Below are positions 1 through 64,000 of a stretch of DNA of 64,000 nucleotides, one piece after another. A program made the translations under genes and the position numbers. The stretch spans positions 64,179 through 128,178 of the forward strand of contig MU004184.1 in assembly GCA_010093605.1 (NCBI GenBank). Direction: 5' to 3'. How positions within the stretch are numbered: the stretch's first letter is position 1; each line of letters begins with the position of its first letter. The notes beneath the pieces were generated by a model, which was not told where the DNA came from, did not search any database, and saw only the letters and a list, made by a program, of their open reading frames with translations. Source of the stretch: Lophium mytilinum. Taxonomy: Eukaryota.

Positions 1-295
1 CCAAGGTAAGCTACCAGGCCGTTGCACAAGTGTTAGCCCGTCTAGTGTGTCAAGATCCAATGCTCTGGCGCATAGTAAAGTGGGTGGACCGAGCACTAAC
101 ATTGATCACAGCAGACAGGCAGCACGCGCCCACCAGCGGACCACTTTACTTCTCCTTCACTCGTCACAGACACCGCCCCCTAGTAACACAACGGCAGTCG
201 CGCTAGTCTAAACTTCGCTATAAGAGAGCCCTCCGTCCTTCCAACACTTAACAACAACGTCCAACACCACAACAACAGCCCAAAGCGTGCCCACA

Positions 296-1195
296 ATGGC
301 CACTCAATCCGACACAACCACCCCATTCCGCCTCCTCGACCTCCCCGCCGAACTGCGCAATAAGGTCTACTACTGGGCCTTGCCCCCCTCAATCACCCCC
401 TACGTGTGCCAGCACAACACCACCCACCACCTCACCTGCACCTTCTGCCACACCGCTACCGACCTGCCCGCCCCTCACCCCGCCGCCGCCCTCCTCCTCG
501 CCTGCCGCCAGCTCCACGACGAGGCCCTCCCGATCCTCCGCAAATACACAACCTTGACCCTCCCCGTGCAGCCCTGGTGCGCCATCCCCCGCGTCCTATG
601 GTCGTCCCTCTACTTCCGCAACATCCTCATCGCGCCGCCGCCCAAGGTCGGACCCGTGGACGTGGACGCGTTGACGGCGCTCTTCGACGGCGTGGTGTCC
701 CGGATGCGGGTGCGGCGCAGCTACGCGCTGTTGCGGCGCCTCACGGTGCACGCGTACGAGTATGAGGCGTTGGAGCGGATGATGGGGTCGCTGCGGTTAA
801 CAAAACCGGTGCAAGATGTGACGGAAGCGTGGCCGGATCTGCCGGTAAAGATGGAGTTTCGGGTGATTGCGGTGCAGAAAGACGCGAAGAAGTGGGAGGG
901 GGGGGCGGAGGGGGTGGAGTTGAGGAGGAAGTGTGAGGAGAGGGGGGTGGAGGTGGAGATGAGGGAGAGTGGGCCACGCCCGGTGGAGGTGTTGGTCGGG
1001 AAATGGTGTGTTTGTGCCGCGCAGGCGTATGTGGAGGATGTCAAGCGGAGGCTGAGGGAGGCGCCGAGTCGGGTGCCGTGGAGGGAGATGATGAGGATGA
1101 AGGAGTTTGAGAGGAAAAATCAGAAGAAGTTGGAGGGGTTGGAGGGGAGGGACTGGTCTGGGGGCGTGGAGACTGGGTTTTGCGGTGGTGGATAG
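296..1195 (+). CDS. F-box-like domain protein (fungal LLDLPAELRN..Y type)
   Basis: ATG at 296 in a single ORF. N-terminal PFRLLDLPAELRNKVY and downstream LLLACRQLHDEALPIL are typical of fungal F-box-like proteins. Confidence 0.75.
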   Translation: MATQSDTTTPFRLLDLPAELRNKVYYWALPPSITPYVCQHNTTHHLTCTFCHTATDLPAPHPAAALLLACRQLHDEALPILRKYTTLTLPVQPWCAIPRVLWSSLYFRNILIAPPPKVGPVDVDALTALFDGVVSRMRVRRSYALLRRLTVHAYEYEALERMMGSLRLTKPVQDVTEAWPDLPVKMEFRVIAVQKDAKKWEGGAEGVELRRKCEERGVEVEMRESGPRPVEVLVGKWCVCAAQAYVEDVKRRLREAPSRVPWREMMRMKEFERKNQKKLEGLEGRDWSGGVETGFCGGG

Positions 1196-1269
1196 GGGTG
1201 GATGACGCCCGTGGACGGGTCAAGATTCTTGATGGCGATTACCCTTTTCTTAAGACGGCAGATTGGACC

Positions 1270-1692
1270 ATGGAATTTTGCATCAGGTTGGGCATTGGGG
1301 GGGCACCTCTGGACGGATGGTAAAAGTTGACTAGATTTACCCTTTTCTGAAGGCTGTATATTAGATATCTGAATTTAGCGTGCGATTCCAAATACTACCC
1401 TTCCGAGCCTGCCTATCAGGCATTGAATATGCGACATCGCTGGGCATACTAGGCCACCCCTGGCTCTTTGACGTTAAAAAACGTAGGATGTAAAGAATTG
1501 AAACCTCTAAGTTAGACTGTGCATAGAACATATGTCTAGAGATCGCCTAAATCACCCGAACCTGCATATCAGACGTTGAATACGCGACATCGCTAGGCAT
1601 ACTGGGCCACCCCTGGCCCTTCCACTCTGAAAACGGTAGGATGCAAAGAATTAAAGCCTTTAAATTAGACTCTAGAGATCCCCCAAATCAAA
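1270..1692. repeat. Degenerate tandem repeat, about 150-bp unit, 2 good copies plus 1 weak copy
   Basis: gaatatgcgacatcgctgggcatactaggccacccctgg...tctagagatcgcctaaatca (~1425-1553) matches gaatacgcgacatcgctaggcatactgggccacccctgg...tctagagatcccccaaatca (~1578-1690). A weaker copy lies at ~1273-1310. Confidence 0.8.
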
Positions 1693-4295
1693 CTCCCAAA
1701 AGTCCGTCCATGCCCACCCCAGCCCATTATCCGTAGGCGTATCAAACGGCGGCAGATCATTCAACTCCTGCACTCCAAGGCCAATATCCATCAAATCTCC
1801 ACCATTACCAGTCGTACCATCAGTTCCAATATTCCCCCCAAGCAGAGCCCCCGATCCACCACCTCCAGCTTGTCCACCAGCATTTGAAAACCCGACACCG
1901 TTAGGTTGCGCACTATCCAAGCTGGCTCTCAGAGTATCCCCCAGTTCACCCCCAATGATGTTTGGCTGCAGCGCAAGCACTTTGTAGCACAATTGCGTTA
2001 TCTTCTCCGTCGCCTTTTGCCCGCGGGCTCGTGCTGTGTCTTGCTCCGCCCCAGACGCGCCGGCGGGAGCGGACGCGGCTAGCCCAGCTGCGGCGGCCAT
2101 GATCCAGTATTCCATGTAGCCAGTCCCTAGACGCAAGACTTTTGACTCGAAGATCTCGAGGGCGGAGTCGAGAAGTGGGACCGCCGCAGTGGCGATGGTG
2201 GTGACGAGAAAGTTGGAGGAGATAGAGCTAATCCTACTTGTCAATATCAGCCGAACCAGATCATGGGGGAGAGAGTCAGACTTACCTTACGGCGCCTGGT
2301 AGCACAAGAGGAGTGTTGGGCAACGTTGGGGTATGCTTTAGCGGATTCTTCGGGCCATTGATATCTGGAAGTTCAGCCCGCTCGTGAGGAAGCACACATT
2401 TGACCGCGGCGCCGTTCTGGGGTAAGTGAGAAACCTGGGGCACCGACATGGCGTAGACTGCCTGGCCGACGGAGATGGCGGCGCGGAAGACGTCGTTGCG
2501 GAGCATGTTGAGCATGTGCAAGCCTGCGGTGGTGAGGGTGCTGTGCTGCGTGAGCATCTTGCTACCAGCGCTGAGGATAGCAGTTGTAGAGTATGCGTAG
2601 CGCAGATTGCTGCCAGCTAGCTTCGCGAAGGGTTGGTGTAAGATGAGGAGGAACTGGCGCAGCTGAAGGTCGAGGAGGATGGCCGCGTTCTGGGTATGGG
2701 GAGTCGTCCAGTGTGGGAGAGCGGCGATGGCGGCGTTGAGCTGGGTGTCATAATGGAGCACGTCTTCATATTGCAGTCCACTCTTCGAGGTGTTAAGTAG
2801 GGAGGTTAGGTGGACTCGGAGAGAGAGACTGCGGCGGGAAACGTGGAGGTATGATGAGCTTGTGAAATCGGAGAAGTTTCGTGGAAGTGGTGCTGCGGCA
2901 CTGTCTGTGCAAAAAACAGAATCTTCAGCATTCGCGGGGGCGGGACAGTCGAAGTCGAGGCTGGTCAGACAAGTCTGCATCCCTTTCTCTAGAGATGCTT
3001 GCAGTTCTAGTTCCATCATGGTTGCCCAAATTCGCCGTCTCATTTCTTTGGTGAACTCGTCCGTCTTCTTGGGATTGAGCAGCACCGGATCGCGGTGTAG
3101 GCCCGCGGACATTCCACATCTAATAAGATCCCCAGTGTTTACCCAGTCCTGCTTTACTTTGATACTGTTGATACGTTTTGCGAGAATTAAGAGACATTGA
3201 ACCTGGAAGAAAGGGAGGGTGAGTTGTTTTCGGCTTTGGCGAGCAAGCCACGATTCAGCGGCCTCGATCCATGCTCCTGCTTCTTCGCGTCCAGATGAAC
3301 TGTCGCCGAGGAACTTCTTCTCCCCTTCATCCGACAGGCAACGCACAGTAGCCATGACCAGAAGTAGCGTGGCGTAGAAGCTTGGTGGGCTGTCTGCAGG
3401 ATTCTCGCCGAAGCGCTCGAACTCCCGCCAAAAGGATCCACGGTGTAAGATACGATAAGTGTTCTCGTAGTTTTGGAAGTACAGTAGCATATGACTATAC
3501 ACGACATCTTTGGGAGGGATGAGGGCTAAGATGTCGGCATCCGATACTACTTGGCCAGGTTGATGACAGCTCGCCTTGGAAGCTTTCCTACGGGCGCGGA
3601 ATGACTTGAAATCGGTCTTGATGCGTACCATGGCGGCATCTGAACTCATTGCCTCTCTTGTAAAGACATGAACCTCTGGAAACTTGAATTGTTAATTGAT
3701 TGCCTTGCTGAAAGGGACAGTGGCATACCTGAACAAGAAGAGCCATTGGGCTTGTGGAACCGTAGAAATGGGTCTTGAAACCACTTCCTCTGAACATCAC
3801 AGATTCCTTGGGCGGTTCGATAGTGTTTAGAGTCTCGTCATCTTGGCTAAAACCTGTAGCAGGAGTTGACTGGGAGGTGTCGAGACGAGCAAGCTTCTTC
3901 TCCAGCATTTCGATTCTTCGTTGCTGCGCGTGCATTTTCCAGGTGACAGAATCTGAACTTAGCGCACCTCCGTGGGCTGGAGGTGGCATAAAGGGCATAT
4001 TAGTTTGGACATGGCTCGGAGCCGCCATTCCAGCACCGTTCATCGCCGAATCTCCGGGCCCACCACCTTGAAACTCCTCCACCAACCTGGGGTCATAAGA
4101 GCACTGCTCTGCTCTCCCCGTCCTGGCGCAGCGACCGCATACTGGGAAGACGCGGTCGCATTTCATCTTCCGGTTCCGACAGGCATAGCACGAGAGCACC
4201 TTTCTCTTCTTGCTGGCCCTCTTCTCCGGCGATCCATCGTGGTCAGATGATGGCGAACGGGAGCGGGAACGGGATCCAGTGCTACGCGCCGACAT
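1672..4295 (-). CDS. Zn(II)2Cys6 fungal transcription factor with Fungal_trans middle homology region; exons 4295-3729, 3682-2286, 2233-1672
   Basis: CYACRNRKMKCDRVFPVCGRCARTGRAEQCSY binuclear cluster and GLHRDP...EMRRRIWAT motif. Introns 3683-3728 and 2234-2285 join three ORFs in frame. Confidence 0.93.
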
Positions 4296-6934
4296 AGTGT
4301 GAGTGTTGAATCTGATAAGACGAAGGAGATGGGAGGAGCCTTCGCCGACTTCTCCTGGAGGGCGATGCGGACATGCAAAGGGATATGAAGAGAGTGTGTA
4401 AGAGCGGATATGTCGGCCGTCGGACGGACCTTCGGACTTTGCGGCATGGCCGAACAGCGAGAGTACCTAGCGCTGAGTAAGAGGGCTAACCCACAGTCTG
4501 AGCAACGATGTACCACTCCGGAGCAAGGCGGTGCTGATATTGAGGCTAAGGATAGAGAGTTGTATGATAGAGGTCTGAGAATCGGGGAACTGGAGGCAAA
4601 GGCTGCATCAATTCATACTTGTATCTGTGAGCAGATCATGTGACATGCCAAAAATCCATCTTTGACCTGAATTAGGCCTTGTGAACATTGAGGAACGAAT
4701 TGAATACTTATTTGGAGCCTTGAACACTTTCTAGGAGCTTGATACACTGCGATGTACGGAATCGGAGGTTGAAGCACGTGACCGTTCTCCGTTGCCCGAA
4801 CGTCGACCTTGCCCCTTCTTCCCCCACCTCTGAAAGAACCCATCAAAAGCTGCCCACGCTCTGACGATGCTCCCCGTTAATCACCCGGCTTCTAGACGTA
4901 GCGCCAGTATCCTTCAGCCCGACTTCTACGCTGTCAGACATTGATGAGCTATCTCCCGGATCCGGCCCGGAGCGCACCTGGATCCATATTCGAATTAACT
5001 CACACCACACATCAACCAATGAAAATGCTCATCTCGACCAATTGACGCCGCGCCTTTCCATAGTCGTCGTGACCAAGGTGTGGCAGCCTTGATCCATCTC
5101 CTGTTCACTTGGCTTAGCGTTGCGGTCACGCCGTAGCGCATGCCCGACCTAGGCTCAACACACGCAGCTTAGCGACCTATTCTTGGTAGCGTTTTCGCGC
5201 TGCATGGTTTACGCTTGAGCCTATTCTGACTGCAGGGCATGCTTTCATTCTTGAAGTACTAGCAGATGCGGAGGAAATTTCCAAGGTCGAGTCACCACAA
5301 AACGGGCGAGAGTACCACATCAGGCTCGGGCAGTGCAAAGATTTTCAGATAAGATCGCCTCGAATGGATGTTGCATTTCATCATCCTGAAGGTGCAACCA
5401 CTGCATAAAAGGCGAGTTCAATTTCCAGTATACCTAGGTACGGAGCTTTCAAACTCGAGCAGCGCGAGGTAGCGTCAACTTCCGATTCGTCGAGGAAGGT
5501 ACGGTTGACGGAGAGCGGATTACTAAAGACAATACGAAGGATTATCTCTGAATGTTATTGGTATTTCAACATCATTTGCTTCTTCCAGAAAGCAACGACC
5601 AGCCTTCCGGCTACTATGTGTCCCTTCGAAGGATTGGCTGGCTAAGATGGATCATTAGCTCCGGATCCCCTGTGCCCCTGCGGCCACCCCACAATCACTC
5701 TCGTGTCACCGTTTCTTCATTCCCCCTCCCAAATGTCACCCTACATTGTTCACTCAAAGTGCCAACGTTCTTTAGCTAGAGGACGACGGAAGTGGGCTAA
5801 CATGGGATTTTCTAGCAAATACTGCGCCATGGAACTGGACAGCAGTTTTGTAAAGCCTGGTTTTGAAACCCGAAACACCACTTCGGTGAAGTTATATGGT
5901 CGCAAATAGTTTCGTCGAAGTATCGCAGTCTAGTCATGGCGTTCACTCATGGAGCAGTGTACCCGATTGACAAGGTATCGTAAGCCAACCGAGCGCACGA
6001 TCACCCACTTGCGGAGTTTCTCAGGATGAAATGCGGAGAATCCCTGCCGTTCCCCGCAAATCTATAGTACTCAGGTGAGCCTAAATCGAGGACGTGCATG
6101 TCAGTCGATTCCAAACTCCTTTCCAACGACTGGTTGGATCAAATAGTATCTTCATTCAATATCCGCTCACGCTTCCATCGAGTGTCGCGCGGTCGTTCAA
6201 TATATCCCAAGAAGCTTCTGGCCGCCCTTCCGAAAGGCGATGTTCTAGGAACGCTCATAAATACAACCACCTAAGGCTGACGCGTTAAGACTTCCATCGC
6301 TAGATGACAAGAGGGTACCTAAAGACGAGTTGTTGCGGGCGTATGACATGCCTACGGACAGATAACAGCGATCTTCAAACTCTACCAATAGGCTCCTACC
6401 CGATATGCTCTTTCAGAGCATGAGGTTCATAGCGGTTCTATATACTTTCCCCCGAAGTACACGCTTCAGCATCAGAAATCCCGTGTTTTGGATATACTCA
6501 GGCCTCAAATCACTCATTTTAGTCCGAGGGGATGCAGTAGAACCATCGTCAACCAGGCCTTGAAGCGGAGCTTTCCTGTTTCGAACCTGGGACTACCTTA
6601 TGATAGCTCCGCCAAGCCTCCCATAGGACAAGCATTCAGATTGACGGATGGTAAGTAATTCCACACAGTGGGAGATAGATTGTGTTTGGTGGAGCTAGGT
6701 GTGCTTCTCCCCTCAAAAGGTCTCCCGCTCAGGTACATTCGTTGCACTTTATATTAATCCGGTATTCATTAACAGTCCATATTCTCTGATCCAGTCATGC
6801 CGTGACATCGACCCACAACACCCAGACTTTGACTCTCCTACGTCACCTGTTTCTTTACACCTTGCTCAAGTAATTTCGCTTTCCACAGATTCAGCCTGGC
6901 CATCAATTTCCCGTGTAGATTCTGGGGCAGGATG

Positions 6935-7210
6935 CGGCGACATGCCCGCCGCAATTCTTTGGAATGCCTCCGGACCTCATTAATAGCGTGTGGTCTTGAC
7001 CCCCCCTATTGTGGATACTTCTCCTATAACGTTCAAAGTCATCCGAGCCCTTGCCTGAGAGGCGATCCCGTCGATCCGGTGCTCCACTGAACTCCACATG
7101 GCAGCGGCTTCATCGACCGATGGAGCCGTACCCAAGCCAGTGTTCGTATGGTATGAATCTTGGGCGCCCCATTGACATCGCTTCTCGCGAACCTGCTCTA
7201 CATATAAAAG
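6935..7210 (+). promoter_or_regulatory. GH7 proximal promoter: CGG-N8-CCG site (6935-6948) and TATA box (~7204-7209)
   Basis: cggcgacatgcccg and tataaaa are seen directly upstream of the GH7 ATG. Several SYGGRG (CreA-type) hexamers lie further upstream. Function is inferred. Confidence 0.45.
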
Positions 7211-7272
7211 GGTCGCAAGGCCTCAGAGGTGGCTGCAATCACCCTCCATTCAACAGTCTGTCATCATTCGCT

Positions 7273-8771
7273 ATGTATCGCAGTCTCGCTTTCGTCTCCA
7301 CGCTTCTCTCAGTGGCCGCCGGCCAGCTGGTTGGCACCCAGCAGACTGAGACCCACCCCTCGATGAGCTGGTCGACCTGCACAGGTGCTAACAGCTGCAC
7401 CACCAATAGCGGAAAGGTGGTCATTGACGCTAACTGGCGTTGGGTACACGTCAAGGACGGGTGAGTGATGAAAAAGCGTTTAGAAAGCTGACCACTAAGA
7501 GCTTCTTAGCTACACTAACTGCTACACCGGAAACGAATGGAACGCCACTGCTTGCCCCGATGACAAGACCTGCGCTGCAAATTGTGCCGTAGATGGAGCA
7601 GACTACACGGCAACATACGGTGTCCAGGCCAGCGGCAACTCGCTGAAGCTCACCTTCGTCACGGATGGGTCGTATTCCACCAACATCGGCTCCCGCCTCT
7701 ACATGATGGCCGATGATACGAACTACCAAATGTTCAAGCTCACCAACCAGGAGTTCACCTTCGAAGTGGACCTCTCTAACCTCCCTTGCGGTCTCAACGG
7801 CGCTCTATACTTCGTCTCCATGGACAAGGACGGCGGGATGAGCAAGTACTCCACCAACAAGGCTGGAGCTAAGTATGGAACGGGCTACTGCGATGCCCAA
7901 TGCCCCCGGGACTTGAAGTTCATCAACGGAGAGGTACGCGCGCTGCCTTCTCTTTCCCCCTCCCCTCATCTCCAAAACTTCTCTTTTCCCAAGACACTTC
8001 TCCTACTAACTCCTACCCCAGGGCAACGTCGAAGGCTGGAAGCCCTCCTCCAACGACGCCAACGCCGGCGTCGGCGGCCACGGCTCCTGCTGCGCCGAGA
8101 TGGACGTCTGGGAAGCCAACTCCGTCTCAACCGCCTACACGCCCCACTCCTGCAGCACAGTAACACAGACCCGATGCGACGGCGACGCGTGCGGTGGGAC
8201 CTACTCCGCAACCCGCTACGCCGGCGTGTGCGACCCTGACGGGTGCGACTTCAACAGCTACCGCATGGGCGACACCTCCTTTTACGGCAAAGGCAAAACC
8301 GTCGACACGTCCTCCAAATTCACCGTCGTCACGCAATTCATCGGCTCCGGCGCCGACCTCGAGATCAAGCGCTACTACGTGCAAAACGGGAAAGTGATTC
8401 CGAATTCTGCGTCCAAGGTCTCGGGCGTCACGGGGAACTCGATCACAACGGCGTTCTGCGATGCGCAGAAGGCGGCGTTTGGGGACCGGTACACGTTCAA
8501 GGAGAAGGGCGGGATGGCGAATATGGCGCAGGCGCTGTCCGGGGGCATGGTGCTGGTGATGTCGCTGTGGGACGACCATTATGCGAATATGCTGTGGCTG
8601 GATAGTAGCTATCCGACGGATTCGCCGACGAGCCAGGCGGGGATTGCGAGGGGGACGTGTGCGACGAGTAGTGGGGTGCCGGCGGATGTGGAGAGTCAGG
8701 CGGCGAGTGCGAGTGTGACGTACTCGAATATTAAGTTTGGGCCGATTAATTCGACTTTTGCGGCGGCTTAG
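7273..8771 (+). CDS. cbh1: Glycoside hydrolase family 7 cellobiohydrolase, secreted, no CBM1; exons 7273-7460, 7510-7933, 8022-8771
   Basis: Signal peptide, then [36 protein letters not shown], catalytic EMDVWE and [20 protein letters not shown]. Two introns restore the frame. It ends at [11 protein letters not shown] with no linker or CBM. Confidence 0.97.
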
Positions 8772-9279
8772 GGGGCCAGAGGGAGGGGCCTCACTGGAGT
8801 GTGGGCTTCGTTCGTTCTTCTCATACTTTGGGAGACTGGGGAGGTGATGTATGTGAGGGGTGTGGTGTAGTTGACGTGACAAGGACATAGTGTTGGGATA
8901 TTGTTGCAATCATAGGAATCAGACACTCTTTTGACTGATCGACCAGGAGCTATCTGAGCTACCCCTGACGATGGTATCAAGTTGACAACGCTATAGTCTG
9001 AATTGAGAGATTTCCAACTATCCGCCCTTAGAACCGTGTTCAACATACAATCACTGACAATAAAGAAGCTTGTTCAATTCATGACTACTGGAACGCTGAA
9101 TTCACCAAACGGAGACTTAGTACGTCCGGGTAGACTACCGGAGTACTTTCTAAATGCCCAAAACAGGGAGGTTATCCGTTAAATCTGAATAGCATCTTCG
9201 ATATCAGTTTGGGCATCCTTATGCCACTGCTTGGGGTGCACCTTTAGGCTTTCGATCCTCAAAATATGATGTAAAGATC

Positions 9280-10460
9280 GACCCAGTGAATGTCAAGCTG
9301 CCTTTTAACTGGTTGAAGACTTACTGGCTGGGCCAGCCTTCACGGTGGCGTCAAGCAATCAAGATTAGAAACCTAAAAGTCCTATATTTAGAGGTGCCTA
9401 GATTTATGTCCTAGTAGGACAACGAGAAACTCAATCCAAATTCGTAACGTCTTAAGCTTTACATTAACGCTTCCTGAATTATTGTACCCCCAGGAGGTCT
9501 TCCCCACGGTATGAATATTGTAGGGCGGCAGCTTTCAATGGGTAAGATATCTAGTGCACAGCGAAGACATGAGGTTGGGCACTTTCGCGACTGTTTGGGG
9601 CACCTAGATAGGCTTTTGAAACTCCATATACGATAGGAAGGTCAACGGAGTGGCAATCGAATTGCTTTTTGAAGTGGCAGTCACCTGATGGGCGGGGTAC
9701 TCCTTACAGTGGTGTCGGGCGAGCACTGGTGAAGCCGAAGCAGTAAAATACTCCTGTGCCCAGACCCTGACTTGGTTGGTTGCTTAGTCCTAGACTAGGC
9801 AGAAATGTTCGCAGAAGGTTGCGTGGCAATCCGACTTCAAGTAAAATGTGATCGTGAACTCAGTAGAAACCACCTTACCTTTTGGAGCAGCCACCATCTG
9901 ATAGGTGGGGTGCTCCTGACAGTGGTGTCGAGCAAGTGAAGCTTAAGCTGAAGCAGTAACATACTTGTTTGCTCAGACTTTAACTTAGTAAGGCGACTCC
10001 GAGTATCATGTATTAGTCAATTTAGTGGAATATAGCTGACCTTTTAGGGGAACCACCATCTAATAGATGGACTGCTCCTGATAGTGGTATTGATCAAGTA
10101 AAGGTGAAGCCGAGGGACTAGTATACTTATGTGCCCGAACTTTGACTTGGAAAGCTGACTCTGAATATATTAACGCAGCGGAAATTGGCTTACCTTTTAG
10201 ATGAATTATCATCTGGTAGATGGGGCGCTCTTGACAGTGGTACCAATCGAGCAAGAATGAAGCCGAAGCTCTAGTATACCCGTGTGCCCAGAATTATGAC
10301 CTAGTAAACCGACTTCGAATATAATGTAAGTGTCAAGCAGTGGAAACTACACTACCATTTGGACGATCAATGACGTACCCTCTAGGGCACTCCTCACAGT
10401 GGTGTCGACAGAGCAGGAACAAAGACAGAGTAGTCAAAAATAGGTGTGTCCAGCCATATA
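9280..10460. repeat. Degenerate tandem array A, 5 clear and up to 7 copies, unit about 153-213 bp
   Basis: Core ctcctNacagtggtgtc at ~9700, 9913, 10075, 10228 and 10390, followed by gaagccgaag...atac..gtgcccagac and cagtgga...tacctttt. Weaker copies at ~9337 and ~9500. Confidence 0.85.
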
Positions 10461-11012
10461 CGGTATACCTGTCACAAAATGGCCACGGCACATTCACAGC
10501 TTGTTCACACAATGCGTGGACACCATAATCAAGTAGAAGCAACACATAACTTTAGTATGAGCGCAGTTCTTCCATTGACTACAAAAGGCATGCTCCAAGG
10601 CCACCTCCTCCAACCAGATGATGGTGTATGAGCGGAAGAACAGCCAGAAACGGTGTGAGTATGAGGGCGGGGACAGGGTAGCAAAGTGTCGACGACATGC
10701 CGCTAATGTCCGTTGTTGCACATGTCGAGGTACCGCGAGGGCTGGACGCGGTGGTCCCTCGGGGGTCCCAACCTTGAGGAAGTTTGCCCAGTGAGTCAGC
10801 ACTCGATATCCACAAGCACGACGAGGGCAGATGAACTCACACTTTGTAAAGGTGCGTGACAAAGCGACCAGCGCTTGAGATAAGAATAATGACGAGACGT
10901 CGAGGTAGGAGTGGAACAACGCGTCTTGCTGGTTCGACGTTAGCTGGACTTAAGGAAGTTAAAGAACAAAGGAGGCTTACTACGAAATTGTTGAACTTGG
11001 CCGAAGTCTAGG

Positions 11013-11103
11013 ATCCTTCATGGGTGAGATCTCGCGGATTGCGGTGGATGGGGTGCCTTCTTCAGAGTCGAGGTGAATCTCCTTGAGGGCGACGAACTCG
11101 CCC
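11013..11103 (-). pseudogene. PHO85: Isolated fragment of PHO85/PhoA-type cyclin-dependent kinase
   Basis: Translates to [30 protein letters not shown], nearly identical to the Pho85 subdomain II-III segment. No other kinase exons were found nearby. Confidence 0.85.
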
Positions 11104-11920
11104 GCGCGTGCTGCTGAGCCCCCAGGCCGCAGGCGATGGGCATGATGTTGGAGAACTACATGCACGATGTGTCAGTGGAGGACGGACAAAAGGGAGAAGA
11201 AACGGACTAACAACCAGGAGATGGGGTGTGCGGTGTGCGGTGTCGCCAGGTGGTAGAAGATTGGTGAAGGCAGAGAGGAGGAGACGGAGGGGCGAGAAAC
11301 CTTTCTACCGGGCAGATGTACGGCCTTGGCGTGACGTGGTGATGCGGAAGGAGCAGGCCCAGGGTCCTCGAGACGGCGAGGCTGTGTACTGAATGGGGTG
11401 CCCCTCGAGCCAGTGAGTCTGGCACAGGTAGTGAAGCACGGCGCTGCACTTGGCTTTCTGATGTTTAAAAGCGCTTTTGAGGGCGGACGAAATGTCAGTT
11501 GTGCGGCATGAAGCAACTCTTTCTCCCTAAACTACAAGCTATAGGGTAGCATGTAGCTGAAACTGCTCAATTCCACGCGGGAGCCTGCGCTGAGGACATT
11601 CTACAGGGGGTAGAATGAGGTGAAGTGAGGCTCCGCAGGCGGCCGTGACGAGTGGTCTCGTGACCGGCCTTTTCTTGTTGTTCCGTCATCTTCGCGGACG
11701 TCTTGCTCGCGTCTCTTCGTTCACCACCACCAGTCCTCCTCCATCCGCGCAACCTTCAAACTGAAAGCCGACACGCACAGCACAACACGCTCGAGTCTTG
11801 AACCGCACCGTACGTATATGCGAAGTCTCCCGCTGTGGCCGCCACTGACCCCCACCCTCCCACAGACTCAACGAATCGCCCACCCTGGCACCCGCGTTCT
11901 TCAACGTAGCAACATCCAAG

Positions 11921-12379
11921 ATGCTGGAGAGCCAGCGTCAAGCCCTTTTGGTCGCGAGAGCCTCCCTGAGAGCCACTAGACCCGTCCGCATCTGCGTTGA
12001 CCATCCGGGGATGTGCCTGGTCATCTGGACTTGCATGTGCCTCGTCCTCATAGGCCTTCTGATCGCTTACCTCGTGTACGGATTTTCCTGGCTCCCGCAG
12101 CATCATGATATCAATACTGACAACCGTGTAGGGCTCCAGCCGGCGTTTCCAAAGACCTTGATTAGGAGAGAGGCCGCTTCAAAGACCGAACATGGACGGA
12201 AGCTCGATTCGGAGTTCATTTCGTGTATTCTGTCGGTCCCGGGAAGGTTCTTAGTCTCATCTGGTGGCGGTACGGATTTGACATCATGGAATGATTGTGG
12301 AGTTTATCTGGGGGGCGATCGATGGAATCTCAAATGTGTGGGTGGAATACACAGTTGGTCTCGCGTTTCCAGTGAATAG
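11921..12379 (+). CDS. Possible small single-pass membrane protein (hypothetical)
   Basis: ATG-initiated 152-aa ORF with the hydrophobic stretch LVIWTCMCLVLIGLLIAYLVYGF. No family was recognised. Confidence 0.3.
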   Translation: MLESQRQALLVARASLRATRPVRICVDHPGMCLVIWTCMCLVLIGLLIAYLVYGFSWLPQHHDINTDNRVGLQPAFPKTLIRREAASKTEHGRKLDSEFISCILSVPGRFLVSSGGGTDLTSWNDCGVYLGGDRWNLKCVGGIHSWSRVSSE

Positions 12380-13253
12380 CGGACATACAACAACAATGGG
12401 AAACTGAGCCGGCGAATGCCTGGTCGAAACTACTACGAAACGAATGCATTGCCTTGAGGACTTACGGCTTTTGACACGCCCAGGAGCATGCCGTAATACC
12501 AGGCTAACAAGTACCTGACCGCACGCATCTTTGAGCAGACTCACAGGCACATTCAATATTCCAGGAACAGGTGAATGCAATAGTCACAGATGATTGCCCG
12601 TGCTGCCCCAAGAGGGGGTGCCCAGCAACTAATAAGAGCAGCCCTCCTTGACCTACAACCGCAACTCCGGACTCCGCTAACAAAAGTCCCAATCAGACCT
12701 CCGTACCATATACGTACAATCCTAGTTGGACCCAAGCCAGCAATACGAGTCTTGCCCTTACCTCTCGGTCTTGGCTGCGACGTGGTACGGCCCGATTAGT
12801 GATAATAAGTCAGACGGCACGGACGGCTGTGGCGTGAATAAGCTTGTCGATCCCTCCGAAATAGCATACAGATGGAAACGCGCAAGACCGACCGGGACTC
12901 TTATTCTGCAGATCGGGAAAGTGGAGACGGCGATTGAGACCTCCAGTCTCACGACGCTCGTGGGGAGTGGTTCTTGGCACCGCTCCGCCATGGGAGAGGC
13001 AGAGCTGACGACCTTCTGTGCTCGTATTTTTGAGGCTGTGGTACGGAGATGATGGTAGAGAATAATCATGACGAGGCGAGAGAGGACATGAGATGAGGAA
13101 AGGGAGAAGGTATAAAGAGACCTGTCCATGCGATGGCTACTTTCATTATCCAGCGCTTCCATCGTCTCAGCCACCACCTTCATCAGCTCCTCTCAATTCC
13201 AAACCCTTTCAAGCCTACTCGTTAACTTCGTCGCCTTCTCCAAAGCCGCAAAA

Positions 13254-13745
13254 ATGCTCTCCAAGACTATCCTCCTCAGCCTGGCCGCCCTCGCCACCTC
13301 CGCTCTGGCTAGCCCAACTGTCCGCACTGACAGCTACTACTGGACTGTGGAGCGCTTCACAAGCACCTGCACGGCCGCGACCTGCCGCTACGACTTCAAC
13401 GTCACCGGCGCCTATGGCCCTCTCAGCCAACCTTCCTTCGACGCCTACGGCTGCGATGGCGAGACCGGCCCAGGCACCTTCGAGCCTTGTGCCACCCTCG
13501 GAATCGATGTTCCCGGAAGCGTGAAGACCAAGGAATTGAATCTGGGAGACAAGGCCAATGTGTTTGTCGAGTTCTCTTTCGAGCAGTAGGTGGCATAAAT
13601 GAGAATCGAAGATCTTGAATGCTGACAGATTGATAGGGAAGGAAAGACGTATACCTACACTGGTAACGAGACCGTTAGCCATACGAATGGCGGTGGACCT
13701 TCGGGATTCACTATTATCCCCAATACTGTTTCCGTGGTTGGCTAG
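13254..13745 (+). CDS. Small secreted Cys-containing protein, probably Alt a 1/Hrip1-like elicitor family; exons 13254-13585, 13637-13745
   Basis: Signal peptide MLSKTILLSLAALATSALA, WTVERFTSTCTAATCRYDFNV, 4 Cys, TATA at ~13111, and a 51-nt intron with gctgac branch point. The family assignment is by resemblance only. Confidence 0.8.
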
Positions 13746-14182
13746 ATGGATAGGCGGAGTCTAGACGGTTGAGATATTTTATGAGATCTGAGCAAGAACG
13801 GAAGGGGGCAGCAGCTTGGGATGGGGTGGAGGGACGCCTGTAAATTACTCTGTACATTCCTTTCGCATATGCATCGATATTGGAGTTCCTGATGGGGGAG
13901 AAACGAGGGGTGCATTATAAAAAGCCTTTGGGATAGACTGATCGTGTCGAGGGTTGATGCCGTGAGAAGTGATGATGCATAAGTGTCCCATGCCAAGCCT
14001 CCATCCTTCTCCACCAAAACAACATTGCCCTCTCTTTTCTCCAGCATAACCATCCCTTCGTACCCATTGGAGCTACCCATGATATCTTAGCACTGCCTTA
14101 GTTATTCTGCGCGTCCGGCGCGTCTCGAATCTGCGAATCGACCCCAGCATTCGAACCTTCCGCCCGCACGGTCGCAACCGCC

Positions 14183-16006
14183 ATGAGCTCAGACTTCGGA
14201 GACATCGACGACGACGACCTCATCCTCGCTGCCTCACAGACCGAAACTCTGATATCTAGCCAGCGGACTCCTCTCAAGGTGCTCCCAAGCAACCAAACTA
14301 GCGCTTTCCCTCCCTCCCAAATCGAAGGGACCCCAGCGCCGAAGCTCCTTACCACGTCTCCTTCCTCTGACTTCGGGGATATCGACGATGACGACCTCAT
14401 CTTCGCCGCATCTCAGACAGATACCCTGATATCCAGCCAGCGGAGTCCTCTCGAAGAGCTCTCAAGCAACAGATCATGGACGCCACCTTCCTCTCAATCC
14501 CAACCGACCCCTGCGCTGAAGCTCCTGTCGAAAGCACCCTCCTCCTCGCAGCAGCCCCCGATATCGTCGCAGCCTCAATCTCAGCCGGTAGTACGACCGC
14601 AGGACTTGGGTCCATACAGGTTCACATTTGGGAAACACAAGGGAAAGAAGGTTGATGAGGTGCCGAAGGGGTACATCTCGTTTCTTCGCGAGCAGGGCAT
14701 TCTGGAGCGCATTCCGCGTCCGAATTCAGCCTTGGAAGAGATGGATCGGCATGAAGAACAACGACGGCTTGCTGCTCAAGCTTCGGCGGCGCTCATTGTG
14801 TCCCAAATGGCTGCCCGCATTGGAGTTGCTCAGCCGCCTCCACTAGCCCCACAGGCTCCTCCGCCGTCCTTCCGATTCCCATTTGGCATGCATAAGAATA
14901 AGACACTGAGCGAGGTACCAGATGGGTACATACAGTATGTCAAAGCTCAGGGCTTGGCGGATGAGGTCCCTGGGCTTGCTGCGGCTTTGGAGCTATTCGA
15001 GAACCCGCCCGCAACTTTACCCTCTAGCCTGAGTGCAGTGGTGCCAATGTCGAGTGCTCCATCGTCAAGTGCACCTGCAAAGTCTTGCCCTCCTTCAAGT
15101 TCACAGAGACCAGCACTGGCGCCAATGTTGATGGCGACCCCTCCCTCCTCGAGTCTCCCACAAAGCTCGATGTCACCCTGGACCTCACAGATACAGGGAT
15201 CGGTACCAACTTTGAGTGCATTGCCACCGGTGTCGAGCCTCCCGCCAAGTTCGGTGCCTCCCTCGAGCTCTCAAATCCCCCAGATCGCTCTACCCGACGC
15301 TCTCACCTACCGTTTCACATTTGGAGTTCATGTTGGTAGATCTCTTGCAGAGGTTCCCTTTGACTATCTTTCCCATCTCAACGATCGAGGCATCATATCC
15401 TCAAGACCCGACTTGGCCGCCGCCATCGCAGACTTGCAGCAGCAGAATCCTTCCCTCTTTGCGCCTCCAGATCCATCACTTTATGTGCTGAATTTTGGCA
15501 GCAACCACGGGATGACACTAGACTCTGTACCTCCATCGTACATACAATATCTAAAAAATGAGAAGATTTCTGATACTCGTCCTGACCTTGCTGCTGCTCT
15601 GAAATATTTTGACAGGAAGAACAAAAAGGCCCAGAAGGAGCGAGCTAGGAAAGGCAAATCGTCCTCGAGGCCTACAAAACCTTTCGACGTCCCCGGCGAC
15701 CGTACACACGACGTCGGCCGATTCTTCCGCAACGACAAACAAATGTGGATAACAGCTGGGGACGCGAAGGCCTACTTCGGCGTCGAGACGCAGGCAGTTC
15801 TTGCTGCTGGCGTGCACGCAATTTCGGGAGGTCGAAGCAAGAAGGGCACAAGATTTTGGCTTCATCAAGTTTTCTACTTCGCCAAGCACTTCAAGACTAC
15901 CGGATCGGATACACCAACGCAGGCGTTGAATAAGTTTAAGGCCAGGAATTATGAAGTGGGTGGTGGCTCTATTACGAAAACAATCAGATGGGGTGGCTTT
16001 CGATAG
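14183..16006 (+). CDS. Hypothetical protein with four FGKHKG-type (ExoX C-terminal/DUF3820-like) repeats and an acidic SQ-rich N-terminus
   Basis: 607-aa ORF. Repeats: FTFGKHKGKKVDEVPKGYI, FPFGMHKNKTLSEVPDGYI, FTFGVHVGRSLAEVPFDYL, LNFGSNHGMTLDSVPPSYI. The 3' end may be spliced near 15956. Confidence 0.8.
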   Translation: MSSDFGDIDDDDLILAASQTETLISSQRTPLKVLPSNQTSAFPPSQIEGTPAPKLLTTSPSSDFGDIDDDDLIFAASQTDTLISSQRSPLEELSSNRSWTPPSSQSQPTPALKLLSKAPSSSQQPPISSQPQSQPVVRPQDLGPYRFTFGKHKGKKVDEVPKGYISFLREQGILERIPRPNSALEEMDRHEEQRRLAAQASAALIVSQMAARIGVAQPPPLAPQAPPPSFRFPFGMHKNKTLSEVPDGYIQYVKAQGLADEVPGLAAALELFENPPATLPSSLSAVVPMSSAPSSSAPAKSCPPSSSQRPALAPMLMATPPSSSLPQSSMSPWTSQIQGSVPTLSALPPVSSLPPSSVPPSSSQIPQIALPDALTYRFTFGVHVGRSLAEVPFDYLSHLNDRGIISSRPDLAAAIADLQQQNPSLFAPPDPSLYVLNFGSNHGMTLDSVPPSYIQYLKNEKISDTRPDLAAALKYFDRKNKKAQKERARKGKSSSRPTKPFDVPGDRTHDVGRFFRNDKQMWITAGDAKAYFGVETQAVLAAGVHAISGGRSKKGTRFWLHQVFYFAKHFKTTGSDTPTQALNKFKARNYEVGGGSITKTIRWGGFR

Positions 16007-16294
16007 TTGAGCCTAGGGTATGGTCACTATGTAAGGCGCACCAGCGACTTTTTCAAAGCTTGTCTCGTACGTTGGGACTCCTCTACCTGCATGACAATGC
16101 GGCCGTTTTGATCGTCTCCCGAAACCTCAGCGATCGGATGGGTTCCCGCCCTAAAGTGGGGTCCCAATATCGGAAGTAAAGTACCGAAGGTCATCATTGA
16201 TGAGATGTTCAGGACATGAATATAAGCTCCAGGCCTGACGGTTGCTTGTATCTCGCTTCCTGTTGGCTGCAGTTTGTACCTGCATTGTCTCACG

Positions 16295-17911
16295 ATGTTG
16301 CGCATTCCTCCTCTTGTATGGCTTTCATTAATGCCGGCCGCTCTCGCCACAGGATGGCATTCTGCAGCATGCTCATCTCTATCCGGACTATCGCTTTGCG
16401 GTCCCAAAGGTGTTGTGGTCTCCGCAACAACGATTGCAGCGGGCAGCAACTTCACAGGCATCACTGAAAACAGTGGATACAACGCCGTCCAGACCGATCT
16501 TCCAAGCTTGTGTAGAGTCGAGTACAACGTCCAGACTTCCTTGAACAGCTCTGCCGTTGCAGAAATATGGCTTCCTCCGCCATCAGCGTGGAACGGGCGC
16601 TTCTTAGCGGTTGGCAATGGTGGCTTCGCTGGAGGCGTAAACTACCCTGACGTCGTCTGGGGTGCGCGCAAGGGCTTTGCGACCATGAGCACAAACACCG
16701 GACACAATGGCAGCAGCTCCGATGGCACACCATTTCGAGATCCGGAAGCCTTGATTGACTGGGGTCATCGAGCTCTGCACTTTACGTCTGTGGCCGCCAA
16801 ATTTATCGTGAAAGCTTACTACGGTAGCACTGCAAGGCATTCCTACTACGCTGGCTGTTCAACCGGCGGACGTCAAGGCCTCAACGCGGCACAGCGCTAC
16901 CCATCCGACTACGACGGCGTCCTTGTCGGCAGTGCTATCGCCTGGCAGACACACACAAGTGCCTGGCAGACCTACGTCGCCCTACATCAATTCCCAAACA
17001 ACCGCTCCAGCTTCATCCCAGCGAGCATGTGGAGCACTATCTCCTCCGCCGTGCTCGATCAATGCGACAACATCGACGGAGTCGCCGACGGCATCATCAT
17101 GGACCCCTCTAAATGCGCCTTCCACCCCGAAGTCCTCCTCTGTAGTAAACCCAGCGCAAACGCATCCGCCTGCCTCACTGGCCCTCAAATCACAAACCTC
17201 AAACGCATGTACGCGCCCTGGCTCGCCCCCGACGGCCGCCTCATCAACCCCGGCATCTCCCCCTCCGGCGAGTCGAGCTTCAGCATCCTCATGAACGGCC
17301 TCACGCCCACCTTCGGGCCGACCTTCTACGCCGAGACCGTCTTCAACAACTCGGACTGGGACTGGCGCACGCAAAATATCGCTGACGTCGACATCGCTGA
17401 CAGCATCAACCCCGGCGGCTGCAACGCGTACGATCCTGATATGCGTCCGTTCCAGCAGCGCGGCGGGAAGGTGCTGCAGTATCACGGCTACTCGGATCCG
17501 TTGATCCCGTCGCTCAACGCGCCGGCGTTTTACGATCTCGTCAGCGTGTTCTTCGGGTCTGTGGGGAAGGCCGCGGAGGTGGAGGCGTTTTACCGCCTGT
17601 TTATGGTGCCGGGGATGGGTCACTGCGCTGGTGGGGTGGGGGCGTGGGCGCTGGATGGTGCATCGCAGGGTGGACTGGCGCCTGGAGGCGAAGGGAGGGA
17701 GTTCTCGATGCTATGGTCGTTGGTGGACTGGGTTGAAGGGAGGGTGGAGGCGCCGGAGAGGGTGGTCGGGACGAAGTATGTGAATGATACGGTGGAGTTG
17801 GGGGTGCAGTTCCAGCGGCCGGTTTGTAGGTGGCCAACTGTGGCGGAGTTTCGTGGGGGTGGGTTGGAGGATGCGGGGAGATGGGTGTGTCCTGGGAGGG
17901 AGGTGTATTGA
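16295..17911 (+). CDS. Tannase / feruloyl esterase (Tannase family), secreted
   Basis: WNGRFLAVGNGG, nucleophile motif GCSTGGRQG, HGYSDPLIP (Asp), PGMGHC (His) and RPVCRWP. Hydrophobic N-terminus. Confidence 0.95.
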   Translation: MLRIPPLVWLSLMPAALATGWHSAACSSLSGLSLCGPKGVVVSATTIAAGSNFTGITENSGYNAVQTDLPSLCRVEYNVQTSLNSSAVAEIWLPPPSAWNGRFLAVGNGGFAGGVNYPDVVWGARKGFATMSTNTGHNGSSSDGTPFRDPEALIDWGHRALHFTSVAAKFIVKAYYGSTARHSYYAGCSTGGRQGLNAAQRYPSDYDGVLVGSAIAWQTHTSAWQTYVALHQFPNNRSSFIPASMWSTISSAVLDQCDNIDGVADGIIMDPSKCAFHPEVLLCSKPSANASACLTGPQITNLKRMYAPWLAPDGRLINPGISPSGESSFSILMNGLTPTFGPTFYAETVFNNSDWDWRTQNIADVDIADSINPGGCNAYDPDMRPFQQRGGKVLQYHGYSDPLIPSLNAPAFYDLVSVFFGSVGKAAEVEAFYRLFMVPGMGHCAGGVGAWALDGASQGGLAPGGEGREFSMLWSLVDWVEGRVEAPERVVGTKYVNDTVELGVQFQRPVCRWPTVAEFRGGGLEDAGRWVCPGREVY

Positions 17912-17949
17912 TGAAGGCGTGCGCAATAGGATATCTTTTGACTGATGGG

Positions 17950-18300
17950 TAGACTACTGGCAGGGCTATTCTTAACGGTGGTTTCGAGCGAGCGAGAGAT
18001 GACTTCAAGCTTTGCTTTATCCATGTGCTCAAACTTTAAACAAAGATGCTCGATGTTGAGGTTGATGCAGTGGATTCAGGCTACCGTTTGGCCGACAGAA
18101 TTGTGGATGGCTGCGCTACTCCTAACGATGGTCTTGAGTGAGCAAGAGCCGACCTTAAGCACTGGGATATCCGTATGTTGCAATTTGAATCATCGGAAAG
18201 AGAAGTTCAACCTAAAGCAGTGGAGATTGGGCTACCGTTTGACTTAGGGAAGACCTACTCATCGAGTTTCTCCTTACAGTAATGTTAAGAGAGCAAGAAA
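17950..18300. repeat. Degenerate tandem array B, about 2.5 copies of a 150-bp unit, related to array A
   Basis: Cores at 17969, 18119 and 18270 (ctccttacagtaatgttaagagagcaag). gcagtgga...ggctaccgtttg at ~18067 and ~18217. Confidence 0.75.
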
Positions 18301-19077
18301 GGGCCTACACGCATCTTCTTTATGACGTGTAGTTGTCTAAAACTCCGAGTAAATTGAAAAAGTTCACTCATTTTAAATCGAACTGTTGTTTGGCTGACGT
18401 ACAGCTTGCTAGCCAAGCTCCTCCGCACAGTGACATTGACCTAGGAAAGGTGTAATAAGCGGCATAGTAAATCCGTATGCCTAAATCTGGAGCCAAGTGC
18501 TATGCGTAGTGCGTACAGTAATGTAGTGAACCTCAGAAAACACTTCCAAAAAGCAAAAAGAGTGAATGGAACCTTCAGGGCTCGAACGCCATCTAGGATG
18601 GAAAAAAGGGGGTTTTCCAAAGATTGGGTCGTAAGGTCTGTTGCGTGGCTCGCGGTGAACTCTGGTAAAAGGCAAGAGCTTAATCCGTTCCGACGCCGAC
18701 GCACCTTACTGAAATGATGGCCGAAAATATTAGGTATAAATAGGCTACTAGATTGCACGTGTCACATGTGATTAGATTGGTTGGGATTGGGGGCACGGTT
18801 CACGGCTCTAACGTGGGCAAGCCAGTCACATCATAACAGGTATGTACAACGAGGATTCAATTTGGCGTCTCACAGCTCTAATGTGTGGTGTTCGTAGGGT
18901 ATAAGGTACGAGGGCTAGGCAAACAGCGCGATCACAATGCAAAAGCGACATATCACGTGATGCAGATTCATAGTCACGGTCAGTGTAGTAGACTGGAAGC
19001 CTGCATACCAGGTTCTCAGTTTTGTGACTATGCCGTGACCGCAAAGTGACTGGAGCCCTTCAATCCACTTTACTACC

Positions 19078-20850
19078 TTACAAGTTCCTCTTCGTGAAGG
19101 CTGGAATCTTGACGATTAGTGCGGCGTAAGAGTACATGATACCCAATTCAGCCTGGTTTCCGTACTGTTGGCGCGTTAGTCATTGTTTCGAGCGGAAGTT
19201 GGTTTCATTATGTATACCGCAAGATAGGTCATGGCAACGCCCGAGTGCTTCGGCCGCGTGAGCCAAACCACCGTCTCTCGCGCGTGATTGCCCCAAGCCT
19301 CCAGAAGCTCCCGCTTGGTGGCCCACTCGGTGGAAACGTCGGAATACTCTGTTGCGTAGAGCTTATCGCCAATTCGTTTACCTGCAGCACCAGGGGAGCG
19401 TCAGCGCTATGCATGCAGTGGAAGTTGGACAGTGTGTTGGAGCTGCTCTGGGGCTACGAACGCTTAGACTTGTCCTCTTCCTCGCTGTCGGGGAGATCTT
19501 CATCGCTGTCGTAGAGAGCACCATCATTCAAAATCGGCTTCAGATCGACCTCCAGGTTCAACGCCTTGAATATCTCATATAGGGCCATGTCGCTCCCCTT
19601 AAGAGAACCAGGTAGGTGCTTGATGCTCTCTTCGTGGGTGTGGGCGTACGCGTGGGAGCAGTATATCCCGAGAAAGCCACCTGTCGTAGTCAGTCACACG
19701 CATTCATGCGAGTAGTGAGTGGAGACAATATCTACCCTTCGTCATGAACGCGGGCAGTTCCAACATGCTGAGGATCGCCTCATAGAGCGGAAGGGCCGTC
19801 GGGTCCAGCGAAGGGCAGCGGCCGGCAAGGTCGCCGGACCCGGAGGTGATGTAGAGGTTGTATGTGAGGGTAATTCGGTGGCCAGACTTGACTTCCAGGA
19901 CCTCGTGCTCGCAGTCGCTATAGAAGGCGGCCCACTGAATCTCTGCTGCATCGGTACCCTCCGTGCCTATGTTGCCCCAGTTGTAGATTATCCCGTTGCC
20001 TTGGTGTCTTACAACTAGCTCGCCGCCATCGTGGTCGCAAGGAAGGCAGACGACGAGGGAGCCGAATTGGGCTGAGCCGCGAGGGGTGTCGACGTGAGCC
20101 TTGAATTTACCAGAAGGGCCGGAGTAGACCTATTGTTGTCAGTGAAAGTACAAAGAAGCAACGCAGTGTGGAGCAGGAGGCGAAAGGCTTGGGCAACCAA
20201 AAAATGACATTACTCGGCTTTCAATTTTGCTTGCACCACGCCACTGTCAGGAGTGGCCTGGCTAGCAGGTGGTTGGTCAGTCAAAAGGCAATCGAATAAC
20301 TCACATTCAGCTTGTACAGCTCAGCCCGGACGCCTCGGAAGATGTCTCCGCCAGGCAAGCTCGGGAGCAAGACCTGGGCAATGGCGTCGATGATGCCGAC
20401 TTCATAGGGGTTGAAAGTCGAGCTGAATGCGGTGGTATCGAGCTTCGTAGCCTTGCGGTAAGTCTCGTCGTAGATGTCCTTGCCATTGTGCCCGAATGTG
20501 GCCGGCTGACAGTCATTGACCAGTTTCTCCAAGCTGGCAGCATCTCCGGGCTCGCAGGGGAGAGTGACCTTCGAGATGAGACCTTCAGCGGTGGTCGAGT
20601 CCCAGCGAATTGTGATTGGAGCGGTAAGTGCTTGTGCCAGACCCTGAGTGGACGGTTTACCAGCCTCAGGAGGAGCTGCAGAGGAGGACTGGGGACTTCC
20701 TCCGTCAGAGCCAGGCTTCGTAATCGGGATGCTGCCGCCAATGGTGTACGTAGCGCCGTTCTTCTGCTCCTCGATACGCTTGCCGAGTTGGGATAGGAGG
20801 CTGTCGCAGCTCATATCTGCGAGAGACCGGACGCCGTTCGAGGAAGACAT
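19078..20850 (-). CDS. 2OG-Fe(II) oxygenase superfamily protein; exons 20850-20305, 20129-19736, 19680-19462, 19381-19218, 19164-19078
   Basis: CQPATFG...YRKA, AELYKLN|VYSGPSGKFKAHVDTPR (HxD), WAAFYSDCEHEV (distal His), GHRITLTYNL and YGNQAEL. Four introns give a continuous frame. Confidence 0.9.
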
Positions 20851-22586
20851 AATTGCGGTTGATGGGAGAGGATCAACGTTGCTGTGCAATGCTGACTTTG
20901 CGGGTGGAACTGGAATGAGCTTGGGATTGAAGAGTTGAGAGTCGTGTGCGGTGCCTACCAGTCTTTATATACGTGAGTCGGGAGACTCTGACGGGGCGTG
21001 CGACCTTTGGCCAGGCAGCATCAAGCCCACGACACCAGACGCACGCCGGGTCACGTGATTGTGTGACACAAAATCAGGCACCAAACGGTGATCTTCTTGA
21101 GATTCATTGGGCATCTTGAAATTTCGATTACGAAAAGTGGAGAACTCGGGTGGACCTACATGCAAGGGACTCTGAATACGGAGCTAGCACAACACGAGAA
21201 ATCTTACTCTGAAGTTTGCTGATGTAGCAGCAACTGATCATCATCTTGACTAGAACAGCGTATGAACCGCTAGCTGTGCCACTCGTTACAGTGGTTCAAG
21301 GTTAAGAAGAGCGATCTTCAACAGTACGGATATCTATGCCCAATGCGAGTACCAGCCACATTCGCTGTAGGTTGTACTCATACCTACGCATCGCAAAGGT
21401 GTCGGGACTTCGCAGCGTTCTAGGAATAGTAGAATGTTGGCTGAAACAGGGGCTCGTGTGTAGCACCATGGCCCTAACCCGCAGTCATGTATCCTGTGGG
21501 AGTCGCCTTAGATCTAAAGTCCTTGCTGAGGCCATTGATGGATTTCGAATTGATCGTTTCAGGGGTCTGCGGGCGTGCCGTCCTCTGGCATCAGGTGCTG
21601 GTGGGTGCCCGGAGGTCTGAGAAACACAACACTCCGAATAGCGTGAACGGTGTCACTGCTACGATGGACTAGGAAGCTCTCTCTGAGTGTTCTGATGTAT
21701 CGATGAAGGCGGAGAGTTTGGGAACAAGGGGTTGGGGAGAGTTGGAAATATGACGCCAGGACGCGACTCCCAGCTGAGTCATCCACTCATGTCTTCCTCA
21801 ACCCATGGTTTTGATAGCGTCAATCAACATCACGTTCATCTACAAACTACATTTTTCCCATCGTGAAAGGCGTTACATGGCCCCTACGTCTTGGGATAGT
21901 CTAAAAATTCTTTAGAGTGTGCGGCAAGTTGCATAGCCCCTCATGGATGCCGTTCGCGCGTTGCTTGCTTTTTTGAACCTGCATTTCATCGCTCAAACAT
22001 TAGGCGCTTATGGCTAGTCACTTTCAAGCAGAGCTTTGCATTGATGCGGCGTGGACTTGCTTCTCCACGATGATTCTCGTCGCTTGTTCGGAAAGTTTTT
22101 TTTCCAGGGGGGAAAGATGGTTCCACGGTTCAGATCGATGCGACCCGTGGAAACCTCACACCGAGGCTCAGCTACATTACGAACACCAAGACCATGCTGA
22201 AGGCCGTAACAGCAACCCAATACTAACACAGTGTACTCAAACATCCCCAACTTGCTTCTTTTACCTCTTGACCGAGAATCCTCATCCGGTATTGTCTCCA
22301 GGTGGTACGGACGAGCCATGAGACGTGCAGTCTTTTCAAAAATCTCATCACGATCGTACCGAGTTATGAAGAATGGGTTCCGTGGTAAGTATCGGTCTCG
22401 GCACACCGCAATATCGTACTTCAACATATTCCCATTTCATTCCCTCTCTCTACTACTCAAGCCCTCCCGTGCGTGCTGAAGCCTCAAACGCCGCCATACC
22501 CCCTTAGCATACTCTTGAAAGCTACAACTGCCCCTCTCAACCCCAGCCAACCTTCCGAGGCACGAAGACTTTACCCTCGTCCGAAA

Positions 22587-23849
22587 ATGAGTCTCGGCGG
22601 TGGTTGTATCCCCTTAGTGCCGCCTAAGAGGTCAAAGAAGATTGCTGTCCTTAGCCTCGCATACGACATTGCCCTATACAACCGCAACTTCGCCCAGCTT
22701 TCGTACCGCATCCGCAAGAGCAACCTGAGAAGAGCGCGACCCTCATTGAGGAAGATATCAAAACGTCTGAATGGGGAACATGGGCCGCTTCACAGAATCC
22801 CAAAACACACGCCCACAAACCTGAAAACCATCAAAAAATTAGGGAAGCACGACTCGCCGCCTGTGCAACTTCCAAGTCCAGATGCCAGCAAAGAAGAAGT
22901 CCGGTTGTTCATCCACATGGTCCTCACACACGAGGTACACCAAATCTACAAGCACTATCCGGAGTTTATCGTCGCTACTGTCTATGCTTGGCTTGGAAAC
23001 GGCCAGGATTTCCGAAATTTAGAGAAAGACGATTTCTTTGCTCTCTGTCCTGATATGATCAGCGTCCCGGCTTTCGCTGGGCAGATGAAGAAACGGAAAC
23101 TATTCTGGGGGAAAACAAAAGTCAAACCTTTCAGGGTGCAAGCAACATTCAAATGCACCGAGGCAATCGGCGAAGCGTTATGGAACTCCTTTCGTCGCCT
23201 ACTGGCGGCAGAAAAGAAACAGAAGAACCTCGAGGACCGCCAGAGAAAACAGGATGGACTACAAGACACAGCGGACTCGAACCAAGATGCTCCTACACAC
23301 CGTCAGTTTGAACCAGACTCTGTGTCCCACGCCAAAGCCACCACGAAGCGCAAGGCTCGAGTTCAGCGAGTGTCAAAATGTACCGCATTCATCGAAAAGC
23401 CCCAGAACAAAATTGACGAACAAGCTATGATAGCGGAATCGATCCGGAAGGAACGCTTCGAGCATCTTAAAAGAGCTCAAGTCGTGGGCGAACAGTCAAT
23501 CACGCGCAAGACTCGAGTACAGCGACGTCGATACGAAGTAAAATACCATAGCCGGAATTACGTCCCTGAGGTTCCGACTAGTGGTTCAGAACGGAAAGTC
23601 ACATACGCACCACCAAGAAACTTCGCAGAATCCGCTATTGTAGACGCTTTTGAGGAATGTCGAAAATTTTATAAAGACGAAACCATCGTACCGAATCCAC
23701 TACCGCCGAAAGGCTCGTTTGGTAGGCTGTTTAATATTGAGACTAGCGAGGAAGGACGAGATATTACGGTGACGTACGGTAACAATGTAGGCTTGTCTAC
23801 CTTTCGTATGTGGAAGAATGTAGACCGCGACAGTCAATCATGGATGTAA
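22587..23849 (+). CDS. Hypothetical basic protein
   Basis: About 420 aa from ATG 22587, Lys/Arg-rich. No confidently recognised domain. Confidence 0.6.
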   Translation: MSLGGGCIPLVPPKRSKKIAVLSLAYDIALYNRNFAQLSYRIRKSNLRRARPSLRKISKRLNGEHGPLHRIPKHTPTNLKTIKKLGKHDSPPVQLPSPDASKEEVRLFIHMVLTHEVHQIYKHYPEFIVATVYAWLGNGQDFRNLEKDDFFALCPDMISVPAFAGQMKKRKLFWGKTKVKPFRVQATFKCTEAIGEALWNSFRRLLAAEKKQKNLEDRQRKQDGLQDTADSNQDAPTHRQFEPDSVSHAKATTKRKARVQRVSKCTAFIEKPQNKIDEQAMIAESIRKERFEHLKRAQVVGEQSITRKTRVQRRRYEVKYHSRNYVPEVPTSGSERKVTYAPPRNFAESAIVDAFEECRKFYKDETIVPNPLPPKGSFGRLFNIETSEEGRDITVTYGNNVGLSTFRMWKNVDRDSQSWM

Positions 23850-24570
23850 CCAACTATAGTCCAATTTTGTCCAAGTTTCGGTCTTTGAGAGCTTATTTGG
23901 TAGATTTAGACTAGATAAATAAGAATGAGCCATAGGAATCCGATGATTCTGCATCACTTATGGGAATTTCTGAGCTCGCGTTAAAGGCTTTTCGGTCTCA
24001 GTTAACCTGTATGAAAATCTGAAACCAGGATCGTTCCTATATTTTCAGATCCTTCGGAAGTCTACGGGCAGTTCATACATTAAATGAGGCTGCAACTCTA
24101 CTATAGAGGCACGGAAAGACTGGCCGGACTTGATAACGCCGTAGACGCGAGAAGTAGCGGCTCGGGGCATTCAAGATGCGTTTCAGCGAAGGTGGCGTGG
24201 GCAGCCACTATTTCACTCTAATGGACCACGATCGGGCGCCTCTTCCAGCCACATTCCCTTCGTCCGCTTTTCTGACTGGCTATTATACAATTCCCCGCCA
24301 CAAACGATATTATCGTGCTGCGGGAGGTGTCGTGCCGAGCCCGCCGTCAGTAGTGGCTGCGTTGTCAGCGGCGCAGCCGTCTGTCAGCAACACTAACATG
24401 CATGTGGTCCGTTCAATGGTGTCTGTCAGCGTTATGATCTCCGCTAATCCCTACCATTGATTAGATCCCCGCAGGGTACCTCATTCGATAAAAGGACAAG
24501 CAGCCCTCGACCCCATAGCCGATCTTCCTTGCTCCAGTGATCTCCTCTCAGCGGAAATCACCGCACCATT

Positions 24571-26344
24571 ATGTCTCTTGGATGTCAGATCGCCCCAGCG
24601 TACCGCGAAGATGCCGTGGTTTATTCCTCGTCGTCGTCGTCGTCTTCTAGCAGCGACGAAGAAGACCAGCGCCTGTCCAGCACGGAAGAAGAAGAAGCTC
24701 GCATCGAGAAGGTTGAGACGGCCGTCGATGACGGCGGCGTGTCGAGACGGCCTACACACACAAGAACAAAGAGCTCGAGATCCGCTCAGCCACCGCTCGC
24801 TCCGGTGGGGTTCTGGCACTATGAGATGAGTGGAGTGCGACTACACGTGATAAAACTTTGGGCCAGGACAAGTACGTTGAAGCTTCCACAATTGCATTGA
24901 GTCTCAACCTAACGTAAAAAAGCTCTCATCCTTGCCATAGCCATTATGGCATTTCTCTGTCTATTTTGGGGTGCTCTGTTCCGGCAAAATAACCTCGCTA
25001 AGAAGCTTAGTATATATGTTGTCGACTTCGATGGTCAGGTGGAACCATATCTGACCGACAAGCCTTTCGTGGGACCGCTCGTCACAAAAGCAGTCCAAAC
25101 CCTCCTCGATAGTGGAGGAGTCCATCCCGGATACATCTTCAAGACTCCCTCCGACTTTGACAATGACCCCATGAAAGTGCGGGCAGCGGTCTTCGACCAA
25201 CACGCTTGGGCCGCCGTAATCATCAACCCCAACGCCACGACCCTCCTCTACCGCGCTATTGAACAAGGGAACACCTCCTACAGCCCCAACGGCGCCGGTC
25301 AGATTGTCTACAACACCGCTCGCGATCAAAATGTGGCAGGATCCTACATCACGCCCTCAACCACCGCCCTCCAAACTCTCGTCGCCGCCTCGTTCGGTCG
25401 CACATTCCTCTCCACGCTCCTCACCAACTCCTCCAACACTCTTGCCTCCATCTCCCGCGTTCCCCAAGCCATATCCCCGGGCATCGCGCTGCAACGCTAC
25501 GACCTGCGTCCCTTTGGGCCACCCATCGCCACACCAGCAGTCAGTGTCGGCCTCATCTACCTCATCATCATCGCCTTCTTCAGCTTCACCTTCTTCCTAC
25601 CCATCCACTTGAAATACCTGCAGCCAAAGGGGCATCCCCCGCTGCACTTCCACCAGCTCATCATCTGGCGATGGACCGCGACCGTGGGGTCCTACTTCTT
25701 CCTCTCCTGCGTCTACTCGCTCGTCTCGCTCGCATACCTCATGCCGATGTCCAACCACCCCGCCTCCCACGTGCAGCCCGCGGTAAACGCCAACCCGTAC
25801 GGCAAGGGCACGTTCATGGTGTACTGGATGATCAACTGGATCGCCATGATTGCGTTCGGAATCGCGTGCGAGAATATGGCGATGATGCTGGGGACGCCGT
25901 GGACGGCGCTGTGGTTGATTTTCTGGGTGATTTCGAATGTCGCGACGGGGTTTTATTCGCTGGCGTTGGCGCCGAGTTTCTATAGGTGGGGGTATGCGTG
26001 GCCGATGCATAATGGTATGGGAACTCTCCTCCGCTTGTTCTCTTTTACTTTCTAGTGTAAGGGGTTTCTGCTAACTGTTGTGCGTAGTCGTCGAAGCCAC
26101 TCGTTCTACACTGTTCGACCTCCACCCACGCATTGGGCTCAATGTCGGTATTTTGCTCGCCTGGTGTGCGGTTGATACGGCACTATTCCCGCTTTGCTGC
26201 TACTACATGCGGTGGAAGTCGACTAAAGAGAAGAAGCTGGCGACACAGCGGGAGGCAAACTGGCAGGAGAAGATGCGGAAGGAGAAGGAGGAGCCTAGCC
26301 TTTTCACGAGGGTCACCACGACTAAGTCGAGGCCAATGGAGTAA
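24571..26344 (+). CDS. SNG1: SNG1-like (DUF3533) multi-pass membrane protein; exons 24571-24871, 24923-26014, 26088-26344
   Basis: LFWGALF...VVDFDGQ, WAAVIINPNAT, VGLIYLIIIAFF, FWVISNV and FYRWGYAWPMHN. Two canonical introns. Confidence 0.9.
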
Positions 26345-27404
26345 AAGAAGCCGCTTGATGAGTGCAAAAGGGTGAAGTGTACTAGTAAAGGCAGAGATAA
26401 TACTTGATGGACATGAAAATAGCATGATTACGCATGGAGTGGGAAAGAAAATGGACAATTTCATGCCTTGGATACATTTAGGTGTCTGGCTGGAGCCCTT
26501 TAGCGTATTTCCACGAATCTAAAGTCTGATACGGGTGTACGCCTACCTGCCGCTGTCAGTAGTAGGCCAGCAGGGAGACAAACTCTTGATTGTATGTAAA
26601 AATTCGAAGGGTATGATTGAGAAAGTGGAAGAACGGCTGCGGATCACGTGACAGGTGCCCAAATGTCAAAACTCATCATGGATTTATGAACAAAAATGTG
26701 AATTTGAACTTCGCAAAGCAGTTCACGTCGCATTCAGTCTTCAATAATCAAGACCTGTTGTCACGTTTCGCCACAGGAACTTACCAGCGGCTCGGGCCTT
26801 CCCCGGCCGATGCTCCCAGGAATTCTGAAAAGTTCCCCAACTCCGCCATCCTGGCCATCACCCTTCATCCACGCATCGTCTGTATGAAGCTCGAAGTGAC
26901 GAGATGCCGGAGAGTATTGGATGGGGCACTGGTAGGATCTAGAAACTCAGTTAATGTAATTGTAAATGTAACGATGCTAATTGATGGCAGCGCCTCTCCA
27001 TACGACACTCCTCGCCGCATGCGCCGCTCCTTCGATCGAGACTCGAGCCCCTGTGGTACGCACGACAACGAGTACTGGGAAGAGTTGCTGATAGACGACT
27101 GTTTACGACGCAAGATGCAGTGGTGCAGAGGGATGAGCTGCCTCCGTCGAGTAGTGGGAATGGGGGCTCGGGGGTGGTAAGGAAATTCCCACCGTTCGAG
27201 TTAGGGGAAAATATAGAACATCGGGGTCGGGGAAAAGCTCTGGCTCAGAAGCGAAGGAGGGCTGCGGCCGCTTCGAATAAAACGCGACGCTCAACACACC
27301 ACGAACACAACACCCCCACACCGTCGGGCAACGCGACGTCAAGTCACTCGCAACAGAACCCGACCTCCAACCCTACCAACAAGCAGAAGCAGACCGCTGG
27401 AAAG

Positions 27405-30400
27405 ATGTCTTCGCCCTCGAGAAAGAGAGCACGCATGGGGGAACCTCAGCTGCCTCCGCTTCCTACGCCTGAGGACTACCCTCTCGCACCAGCAAAGCTC
27501 TTTCGCACCGGTCACGACGCATGGCAGAAAGCGACAGGTGGCAGGATAGAGACAGCTGAGCGTGCCATCAAACTGGGCAAGCCGGATAGCAAATATGAGT
27601 GTACTATTACCTGTCGCGTCTATGGCACTGAGTTCGAGCCTGCGGTCGAGGTAGCCGTTGCTTGGGGCACTGATGCAGTAAGTCGCTGTCCGAGTGAGCA
27701 ATTAACAATCATCACAGATCGCTGACTTCACAAAGCACAAAACCAAGCAGGAAGCAAGCCGTCGTCTGCTCGGCCAACTCCATGCGAAGGGCCTGCTTGC
27801 GCAGCTATATCGGGGCGACAACTGGCAATCGACGACAGAAACGGGCGCCCTTTCGGACGTGTACAACTACTGTGCCCGAACTCTGAGCACTCCAACTATC
27901 GAGTACGAGCACCTTCCTACGTTAAATCGAAGAAATAGAATTGTCAGAGTTACAGTTGCGCATCCAGAGGAAAAGATTCGCGCGCACGCGACACGCCCGT
28001 TCTTAAAAGACGCGCACACTGCTGCCTGTGTTCTGTTCAAGCGAGCTGCGGAGCAACACCATGCTGCGCAAGGAGCAACTCGTTTGATTGTTAAGGACTC
28101 GACTCTGCTCACCGAGGAGACCGCCAAGTCTTTCATGATGTTTCATCAGAAGAATCGCCCTGGCGATTACGAAGTCAAGTCTGAATTATGCTCCAAACTC
28201 GACGGACACCAAATGGATTCGAACTGGATATCACAAGCATACTTTGGACAAGCGCCTATTGGAGAGCCAGTCATGTCACCTGGCAAAAAGGAAAGCGCCG
28301 AAGCGCTTGCGCTGCTTAATGCAGCCGTTGCTCTAGCGAAGCAAAATCCGGATATATACGAGGCATTTCAAACCGCGAAGAGAACTAGTACTGGCAAAGT
28401 GCTTATTTCGGTACGGACAATAGATTTGGAGATTGATAACGACGCCGAGGAGATCATGCGGACGGCGGCTAGGAAAGTGCGAGAGCAGAGTACTCACAGC
28501 AAGAATCCAAAATGGGCACAGGAGACCCTAGAAGAGGTCAATCGCCGTCCGCGGAGATATCTGATCCCTGCCCTGGACGAAGCTCGTAGCGCTCAATTGA
28601 AGGATGACCTTGCGGCGTTCAACCAGGACCCTTTGCTCAGTGCTTTGAGAAGCAAGAAAGAAGACCTTCCGATGAACCAGCATCGTGCAAAGGTGCTGGA
28701 TCTCATCGAGAAAAACACCTACAGCATCGTGGTTGGGGCAACCGGAAGCGGCAAGACTACACAGGTGCCACAAATTCTGTTGGAAAAGTCCATCAAGGAG
28801 GGCATCGGAGCTCAGACCAACATCATCTGCACACAGCCACGGAAGATTGCTGCAACATCTGTTGCCCGCCGAGTCGCTGAAGAGCGCAACGAACCACTGC
28901 AACATACGATTGGTTATCAAGTCCGGTTTGACTCGAAACTTCCTAAGCAGAATGGCAGCGTCACCTATTGTACTACTGGAATCCTGCTTTCTCAGCTCCA
29001 GCATGGCCCGGATGATATTCTGGATACTACGTCGCACATTATTATCGACGAAGTCCACGAGCGCGATATGATCATCGATTACCTTATGATTACGCTGAAG
29101 AAGCTCCTAGAGGCGAGGAGGCTCGAGAACAAGTCCGTTCCCAAGGTCGTATTGATGAGCGCTACGCTCGACACGGAGCTATTTGCTGGCTACTTCGAAC
29201 AGCGCAAAGAAGATGGAACAGTAGTTCCCTGCCCATTCCTGAGTGTTCCCGGTCGCACCTTTCCGGTGAAGGAGAAATATCTGGACGAAATCATCGGCGA
29301 ACTAAAGTCAAGCTACGATGATCAACACTTAAAGGCCGTCTTCACACCCGACAGGGTTACTGATCAATATATTTTGGCCGAGTCCAAGTTCTCGTCCACG
29401 GCGGCTCCAGAAGAAAGCTTGATGGCAGCCGCGCCCATCGACTGGAAACGCAATGCTGTCAATCCCGACGACACGAGGCAAGAGGACAGCGTGGTTCCCA
29501 TTGGACTTGTGGCCGCTTCTATAGCCCATCTAGCGCAGACGACTACCGATGGCGCAATCCTGGCTTTCCTGCCAGGTTTAGACGATATCAAGAAAACGAG
29601 AGATCTTCTCGCCCTTAAGCCTCTGGGTGTAGACTTCTCTGATACCACGCGCTTTAAGCAATACCTACTCCACTCTAGTATTCAGGATCAACGCGATGTC
29701 TTCGCTCCTGTCCAGTCTGGTTGCCGGAAGATCATTCTTGCAACAAATATCGCGGAAACGAGTGTTACCATTCCAGACGTACAGTACGTTGTTGATACTG
29801 GAAAGCTCAAGGAGAAGAGATACGACCAAACGACGCGCATAACACAGTTGCTCACCACCTGGGTCAGCAAGTCCAACTCGAGGCAGCGAGCAGGACGAGC
29901 CGGCCGTGTGCAGAACGGGAACTACTACGCTCTGTTCTCCCAGGCTCGATTTGGGTCTTTCAGAGCTATTGGTCTACCTGAAATGCTACGCTCCGACTTG
30001 CAGGAAGTCTGCCTGGGCGTCATGGCCCAGGCAGTCAAGACACCTGTGCGGGAGTTTTTAGCAGCAGCCATAGAACCTCCCACTGCTGAAGCCGTCGATA
30101 GCTCGCTTGTGAGCCTGCAAAACCTAGACGCAGTTACAAAAGATGAAGAGCTTACCCCGCTGGGAAAAGTACTCGCGGCCCTACCTGTTCATCCTTCGCT
30201 CGGAAAAATGATTCTCATGGGCATCCTGTTCCGCTGCTTCGATCCAATGCTCATCCTCAGCGCGTCTTCGCAGGGCAGGCCCCTATTCAACACCCCACTG
30301 GACCGCAGACAGGATGCCGATGACGCACGAAAAGTCTTCTCGTCCGGGTCCAACAGCGACCACGTCGCCATCATCAACTGCTTCCGCATTGCACGCCAAC

Positions 30401-31230
30401 TCCGCGACCAGCAAGGTGACCTCGCCCTGCAGCAGTTCGCCCACAAGTACTTCATGAACGTCTCGACCTTCCTCGGCATCGAGCGCACGATGCTAGAAAT
30501 CGAAACCATCCTGGTGAAAGCCAAACTAATCCCCTTCACCGGCTTCCATGACCGCAATCGCTCGCAGAACGGACCACCAGCCCTCAACAAGAACTCTGGC
30601 AGCATCCCGCTCATGAAAGCCCTCATCTGCGCCGGTGTACACCCGAACCTCGGCGTCGCCGTCAACCCGCGTATGCTGCAGACGCCGAACGAGTCGAACG
30701 CGCTCATCTCGCCCAGCTCGATTAACTGGCTCAAGAGTTTCAGACAGCCGAATAAATCATCCGAAGGCCTCAACCGCAACGCCTTGTTCGCTTTCAACAC
30801 GATGTCCAGGAGCGCTGATGGCCACCAAATTTACTTGAAGGACACGTCGGCGATCACGCCGCTGATGGCGGCGATTTTCGGGAGCAAGACTGCTATGCGC
30901 GGCGATGGCCTGGTGCTGATGGTTGATGACTGGCTGCCGCTGTTTATCAAGCGTCCGGGCCGCTTCGGGTACATACACTCTGCGAATCAGGTGCTGCAGC
31001 GCTTTAGAGAGGCGTTGGAGACAGTGCTCAGCTCCTCTTTCTCGCGGATTGCGAGGAACACCGATGGCGAGCGGTATCTGGCAGATGATCCGGTCCTGGA
31101 GGAATTCGTGGAGCAGTTTGTGGATGTGTTGGGGCGCGATGTGTCTGGTGTGGATGCCTTTATGACGGGCGAGAGGAGGGAGGATGAGTTCAAGATTCGT
31201 GGAGCGGCGAAGAGGATGAGGACGAATTAA
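27405..31230 (+). CDS. DExH-box (DEAH/RHA) RNA helicase, DHX30/DHX36-like, with dsRBD-like N-terminus; exons 27405-27677, 27736-31230
   Basis: GATGSGKTTQ, CTQPRKIAA, DEVHER, MSAT, FLPG, ATNIAETSVTI, QRAGRAGR and HA2 LTPLG. The intron 27678-27735 joins the two ORFs in phase 0. Confidence 0.95.
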
Positions 31231-31665
31231 TGGGGGGTGAATTATGGAACATTATGGATTGTATGCGGAAGCTAAGGCTGCGGCGAAAGAGGTTCTTCCT
31301 TTGCCGCAGAAGTATCAGATGTGGCTTGGGATGGGGAGTTTGAGGCTTGCTGCATTTTGAGAGCCTGGTATCTTGGTTTCTTTGGGGTTGGTATGATATA
31401 GACTACGTGCATTGTACAAAAATGTAATTCTACACTGTAGATGTGGTAGCCGTTATGAGGGAGTGATTTTGGTGAGGATCCTCATGCTAATGCATTACCT
31501 GTGCCCTGTGGACTACCACGAAACTCGAGAGGGTAACTTGATCAACCTCCCAAGTTCAATGTTGGGGTTGTGACCTTCGCGTTAAGAACACTCAAGCTGG
31601 GGAAAATCAATCACTCTAGGATGTAAAGTATTGATTCGTGTAGATAATGGTATTTAATATTCAGC

Positions 31666-31690
31666 CCTACCTACCTACCTACCTACCTAC
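31666..31690. repeat. (CCTA)6 microsatellite
   Basis: cctacctacctacctacctacctac seen directly. Confidence 0.9.
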
Positions 31691-31979
31691 GAGCTGCAAG
31701 GCGGGGCACGTCGCGTTCCAGTTTCAGACACGTCGTACCGCCACTTCCCTCATCATTCACACTTCAGCAACCACCACCACGACGCCCCCTCATCACATTG
31801 CTACTCTTTTAGAGAGCATCTAAAACACTTACTGTACTACATGCCAATTGGCCTCTTCTAGGACAACCCCGTTGCTTTTCCGCATCGAACGAACGCGTCT
31901 ACGAACCTACACACAACAAATCCATCGAACGCCTATTCCCATCCCACACTCTCATGACCGCGACCTTCAACTCTCCACA

Positions 31980-33734
31980 ATGCCACCCTCCCACCCTCGC
32001 GCTTCAGCTCCGAAAATGCCACCCTCCCAACGCCGTCCCAAAACCACCCCTTCCAACGCCACCACCCGCAAACCCAAAATCCACACCATCTCCCGCCCCG
32101 CCTCGTCCTCGTCCTCATCATCCTCATCTTCCTCGAGCCCCGGCCTCTGGCCCCCGCGCCTCGAAACCGCCCGCATCTACCAAATCCACCCGCGCGACGA
32201 ACCGCAGCCCGGCGCGCTCAAATCGACTATCCTCTCCCAATATTTCGTCGACCGCGACGAGCAGCCCATCGACCAGGTGAAGACTACGGGCGGACGGGCG
32301 GTCTACGTCATACGGATAACGTGGGATGACGAAACAGCGGCGAAGAAAGGTGCCAGGGAAGAGGAGGAGCATGTGGATACGCTGGCGCTGTTTGGGTGGG
32401 TGAGTCGGTATGAGTTTGCAGAGTATGAGGGAAAGGAGGCGATGAAGGTGGTGGAGAGGGAGGGGAGGAGGAAGGAGGAGAAAGAGAGGAAGGAGAGGAA
32501 GGAGAGGGAGGCGAGGAAGCTGCTCGAGGGGAAGAAGGAGGTGGGGAAGACGGGTGGGGGGAGGAAGAGGAGGGGGAGGCCGCCTGGGAGTCGGGTGGGG
32601 CCGGATGGGAAGTTAGTTCATGGGGGGTTGTTGGAGCCGGTGGGTGGGGAGGATAGTGAGGAAGAGGTAGAGGAGGATAGTGGGAGGGAGAGAGGGGGTT
32701 TGGCACCTCGGGGGTTGTTGGATCCGGTGGTGGGGGTGGGGGATAGTGATGACGAGATGGAGGAGAGTGGGAATATGGATTCCGGCGAGGAGCAAGACGA
32801 GTTGGAGGCCGTGGAAGACGAAGAGGAAGACCCACAGGAAGATGAAGACGAAGACGAAATTGATGTCTTGAAAAACGGTGTCTACGGACCGGTGGATCAG
32901 GTCCTCGTAAATCAAGGCCTTGAAGATCAGAGCGAGGAAACCGAGGGCAGTGAGGACGAACTGCAGATATCGACTTCAAAACAGCATACCCCTCAAACCG
33001 CTCTTCGGGCCCCCCTTCCAAACCGCAATAGAAGTGGGAAGCAGATCTCAAGGGCAAGATCATCGTCCTCGGACTCCATCACCCGTCATATTTCGCGAAA
33101 GAAACCTCCAAATGCTGTTCCTGCATCGACCCGGAGAGGCAAGGGACATTTCCCTAACAGCACCAGCGCCTCGGCGACCTCTGAATCCAGCTCCGCACTC
33201 CAGCTACGCGCCGAAACCCAACGGAAACGCAGCGCTCAGGCCCAACCAAGTAGCAACAAGAAGCTCCGCAGATCTATGAGCGGCAGTGAATCGCCAGCCT
33301 CTCATATCTCAATCGTTGCGGACCCCGAGCCAGCTTTTGCCGATAGCGAAGACGCAGATGAGGATGTCGACCAGGAGGATGAGGAAGAAGGGGAACAATA
33401 TGAGGAAGAAGGGTCGGAGATGGAAGAAGAATTCTCAGCCGAAGCAATACTAAACGTCAGAATCACTTTCCCCGGCAAGCGTCTCCCAGGTAAAATATCG
33501 TACCTCGTGAAATGGGAACACCCGGACAAGGAAACCTGGGAGGATGCGGACCAGCTGGGTGACCTACAAGACATGATTAATTTGTTTCATCAGAAACATC
33601 AGAAATGCCCATATCCAAAGGAGCTGAGGAAGCGGGTTAACAATCCGAGGCGTGTAGATTGGCAGTTCACTCATGATTACTATCCGTCTTTACAAGCACT
33701 ACTTCCAGAACATCTGAGGAAACTGAGTTCTTAG
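31980..33734 (+). CDS. Chromodomain protein with AT-hook-like motif and acidic tracts
   Basis: C-terminal EEFSAEAIL...YLVKWEHPDKETWE chromo-like motif, RKRRGRPP, and long D/E stretches. Confidence 0.8.
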   Translation: MPPSHPRASAPKMPPSQRRPKTTPSNATTRKPKIHTISRPASSSSSSSSSSSSPGLWPPRLETARIYQIHPRDEPQPGALKSTILSQYFVDRDEQPIDQVKTTGGRAVYVIRITWDDETAAKKGAREEEEHVDTLALFGWVSRYEFAEYEGKEAMKVVEREGRRKEEKERKERKEREARKLLEGKKEVGKTGGGRKRRGRPPGSRVGPDGKLVHGGLLEPVGGEDSEEEVEEDSGRERGGLAPRGLLDPVVGVGDSDDEMEESGNMDSGEEQDELEAVEDEEEDPQEDEDEDEIDVLKNGVYGPVDQVLVNQGLEDQSEETEGSEDELQISTSKQHTPQTALRAPLPNRNRSGKQISRARSSSSDSITRHISRKKPPNAVPASTRRGKGHFPNSTSASATSESSSALQLRAETQRKRSAQAQPSSNKKLRRSMSGSESPASHISIVADPEPAFADSEDADEDVDQEDEEEGEQYEEEGSEMEEEFSAEAILNVRITFPGKRLPGKISYLVKWEHPDKETWEDADQLGDLQDMINLFHQKHQKCPYPKELRKRVNNPRRVDWQFTHDYYPSLQALLPEHLRKLSS

Positions 33735-34473
33735 TACGTCATCCACAGACATTTTAAGGAAGAGGCTTCATGCCATCGTTAGTAGAGAGAGGCTTGGGAT
33801 TAGGACGCTGGCTTCACGAGATCATAAGTTCGATATCAGCGACATGTTGGATATATTTATGGCACATGAAAAGCATGGACTTCTACTTCGGACACGCACT
33901 TTTGGAGGCCACTGGAAATGCCTTGATCATGCAACGAATCTCTAGGCCACCGTCCTTTTCAGCGGAATTAGTACCAATAATGCGTACGATATCCAACACA
34001 CCCAGCACTCCACCAATTATGATCTATGGTACCACTTTCCGGAAGTCGGTCCTATCCTTGCATTCGAGCCAGCGGCGTTAGCGGTATGCCGAGTGGAGTT
34101 ACGAGAATCTCCCCCCTCCGGCCCGATTCTGACGTCGCCTCGCATGCCGGTGTTATCGCCCGCCCAAAGTGGATTTATCGACGTCCTCTAAGAATGCTCC
34201 CTGTTAACCTCTCCGGCTTTCGCGTGCTTCTCTTCGCAATATCCTAAGTTCGGCCGACCACGTATCATTTTGCCGAGCTGCATCTACATCTCGTCGGGGA
34301 CACCGACATGAATTAAGTCTATATTAGTTGTATATAAGATGTAGAGAATATGCACTCTCTTTCGTTCATCAGCAACTTCAATCTTTCGTTCATCGAGAAT
34401 CTCAATCCACTGTCTCCAAAAGAAGTCGCAATTTCCAAACCACAAAAGCCAAACCCACTTCTCAACCTCCAAA

Positions 34474-34978
34474 ATGTCTCCCTACCCAACCGCCACCGAT
34501 ATCACCTCGATCTTCAAAAACATGGAGACGGGGAACTACGCCGAAGTGTTCAAACGCGTCAGCCCAAACGTCGACTGGACAGTCATGGGTGCGTCCCGGA
34601 ACACCCCCTTCACTTCAAATTAATATATGCTAATGATGCCTAGGAACCCACCCCTGCGCCGGCCGCTACACCACCCTCGCCGCCTTCCAGGAGGGAACGC
34701 TCAAGCGCCTCGGCGCGATCATGAAAGAGCCGGGCATCAGACTCAAGGTCAGGAACGTGATTGGAGGCGGGGAGCAGGCGTGGGCGGTTGTGGAGTTGAT
34801 GGCGGATGCGGAGTGCAAGAACGGCATGGTGTTTGAAAACACGTATGCGTGGTGCATGCGGTTCGATGAGGAGGGGCTGGTGGTGCAGGTGCGGGCGTAT
34901 TTGGATTCGACGATGGTGAAGCAGGCGGTTGAGGAGAATGAGGGGGCTTGTGAGAGTTTTAGGGCACCGGTTGAGTGA
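34474..34978 (+). CDS. SnoaL-like / NTF2-fold protein; exons 34474-34588, 34644-34978
   Basis: FKRVSPNVDWTVMG|THPCAGRY...FENTYAWCMRF...VRAYLDS. One 55-nt intron. Confidence 0.9.
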
Positions 34979-35378
34979 GTGAGAAGAGCGAGTTCAGCGG
35001 ATGATGAAGAGGGGGCTGTGGGGGACAGTGAGTGTCTTGGACGTATGGAGGGATGTATGAGGTTTAATAGGATATGAAAGCTGATGTTCACGTGATCTCC
35101 GCCAAGGTCGATTTTTCTTCCAATGCTTAGCAGACTCTAATTTTACGTGCATTTGAATCAGAGTTTGAGAGAGCCAAGTGGTGAGCGTGCAGAGATAATA
35201 ATTGTAAGGATACTACGTTCTCACGTGAGGGCGCGTTATGGTTCTCCCCCGCTCGTGCCCCGTGTCATGAACATCACCTCGCGCACTAATCACCACCGCA
35301 TCCAAAGTGCATCGTGCCTCCCACTTGCAACCCCACCCTCATTTCAATTAGAAGCGCCGTTTTGGCTGCCTCCACTCA

Positions 35379-36377
35379 ATGGCACCCAGAAGCTCTTCCA
35401 AACGGAAACGTGTCTCCACCGCCACAGCCCACTCCGACCAAGTAACCGTCACACTAATCATCGGCCCGGATGCAACTCCCTTCGACATCCACCGCGAGCT
35501 ACTATGCAAGCGGTCCGAGTTCTTCCGGGGCGCATTTAAAGGCGGCTTCAAGGAAGCGGGCGAGCGGAGTATGGTATTGGAAGACGTGTCTGTTTCGTTG
35601 ATGCGGCAATTCATGCGTTGGATATATAATGGCGCATTTCCGTTCACCGCTAGTATTGAAGAAGGAGGGAGCGACGATGACCATGTTGTTTTGGACCCGG
35701 ATGAGCTGCTGGATCTGTATATTTTTGGCGATCGGTATGATCTCCCTACTCTAAGGGGTGATAGCCTTGCTATGATACAGGAGGCTTTTCGTGAGACGGG
35801 TGAGGGTATTGGAAAGGAGTCTGAGGAGGTCGAAGAGGAATTTGAGGAGGACGAAGGGGAGTTTGATGAGGATGAGGAGGAATTTGACGAGGATGAAGAG
35901 GAATTTGACGAGGACGAAGAGGGCGCTGACGACGAAGAGGATGACGATAATAATGAGGGCGATGGTGTCGAAAACGAAGAGGATGACGAAGAAGAAGAAG
36001 AAGAAGACCTCTCTATCCCCCTAGAACTCGTCGTACGTGCATATGAGAATCTCCCGCACTCTTCGGCTATGTGCAAATGGCTAGCGTGGCACATGTCCAT
36101 GAATTGGCAGCCGGGCGACCTCCATCCAGACGAGTTTGAGACCCTGGCTCACCTGCCGCATACTTTTATCCTTGCTGTCGCAATCTACGGTCGACAGCGA
36201 ATGGAACGGGCAATAGCGGACGATGTGCACGTTAATGACTTGGCGCTGTTGGAAGAAGAGGAAGACGAGAAGTGCTGCCAGTTTCATGAGCATGCTTTGA
36301 CTGGCCAGTGTTTAGATGTTGTGGATCATTCAGTGCTAAAAAAGATCTTTCGGAAGCTTGATGTTGTCAGCCAATGA
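35379..36377 (+). CDS. BTB/POZ domain protein (paralog 1) with acidic repeat insertion
   Basis: [51 protein letters not shown] and C-terminal CQFHEH. Confidence 0.92.
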   Translation: MAPRSSSKRKRVSTATAHSDQVTVTLIIGPDATPFDIHRELLCKRSEFFRGAFKGGFKEAGERSMVLEDVSVSLMRQFMRWIYNGAFPFTASIEEGGSDDDHVVLDPDELLDLYIFGDRYDLPTLRGDSLAMIQEAFRETGEGIGKESEEVEEEFEEDEGEFDEDEEEFDEDEEEFDEDEEGADDEEDDDNNEGDGVENEEDDEEEEEEDLSIPLELVVRAYENLPHSSAMCKWLAWHMSMNWQPGDLHPDEFETLAHLPHTFILAVAIYGRQRMERAIADDVHVNDLALLEEEEDEKCCQFHEHALTGQCLDVVDHSVLKKIFRKLDVVSQ

Positions 36378-37302
36378 TCATTGGAATCCTAACGGCTATC
36401 CGCCCAAGATTATTTTACGCTATGGTTCAGGATTGTCCCTCCCGTCGGGAACTTCTTCAATGATCTGCGTATGCTCTCCTTTCTTGAATCCGACTATAAG
36501 CACTGCATGGCACAGGGGAGAACATTGCGTGCGTAAAAGCAGAACTCTACCGGAATTCAACGCCTCGAATAGATAGATGGGACTAGGTGATGAAAGGACG
36601 GAGCAACCACTTGAAGGCTTTATAGGACGCCCTAAGTGTTGAAACTAGTAAGGGTTCTATCAATAGTATAGATGCTACCTACGTTCGTTGGTCCAGTACA
36701 TAGACGTAGCTATATAGTCTCTTCCACCTCGGAGTAACTCAAGGGGTGAATCAAACCTATATAACCTAATTTCAACTAAACCCTCCAGCAAAGATACACG
36801 GCTTCAATCTCAACCGAAAGGCCGGAAAGGCCACGCGATGTGGAGATTGTTTCCATGGCAGCAACATGTTTACAGAGAGTTGTAGCTCCTCGTGAATTGC
36901 TGCTTCTACATCACGTGAAACAACGAAATGCAGTCCAAAGATTTACTTTATGATAAGACAGGTAGCATGATTCTCTGACGATAGTGTTATCTTTACTCGA
37001 AATACAAACCACACTGTGATTTTTCAAAAAGGATCTTGGTATCGCAATCAAGTTTTGATTCCGACTGCGAGGATATGAAAGATAAGACATGTACAAGCAC
37101 ATTCTGGGCCAACTCTTTCGACGTGTCTGCACGTGCTAGCGCGTTTTGAACAGTCGCGCCTGATATCCCCCGCCTTGCCCGAACTCCTTCAAACTCAACT
37201 GCGGCGCCCTTTGAATTCTCAACGCAACTCACAAAACGAAGTTTGTAGACATATTTTCTCGATTGTAAATATCCCATACCACGGAAGCAGGTCAAACCCG
37301 CC

Positions 37303-38127
37303 ATGCCGCCCACAGGATCCCTCAAGCGCAAGCGCTCTTCCGCCTCCAATCTCCCCGTCAGCATGGAGCAAACCATCGTCACTGTCACCGTAGGCCCCAA
37401 CGGTACACCCTTCAATTTCCACCGCGGGCTCCTTTGTCGTTGCTCCGGATTCTTCAGGGGCGCCTTCAAAGGCAGCTTTAAAGAAGCCGGCGATCGCAGT
37501 GTTCACCTCGACGACGTATCCGTCCTCACCATGCAGCAATTCATGCAATGGATCTACAACAGCGCCTTTCTCACTGGTCCCGCTACCATCGCGTCATTTA
37601 ACGGCCCGTCGCATGAGCTTCTCACTCCTGACGAGATGCTCGACCTCTACGTCTTCGCGGACCGGTATGAGATTGTAACGCTGCGGAATGACATCGTCTA
37701 CGCCCTCCGCGTTGTAATGTACAACGTCCAGACTGGCAGCTATGGCAAAGACTTGCCTCTCGCGTTTGTCGAGCGTGCATATGAGAGACTGCCGCATACC
37801 TCGACGCTGTGTAAATGGCTGCGGTGGCATATGTCCGTGATGTGGGCTCCAGATCTGATGGACGAAGATGTGGAAAAATACGCATATCTACCGGCCAGTT
37901 TTTTGCTTGGAGTTGCGGTGCACTGCCGGATGCGGATTGAGTGGGCAGAGGATAAGGAGGTGTCTGCGCATGATGAGAGCCTGGTGGCGGTGGAGCAGTT
38001 CAGGTTGGGTTGCGAGTTCCATGAGCATGAGCAGGCGGGTGTTTGTCCAGGGAAAGGAGTGCCGGAATCCGATGTTTCGAAGCTGAATTTTACCTGGCTG
38101 ATGAAGTCGAAGTTGTCTTTACAGTGA
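37303..38127 (+). CDS. BTB/POZ domain protein (paralog 2)
   Basis: VTVTVGPNGTPFNFHRGLLCRCSGFFRGAFKGSFKEA, LYVFADRYEIVTLR and CEFHEH. Confidence 0.92.
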   Translation: MPPTGSLKRKRSSASNLPVSMEQTIVTVTVGPNGTPFNFHRGLLCRCSGFFRGAFKGSFKEAGDRSVHLDDVSVLTMQQFMQWIYNSAFLTGPATIASFNGPSHELLTPDEMLDLYVFADRYEIVTLRNDIVYALRVVMYNVQTGSYGKDLPLAFVERAYERLPHTSTLCKWLRWHMSVMWAPDLMDEDVEKYAYLPASFLLGVAVHCRMRIEWAEDKEVSAHDESLVAVEQFRLGCEFHEHEQAGVCPGKGVPESDVSKLNFTWLMKSKLSLQ

Positions 38128-38152
38128 AAGCATTTTCGCAGTTTGTTTATAG

Positions 38153-40027
38153 TCATACATAGTGCAGCAAATCTCTGTCCGCGAAAAACTCACCAAGAGC
38201 ATCCTGCGCCTCAGCCCGAGTTCTACGCCGCTCACTTTTCTTCATTACGTGGCGCTGCTTTTCGCTTCGGAAAGCCTTTAAGTTACGGTCCCAGGCAACT
38301 TGCGCTCGTGATATGCGTGCTGGAAACGGAATCCATTCCAATGGGCTGACAATCTCTTCTCCAATTTTCAGCTCGACTTCGGTCGCTTTCTTCAGTGTTT
38401 TATAGCGAAGTCTTCTCCACTCTTTGTTTCTCCCTTTGTGTACCTTCCAGAACGTGATTTCCTCGCGGCCGCAACTGTCTAAGCTTGAGACCGAGCTTGG
38501 GTGATCCGGATCTTGATTTATCGAGTCTGGTTGTACGGATTGTACGGGTAAGAGGTGCTTTGTACTATCTGTCTCTTCGTCTCCAGAAAAGCACGATCGT
38601 ATGCTTGCGTTGCTCGCGTAGCCCCAGACGCTTGACCTGGAGCTCTCTTGCGCTATCGAAACTCGAATACCTTCTTTGGACGCTAGATCCAGGCTTTCGG
38701 AGACTCTGGGCAGAGAAGCAATGTCCTTATGGCCCTTTGAAGCCTGTGAACCCGCTGGAGTGGGAAGTTCGCCGTGTCCCAGGAAACGAATTGGGTGTTG
38801 TTGCAATTCTTCCGCCTCTGAGCTTTCGATTGATACGGTATCACCACTGTATTCTAGACCTTGTCCGTCCAGGTTCAGGTCCGGCGGTGTATCAGGGACA
38901 TCTGGCTCCTCAGGATCAACCTCAGGCGATGCCCAGCGATGGTCAAGAAAAGAATACGCCATCAAGGTCTTGTTGTATACTGCATTAACTGCGTCACGTA
39001 CTCGATCCCACTCTGAGGTCTCCTCCTTTGAATCCATCAATAAGCCCGATACCATGTCGCACAAATGCAACATCTCGACTTCCATGTTCTTCTCCGGATT
39101 CGGGCAATTTTTCAATACAGTTGTACGGTCAGCCAGCACTTGAAGGGCATCATTTTCGCCAAGTCGAATGTCATTCACAGCCGATAGCCAGATATCTTTG
39201 GCAGCCTGATTTGCGATTGATTCCACATATTCATATTCTTCTTGAAATTCATTTTCGAGTTCATAGTCACAAAGAAGCTGGTATTCGACCATATGCCTAG
39301 GACGTTGTTCCCCAGTTATTGTGCAGCGCATACTATATGGCATCCTTGATGTCTTAATGCGTGTATAACGAGAAGAAAACCTCCTTTTCGTGTTCAGTCG
39401 AAGCTTTGTTGATGATGTCTGCGTTGAGTCTGGACATTGGACAACTGAATATCTGAGAACTGGACATCTAGTGGCTTTTTGGCAAGCGATGGAAAAGCCG
39501 CTAGGAATCGGTGCGTAGGTTTCGTGTTTGGGGATTTCTTGGTCTTGTAGAATGTGAAGGTCGTCGTAGGCGTCGTCCAGTAGAACGTGAAGGTTGTCGT
39601 AGGTGTCGTCCACTGTAGGAACACATACCGTGATACGTGCTTTTACTAAAGCGGACAGTTTACTTGCAGTCAGAATGTAGTCTTGGCGAAGCTCCGATAG
39701 AGATAACGAGGCAAAATTTTTATACAACATTTCTTTGATAGAACACAGGAATGTTTTTGGAAATCGATCTGAAATCATGTCGGATGATTCCTGATTGTGG
39801 TACCATGCTAGAGCATTTGCAGCGCCATGATCGTGGTGCCATAGTAAGGCATTTTCAGAGACAGGAGAACGTAGAGACTTCGTGCGTTTCCTTGATTCTT
39901 TCTTTCGCCGGTTTCTCGCTTGCTTTCTTGATTCTTTGTTTCTCTGGTTTCCTGCCCATTTTACGTCACGTTGCGTTTGAGTGAGTTGGGGATGATTACT
40001 GGTCCGTCGATCCTTGGTCGGTTCCAT
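38153..40027 (-). CDS. Hypothetical protein, divergent from the HET gene
   Basis: 624-aa ATG-initiated ORF with a basic N-terminus and an internal 11-aa duplication DDTYDNLHVLL/DDAYDDLHILQ. No family was recognised. Confidence 0.65.
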   Translation of the reverse strand: MEPTKDRRTSNHPQLTQTQRDVKWAGNQRNKESRKQARNRRKKESRKRTKSLRSPVSENALLWHHDHGAANALAWYHNQESSDMISDRFPKTFLCSIKEMLYKNFASLSLSELRQDYILTASKLSALVKARITVCVPTVDDTYDNLHVLLDDAYDDLHILQDQEIPKHETYAPIPSGFSIACQKATRCPVLRYSVVQCPDSTQTSSTKLRLNTKRRFSSRYTRIKTSRMPYSMRCTITGEQRPRHMVEYQLLCDYELENEFQEEYEYVESIANQAAKDIWLSAVNDIRLGENDALQVLADRTTVLKNCPNPEKNMEVEMLHLCDMVSGLLMDSKEETSEWDRVRDAVNAVYNKTLMAYSFLDHRWASPEVDPEEPDVPDTPPDLNLDGQGLEYSGDTVSIESSEAEELQQHPIRFLGHGELPTPAGSQASKGHKDIASLPRVSESLDLASKEGIRVSIAQESSRSSVWGYASNASIRSCFSGDEETDSTKHLLPVQSVQPDSINQDPDHPSSVSSLDSCGREEITFWKVHKGRNKEWRRLRYKTLKKATEVELKIGEEIVSPLEWIPFPARISRAQVAWDRNLKAFRSEKQRHVMKKSERRRTRAEAQDALGEFFADRDLLHYV

Positions 40028-40437
40028 GATAAATCAGAGATCTGAGAAGACCAGATTAAGGGTGGCATATAACACAAGATGTTTAACAAGTCAAATGGAA
40101 TAATCTTGGAAGACGTGTGCGGGGCTTGCAGTCGAAAGAAGACATTACCTACCGCATTAGATTTTCAGCCTTGCACAGCCCAATTCTAAGGCTGTGTAGA
40201 CCGGTGAAGCTTGGTGGGCTGTGAGACGCCACAGAAACCTTCGGTTTGCAGCTGCCTTGCAACCAGGCCGTGCCTTGGTCGGAAAGCACATAACCATCAC
40301 GTCGCAGCCAGAGCGAGAAAGGTGGTAGTCATGAGAGTTGTTGCTTGGCCCTTTTCCGAGCGGCCCGGTGTTAGAATATCGTGTCTCCATCGCGCGACAA
40401 ATAGCTGGAGCGCTTCTTGAATCCGTCTCAGACGATC

Positions 40438-42652
40438 ATGTCGCTTTTGCAGTACCCATTGTCAAAGGGCGGAGATGCTCGGCTGTTCCTAGAAACTGTA
40501 AGACTGGCATATGCGCGTTTTGTGTAACCCCGTTGCGTTGTAGCCGAGGGTATGCTAACTCGCAAGGACGCAGAAGCGAAGCCAAGATGCCGCCGAACCC
40601 ATCCTGCGAAGCAAACAGCGATTGTGTGTAGCATGTCTGCAGTGGAGTTTGGGTGGTTTTCACCTCCGCGGCTCTCTTAGGCGCTGTGTAGTGGTGGATC
40701 AGTTGAGCATCACGAACATCACCGACCGACAATCCCAATGTTCGCTATGCACCTTATTTGCATCTGCACTTTCAAACAACGCCCAAACAAGCTTCTGGCC
40801 ATACCAAAAAGCGATGCTCGTCCGGGTGCCTAGTTCAATAATTTTCCCCTTAGGCATCAATGGGACGACGGCTATATCTGAATCTCTTGTCTGTGTCTGG
40901 ACGATTAGAAGAGAGGGTACCGGGGTCCAACTGCCCGCTGCATGGGAGAAAGGATGCATCGCAGAAGCTTCTCACGCTCCGACAACCAGCATCCCCAAGA
41001 CTGTTTCAATTCGCAAACTGAAGAGCCGAGGACTAGACTATGACATCTTCAAATCATGGATCCAGTATTGCAAAGACCACCACCGGTTCAATTGCCAAGA
41101 AAGTATCGGAGAGACATTGCCACGGATGAGGTTAATTGACTGTCTGGCATGTCCTCCGAGCCTAGTTCATGGTCGAGAAGCACAAAGCTACTTCGCGTTG
41201 AGTTACGTGTGGGGAAACTGCGTTGACACAAGCATCCGCTGCCCCTTCCCACGTCTCCCGGAAATACTTCCACGGGTGGTCGAGGATGCCATCGTAGTGA
41301 CTAGGAACATGGGCGGACGTTACTTATGGGTAGACCGCTACTGTATCCCTGACAGCAAAAAGATCAAACACGAACAAATAAGCAAGATGGACATTATATA
41401 TGCGGGCGCTGAGTTAACGATCTTCGCTGTGGCTGGCAAGGACGCTTCGTATGGGTTGCCTGGTGTTGGAAAGACTACACGGCGACCACAGCCATCAATA
41501 AGCATAGGTGGGAAGACATATGTCTCCACCCTAGGGGAGCCCACGGGTCAGATCCGGCACTCACAGTTTTGGGACCGTGCTTGGTGTTTCCAGGAACTCA
41601 TGCTCTCACGGAGACGCCTCATATTCACCGATGAGCAGGTATACTTCCAATGTAACAGCATGCACTGCCTTGAGATCCTATGGCAGCCGCTGGACCAGGT
41701 TCATCTGAAGGATCGCAGCATGATGCTGCCGGAGTTATTAACATTGGCTCTTTTTCCAGAGGGGGTGGTGGGTAAGAAAGCGGTCGACATCTATGAAGTG
41801 ATCGCGACATACTCGGCGAAGAACCTGTCATTTGAGGAAGATGGGCTCAAGGCCATTCTTGGCATATTTCGTATGTTCACGAAAAACTGCTCCGACACAT
41901 CCTTTCATCACTACACCGGAATACCAATGCTTGGTTCGACTTCCAAAAGCGATTTTCTACGCGGACTACTCTGGTATCCATCTGGACCTTTGAGAAGAAG
42001 GGTGAAAGGAAATTTTCCAAGCTGGTCTTGGATTGGCTTTGTTGGCCCAATTGCCTATCGTCGGTCTACGAATAATGATGATCAGGTTGACGAGAGAATT
42101 GAACTCCGTATAGGTCTGCGCGACAAGAAAGACAACAAAACGATGGATTGGCAGACATTTGTCGATTCCGGAAGGCTTGAAAGACTGCATCCTTTGCCGG
42201 GTCACATACATCTATACGCCAAAACGGCGATAGTTAAAGTCGTCTTCGCAGAGTATCGCGGGAAGCCGCAATATTGGGTTCGAATAGAAAGGTTCTCTGG
42301 GGACAGTTTTTGCTGCTCGAGTCTTACTTTGAACTGGGAAATGTTGCCATCTGGACGGCTTCCGCCTGATGTTCACAAGAAAATATTGAGCAGACCACTT
42401 AAATGTGTCCTGTTAAGGACAAACGACTCGTGGACAATATCTCCACTCAGGAAGAAGTCGCATTATTGCAGTAAAGCAATACTATTGTGGGTGAGAAATG
42501 GAGTTCGTGAGCGGATAGGGATTTTCCATGCCCAGCCTACGGACGCAGTGATTGGGACAGACGGAAAGATAACTCAAGATACCACGTACGCAGTTAAAAG
42601 AGGATGGGAGTTTTGTTCAAAGGCTGAATATGAGTGGATTCGATTAGATTAG
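40438..42652 (+). CDS. HET-domain (heterokaryon incompatibility, TIR-like) protein; exons 40438-40497, 40574-42652
   Basis: YFALSYVWG, DAIVVT...YLWVDRYCI, QISKMDIIYAGAELTI, WDRAWCFQE and FPSWSW. A gtaaga...gctaac...cag intron supplies the ATG exon. Confidence 0.93.
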
Positions 42653-43282
42653 TAGACTCGTCATACCCAGCAGATTCACCGTCTCCTTTAGATTCGCCGT
42701 ATTCGCCATCTTCGTCGAAATCCTCTTCGGCAGACTCGCCTTCGGCAAAGTCGCCTTCGGCAGACCTGTCATCTTGCAGCTGACTCAACATCTTCCTCGG
42801 ATTTACCATCTTCTTCGGATTTTCCATCTTCGTCCTCTTCCGACTCGAAAATTTCACGCAAGAGCCCAAAGTCAATCTGCTGCGTCATCGTCTCCGGCAG
42901 GTTCACATATTGCCGTTCCCCAGCGGCTTGGTTATACACAGTCGCTGTTTCGGGACTCGCATGTAGCGACGCGGACCATTGGCGGCGAACCACAGAGTTC
43001 CGTAAGTTTGCCTCGAGGATTTGGCTTCTGAACTTGCGGACGGGTGCCAGACGAGGACGAGCGGAAGAGCGTCGTGTTGAGGCATATGATAGGCGGCTGT
43101 TGGACATTAAGGAGACCTTTTCGAGCTGCCATTCCCATGAGCAAGATATCAGCCTTGTTAAAGAGATGGAACAGCGAGTGCATTTGGCGGCGCTTAGTTC
43201 GGCGAAGATTCGTGACTCGCATCAAAGTAGCCTCGGCCCTGGACATCCATCTCTGTACCACCAAGCACTTCTTCCTAGGGTA

Positions 43283-44373
43283 TCATTGTCCTCCTGAATG
43301 CATCGTATAATAAACCTGCAAGCCCCCCTCGACGCACTGCACCAGCCCAAAAAAGAGCGTCAGCACCAGCACTAGTATCGCCACCCAGAAGGTATACCAC
43401 TGCACCCCATTCCGTCGATCGCACCACCACTGTGCCAGTGTTCGCGGCCGCGCCTCGTCGAAGACTTGCTTGAGAATCACGAGGCGGTCGTGCCAGAAAG
43501 TGAATTTCGAGACCTGCCGGTCGTCGGTCTTGAGATGGCCGCAGCGGGCTAGGTTGGGATCAAGGTTGTGCAATGCAGAGACTTTAGACGACCATTTGCG
43601 TGTTTGTGCATCGTTTTGGGGAAAGAAGAGGGCGAGGGTGTGGAGGGTTTCGTAGATTAGGTTCGGTGGGAAGAGGGGGCTGTAAGAGCTGGTTAGCTTT
43701 GAAGCATGCAAGGTAGATGGTGCAGGACTCACTTGTGGAGTTGCAGCTCCAGGAATGATGCGTGGTGAAATATGGTCACTTTCGTATCATCGTCGGTCAT
43801 CCGGAGGTGGTCTGCGAGGTTGTTGGTCCAGACGATCTCGATACCTGCGATTCGGCGTAGATTGCGACCGTTGAAAATCTTCTCTAGCTTGACGCCTTCA
43901 TGCGTGTGGGCGGGAGGACTGCTGAAATGTGAATAGACGAAATCTTTGAGAGTTCCCTTGTCCCAGTTGAACTGTGAGCGTCCCGAGAAGCCATATTGAA
44001 GAATGCCGAAGTCGAGCATTAGGAGCAGTCGAGCCGCGAGGTCAATGGAGCTATCGAGAAGCCCGTCCTCGTTAAAAACGGTAGGCTTTGGGAGACTTTG
44101 CCTCAAGGAGTCTCGTAGTGTCTCCCGTGGGAGGGCGCCTTTGAGTTGCTGGGCAATCTCAAGGACGTGGTGATGGGTGCGGGCGGAAATGTGCCTGCCT
44201 CCATCGTGCAAGGCGTGGCTGCATTCTTCGGCATAGTACTTCCAGTATGCTCGAAGGTCGATGCCGTATGTATTTAGGTACTGCTGGACGGTATGGCTGC
44301 CCCAAAGATGGCGGGTGATGAGGGCTTTGGTCTCTGGGGAGAGGTTGAGGAGGGCGCTGTCGAGGGTTGACAT
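43283..44373 (-). CDS. Uncharacterised fungal protein with a C-terminal transmembrane helix (~345 aa); exons 44373-43733, 43679-43283
   Basis: A 53-nt intron joins two ORFs. Motifs: IAGIEIVWTNNLADHL, IFHHASFL, ETLHTLALFFP, FWHDRLVIL, WWCDRRNGVQWYTFWVAILVLVLTLFFGLVQ. Confidence 0.88.
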
Positions 44374-44771
44374 GGTGGTGCGGCTTCCGAAAGCTCTCTA
44401 CTTACCTAACACGGAGCTCCAACACCATACCCCACAAATTGTATAGACTTCGACCATGAGACTTCTTGAGGCATCGTTCTGTCCGCTTCCATATTTCTGC
44501 CCTACAACTCCACCATCCGAGTGCCAAGGTTGCTCCGCCTCGAGAAAGAAGGCAACTGCATTCGCGTCCTCCACCAAGTTTCTGCGGGGACGCGTCACGA
44601 TGGCTGAGCAGCGTCGCCCGCATAACCCAATGGGCGGCAATCTGGAAGGTGGCTGCTCCAAGGACGCAATCATTAAACTAGGTAGCTGTGTCATACTTCC
44701 CTTAATGTCTGCACTTGCCCATTATCTTCTTTTTCCTCCTCCTCTGTTCCTGGCAGCTGCCATGCCTAGAC

Positions 44772-47700
44772 ATGGACACTTTCGCAAGAATACGTCGCAG
44801 CAAAGCAAGTAAGCCTTGGGCGGAGCCAAACCTGTCCATCGGTAAGTACATAGGAGAAATTGGAAGAAACATCTGTTGGGAAGCTACTGGGCCGGCGAGG
44901 GAGGCCTTTGTCAAGCTAGGGCCCGATATCAAGTCTTGTTTGGACAAACGGAGCGAACCTCTATCCAGCTGGGTCACATACTCGGTGTACATGATTGGCA
45001 GCTCCCCAAAGACCGCATCTCCAACCATTATTTTCTGTTCCAGCGATTCCAGCCTGCGTCGTGAGATCCGAAAGATCGTCAAAGAAAGTGGCCTTCTCAG
45101 CATTTACCCCGGCTTGCGGACTGGAGATATGGCAAGAGCACCTGACTTGGACCAGCTTGTTCAACTGGCTACGCATGAAACAGGGTCAGTTGATGATGAG
45201 TCTTTCTCTGAGACTAGCGTGGCGAATCTACCAACGATCCACGCCAGACCATCTGACAGCGCTCCCGGTACGCAAATCTACATACATAGTTCCACTGAAG
45301 AAACGGACGCCCCCCGAAAGGCCACTATCGGAGGCGTGGTGGAATTTGCAGGCAAATACTACTATTTGACGGCTGGACATGCTTTCGAGCATCATCACGA
45401 CCCTTTCACATCTCAACGAACGAATGGTGATGATTACGAACTTGACGTGGACGACGAAAGTGACCTCGATGACGAATCTTTCGGGATAGAGGACGTCGAA
45501 GCCACCAGCAGAGGGAGTCTTACCCCAGAGTACGCCAGTTCCGAAGCTGAGTACTCATCCTGCGACGAGCATTCCTACCCATCAAGTAGTCGACCAGAAA
45601 GCCTCAAAGAGTGGAGTATTCCTGACCTGGAGCTGGATATCGCGGCTCGGAGCGAGACCTTGGTAGGACTTGTATCTCGTGCGGCCGACCGTCCTGTAAT
45701 GCCAAACCCCTCTTCTCTCGTTAATGTAGGAAGGCTCGCCATGACATCATTCGACTCACGGGATGATAGCTTGGACTATGCCCTCGTCGAGATTACATCT
45801 GGTACGCTTTCGAATGAACTACATATTCCCGGAGTATCAGGGCATCGGTCTCTTGTCCCACGACGAGTTCAACGCACTAGCTCTGTCGATGTCTCCATAT
45901 TCGCTGCCACCGGGTCTAGAGGTCTCATTGCTGGCCGGCTATCAGGAACGCCGTCATTCATGCGTCTACCTGATAGCATAGCATGTCAAGAAGTCTACAC
46001 AATACGACTGGATGGCCCTCTTGCGAATGGCGATTGCGGATCCTGGGTCATGGATGCGGACAGCGGAGATCTCTATGGACATGTCGTTGCCGGCTCTCCA
46101 AACACAGGGGTTGCATACGTTATCCCTTCCCATCAGGTTTTTGATAGAGTTGGGAAACGACTCGGCGGCGCTTTGAAGTTTCCCTCGTCGACCAAGTTAG
46201 CACTACCGTCTTCGACGCAACAACCTAGGCCTACGGAATCACCGAATGTTGGAAATAAAACCAACCAAGCAACGGCTCAACGGCTTTCCCTGACGGCGCC
46301 GAAACTCCTTCTAAGTCAAACAGCACATGGCGCACTAAACTACCAGCACTCTTCTACACCGTCGGCTCTATCAGACAACGATCAGCTAGCTAAAGACTTG
46401 ACTAAGAAGTTTCGGACCGTTCTCAGCACTAGGAGAATGGACCAGCTGACAGCCCGTACAGCGGCATCAAAGATAGAGTCCCCCCCACTTCCATCAGCCT
46501 CCTCCCAGTCGATGGAATCTCCGCCACCATATTCAAGTCTACACGATGCTCCCCCGATACCGCCACCTCCCCCATCATACTCAAGTCTCCGCAACATTCC
46601 CTTGGTACCGCAGCCTCCGCAAGATGCCCAATCACTTCAGTTCAGAAAGATGTTACGTTCCTTATCTGAGCTGCCCCTCTGCTGGGAAAACCCCGGCCTG
46701 CTGGATGAAGCCTTACAAGTCTTGCCGTTGGAGCAGATCTACAACGAAGCAGAAGAAGAGAGCCAGACATTTCAAGCCGAAACCGAATCTTTGGGATCCG
46801 GCAAAAAGGCACGATATGGTTACCAAGACTGCGTGGTTCGCGCCCTACTGCGCTGGTTCAAGCGATCATTCTTCACGTGGGTCAACAACCCAGTGTGCTC
46901 AAGATGCAGCGATCCTACCGTCAGTGTAGGAATGGCTGACCCCACTCCCGAGGAATGGGCCCTATCCGCCAAAATTGTTGAGCTCTACAAATGCTCCACA
47001 TGTGACAATTTCGAAAGGTTTCCACGTTATGAGAACGCCTTCGCTCTTTTGCGAACCAGACGTGGACACTGCGGAGAGTGGACAAACTGTTTTGGCATGC
47101 TTTGTCGAGCCTTAGGATCACGGGTCCGCTGGGTATGGAACGCAGAAGACCACGTGTGGACTGAAACCTATTCATATCACAGGAAGAGGTGGATACACGT
47201 CGATGTCTGCGAGGAGGCTTGGGATAAGCCCAGGCTTTACACTGAAGGTAAGCATGACCAGTTCGACTTCACTGACATGCAGCTTCTGAATACACGATCT
47301 GAGACTGATTTCTCGACAGGTTGGGGAAGAAAGCTTAGTTACTGCATCGCCTTCTCGAGCGACGGCGCGACCGATGTCACTCGCCGCTATGTCCGCGACT
47401 TTTCCCGCTACGGCACTGAACGAGCCAGGGCACCCGAAAGCTGCCTCTTGTACATTCTGGACGAGATCAACAGCATGCGCCGCGGAAAAGGCTCTCCCCA
47501 GGACCGATTCAAGCTCCAGGGTGAGGATATGAGGGAGGGACGCGAACTTCGCCACTATACCATCATTGCAATCGTGTACCGCTTGTCACAGCTGACAGAA
47601 TTCGATTTTACACACCCAGCGCCTGCCTCGAGGAGGCAAATCGAGGAAGAGACTGCCGATGAACGAAAAGAGCGGGATGAAAGTAAGTCTTTGCACTTTT

Positions 47701-47826
47701 CATGAACGGCCTGGTTTTCCATCCTAACGCAATGTAGATTTCCATCGATGGCTTACGGCAAGATACGATGCCAGTGGAACGCAAGAGTCGCAAGAACGAT
47801 TTGACCCGAATCGCGATGTGAGCTGA
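44772..47826 (+). CDS. Fusion protein: N-terminal domain + trypsin-fold (PA clan) protease with Cys nucleophile + full Png1/peptide:N-glycanase transglutaminase domain; exons 44772-47247, 47320-47682, 47738-47826
   Basis: Protease motifs LTAGH, DYALV and GDCGSWV. Png1 motifs WENPGLLDEAL, LLRWFKRSFFTWVN, CSRC/CSTC, RGHCGEW, EDHVW, HVD and GWGRKLSY (after removing a 72-nt in-frame intron). Confidence 0.9.
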
Positions 47827-48102
47827 GATTAGTTGGAAGAAGTCTTGCAATAGTGAGGAGGCAGTTTAGTAGGCATAATCTTCACTGCAGCACGGTACAC
47901 TACCGATGGTACTTCATCAATTACATCCCCGAGCCAGCTCATATCCTTCTCCTTCACCAGCATATTCTATTATCCAATACAGGCATCGACAAAGTCTCCG
48001 GGCATCCCGAGTTGCCGCCAGTCCATGATCCGATCTTGAAATCAGATGCTCTTCCGGAAGCCCAAGACACTGCTAACGTAGCCGTTGTTCTGTGTGAGAT
48101 AG

Positions 48103-49170
48103 CTAGTTTGACGCCCCCCTTCGCTCCGATCCTCCTATCAAGGTGGCCGCTCTAGTCTGCATTGTTCTAGTATATCCGGACCGGAAGGAAGCTGAGTAGA
48201 CTCTTACGCGACTTTGAGAGCCCGAAACCTCGGTATGAACGGTGCGAAATCCTGTATGTCCATCATAGCCTCGCCCGACGCACCGTATCCTTTGAATGAG
48301 AACATAATCTCCGCCACCCAAAATTTTCTTTTCTTGGGTCGTATAGATAGAAGAGCTTGCGGCATTGCCCTGAATCGCTGCGGAGCCTCCGGGAGCTTGA
48401 CGTTCGGCAAGTTGACGTTCGAAGTCCCGGATGCATTCCCGCCAATGGAGGGCCATCTTGAGAGTGAAATACGAAGGCAGGTTAGGTAGCAAATCGCACT
48501 CCTGTTGAGAGAGGGAAGAATAGTCGAGTACCAGAGAGAAGTAGAACGGCAGCCACATGCAGAGAGTCGAGTGATTCGGAAGATTCTCGTATGCTCGTAT
48601 GACGAACTGCAAGGACAGACGCCCTTTGGCAGGAACATGTCCGGTAGCCTTTGTTTCATAGCCATCTTGATAGATAGCTCGGAACATTCCCAGCACCTCG
48701 TTTCGAAGTGCTACGATCTCGTATCGGTCTCCGAAGATATAGAGATCCAGGAGTTCGCGCTCTCCCACAAGCTCCGGTAGACCATCCTCATAGCCATGGC
48801 GCCTGGTAAAAGGATACGAGCCATTGTATAGCCATTGCATGAACAGACTCATTAGGTGTACGGATGTATCGGCAAGTACAACGCTCCGCTCCGTTGATGA
48901 TTTGATTCCACCTTCGAAGGCGCCGCGAAAGAACCCAGAGCAGTTGCACAACAGCTCGCGATGTATGTTGAACGGCGTAGCCTCTGGACCGACCTTTAGT
49001 GTAACAGTGGCTTGATCGGTGGGGTCGTGGTCATCAATGGACGCTGACATCGTAGGCATATTCAGAGATGCGCTTTCGTCCTTGGTAGGACTTTCGAGTG
49101 GCATTCGGTATTGCTGGGATTCGGGCGGTTGGAACTTCACGAACCTTGCTAATCGAGTTTCGAGTGACAT
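48103..49170 (-). CDS. BTB/POZ domain protein (paralog 3); start and 3' end uncertain
   Basis: [47 protein letters not shown] and RAYENLP. Confidence 0.88.
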   Translation of the reverse strand: MSLETRLARFVKFQPPESQQYRMPLESPTKDESASLNMPTMSASIDDHDPTDQATVTLKVGPEATPFNIHRELLCNCSGFFRGAFEGGIKSSTERSVVLADTSVHLMSLFMQWLYNGSYPFTRRHGYEDGLPELVGERELLDLYIFGDRYEIVALRNEVLGMFRAIYQDGYETKATGHVPAKGRLSLQFVIRAYENLPNHSTLCMWLPFYFSLVLDYSSLSQQECDLLPNLPSYFTLKMALHWRECIRDFERQLAERQAPGGSAAIQGNAASSSIYTTQEKKILGGGDYVLIQRIRCVGRGYDGHTGFRTVHTEVSGSQSRVRVYSASFRSGYTRTMQTRAATLIGGSERRGASN

Positions 49171-50148
49171 TCAGTATAGGTAGGAATTGAACGATTGGTA
49201 CTTCACGAACCTTGCTAATCGAGTGGAGTGGGCAGCGGAAGGGCTCGTGATGATGATAGCGACGTCAACGCGAGTGTCCGCAAATTACACCGTCACGTGT
49301 ACAAATACTGATATACCATAAGCGAGCCTCACGTGACCAGGGTCGCGACTGATGAGCAGAACTTTAAAAGGACTAATGGCTTGAATAAACAGCACAACGG
49401 TGACATGGCTTGTCTGTAGGCTGTAAATGACTTTTTACGCCAACAAGAAGCTACAGCCCGTAACTAGAACCGTCTACTTTGGCTAATGTCAAATGAGATA
49501 GGTAGATAGTGTGTAAATTTGTACGAGAGAGTACGCGTCATTTTTTGAGGGCTTTATTCTGAGCGTCTTTCTATGCTTGTAGTCCCAGCTGGGCATTCTA
49601 TCTTTGAAATGCGATACGTTTCGGTGCCGAGAGACCTATAGCATAACATACATTGGCTATATAAAGGCAGTACCGAGAGATCACTGCCGTTTTTAATTTA
49701 GTACCGCTTGTTAGACCGTTCACCGAATACCCAGCGCCATTGCTACGCTCAGCTCTGACACACCGATCTCGGAAACGAAGAAAATTAAATAAAGACAGTT
49801 AAACAAAATCGAAATGTCTAATGATAACCCGAGATAATTCTAGTATACCTAGTAAGTTGATATAAGGAGAGACCAAGATATCATTGCACCTTCTTGAGCG
49901 AGAGCTAATTTCATGACAGTCTCGCCTAGGCCTTGCGCCCTTGGCTATTGCTAGTATAGCTGAGGTAATTCCCTCTCAGGTCCTCAATGCCTAAAATCCC
50001 GCTTTGGAAAACTATTTCGGTAGATCTCTGCACCGCAAGAACGGAGTCAGGATCGCGACGCGCCCGATGCTAGAACCGTATCGAATCTCACACCAGAGAG
50101 AGGTTTCGAAGACGAGACCAACGGTGAGCTCAGTTGGTTTGACGCTCG

Positions 50149-51123
50149 TTAACATTCTGGTGAAGAACTCCTGATCCTTCGGAACCTCGATCTAAAAATG
50201 GGACTATTGTACAGATCCAGGGCCGGACATGGTCCTTCAGATAGTGGCGGTGAATGCAGAACGCAAACTAATTTACCCGACTTGGCCGTGTCTTCATATA
50301 CCACGAAACGATCCGGATGATCAGGGTGAATACCAAGAACGCACCGATAGGCACGAATGGGATATCGTTGTAATTTCTTGATGTTCTTGGTAAGTCCCAA
50401 TAGCCTCAGCCTGTCGCAGGACTGCGTCGCGACGCCGAGAAGAAAAGTTGCTGGCAACTGGGGCAGAAACTCCTGATCATGATCTATGATAACTTTAGGG
50501 TTCCAAGTGCAGGCAAAGTGATCTACGAGCCATTTGCAGAGCTCTGAATTGTCCGGAAGGTTTTCAAACGCGCGTAGTACAAACTCCAAGGAAACGTTGC
50601 GATCAGAGACTGCTAGCCTAATCACTGCGAGCCGCTGAATCATATCCAAGCAATCTCGCCGCAGATCTGGGACGTCGTAACGATCACCGAAAACGAACAG
50701 GTCCAACAATTCGTCTTGATCTAGAATCTTGTGGTCTTGCAGAAACCCTTCGGTCTCCGGCGTGGCATCACCATCGGCAAAGGAGAACACTATGCCATTG
50801 TACAGCCATTGCGTGAATTGTCGCATCGAAGCTACTGTCACATCGTCCAGAGCAATGGTACGTTCCTCAGCCTCCTTGAAGCCGCCCTTGAACGCGCCTC
50901 GAAAATATTGCGAGTGCCTACAGAGTAGGTCTTCATGTATATGGAATGGAACGGCCTCGGGGCCTGCCTTTAGCGTCACGATTGCTAAGCCGGTAGGGAT
51001 GCTGCCTTGAGTGGTCGTACGCGCGGGCGACGGCCTTGTGTTGGTGGTGGGATGGCTGGACTCGCTCGCACCGTTCAACAGCCTAGCTGACCGCTTGCGT
51101 TTGAGGGATCCTTCGGACGACAT
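50149..51123 (-). CDS. BTB/POZ domain protein (paralog 4)
   Basis: ATG 51123 (MSSEGSLKRKRS), VTLKAGPEAVPFHIHEDLLCRHSQYFRGAFKGGFKEA and LFVFGDRYDVPDLR. Confidence 0.9.
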   Translation of the reverse strand: MSSEGSLKRKRSARLLNGASESSHPTTNTRPSPARTTTQGSIPTGLAIVTLKAGPEAVPFHIHEDLLCRHSQYFRGAFKGGFKEAEERTIALDDVTVASMRQFTQWLYNGIVFSFADGDATPETEGFLQDHKILDQDELLDLFVFGDRYDVPDLRRDCLDMIQRLAVIRLAVSDRNVSLEFVLRAFENLPDNSELCKWLVDHFACTWNPKVIIDHDQEFLPQLPATFLLGVATQSCDRLRLLGLTKNIKKLQRYPIRAYRCVLGIHPDHPDRFVVYEDTAKSGKLVCVLHSPPLSEGPCPALDLYNSPIFRSRFRRIRSSSPEC

Positions 51124-52574
51124 GCTGCAAAGGCAATTGAAGGATATCGAGCGCTTTGGAACGCTGATGCGGTAGCGGGAGGTTTTTGGAGGGGAATGTA
51201 GGCAGAGGGTGTTTACTAGGTGGAGTGTTAGATGGTGGGCATGGAAGAAGACAGGGGCGACGGGGAGCGTAAGCACAAACCGCGCCAGCACGTGCAGATC
51301 ACTCGACTCTCACACTCCTTCACACAGAGTACAACCAATATGGCGTCTCAGACTAGCGCTTCACTGAAATTATTTACAATGACTCAGAATGTCTAAAGAT
51401 CAATTCTACTGAAGATATTTTCACGTGACCTGAGACGTCCGCCCCAAACTTCTCCTAGGAACAACATCCATTCGCTGCTGTCATGCCTCAGCATGGACTG
51501 CATGAGCCAGAGACACCGAAACATCTATAGATCCATCAGTTTCTCACCAAAAAAAGCAGCATTCCTACTCCTATTCACCCCTCATATCACCTCCGAATTC
51601 AGACCAAAAACAACATATGTATGAGCCGAGATCCCTGACAGTCTAAACCCAGCTTAAAACCCTCAATTTTAGTGTAGGGGAGGGTGGGTCCATCCCGGCG
51701 TCACATCACCCCTCCAGAGCGCCATGTTTCCGCACGCCGCTCGAATCTAAGCTTCGTGCCGTGCTAGGTTAGAGTAGTGCCTCGAAAATCCCCAGCACGT
51801 CACTAGGGCCCTACTTCCCTATCTCGAAGGCGTTGAACTTGGCGCTCTGGAGGTTGATTGCCTCTTCTGTGCTGTGGAAGGGCGTCATTGTTGGCTTGGC
51901 CTCGAAGCGGAGCTATGGCTACAGCTGGGCTTGGTGAGGGCGTGGGCCGTGGTGGGGGAAGATATGTGGGGCGTGCAAGAGGTAGGTAGGATGGAATAAG
52001 AGTTCGTTGACGAATGGAAAAAGGGGAGTTTTTACTACCGTATGGACACCTTTTGAGGGCTGTGTCTGATGTGAACGTTGTTGATACGGGTGGCGCCGTC
52101 CCCAAACAGCTCTCGTCTCCCGAGTCCTCCTCGTCTTCGCCGTATGCCATCCCTAATACCAGATCATTAGTTCTTCAAATCTGCAACGAAGTTGTTAACC
52201 TTTACCTACTTTCCCCTTCGCTCTCACTAGCATCGCCTGACTATCGCCGCCGTCCTCTCGCCCCGCTCACGCTGCTATAACATGACGGCAACAGATTTCC
52301 CAACCCAAATTCTAACATCCAGAATCCAACATCACCTTCCAAACGTCGAAACATTACGGCGTTACCCCAAGCAGTGCCAAACTACCGCGCAATTCTTTCT
52401 CCTACTCCCTCAAGACCGCACACTCCTCACACGTCTCAACTTCCTTCGGCATGGACTCCTCTGTATCAAACACCCTCAGCTCTGTATCGCCGTTTTCCGC
52501 CCCAATCCTGTTCGCCAATCTCGCGTGCGCCCGGCACGGACGCCAGACCAGCACGTTCTGCAACGATCTGGCGA

Positions 52575-53723
52575 TCATCCAACAGCGCTCGCAAAGATCG
52601 ACGTAGCGTGGAGTGCCGCGGGCGAGACCAGGAAAACGGCGCGGATGATAATAGCACGTGTCGCTTTCGGTGATCGGGACTGGTAGGGGGCGCGAGATGT
52701 TTCAGAGTGCTGTGGTAGGGGTTGTATGCGTATGAGAAGAGTCGACCGTGTAGTTGAGTTGAGTGTGAAGGGGGAGTGTCCCTGGCTCGGGTTAGCTAGA
52801 AGGTGGCTTTGTAAACTGAGCAATGGGCGCGCAGCACTTTTCGCGGATAAGTCGCGTCGTGCGGTCGAAGAGACAGGACTCGTGATTCGAATTGCCCCGT
52901 CGAGAGCGGCGTCAGCGTCGTATGTGGTGGCTGGTAGGCCCTCTTTGCTTGCAACAGCTGCAAAGACTTGTTTGTCTGGAGTAACTGGAAGGGGAGTGTC
53001 TGGAGCGACTGGGCGTGGGCTCTCTTGTTGACAGACTTCGCGCAGTAAGGCTATCCATCGAGTGTAGGCTTCGTCCTTCGAGCGTTTGAGGGCGGCGTCA
53101 GGGCCGTCGGCGGTGGATAGTAAGGTCTTGTTGTCCACAGCAGCTAGAGAGACTTGCTCGTCTGGGATAGCTGGAGGAAGAGTGCTTGTGCCATCTGAGC
53201 GAGAGCTCTCTTTAGAGGGCTCGCGCCTTAAGGGCGGGTACAGAGTCATGAAGTCATAAATCGAGCTTTCTAAGGCGGCGACATCAGCGTCGTAGGTGGC
53301 GACTGACGAGGGCTTGTTGCTGACTTTAATTCGGCGAGCGACGGCACGGGGCTGATGTGGCTGTTCCAGCTTCTCGAGAACGTCGCCGGAGACTCGCAAG
53401 CTGTTTTCGCCCGCAGCAGTAGGAGAAGGTAGATCTGTTGGGGATGCCTGAGGAGTGTCTCTGTCGATTGACGTTGATGTGCCTAACGAGAAGTTGCCGC
53501 GCAATACGTCGGGGCGGGCGATTCGTAAGTGATGCCTGTTGACTTCCGCCTGGCGTTGGAGGACATCGAACTGCTCGATTTGCTCGACAAGGTCGGTGAG
53601 CATTAGCGATTCCTTTTTGCTCGCAGCAGCTGGCGGGAGCTTTCTGTCTGGATTTGGCGATGCAAACTTCATGGTGCTTGAGGTTGAGATTTTGTCCACA
53701 GAAGAAGCGGCTTGTGTAGACAT
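52575..53723 (-). CDS. Hypothetical low-complexity protein with internal repeats; 3' structure uncertain
   Basis: 382-aa ATG ORF with repeats TYDADVAAL/TADGPDAAL/TYDADAAL and PAIPDEQV/PVTPDKQV. Confidence 0.5.
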   Translation of the reverse strand: MSTQAASSVDKISTSSTMKFASPNPDRKLPPAAASKKESLMLTDLVEQIEQFDVLQRQAEVNRHHLRIARPDVLRGNFSLGTSTSIDRDTPQASPTDLPSPTAAGENSLRVSGDVLEKLEQPHQPRAVARRIKVSNKPSSVATYDADVAALESSIYDFMTLYPPLRREPSKESSRSDGTSTLPPAIPDEQVSLAAVDNKTLLSTADGPDAALKRSKDEAYTRWIALLREVCQQESPRPVAPDTPLPVTPDKQVFAAVASKEGLPATTYDADAALDGAIRITSPVSSTARRDLSAKSAARPLLSLQSHLLANPSQGHSPFTLNSTTRSTLLIRIQPLPQHSETSRAPYQSRSPKATRAIIIRAVFLVSPAALHATSIFASAVG

Positions 53724-54308
53724 TGGGAACGTTGGAGCTGGAATGTTAGAGAAGAGAATTCGACGGCAGAGTTTGCCTTTGTGTGTGCGAGGACGACACA
53801 GTGAGAATAGTTCCTTGGTAGAGACTTCGGTACTGTGGGTGTAATTTGCACGTGTTCCATGGTTCGGTTTTTGGATTCGTGGCCTCGGAGATCCAGCCTA
53901 TCAGCATGCTCGCGGTCGAAAATATGCATTCATTAGCGGTACTGGGAGACTGCCGAATTATGTAAGTTGGGACACAAAAGCGTGTTAGTCATTAGTAGAA
54001 GTATTCAAAGTAGGTAGGCCTAGGAAGTTCTGATTACAGGTGAAAGCATATAATTTTGAAACTGCCTTAGTAGGTCCCGGTATCTGATATGATGCTCAAA
54101 TCCACAGGACGAGTTTCACTTTCTGTTCAATCGTGGATGAAGTAGTAAAGCGACGGGAACAAATGGTTTGGAAGGAAAGAGCTGACGCTCCGGTTTATTC
54201 TGAGGCCAGTAGAGAGGGCGTAGTCGACTGTGCTTCCTAGCTACCGCCCTGCAGAGGAGGTTAAAATGCCTACTTCCTTTGTTGGTAGTGCATCCACTGG
54301 CCCTATCT

Positions 54309-55052
54309 TCAACTACCTGTTCCACGGATTGCCACATTGGGATAAGGTTGCATCGTGGACACATCCCTATTGACACGCTCCTCCTCCTCCAAAAACAAGA
54401 TTTCGTATCTACGGCGGTATGATTCAAGTTCCCAGTCCTCTTCTGTAACCCCATGATCCTCCATATGCGAGAACCTTGATTGCGATAAAATTGCGATGCG
54501 CAGCAAGAATGGCTGTGGTAGTAGGGGTAGTTTGTCTCTATGCTCGTTGAAGGTAAGGTCTCTTCTGTACGCAAAGACGAAAGCCAACCAATGGCACAAC
54601 GGGGCATCCTCCGGTAGATTATCATAGGCCCGGATAACCAAGTCCAGAGTGACATATTTCCCGTTATTATTGGTACTATCCCGGAAAATACACATGACCC
54701 CCCTTCGCAGCGCGGGGATGTTATAGCGGTCGCCGAAGATGTAGAGGTCGAGGAGGTCGTTTTCGTGGAATGTTTCCCGGTCGCTGGTGCTTTTCTCGAG
54801 TATCGGCTTCAACTCGTCGTTGTACAACCATTGCATGAATAGTTGCATCGTAGATTGAGACGTGTCATCTAGTTTCATGATCCTGTCGGACGCTTCTTTG
54901 AACCCTCCCATGAAGCCTGAGCGAAAGACTGTGGAACACTCGCAGAGCAGATCGCAGTGAACGTGGAAAGGGATAGCGTCGGCGCTTATGAGTAAGGTGA
55001 CTATTGGGGAGGAGGGGGCGAAATGGACGCAGCGGTTGCGGATGGGCGCCAT
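54309..55052 (-). CDS. BTB/POZ domain protein (paralog 5)
   Basis: [51 protein letters not shown] and RAYDNLP. Confidence 0.88.
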
Positions 55053-55464
55053 TTCGTTGATGCGGATGCCAGGGCCGGAGCCGTCGAGAAATCGTGATTT
55101 AATACGGAGCTGTGGGAGTTCAATCAGGTGGGAGAAAGAAGGATGAGGAGCAAACTGTCCAGATCTTAGTTTCAGAGTCGCCACGAACTTCCGTGTAGAT
55201 TCCAATATGTCCCATGGTACTCATGATTTAGCCCATGGTTGAAGTAATGATGCTTGGCGGGTCTTGGCGTCAAATTCCTGTCCTCTATTCAAGATCGCGC
55301 TTAGTGTCCGCCTGGATACTATCCAATGATGCGAGGAGGCTAACTTGTCGATATGAATCCAGAAACGAAAAAGAAAGCAAGCTATTACCTGTTGGTTATA
55401 ACCAATTTCAGTTTTTTCTGGTAACACCTAAAAGCCATATGAAGGAATATCTTGCTTGCTAGAA

Positions 55465-56409
55465 TTAGTTGGCTAAGGAACCGGGTTGGTGAGTCCTGTT
55501 TACTCGTCGGGATGGATTGGCCAAGGAACTGGGGATGGTGATGGTTATCCCACCTGTTCGCCGGGACGGGATGACCACGGACGACGCCGTCCTCTTTACC
55601 TGCTTACTAGGCACAGGGGACTCATTGGCAGCCTTATCTTTGCATCTCAGCTCAGCTAGCCGAGCTGATTCCTCCGTACAGAGAGCAGTTGAATCTTCAT
55701 CGTCATGCTCGTGGAAATGGCAGGGATCCTCGTTGAATTCTCCGCCGGCGGTAGGAATCAAACTCTCCTTATTTGTAGCCTGCAACAGTAAGAATCGTCT
55801 TCTACTGATCACTGCTACGCCTAATAGAAATTCGTGTGGCATGTTGTCGTAGGCGGCAATGTCGTCGTCGTTATCTTTTGCCGGGTTCCAATAGTGTGCA
55901 AAGTACTGGATCAGCCATCGACAAAGCGTGGAGGACGCCGGCAGCTTTTCGAAGGCCCGATGTATGTACGATGTCGACAAACTTTGAGCGGTACGATGGC
56001 CATACTGTATCTGAATGTATCTCATGGCAACATTACGTAGCTCCGGGACTTCGTAACGATCTCCAAACGCGTATAGATCGAGAAGCTCAGCGCTAGACAG
56101 ATGCCACGCGGGCTTGCTGCTATTCGACGTACGCTGGGTCTCTAGCTCTTGGGTATAGAGCCACTTCATGAGGATCTGCATCGTCTTGACATTGGTCTCC
56201 ACTGTGGTCGTGCGCTCCTCGGCTTCCTTGAAAGCGCCCTTGAAGAGTCCCCGGAAGTATTCAGAACAACCGCATAACAGCTCCAAATGCACATTGTATG
56301 GAGTGGCATCGGGGCCGACTTTCAGGGTCACGATTGTTTGGTCGGTGGGAGAGATGAAGGAGGATCGCTTGCGTTTGAGGGTCGGTGTCGATGACGCGGA
56401 TGGAGGCAT
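55465..56409 (-). CDS. BTB/POZ domain protein (paralog 6)
   Basis: TLKRKRS, VTLKVGPDATPYNVHLELLCGCSEYFRGLFKGAFKEA, LYAFGDRYEVPELR and PCHFHEH. Confidence 0.92.
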   Translation of the reverse strand: MPPSASSTPTLKRKRSSFISPTDQTIVTLKVGPDATPYNVHLELLCGCSEYFRGLFKGAFKEAEERTTTVETNVKTMQILMKWLYTQELETQRTSNSSKPAWHLSSAELLDLYAFGDRYEVPELRNVAMRYIQIQYGHRTAQSLSTSYIHRAFEKLPASSTLCRWLIQYFAHYWNPAKDNDDDIAAYDNMPHEFLLGVAVISRRRFLLLQATNKESLIPTAGGEFNEDPCHFHEHDDEDSTALCTEESARLAELRCKDKAANESPVPSKQVKRTASSVVIPSRRTGGITITIPSSLANPSRRVNRTHQPGSLAN

Positions 56410-57615
56410 TGAGGCAGCAGGGCCAGGGCCGGATCGAAGTCTTGTAGACGTAGGTTGACAATGGTCTGTAAGATGCCGGCTGATGGGATGTTGACGGTGG
56501 TGAAGCTGGAGAGCTGGTGGATACCGTACCGTGTGCAAGAAGGGGTGGCAGTCGCGCCTTTGGTCTCGCGTCTCGAATAGATGATACAGCGCTGTAAATA
56601 TGTAGGTATCTATACTCGAGTATTACCCGGTGAGTTGATGGCAAGTATGTATGGCGTCGACGGTCTTGAAGATGGAGAGTTGGCGAATCCAACGCTAGAA
56701 AGTTGAGTGGCAGGGTGACTCTCGTGGGAACGCGCCTGCTAAAGCTGCCTACTGCCCCTCAACACCATCGTCAGGGCTCCATTCCACCAACCCTAACACC
56801 GTCTTCACGATGGCCTAGCTATCCATATCTTCGGCACCAATCCTTTAGCATAACTGGGTGTAGACTTGAGCCTATACCTACCAATCATTCGCGGCTACGG
56901 CTTTCAGAATGCTGACCCATGTCTTGGCTTCCCCTCACAGCTGAGCCCTCGAGCATTGATAGAACACGCTGCACATCGACTAAATTCAGAGAAGTTCAAA
57001 AGAGGTTTAGACCTTTGTTGAAAGGTTCAAGATGTTTCCTTTTCTCCAATATCTCGCGACTGCAATATATACGAACGTCACATCTATCGGCGGACTCGAG
57101 TAATCCTCATCCAGTCATGCTCAGCTGCGGAGACGCGCCATCTCCGCACTTCCAAGAGGTCCCAAGACGGCTCCTCCGCCCTCTTCCTTGATCCTTATGC
57201 AAGCATCGAATCAAGCACAATCTTGCAGTCTCTATACGGAACTGCCATGGTAGCATGTACGACGTCGAAAGACTTGCGGGCTGGTTGCAGGGCGTGGCGG
57301 TGGCCACGAGGTTCTCTTCTATTTTTCGTTCTAAATTCTGTTTCCTGGACTTTTCATTTACACCTTTCTGATAAATTCTAATTTTCACGTGCATCTTTAT
57401 CACCCCCTGCGGGATTGATCTTCCGGCCCAAGTATTCGGCTGCTGAGTAACAGTCTGGACCTTAGGCCATATTTCTATCCTCAAACTACGAGTTCCTAGA
57501 CCGAAGTAGAAACTGAGCTCCCATTGATAGTTCTAGCTGTACCTCCAATTTCATCTTTCAGGCAACCTGGTAGGATTATATCAGGTTCGAGTCATTCCTA
57601 TGCCTCCGCTACAGC

Positions 57616-59262
57616 ATGACATCCATAGAGAAGACCGAAATCAGCCAGCTCGAGAATGTTCCGACTCTTGACGAATTGAAGAAGTCAATTACAATCGACA
57701 CCATCCGCAATGACGAAGCGCTCAAAGTACTAGCCCACTACGCGGGCAGCGAAACATGGGAGCTGAAAGAAGAGAAACGGTTGGTCAAGAAGATCAACCG
57801 AAGACTTGTGTCCATCCTCTGCATCACTTGCGGACCGGTATCCAATATTACGACAAAGCCATGCTCTCCCAAGCTGTACGCCCTATCCCTTCCTCCCGCC
57901 TTTCCTCTACTTCCACTTGACCCTCTCTAACGACCTACAGGCCCCCTTCGGCCTCCGCACCGACCTCGAACTCACCCAAGGCAACCGCTACTCCTTCTCC
58001 GCCAGCATATTCTACCTCGGCTTCATCGTCGGCTCCTACCCAGCTATCCTCCTCGCGCAGCGCTTCCCCATCGAGCGCGTCGCAGCCCTCATCGTCCTCA
58101 TCTGGGGCGGATGCCTCATGTGCACCGCCGCCGTCTCCAACTGGCAGGGCCTCTACGCCCAGCGCTTCTTCCTCGGCTTCCTCGAGTCCGGCATCTCCCC
58201 GATGTTCATGCTCGTCGTCGGCGAGTGCTATAACAAGAAAGAGCAGGCGCTACGCATGGGGGCATAGTACTGCTGCACGAGGTACGTGAGCGCTGTCTCT
58301 CCGCTCATCAACTACGGGATCGGGCGTATCAAGGGGAGCTTGGCGAGCTGGAAGTATATGTACCTCGTCGCCGGCGCGATCACAATGTTGTGGGCGGCTG
58401 TGATATTCTTCTTCATGCCGCCGGATCCGATTCGCGCGAACGGTTTCTCGGAGCGTGAGAGATATATCGCTGTGGCCAGGATGCGGCAGAATAATGCCGG
58501 CGTGCGGAATACGCATTTCAAAGCCGCGCAAGTCTATGAAGCGCTGCTGGATATCAAGTTCTGGATTGTCTTCGCGATCGCTTTTCTCATGATGATCGCG
58601 AACGGGCCTGTCTCTTCTTTCATCCCCATCATCATTGCCGGCTTTGGGTACAGCCCGCTTAACCCTCTCCTTCTAACCTTACCAGCCGGTGCGGTCTTTG
58701 GAACCATCGAGATCATGGCGCCACTTGCCGCCGCGAAGATCCCGAATTCAAGGAGCCGGATCATCGTAATTTGCCAATGCGGCACTATACTAGCGAGTTG
58801 GCTGCTATGGCTGCTGCCGCGGGAGTCGAAGGGGGGACTGCTGTTTGGGTGTTAAGTTCTCGCGAGCTTTGGGGGGAGCTGGGGTGTCGCGATGGGGATG
58901 CAGATTGCGAATACGGCCGGCTATACGAAACGGTCTGACACTTCTTCTGGTATCTTCGTGGGTTACTGCCTAGGTAGGTCGTCTGCTTTCATTGCCACGT
59001 GCTTTTCGTTGCTGATGAACCTTTAGGCAATCTTGTTGGTCCCCTCCTCTTCAAGCCCGCCGATGCGCCGGAATACGCACCGGGCTTTATCGGTGTGCTT
59101 ATAACCTCTATCATTACTGCGGCTCTGGCGGTGATGTATAGTTACGTCTGCGTCTGGGAGAACCACAAGAGGGCTGAGACCGGGACGATGGAGGGGTTTG
59201 AGCATGCGTACGAGGACGATCTCACGGATACGAAGAATCCACAGTTCAGGTATACGATCTAG
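57616..59262 (+). pseudogene. MFS allantoate permease (Dal5-like, ACS family) pseudogene
   Basis: QYYDKAMLSQA, SIFYLGF, QRFFLGFLES and ANTAGYTKR motifs. Disrupted by a frameshift at ~57834-57838, TAG at 58265 and TAA at 58853. Confidence 0.9.
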
Positions 59263-59439
59263 AGACCCAGGGAGGCTTCGATGTACGTGGTGGGTTGCCA
59301 AAGACTACTCGCTGTCTGTTTAACTTGTACTATGGCCTATCGCAGTGTCCGGAAATGCGTGAAATAGATGCTCGTGATCATTCACTCCCATATCACGTGC
59401 TGAGGGGCTTTACATCCTATCCTGGGATTGGCGAGGATG

Positions 59440-61310
59440 TTGGGGCACCTCTAACAGTGGCATTTGTCGCTCAAATAGCACTCCAGGATGCTTCGATCTG
59501 TAATATATCGTCGCTAGAATCCCACAGGCGCGTAATTCAAAGTCCTTGAAATTCTAGCTCCCAGATCACGTGCTGACAGCTGCGACATGCCTTCCTGGGG
59601 CTGGTGACTATGTTGGGCCACCCCAAACGGCGCTATCAGGGCCACAAACAACCAAATCTTCTGCCTTGATAGGAAGGGGGCTGCGAAATCATCCTACTGA
59701 ACGGATCAATCTGCCAAGAACCTGTTTCTCGTCGTCTCGCCTCCGACATCGAAGCTGATTATCCCCCTATATGCTGAGCCACCTCAAACAGTTTTTGTGA
59801 GGAGATCAGACGGACGAGAGTCGTGCTGTTGATTGGTTGGTGTAGTAAAATCATGGTGCTTTGAACAAGGACTTTATAAGGTTCCGATTCTTGGTTCCCT
59901 TCTTTCAACATTGAGGCTGATTGCCTAGCAGTATGTTGAGCTACCTCACACACTGCTACACGGGCATCAAATCGACGAGAACCGTAGCCTAAACCGGACG
60001 GGACAGCGGAATCATTGAAACTTAAGGCCGGATTCGTCGAGGTCCTGATTCTTGGGTGTCTGCTTTTGTCATCGACGCTATTTGTCTAGCGGCACGTTGA
60101 GCCACTTTAGACGGCACTGCTACGGGAGCAGATGGTCGAGTACAATGCTGCTAAATGGGTGGGCTAGCAGAAATATAATGTTTCTAGCACGGATTCGGCA
60201 TGGTCCTAATTCGTGGGTGCTCGTTTTTAACAATGAAGCTGATCGCCGCATAGCATGTTACGCCACTCCAGACGGTACTATTCCAAGCACAATTCAACGA
60301 GCATGTGTCCCCCAAACAGGAGGTTCACGAAAATGTGGTGTTTGCAATGATAAACGAGGCAAAGTTCCAATTTTGCAGCTTTTGACATCAACGTCAACTA
60401 TCTGAAAGCGTGATGAGCAACTTCAGACGATCCCAAGAGGCTGGCAAAGTGGGAATCATTTACTTCTGAACTAGAAGGGCTACAGGAATACGTTGCTCTG
60501 AATCATGAACGAGGCAAGGACCTCATCTCTGCGGTCCTGCTTTTGACATCGAAATTGACGGCCCAGGCCTATTATGAGCTACTCCAGACGATGCTAAGGT
60601 GATAGCAAGCGAATAGGAATACCGCTCCCATCTCGCTAATAGGCGAAAAAGTGAACAAGGTCTCGAATCACATGCCCGTGCTTTTCACATCCTATTAAAA
60701 AAAAAGTCATTAGCCTGGCCACTTTCAGACGATACAGTTACGCCCTGAAAGCGACGGACAATCTGGACCTTCCAATCTCTACGCCCGCGCTTTTGACATG
60801 CTATACGGCTATTTTCTGATGGCCTGGAACACCTCAGACGGTCACATCGTGAGTGCAATTGCCCGAGAATTCTGCTCGTGCTCCAAGTATAAGAAGACGT
60901 CTTGATTCACGCTCCCGCGCCCTTTGCATCCAATCAGGATATTTTAGCAGGCTAAGCCACCTCAGACGGCTCTAAGAAGGGTACAAGCGCCTGGATGTAC
61001 GGGCCTTTCAATGTGTGCACTTATGCTTTTGACATTAGATGTGAGATTTTCTTCGTGCGTTTAGCCACCTCAGACGGTCCGATGACAGTTCCAAATGCTT
61101 GAGAAACCGGCCATTCTGATTCAAGTGGCTATAACTTTGACATCTAGTATGGAATTCTTCAGTAGGTCGAGCCACTTCAGACGGTACGATGACAGTTCCA
61201 AATGCTTCAGAAACCAGCCCTTCTAATTCAAGTAGCCATGCTCTTAACATGGGTCATGGGATTTCTTTAGTAGGTTGAGCCACTTCAGACGGTACTATAA
61301 CAAGTGCAAA
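59440..61310. repeat. Degenerate tandem array C, about 12-14 units of 107-172 bp
   Basis: Core gccacYtcagacgg at ~59617, 59778, 59940, 60101, 60262, 60417, 60578, 60718, 60829, 60956, 61064, 61171 and 61279. Most cores are preceded by gcttttgacat. Confidence 0.88.
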
Positions 61311-61480
61311 AGCTGAGTCACAGTATTGCATATCAGCCTCTTAATTTTAGACGTTCACTTTTCAAATTCATATTAGGTTCACCACACAGCGCATGCTACG
61401 ACACTGTATGTTCGAAGAAGATCAATTGTGCAAAGAAACAACCACATAAAGCCCACGCCGCCTGCCCACAACCACCACTC

Positions 61481-62974
61481 TTACGCCCACTTCCAGAACA
61501 AGTCCACAAAGTCGGCCACCTCGATGTCGTCTACTTCCACCATTTCCAGCATCTCGTCCACCCTGTCGTCTCCGAAGTCCCCCTTCTGCATGTTCTTCCG
61601 GAACTTCTCTCCGACCATCAACGCCGTGTCCTCCCTCTTTGGGTGCCCAACTGGGAATTCCACCACCTTTTCTGGGACCTCCGCGTCCACGCCCAGCAGC
61701 AACTTGATCCCATTTGCCGCACTCCGTGTCCTCTCGTCGTCGTAACCCCGCGTGAACTCTTCATCCTCAACAACAATCATTCTTCCCCTAAGCGCTTCCA
61801 CTCTCGGGTCTCTCGCCCACGCGCTGTCGTCTTCGTAGTCCTCTTCTTCCACCATTTCCCCCTCCAGCAACAAAACCACCGCCACCACGTACCCCAAATC
61901 ACCCCTCCGCCCGACCCCACTCCCGCCCCCACAACTCCTCTTCCCCGCCCTCGTCGTCCGCAACACCACGTTTTGCACGTCTTTCTCGACGCTGAGGCCC
62001 ATCTCCAGCAGCATGCCCACCAACCCCACCGCCGCTTCCACCGCCGAAACAGCCCACCACGCGGCCGGCACCAGCTGGAAGTACGCGTTCTTCTCCAAAC
62101 TCCCATACACTCCCGGCAGTCTTACGTCCATTCCCCCCAACACCGCGTCCTGCACTCCCCAACCTTCCGCCCCAAGAACCATCGGAACGCCAGGCTGCCC
62201 CCGCTGCGCCAACAGCGCGTGCTGCACCGCGCGTGCGCCCGCGTCGGCGACTTCCCAGCTCTTTCTGCCGGATCCAGGCACGCGGAGGGCGCCAGCGTCG
62301 GCCCACGCGTTGGAAAGAGCGGCGAGAGCGTCTTCTTCCGAGAGCTCGAGGAGGTGAGACACACACGCCGTGGCGGCGACGTTGGCGAGCAGGGCCGGGG
62401 AGAGCGTGGGATTGTGGGCGGCCAGGCAGCCGTAGAGCTCGTAGGCCTCGATTTGGACGGTCAGGAGCGTTCGCAGCGACACGCCGGTTGGCGGCTCCGG
62501 GGAGGCGCTGGCGTGCGGGAGGGAGCTGACGGAGCTCGCGGTCGGGGTGGAGGATCCGGAGCGCGAGGACGGGGCTGGGCGGGTGCGGGTGCGGCTGAGC
62601 CAGTCTGCGGTTGCGAGGAGGGCGCCGAGGGTGGAGGAGGGGTGGCCTGGGGTGGTGGTGGGCGGGCCAGAGGTGCTGCCGTGGGGGTGGGTTATGAGAG
62701 CCCCGAGGTCGAAGGCGCCTTTGACAGGGTCGAGCTCGAAGCTGGTGCCGGGGAGGCGGAAGCCGCAGAGGACGGTGGTGCCGGGGACCATGGGGCCTAC
62801 GAGGCGGCGGTAGGTTGGGTCGGGCGAGGAGAGGTTGGCGATCGCGGTGCCGAGGGCGTCGAGGAGGGAGAGGCGCGCGAGGTCGTAGGCAGAGGCGGAG
62901 GTGATGGGCGCGTGGTGGATGTAGTCGAGGGTGTCTTGGAGGACGCGATCGTAGTCTGAAGCTTGGGCCGCCAT
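61481..62974 (-). CDS. prpD: MmgE/PrpD (2-methylcitrate dehydratase) family protein with a degenerate active site
   Basis: ARLSLLDALG, GFRLPGTSFELDPVKGAFDLG, GHPS, RKSW, DPRVEALR and VEFPVGHPKR. Confidence 0.88.
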   Translation of the reverse strand: MAAQASDYDRVLQDTLDYIHHAPITSASAYDLARLSLLDALGTAIANLSSPDPTYRRLVGPMVPGTTVLCGFRLPGTSFELDPVKGAFDLGALITHPHGSTSGPPTTTPGHPSSTLGALLATADWLSRTRTRPAPSSRSGSSTPTASSVSSLPHASASPEPPTGVSLRTLLTVQIEAYELYGCLAAHNPTLSPALLANVAATACVSHLLELSEEDALAALSNAWADAGALRVPGSGRKSWEVADAGARAVQHALLAQRGQPGVPMVLGAEGWGVQDAVLGGMDVRLPGVYGSLEKNAYFQLVPAAWWAVSAVEAAVGLVGMLLEMGLSVEKDVQNVVLRTTRAGKRSCGGGSGVGRRGDLGYVVAVVLLLEGEMVEEEDYEDDSAWARDPRVEALRGRMIVVEDEEFTRGYDDERTRSAANGIKLLLGVDAEVPEKVVEFPVGHPKREDTALMVGEKFRKNMQKGDFGDDRVDEMLEMVEVDDIEVADFVDLFWKWA

Positions 62975-63339
62975 CGTGAGGTTTGGTGATGGTGATCAGA
63001 CGGTTGTTGAAGGAGGTTGGAGGTTGGACGAGAAAGCTGAGGGCCTGGTGGGAATTTATATATCGGGTGAAGTGGATGAGGTTTGTGCGCCGACAACACA
63101 CGTGTGGGAAGGGACTGGTTGAATGTTGGGATTTGACGGCGGAGAAGTGTCCGTCGGTGAAGGTGGTAGCTGGTGTCGATCATCAATGAACCAAGGCCTT
63201 GAATGGAGCAGTCTGAGCGTCGATCTCTTAGGAGGGCTCCGATTGATATACAATTGAGCTTATTCTGACATTTCTTTGGTGGTGTACCGTGTGTCTTGGT
63301 TGACTAAGTAGAGGAGTATCAAGCATCCGCCACCTTTCG

Positions 63340-63880
63340 CCTGTTTTGTGGAGTGTAGGAGTGATGGAGGTGGAGGAGCCGCCAACCCTCTCTTATAGCT
63401 CTATTCGGAGCCACGAAATGCTACGGAGGAGGCGAACTCTTCGTAGCCGCTCTAGTTCTGCTCGATGTAACGTATTGCCACGAAGCAGGCAAGCTGTTTG
63501 TAGACTCTTGAAACAATGATTTGTGGAGTGTAGGAGTGATGGAGGCGGAGGAGCCTGAAAGCTCTCTTATAGTTCTGGTCGGAGCAACGACATGCTACGG
63601 AGCAGGCGAAGTATTCGTAGACGCCTGACGTGATGGTTTGTGGAGTGTAGGAGTGGTGGAGGTGGAAGAGTCGGAAGGCTCTCCTATAGTTCTGTTCAGA
63701 GTAACGAGATGCTACGAAGCAGGCGAGCTGTTCATAGACTCTTGACGCGATGATTCGTGGAGCGTAGAGGTAATGGAGGTGGAAGAGATGACAGCCTCCC
63801 TCAAAGTCCTGTCCGAAGTGATGACTTTTTACGGAGCAGGCGATTTGTCTGTAGACGCCTGACGTGACGAGCGGAGTTGT
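63340..63880. repeat. Tandem array D, 117-bp unit with A/B alternation
   Basis: tttgtggagtgtaggagtgatggaggtgga at 63345, 63520, 63637 and 63754. Confidence 0.88.
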
Positions 63881-64000
63881 AATGTGTCGGAATTCAGTCT
63901 TGCCAGAGTGGACAGGTGTGGAAGACACTTCTAGACACTTTAAATTCTTCGACGGCAATTACATTTTCCTTGATGCCATGAAAGAGACCAGGGACTTTGG

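Follow-up and report, generated by a model that had tools for sequence, protein, structure and literature searches.

A locus of the fungus Lophium mytilinum raises the question of why a gene for a small membrane protein (gene A) shares its promoter region with a gene for a protease that carries a complete PNG1 domain (gene B), and whether the two products work together. The locus lies in a window of 64,000 nucleotides (assembly GCA_010093605.1, contig MU004184.1, positions 64,179 to 128,178, forward strand), in which all coordinates below are counted. An earlier note, made from the sequence alone, had described two genes diverging across a gap of about 400 bp and proposed a protease/membrane-effector pair; its start codons (44373 on the minus strand, 44772 on the plus strand), ORF layout and gene ends agree with the DNA to the base. 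The end it gave for gene B, 47826, is reached after removal of two RNA-supported introns, and the stop codon of the unspliced ORF (47703-47705) falls inside the second of these. All three introns, one in gene A and two in gene B, are confirmed by a spliced RNA contig, and both genes are expressed as spliced RNA. The features of the locus are as follows.

44373..43283, minus strand: gene A, one intron, 345 aa, ATG at 44373
43733..44373, minus strand: gene A exon 1, residues 1-213 and two bases of codon 214 (from ORF and DNA)
43680..43732, minus strand: gene A intron, 53 nt, GTGAGT...CAG; exactly 43680-43732 is missing from the spliced contig of run X1
43283..43679, minus strand: gene A exon 2, coding to 43286, stop codon at 43285-43283 (from translation)
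43334..43432, minus strand: gene A, Trp-rich juxtamembrane segment and C-terminal TM helix, residues 297-329
44374..44771, no strand: shared divergent intergenic region, 398 bp, between both start codons
44772..47826, plus strand: gene B, two introns, spliced protein of 975 aa
44772..47247, plus strand: gene B exon 1, N-domain, protease, linker and most of the PNG1 domain (from ORF and splice junction)
44799..45176, plus strand: gene B, N-terminal domain, about residues 10-135, AF2 pLDDT 89-97
45252..46190, plus strand: gene B, protease domain, residues 161-473, chymotrypsin (S1/PA) fold
45378-45380, 45774-45776 and 46035-46037, plus strand: gene B, protease triad His203, Asp335 and Cys422
45468-45683, plus strand: gene B, disordered acidic insertion inside the protease domain, residues 233-304 (AF2 model)
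46692..47682, plus strand: gene B, PNG1 domain, interrupted by the intron at 47248-47319 (from Pfam and profile search)
47070-47072, 47151-47153 and 47202-47204, plus strand: gene B, PNGase residues Cys767, His794 and Asp811; CxxC at 709 and 741
47248..47319, plus strand: gene B intron 1, 72 nt, in frame, GT..AG, absent from the spliced contig
47320..47682, plus strand: gene B exon 2 (from the spliced contig)
47683..47737, plus strand: gene B intron 2, 55 nt, GT..AG (from the spliced contig)
47738..47826, plus strand: gene B exon 3, stop codon included
40814..42652, plus strand: neighbouring HET-domain gene, convergent with gene A, Pfam HET E 1.7e-28

The spliced product of gene A is identical to database protein P0002 (345 aa, 100% identity) and, as had been described, contains WTNNLADHL, FHHASFL and DRRN..QWYTFW, a Trp-rich part and a single hydrophobic helix; exon 1 encodes the bulk of its cytosolic domain, with the conserved motifs ECxxALHDGGRH, RTHxD, WTNNLADHL and IFHHASFL. 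For gene B, the fold, the Pfam matches and the triad residues agree with the proposed order of N-domain, trypsin-fold protease and complete Png1, and TAGH (His203), DYAL (Asp335) and GDCGS (Cys422) are all found.

Whether the two genes belong together can be judged from metagenome loci carrying gene A, of which 80 were fetched and 45 had at least 1500 nt upstream of the A homologue. A B homologue lies head-to-head with A in 38 of these 45, downstream on the same strand in 2, and is missing from 5. Dereplication at 95% nucleotide identity gave 33 groups with at least 1.5 kb upstream of A, which were first counted as 28 head-to-head, 1 downstream, 1 mixed and 3 without B; a local HMM recovered B in one of these three (L047), bringing the linkage to 31 of 33 groups (29 head-to-head, 1 downstream, 1 mixed), and in the other two, the L037/L038 group and L054, no B was detected next to A even by the local HMM. 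Dereplicated loci with the same two families side by side (31 of 33) are far more than chance would give, and the expectation that A homologues would recurrently be linked, mostly head-to-head, to TAGH/DYAL/GD[CS]G proteases with varied C-terminal domains has been borne out. The A-B spacer in homologous loci has a median of 538 bp (range 278-2165), and in a Glutinoglossum genome the pair occupies the adjacent locus tags FGG08_004252 and FGG08_004253. Across 20 loci, pairwise identities among A proteins correlate with those among B proteins (Mantel r 0.82, reached by none of 2000 permutations), a pattern that indicates co-inheritance. These data support the view that A and B are a genuine cassette of two genes that has been conserved.

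Divergent gene pairs with a common promoter are frequent in fungi, and this frequency speaks for an explanation in which a bidirectional promoter and old synteny keep A and B together while their products are unrelated. Such an explanation is quite improbable, as the linkage persists over the four classes among which the named matches are distributed, and it outlasts both the repeated replacement of the C-terminus of B and a change of orientation in L011/L046. No third conserved gene was found across 30 loci of at least 6 kb, which also argues against synteny alone, as does the database protein P0247 (990 aa), in which a B-like protease is fused to an A-like domain including its transmembrane helix. 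Judged from these genomic patterns, A and B very probably function together.

The protease domain of protein B aligns with S. griseus protease B at a VIA Z of 18.4 (rmsd 2.6, 174 of 185 residues), and over the S. griseus proteases and alpha-lytic protease the double beta-barrel aligns across 174-183 residues with rmsd 2.6-3.1 and Z 17-18.4. The PA-clan order of His, Asp and nucleophile is kept (His203/Asp335/Cys422), and 40 B-type sequences show no change at His203 or Asp335 and at least 90% conservation at Cys422. The nucleophile motif is GDCGS in 42 of 51 B-type sequences and GDSG in 3 of 51; this exchange of Cys and Ser is the pattern expected of an enzyme kept active, and protein B is likely to be catalytically active. 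Searched at E up to 10, the window protein matched none of the Pfam models Trypsin, Trypsin_2 and Peptidase_S64, and sub-threshold Trypsin_2 matches occur in 2 of 40 family members.

The core of B resembles that of rice NARROW LEAF 1 (NAL1), an intracellular regulatory protease in which, as in B, an N-terminal domain is followed by an S1-fold protease. Chains of NAL1 (PDB 8PMG, 8PMI and 7Y77) align with residues 8-481 of the B model over 263-281 residues at Z 14.2-16.8, with the N-domain of B aligned to the domain ahead of the NAL1 protease domain. At E up to 1, PNGases were the only matches of a profile search against PDB sequences, and NAL1 was not among them. B differs from NAL1 in an acidic stretch of 70 residues inserted between its His and Asp, in a C-terminal domain that is large and variable, and in its nucleophile, which is Cys422 as opposed to Ser385 in NAL1 (PMC12012508, accessible part). 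According to the same part of that source, NAL1 forms a hexameric cage within which it hydrolyses FZP, a transcription factor, and no membrane-protein gene partner is named there, which is a further difference (PMC12012508). Among Atlas feature neighbours of B are clusters in which 19-33% of members carry Nal1_C (score 0.92); as a sign of homology between B and NAL1 these are a lead only. A further neighbour is a cluster in which 10% of members carry Peptidase_S64 (score 0.95).

The latter cluster is one likeness of B to SltB of Aspergillus nidulans and Ssy5 of yeast; another is that they, too, are chymotrypsin-like proteases inside the cell, each with a large accessory domain and a single dedicated partner. 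According to the accessible text of its report, SltB processes itself and cleaves its one dedicated partner, SltA (PMC4985261). Both enzymes have a Ser nucleophile and an N-terminal accessory domain, as opposed to a Cys and a C-terminal domain in B, their substrates are transcription factors, and neither Peptidase_S64 nor Nal1_C has a Pfam match in any of 40 B-family members. The closest functional precedents of B (NAL1, Ssy5 and SltB) act in signalling and not as death triggers.

Like PNG1/NGLY1, the C-terminal 330 residues of B contain Transglut_core (PF01841, E 9.8e-13), Rad4 (PF03835, E 4.3e-08), a Cys-His-Asp triad and two CxxC pairs, and the profile search of PDB sequences matched PNGase structures from mouse (E 9e-30) and yeast (E 1e-25). 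The motifs RRGHCGEW, DHVW, HVDVCE, CSRC and CSTC align with those of yeast and mouse PNGase, and Cys767, His794 and Asp811 are what we take to be the catalytic residues. Unlike PNG1/NGLY1, this copy is fused behind a protease; in a quick tree it pairs with a B-linked copy from Mytilinidion (support 98) and falls, with weak support (81), within a group of B-linked copies, which are fast-evolving and stand apart from the canonical PNG1 proteins of roughly 440 aa. Branch lengths of the fused PNGase domains are 0.45-3.16, against a median of 0.1. Among the matches listed, the window domain is 56-69% identical to stand-alone fungal PNG1, and a canonical PNG1 coexists with a B-linked copy in the same species, for example in Massariosphaeria and Neodidymelliopsis; among the best 120 of 1270 matches there was no stand-alone Lophium PNG1. 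The best reading is that the C-terminal domain of B in the window is a paralogue of the housekeeping PNG1. Of the 24 dereplicated groups with sufficient sequence, just 4 have a PNG1-like domain, and other B proteins end in ankyrin repeats, an SF1 helicase, CBM21, a ubiquitin-like domain, an NDT80 DNA-binding domain (P0133), a kinase-like domain (P0142) or a HeLo-like PigL_N domain (P0158, one continuous ORF).

Hydropathy of protein A peaks at about residues 312-330 of 345 (Kyte-Doolittle 19-residue mean 2.57), within a C-terminal helix that spans 305-342 in the AF2 model and is preceded by the Trp-rich segment QWWCDRRNGVQWYTFW; segment and helix are nearly invariant among 37 homologues. Since about 16 residues follow this single C-terminal TM helix, A is taken to be tail-anchored, and the predicted mode of insertion fits in that its only hydrophobic segment is C-terminal and an N-terminal signal sequence is missing. 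With A tail-anchored and B having no hydrophobic helix (hydropathy maximum 0.91), it is supported that both products face the cytosol. No Pfam family was found for A at E up to 10 per exon or E up to 1 over the 37 homologues, in which Pfam matches were spurious and covered the transmembrane segment only. A Foldseek search of the PDB gave a best E of 0.32 for the full model, and the VIA wide search a best Z of 5.0, for the C-terminal helix only, with 3.3 as the best Z in a second look. The invariant His/Asp/Cys motifs in the homologue alignment look like a metal or active site, and together with the high conservation they suggest that A may be an enzyme or a sensor, as opposed to a passive substrate.

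Taken together, conserved linkage, co-inheritance, the protease fold, the topology of both products, the P0247 fusion, the varying C-terminus, the spliced RNA and the known precedents lead us to read the pair, tentatively, as a two-gene module for regulated proteolysis at the cytosolic face of a membrane, conserved across Pezizomycotina. In such a module, B would act on A or jointly with it at the membrane. B would be a soluble intracellular chymotrypsin-fold endoprotease with a Cys nucleophile and a NAL1-like core, whose swappable C-terminal domain would select the cue, the place or the partner, and A would be its dedicated tail-anchored partner, whose cytosolic domain is conserved, its fold unmatched. 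The shared 398-bp promoter would lead to co-expression of A and B, and engagement of the C-terminal domain of B would cause the protease to cut A, either in a conserved, disordered loop around residues 126-133 (YGFSGR) or in the region ahead of the Trp-rich segment, which in turn would part the cytosolic domain from the membrane segment and alter the activity of A. That B cleaves A is conceivable by analogy, and we put it forward with reserve. No description of an A-B module was found in the searchable literature, and the pair looks like an undescribed two-part molecular switch, a new module of regulated proteolysis. Several observations count against a module of this kind: A has enzyme-like motifs and is much better conserved than B (mean pairwise identity 47% vs 31%), the nearest neighbours of B (NAL1 and the Peptidase_S64/Nal1_C clusters) process transcription factors and not neighbouring membrane proteins, and A also occurs without detectable B (L037/L038 and L054) or with a HET gene instead (L010).

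Some of the same observations bear on a possible, though rather doubtful, alternative in which A is not the substrate of B but a membrane sensor or docking platform that holds and controls it, and in which activated B autoprocesses, freeing its own C-terminal domain, or cuts some soluble target, for instance a transcription factor. This mode of action is that of SltB, Ssy5 and NAL1, all signalling proteases, and the autoproteolysis of SltB, which also cleaves SltA, has been described as parting its two domains (PMC4985261, accessible part). The resemblance of the B core, N-domain included, to NAL1 fits this arrangement, as do the Atlas neighbours with Peptidase_S64 and Nal1_C, a slow-evolving partner that is enzyme-like or sensor-like, and the output-like nature of some C-termini (NDT80, kinase-like and HeLo-like PigL_N). 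However, ankyrin repeats, CBM21 and the PNG1-like C-termini resemble binding modules more than outputs, the stretch between the protease and C-terminal domains yielded no conserved cleavage motif, and the 40 B members lack Pfam matches to S64 and Nal1_C. To our knowledge, the partner genes of SltB, Ssy5 and NAL1 have not been reported as neighbours either, which again sets the precedents apart from the present pair.

In animals, NGLY1 and DDI2 deglycosylate and clip the membrane-bound factor NFE2L1, and the presence of a PNGase and a protease on one polypeptide beside a membrane-anchored protein recalls a joint action of this kind, in which B would both deglycosylate and clip A. This is very improbable, as a PNGase domain occurs in so few of the B-linked groups and most fused PNGase domains lack the catalytic Cys. 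In addition, an N-x-S/T sequon is found in the short post-TM segment of none of the 37 A homologues, so that A is likely not N-glycosylated.

The earlier note had instead likened the locus to gasdermin cassettes, with the appended PNG1 domain as sensor or decoy. In the accessible parts of the reports, fungal gasdermin genes are described as clustered with the proteases that cleave them (PMC12881547), and these proteases as having variable accessory domains, including repeats and kinase-like domains (PMC12881547; PMC8851545). The analogy holds in part: as in HET-Q1/HET-Q2, a protease with variable accessory domains adjoins a membrane-targeting protein. It fails in that the Lophium protease has the S1 fold, as opposed to S8 (subtilisin) or CHAT (caspase-like) in gasdermin clusters, and in that its partner is tail-anchored, of unmatched fold, strongly conserved and not a gasdermin. 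By Pfam, in which it matches no family, A does not fall in the gasdermin sequence family, and the S1 fold of B (Z 18.4) rules out an S8 or CHAT protease. Neither Foldseek nor VIA found a match of A to gasdermin, HeLo, MLKL or Bcl-2 folds, and the conservation and enzyme-like His/Asp motifs of A appear unlike typical fast-evolving death effectors.

As a special case of the module for regulated proteolysis, the cassette could serve immunity, with the housekeeping-copy domain of B as decoy or sensor and with A activated by B as a membrane-permeabilising executioner. We consider this unlikely, and likewise doubt that the action of A and B ends in membrane damage or cell death. Swapped C-termini that include ankyrin, kinase-like and HeLo-like domains are also known from fungal NLR-type and gasdermin-controlling receptors (PMC12881547, accessible part), and a polar stripe (T321, G325, Q328, E331 and Q335) runs along the TM helix of A, after the Trp-rich interfacial segment; the large size of the A family (2707 clusters at 50% identity) also fits. 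Against an executioner, the cytosolic domain of A is highly conserved, which would be unusual in an inhibitory pro-domain, and NB-ARC and NACHT domains are absent. The data on the PNG1 domain are compatible with a decoy, a role that is weakly supported: the fused copies sit on long branches and 11 of the 12 others with the motif found lack the catalytic Cys, whereas the window copy keeps its triad intact and canonical PNG1 proteins often lack the Cys too, with Val in its place in 26 of 120 (among the matches listed). Canonical proteins without it have also been reported elsewhere (PMC10848947, accessible part).

The HET gene next to the pair, which the earlier note had rightly pointed out, would suit a role in immunity, as would its counterparts elsewhere; HET-like ORFs lie close to A in only 4 other dereplicated groups, and the HET gene is context only and no conserved part of the module. 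One locus, L010, carries a near-identical A gene with a HET gene upstream in place of B, and in comparison with L008 this is a possible presence/absence variant, as might be expected of an immune cassette.

In Lophium mytilinum, a Dothideomycete of the order Mytilinidiales, gene A yields once spliced a product of 345 aa that matches the database protein P0002 of this species letter-for-letter, and the spliced gene B encodes 975 aa and ends at 47826. The gene models, in which X1 denotes a public sequencing run, are as follows.

44373..43733, minus strand: exon 1 of gene A, from the open reading frame and the DNA
43732..43680, minus strand: intron of gene A, GT..AG, skipped in the X1 contig
43679..43286, minus strand: exon 2 of gene A, from the translation
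43285-43283, minus strand: stop codon of gene A
44772, plus strand: start of gene B
44772 to 47705, plus strand: unspliced open reading frame of gene B, 977 codons
47248-47319, plus strand: intron 1 of gene B, 72 nt, GT..AG, skipped in the X1 contig
47683-47737, plus strand: intron 2 of gene B, 55 nt, GT..AG, skipped in the X1 contig

Run X1 is labelled 'RNA?', and its splicing was revealed when the contig was compared with the window at 43200-47800, where three stretches are skipped, all GT..AG on the appropriate strand. Since all three introns are skipped, the run is RNA-derived and A and B are spliced as modelled. Both genes are expressed; the contig crosses the 398-bp spacer and neighbouring genes, and single transcripts and expression levels are not definable from it. 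The interval 43283-47826, which the earlier note had assigned to the pair, runs exactly from stop codon to stop codon in these spliced models.

The association of A with B was followed at 80 metagenome loci encoding A relatives, which were taken via an alignment of such relatives (the best 80 of 190 confirmed) and in which B was sought by tblastn with four parts of the protein. At least 1500 nt were present upstream of the A start in 33 of the 61 dereplicated groups.

Position of B at A-based loci that extend 1500 nt or more upstream of A
45 loci: head-to-head 38; B downstream on the same strand 2; no B 5
33 groups dereplicated at 95% nucleotide identity: head-to-head 28; downstream 1; mixed 1; no B 3
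The same 33 groups after a local HMM located B in locus L047: head-to-head 29; downstream 1; mixed 1; no B 2

A and B are therefore linked in 31 of the 33 A-based groups, the mixed group included, with a median spacer of 538 bp between them. In Glutinoglossum the two carry consecutive locus tags, several pairs of A and B matches in named genomes lie on contigs of equal length, and the classes represented among named matches are Dothideomycetes, Leotiomycetes, Sordariomycetes and Geoglossomycetes. The identity matrices of A and B are correlated (Mantel r 0.82, with 0 of 2000 permutations as high), which is a measure of co-inheritance and not of interaction. A and B form a conserved two-gene module; no other ORF family recurred around the pair at 30 loci of at least 6 kb, and no alternative protease was found beside A in the exceptional loci L038, L054 and L010. 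In the last of these (positions 1-3480) the sequence agrees with L008 at 99.6% identity beginning some 400 nt before the A start codon; farther upstream it gives way to unrelated DNA with a HET-domain ORF where the B gene would be, as judged against L008 and L009. Presence/absence variation, a duplicate copy or chimeric assembly could each account for this. The 7-mer CAGCCTC was observed in 14 of 37 intergenic spacers (36 dereplicated head-to-head loci plus the window) where about 2.5 were expected; as a shared promoter motif it was set aside, the k-mers having been chosen post hoc with a mononucleotide-shuffle control only, and the window spacer itself lacking it.

The simplest mechanism for such a module would be one in which the B protease acts on its neighbour A, and this is quite possible, if short of probable. 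Genomic precedent is provided by fungal gasdermins, which are clustered with activating proteases according to one report (PMC12881547). Some support is also lent by P0247, a single predicted protein of 990 aa in which both domains occur together, a B-like protease at 205-619 with GDSG (Ser nucleophile) being followed by an A-like domain at 642-979 that includes the Trp-rich segment and the transmembrane helix. When B(1-480) and A(1-345) were predicted as a complex, without controls, the score was 0.00, which speaks neither for nor against binding.

In the AlphaFold2 model of A, which was built with 37 homologues and is confident (mean pLDDT 83.3, pTM 0.80), a mixed alpha/beta cytosolic domain is followed by a single long helix at 305-342. 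The only hydrophobic stretch of the protein lies at 312-330, which makes A tail-anchored. No Pfam family matched A, DUF5326 and DUF6722 having been discarded as matches to the transmembrane segment alone that fell under their cut-offs. Foldseek against the PDB returned nothing at E up to 0.001 (best E 0.32), a wide VIA search of 48,161 representative chains reached at best Z 5.0 on the terminal helix only, a second look with VIA gave at best Z 3.3, and a search of the ESM Atlas retrieved only the protein's own family, all from Ascomycota; a DUF6601 entry there was rejected as too weak (TM 0.23/0.31). The model of A thus likely represents a new fold, as judged by searches with the whole model. 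Searched by profile among 1.84 billion representatives, the family comprises 2707 clusters (50% identity) at E up to 0.001, a number inflated by exon-sized metagenome fragments, and 587 at the stricter E up to 1e-30. In one further database protein, P0219 (664 aa), the A-like domain is preceded by a disordered linker and, before that, by 200 residues of helical N-terminal domain, for which Pfam gave no match at E up to 0.01.

Across 37 sequences from four classes the mean column identity of A is 55%, and among the residues that vary little or not at all are C51, H56, D57, H61, H67, D69, D188, H189, H203, H204 and E224, together with the almost invariant block QWWxDRRNGVQWYTFWVAxLVLxLTxxFGLxQxxEGxLQ. 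The loop YGFSGR (residues 126-133) is likewise conserved, yet it is the sole segment with pLDDT below 50. Constraint is strong on the cytosolic domain and the membrane segment alike. This enzyme-like conservation is better explained by the main rival to cleavage of A, somewhat unlikely in itself, in which A would be a membrane sensor or anchor and B would release its own C-terminal domain or cut another target.

That rival is modelled on the nearest relatives and analogues of B. When residues 1-543 of B were modelled, 10-135 and 155-475 were confident, and an acidic insertion at 233-304 and the linker from about 480 were disordered. Residues 161-473 adopt an S1/chymotrypsin fold, with S. griseus protease B matching at Z 18.4 (rmsd 2.6, 174 of 185 residues) and alpha-lytic protease at Z 17.6. 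Chains of rice NAL1 match residues 8-481 (263-281 aligned, Z 14.2-16.8); this span makes the N-terminal domain of B the counterpart of the domain in front of the NAL1 protease, the domain names being those used in PMC12012508. At the sequence level Pfam, searched as far as E 10, gave nothing over residues 1-543 of B, and Trypsin_2 appeared below threshold in only 2 of 40 B relatives. A profile search of PDB sequences with B recovered PNGases only, so that neither it nor Pfam linked B to S1, S64 or NAL1 by sequence, and the feature neighbours of B in the Atlas include clusters with Peptidase_S64 or Nal1_C in a minority of members, which are leads only. Of the catalytic residues, His203 and Asp335 are invariant in 40 aligned relatives, and G420, D421, C422 and S424 are at least 90% conserved; among 51 B sequences the nucleophile motif reads GDCGS in 42, GDSG in 3 and GICGS in 1, the pattern not being found in 5. 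B is a protease with maintained catalytic residues. It lacks a hydrophobic helix, and the products of both genes face the cytosol. The insertion at 233-304 (window 45468-45683), between the catalytic His and Asp, holds a motif TS[RK]GS[LR]TPE that is kept across classes and could be a phosphorylation or processing site. As for what such proteases cut, NAL1 hydrolyses a transcription factor (PMC12012508), SltB combines autoprocessing with cleavage of SltA (PMC4985261), and Ssy5 is a peripheral plasma-membrane protease (PMC4985261).

The C-terminus of B is variable. Where a head-to-head group extends 2 kb or more past the protease, a PNGase domain is present in only 4 of 24 cases. Other C-terminal domains, which at the metagenome loci lie in ORFs either continuous with the protease or adjoining it, are the following.

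L077, metagenome locus: ankyrin repeats
L060, metagenome locus: SF1 helicase, AAA_11/AAA_12
L043, metagenome locus: CBM_21
L061, metagenome locus: ULD_2 and DUF7896
P0133, database homologue of B: NDT80_PhoG
P0142, database homologue of B: kinase-like domain
P0158, database homologue of B: PigL_N, a HeLo-like domain
P0123 and P0151, database homologues of B: multi-pass hydrophobic tails

Many database homologues have no recognisable C-terminal domain. A linkage of A to proteases with differing C-terminal domains, the pattern named as support in the earlier note, is thus observed. Output-like domains such as NDT80 and the HeLo-like domain again fit better with A as sensor or anchor than with A as substrate. 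Three homologues without a PNGase domain (P0124, P0127 and P0132, one of them from Stipitochalara, a Leotiomycete) have a long low-complexity charged region and share a strongly conserved end, ...RRHRVLYDDG[VI]YRWE.

In Lophium the appended domain matches Transglut_core and Rad4 in Pfam as well as the solved mouse and yeast PNGases, with the Cys-His-Asp motifs and two CxxC pairs intact, and it shares 56-69% identity with stand-alone PNG1 proteins, which are about 440 aa long. Both stand-alone and fused forms exist in Massariosphaeria (P0354, P0126) and Neodidymelliopsis (P0343, P0128), so in those species the fused domain is a paralogue; no stand-alone Lophium PNG1 was seen among the 120 listed of 1270 matches. 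In 13 other fused homologues the Cys motif was located in 12, of which one keeps the Cys itself, and Val, Asn, Ile, Ala, Gly or Ser replaces it in the remainder. The closest relative, Mytilinidion P0328, encoded on the same contig as the Mytilinidion A gene, has Val at the catalytic position where Lophium has Cys (47070-47072), a switch that takes two base changes or conversion from another PNG1 copy. Fused copies are not alone in lacking the Cys, Val being present in 26 of 120 PNG1-like proteins listed, and according to PMC10848947 such substitutions are common in Pezizomycotina Png1 orthologues, which are still important for growth and septal-pore plugging. In a quick tree, too coarse for deep relations or the number of fusion events, B-linked or fused copies stand on branches of 0.45-3.16, long compared with the median of 0.1, and the partner of the window domain is the Mytilinidion copy (support 98); groupings at greater depth are weak. 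It is unlikely that the PNGase and the protease of B act jointly on A, as an N-glycosylation sequon follows the transmembrane helix in 0 of 37 A homologues and the PNGase domain is absent from most modules.

With respect to biological role, cell death or immunity is fairly unlikely: it is favoured by the shuffling of domains, the size of the family, the HET neighbours and a single possible presence/absence variant, whereas A's conservation and the lack of a match to any death-domain fold argue against it, and stress or homeostatic signalling is the alternative. A more specific and equally doubtful proposal is that the pair is a so far unrecognised system for surveillance or cell fate inside the cells of filamentous ascomycetes, built on a NAL1-like cysteine protease with swappable housekeeping 'bait' copies. 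The baits would be PNG1, NDT80, kinase, helicase and ankyrin repeats, and perturbation of the bait would lead the protease to cleave the adjacently encoded, tail-anchored executioner A with its putative new fold. Such a system would parallel gasdermin/caspase systems and plant integrated-decoy receptors in function, with unrelated parts.

No description of the A-B pair, the A family or NAL1-like proteases in fungi was found in a literature search outside which most subscription journals lay; the pair is accordingly one that was not found described, a weaker statement than 'not in print'. If A and B are a protease/partner switch, a widespread regulated-proteolysis module would be added to fungal cell biology, its spread given by the A clusters and by named matches from at least four classes, and its parts unrelated to known gasdermin/S8/CHAT systems. 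A large orphan family of unmatched fold would also gain a function, the range of NAL1-type proteases would widen from plants to fungi, where the nucleophile is a cysteine, and the fusion of degenerate copies of the essential PNG1 to a protease would be accounted for.

In four other dereplicated groups (L002/L003, L070/L071, L035 and L010), the A gene has HET-like ORFs no more than a few kb away, with varying position and orientation. In the window, a 626-codon open frame without a Pfam match (38156-40033, minus strand) lies between BTB genes and the HET gene, and six BTB/POZ-domain paralogues with mutual identities of 36-55% stand on both sides of the HET-A-B block.

35352-36374, plus strand: BTB/POZ paralogue, left
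37249-38124, plus strand: BTB/POZ paralogue, left
48106-49170, minus strand: BTB/POZ paralogue, right
50152-51309, minus strand: BTB/POZ paralogue, right
54312-55220, minus strand: BTB/POZ paralogue, right
55468-56622, minus strand: BTB/POZ paralogue, right

The arrangement looks as if the HET-A-B block lay within a BTB gene array.
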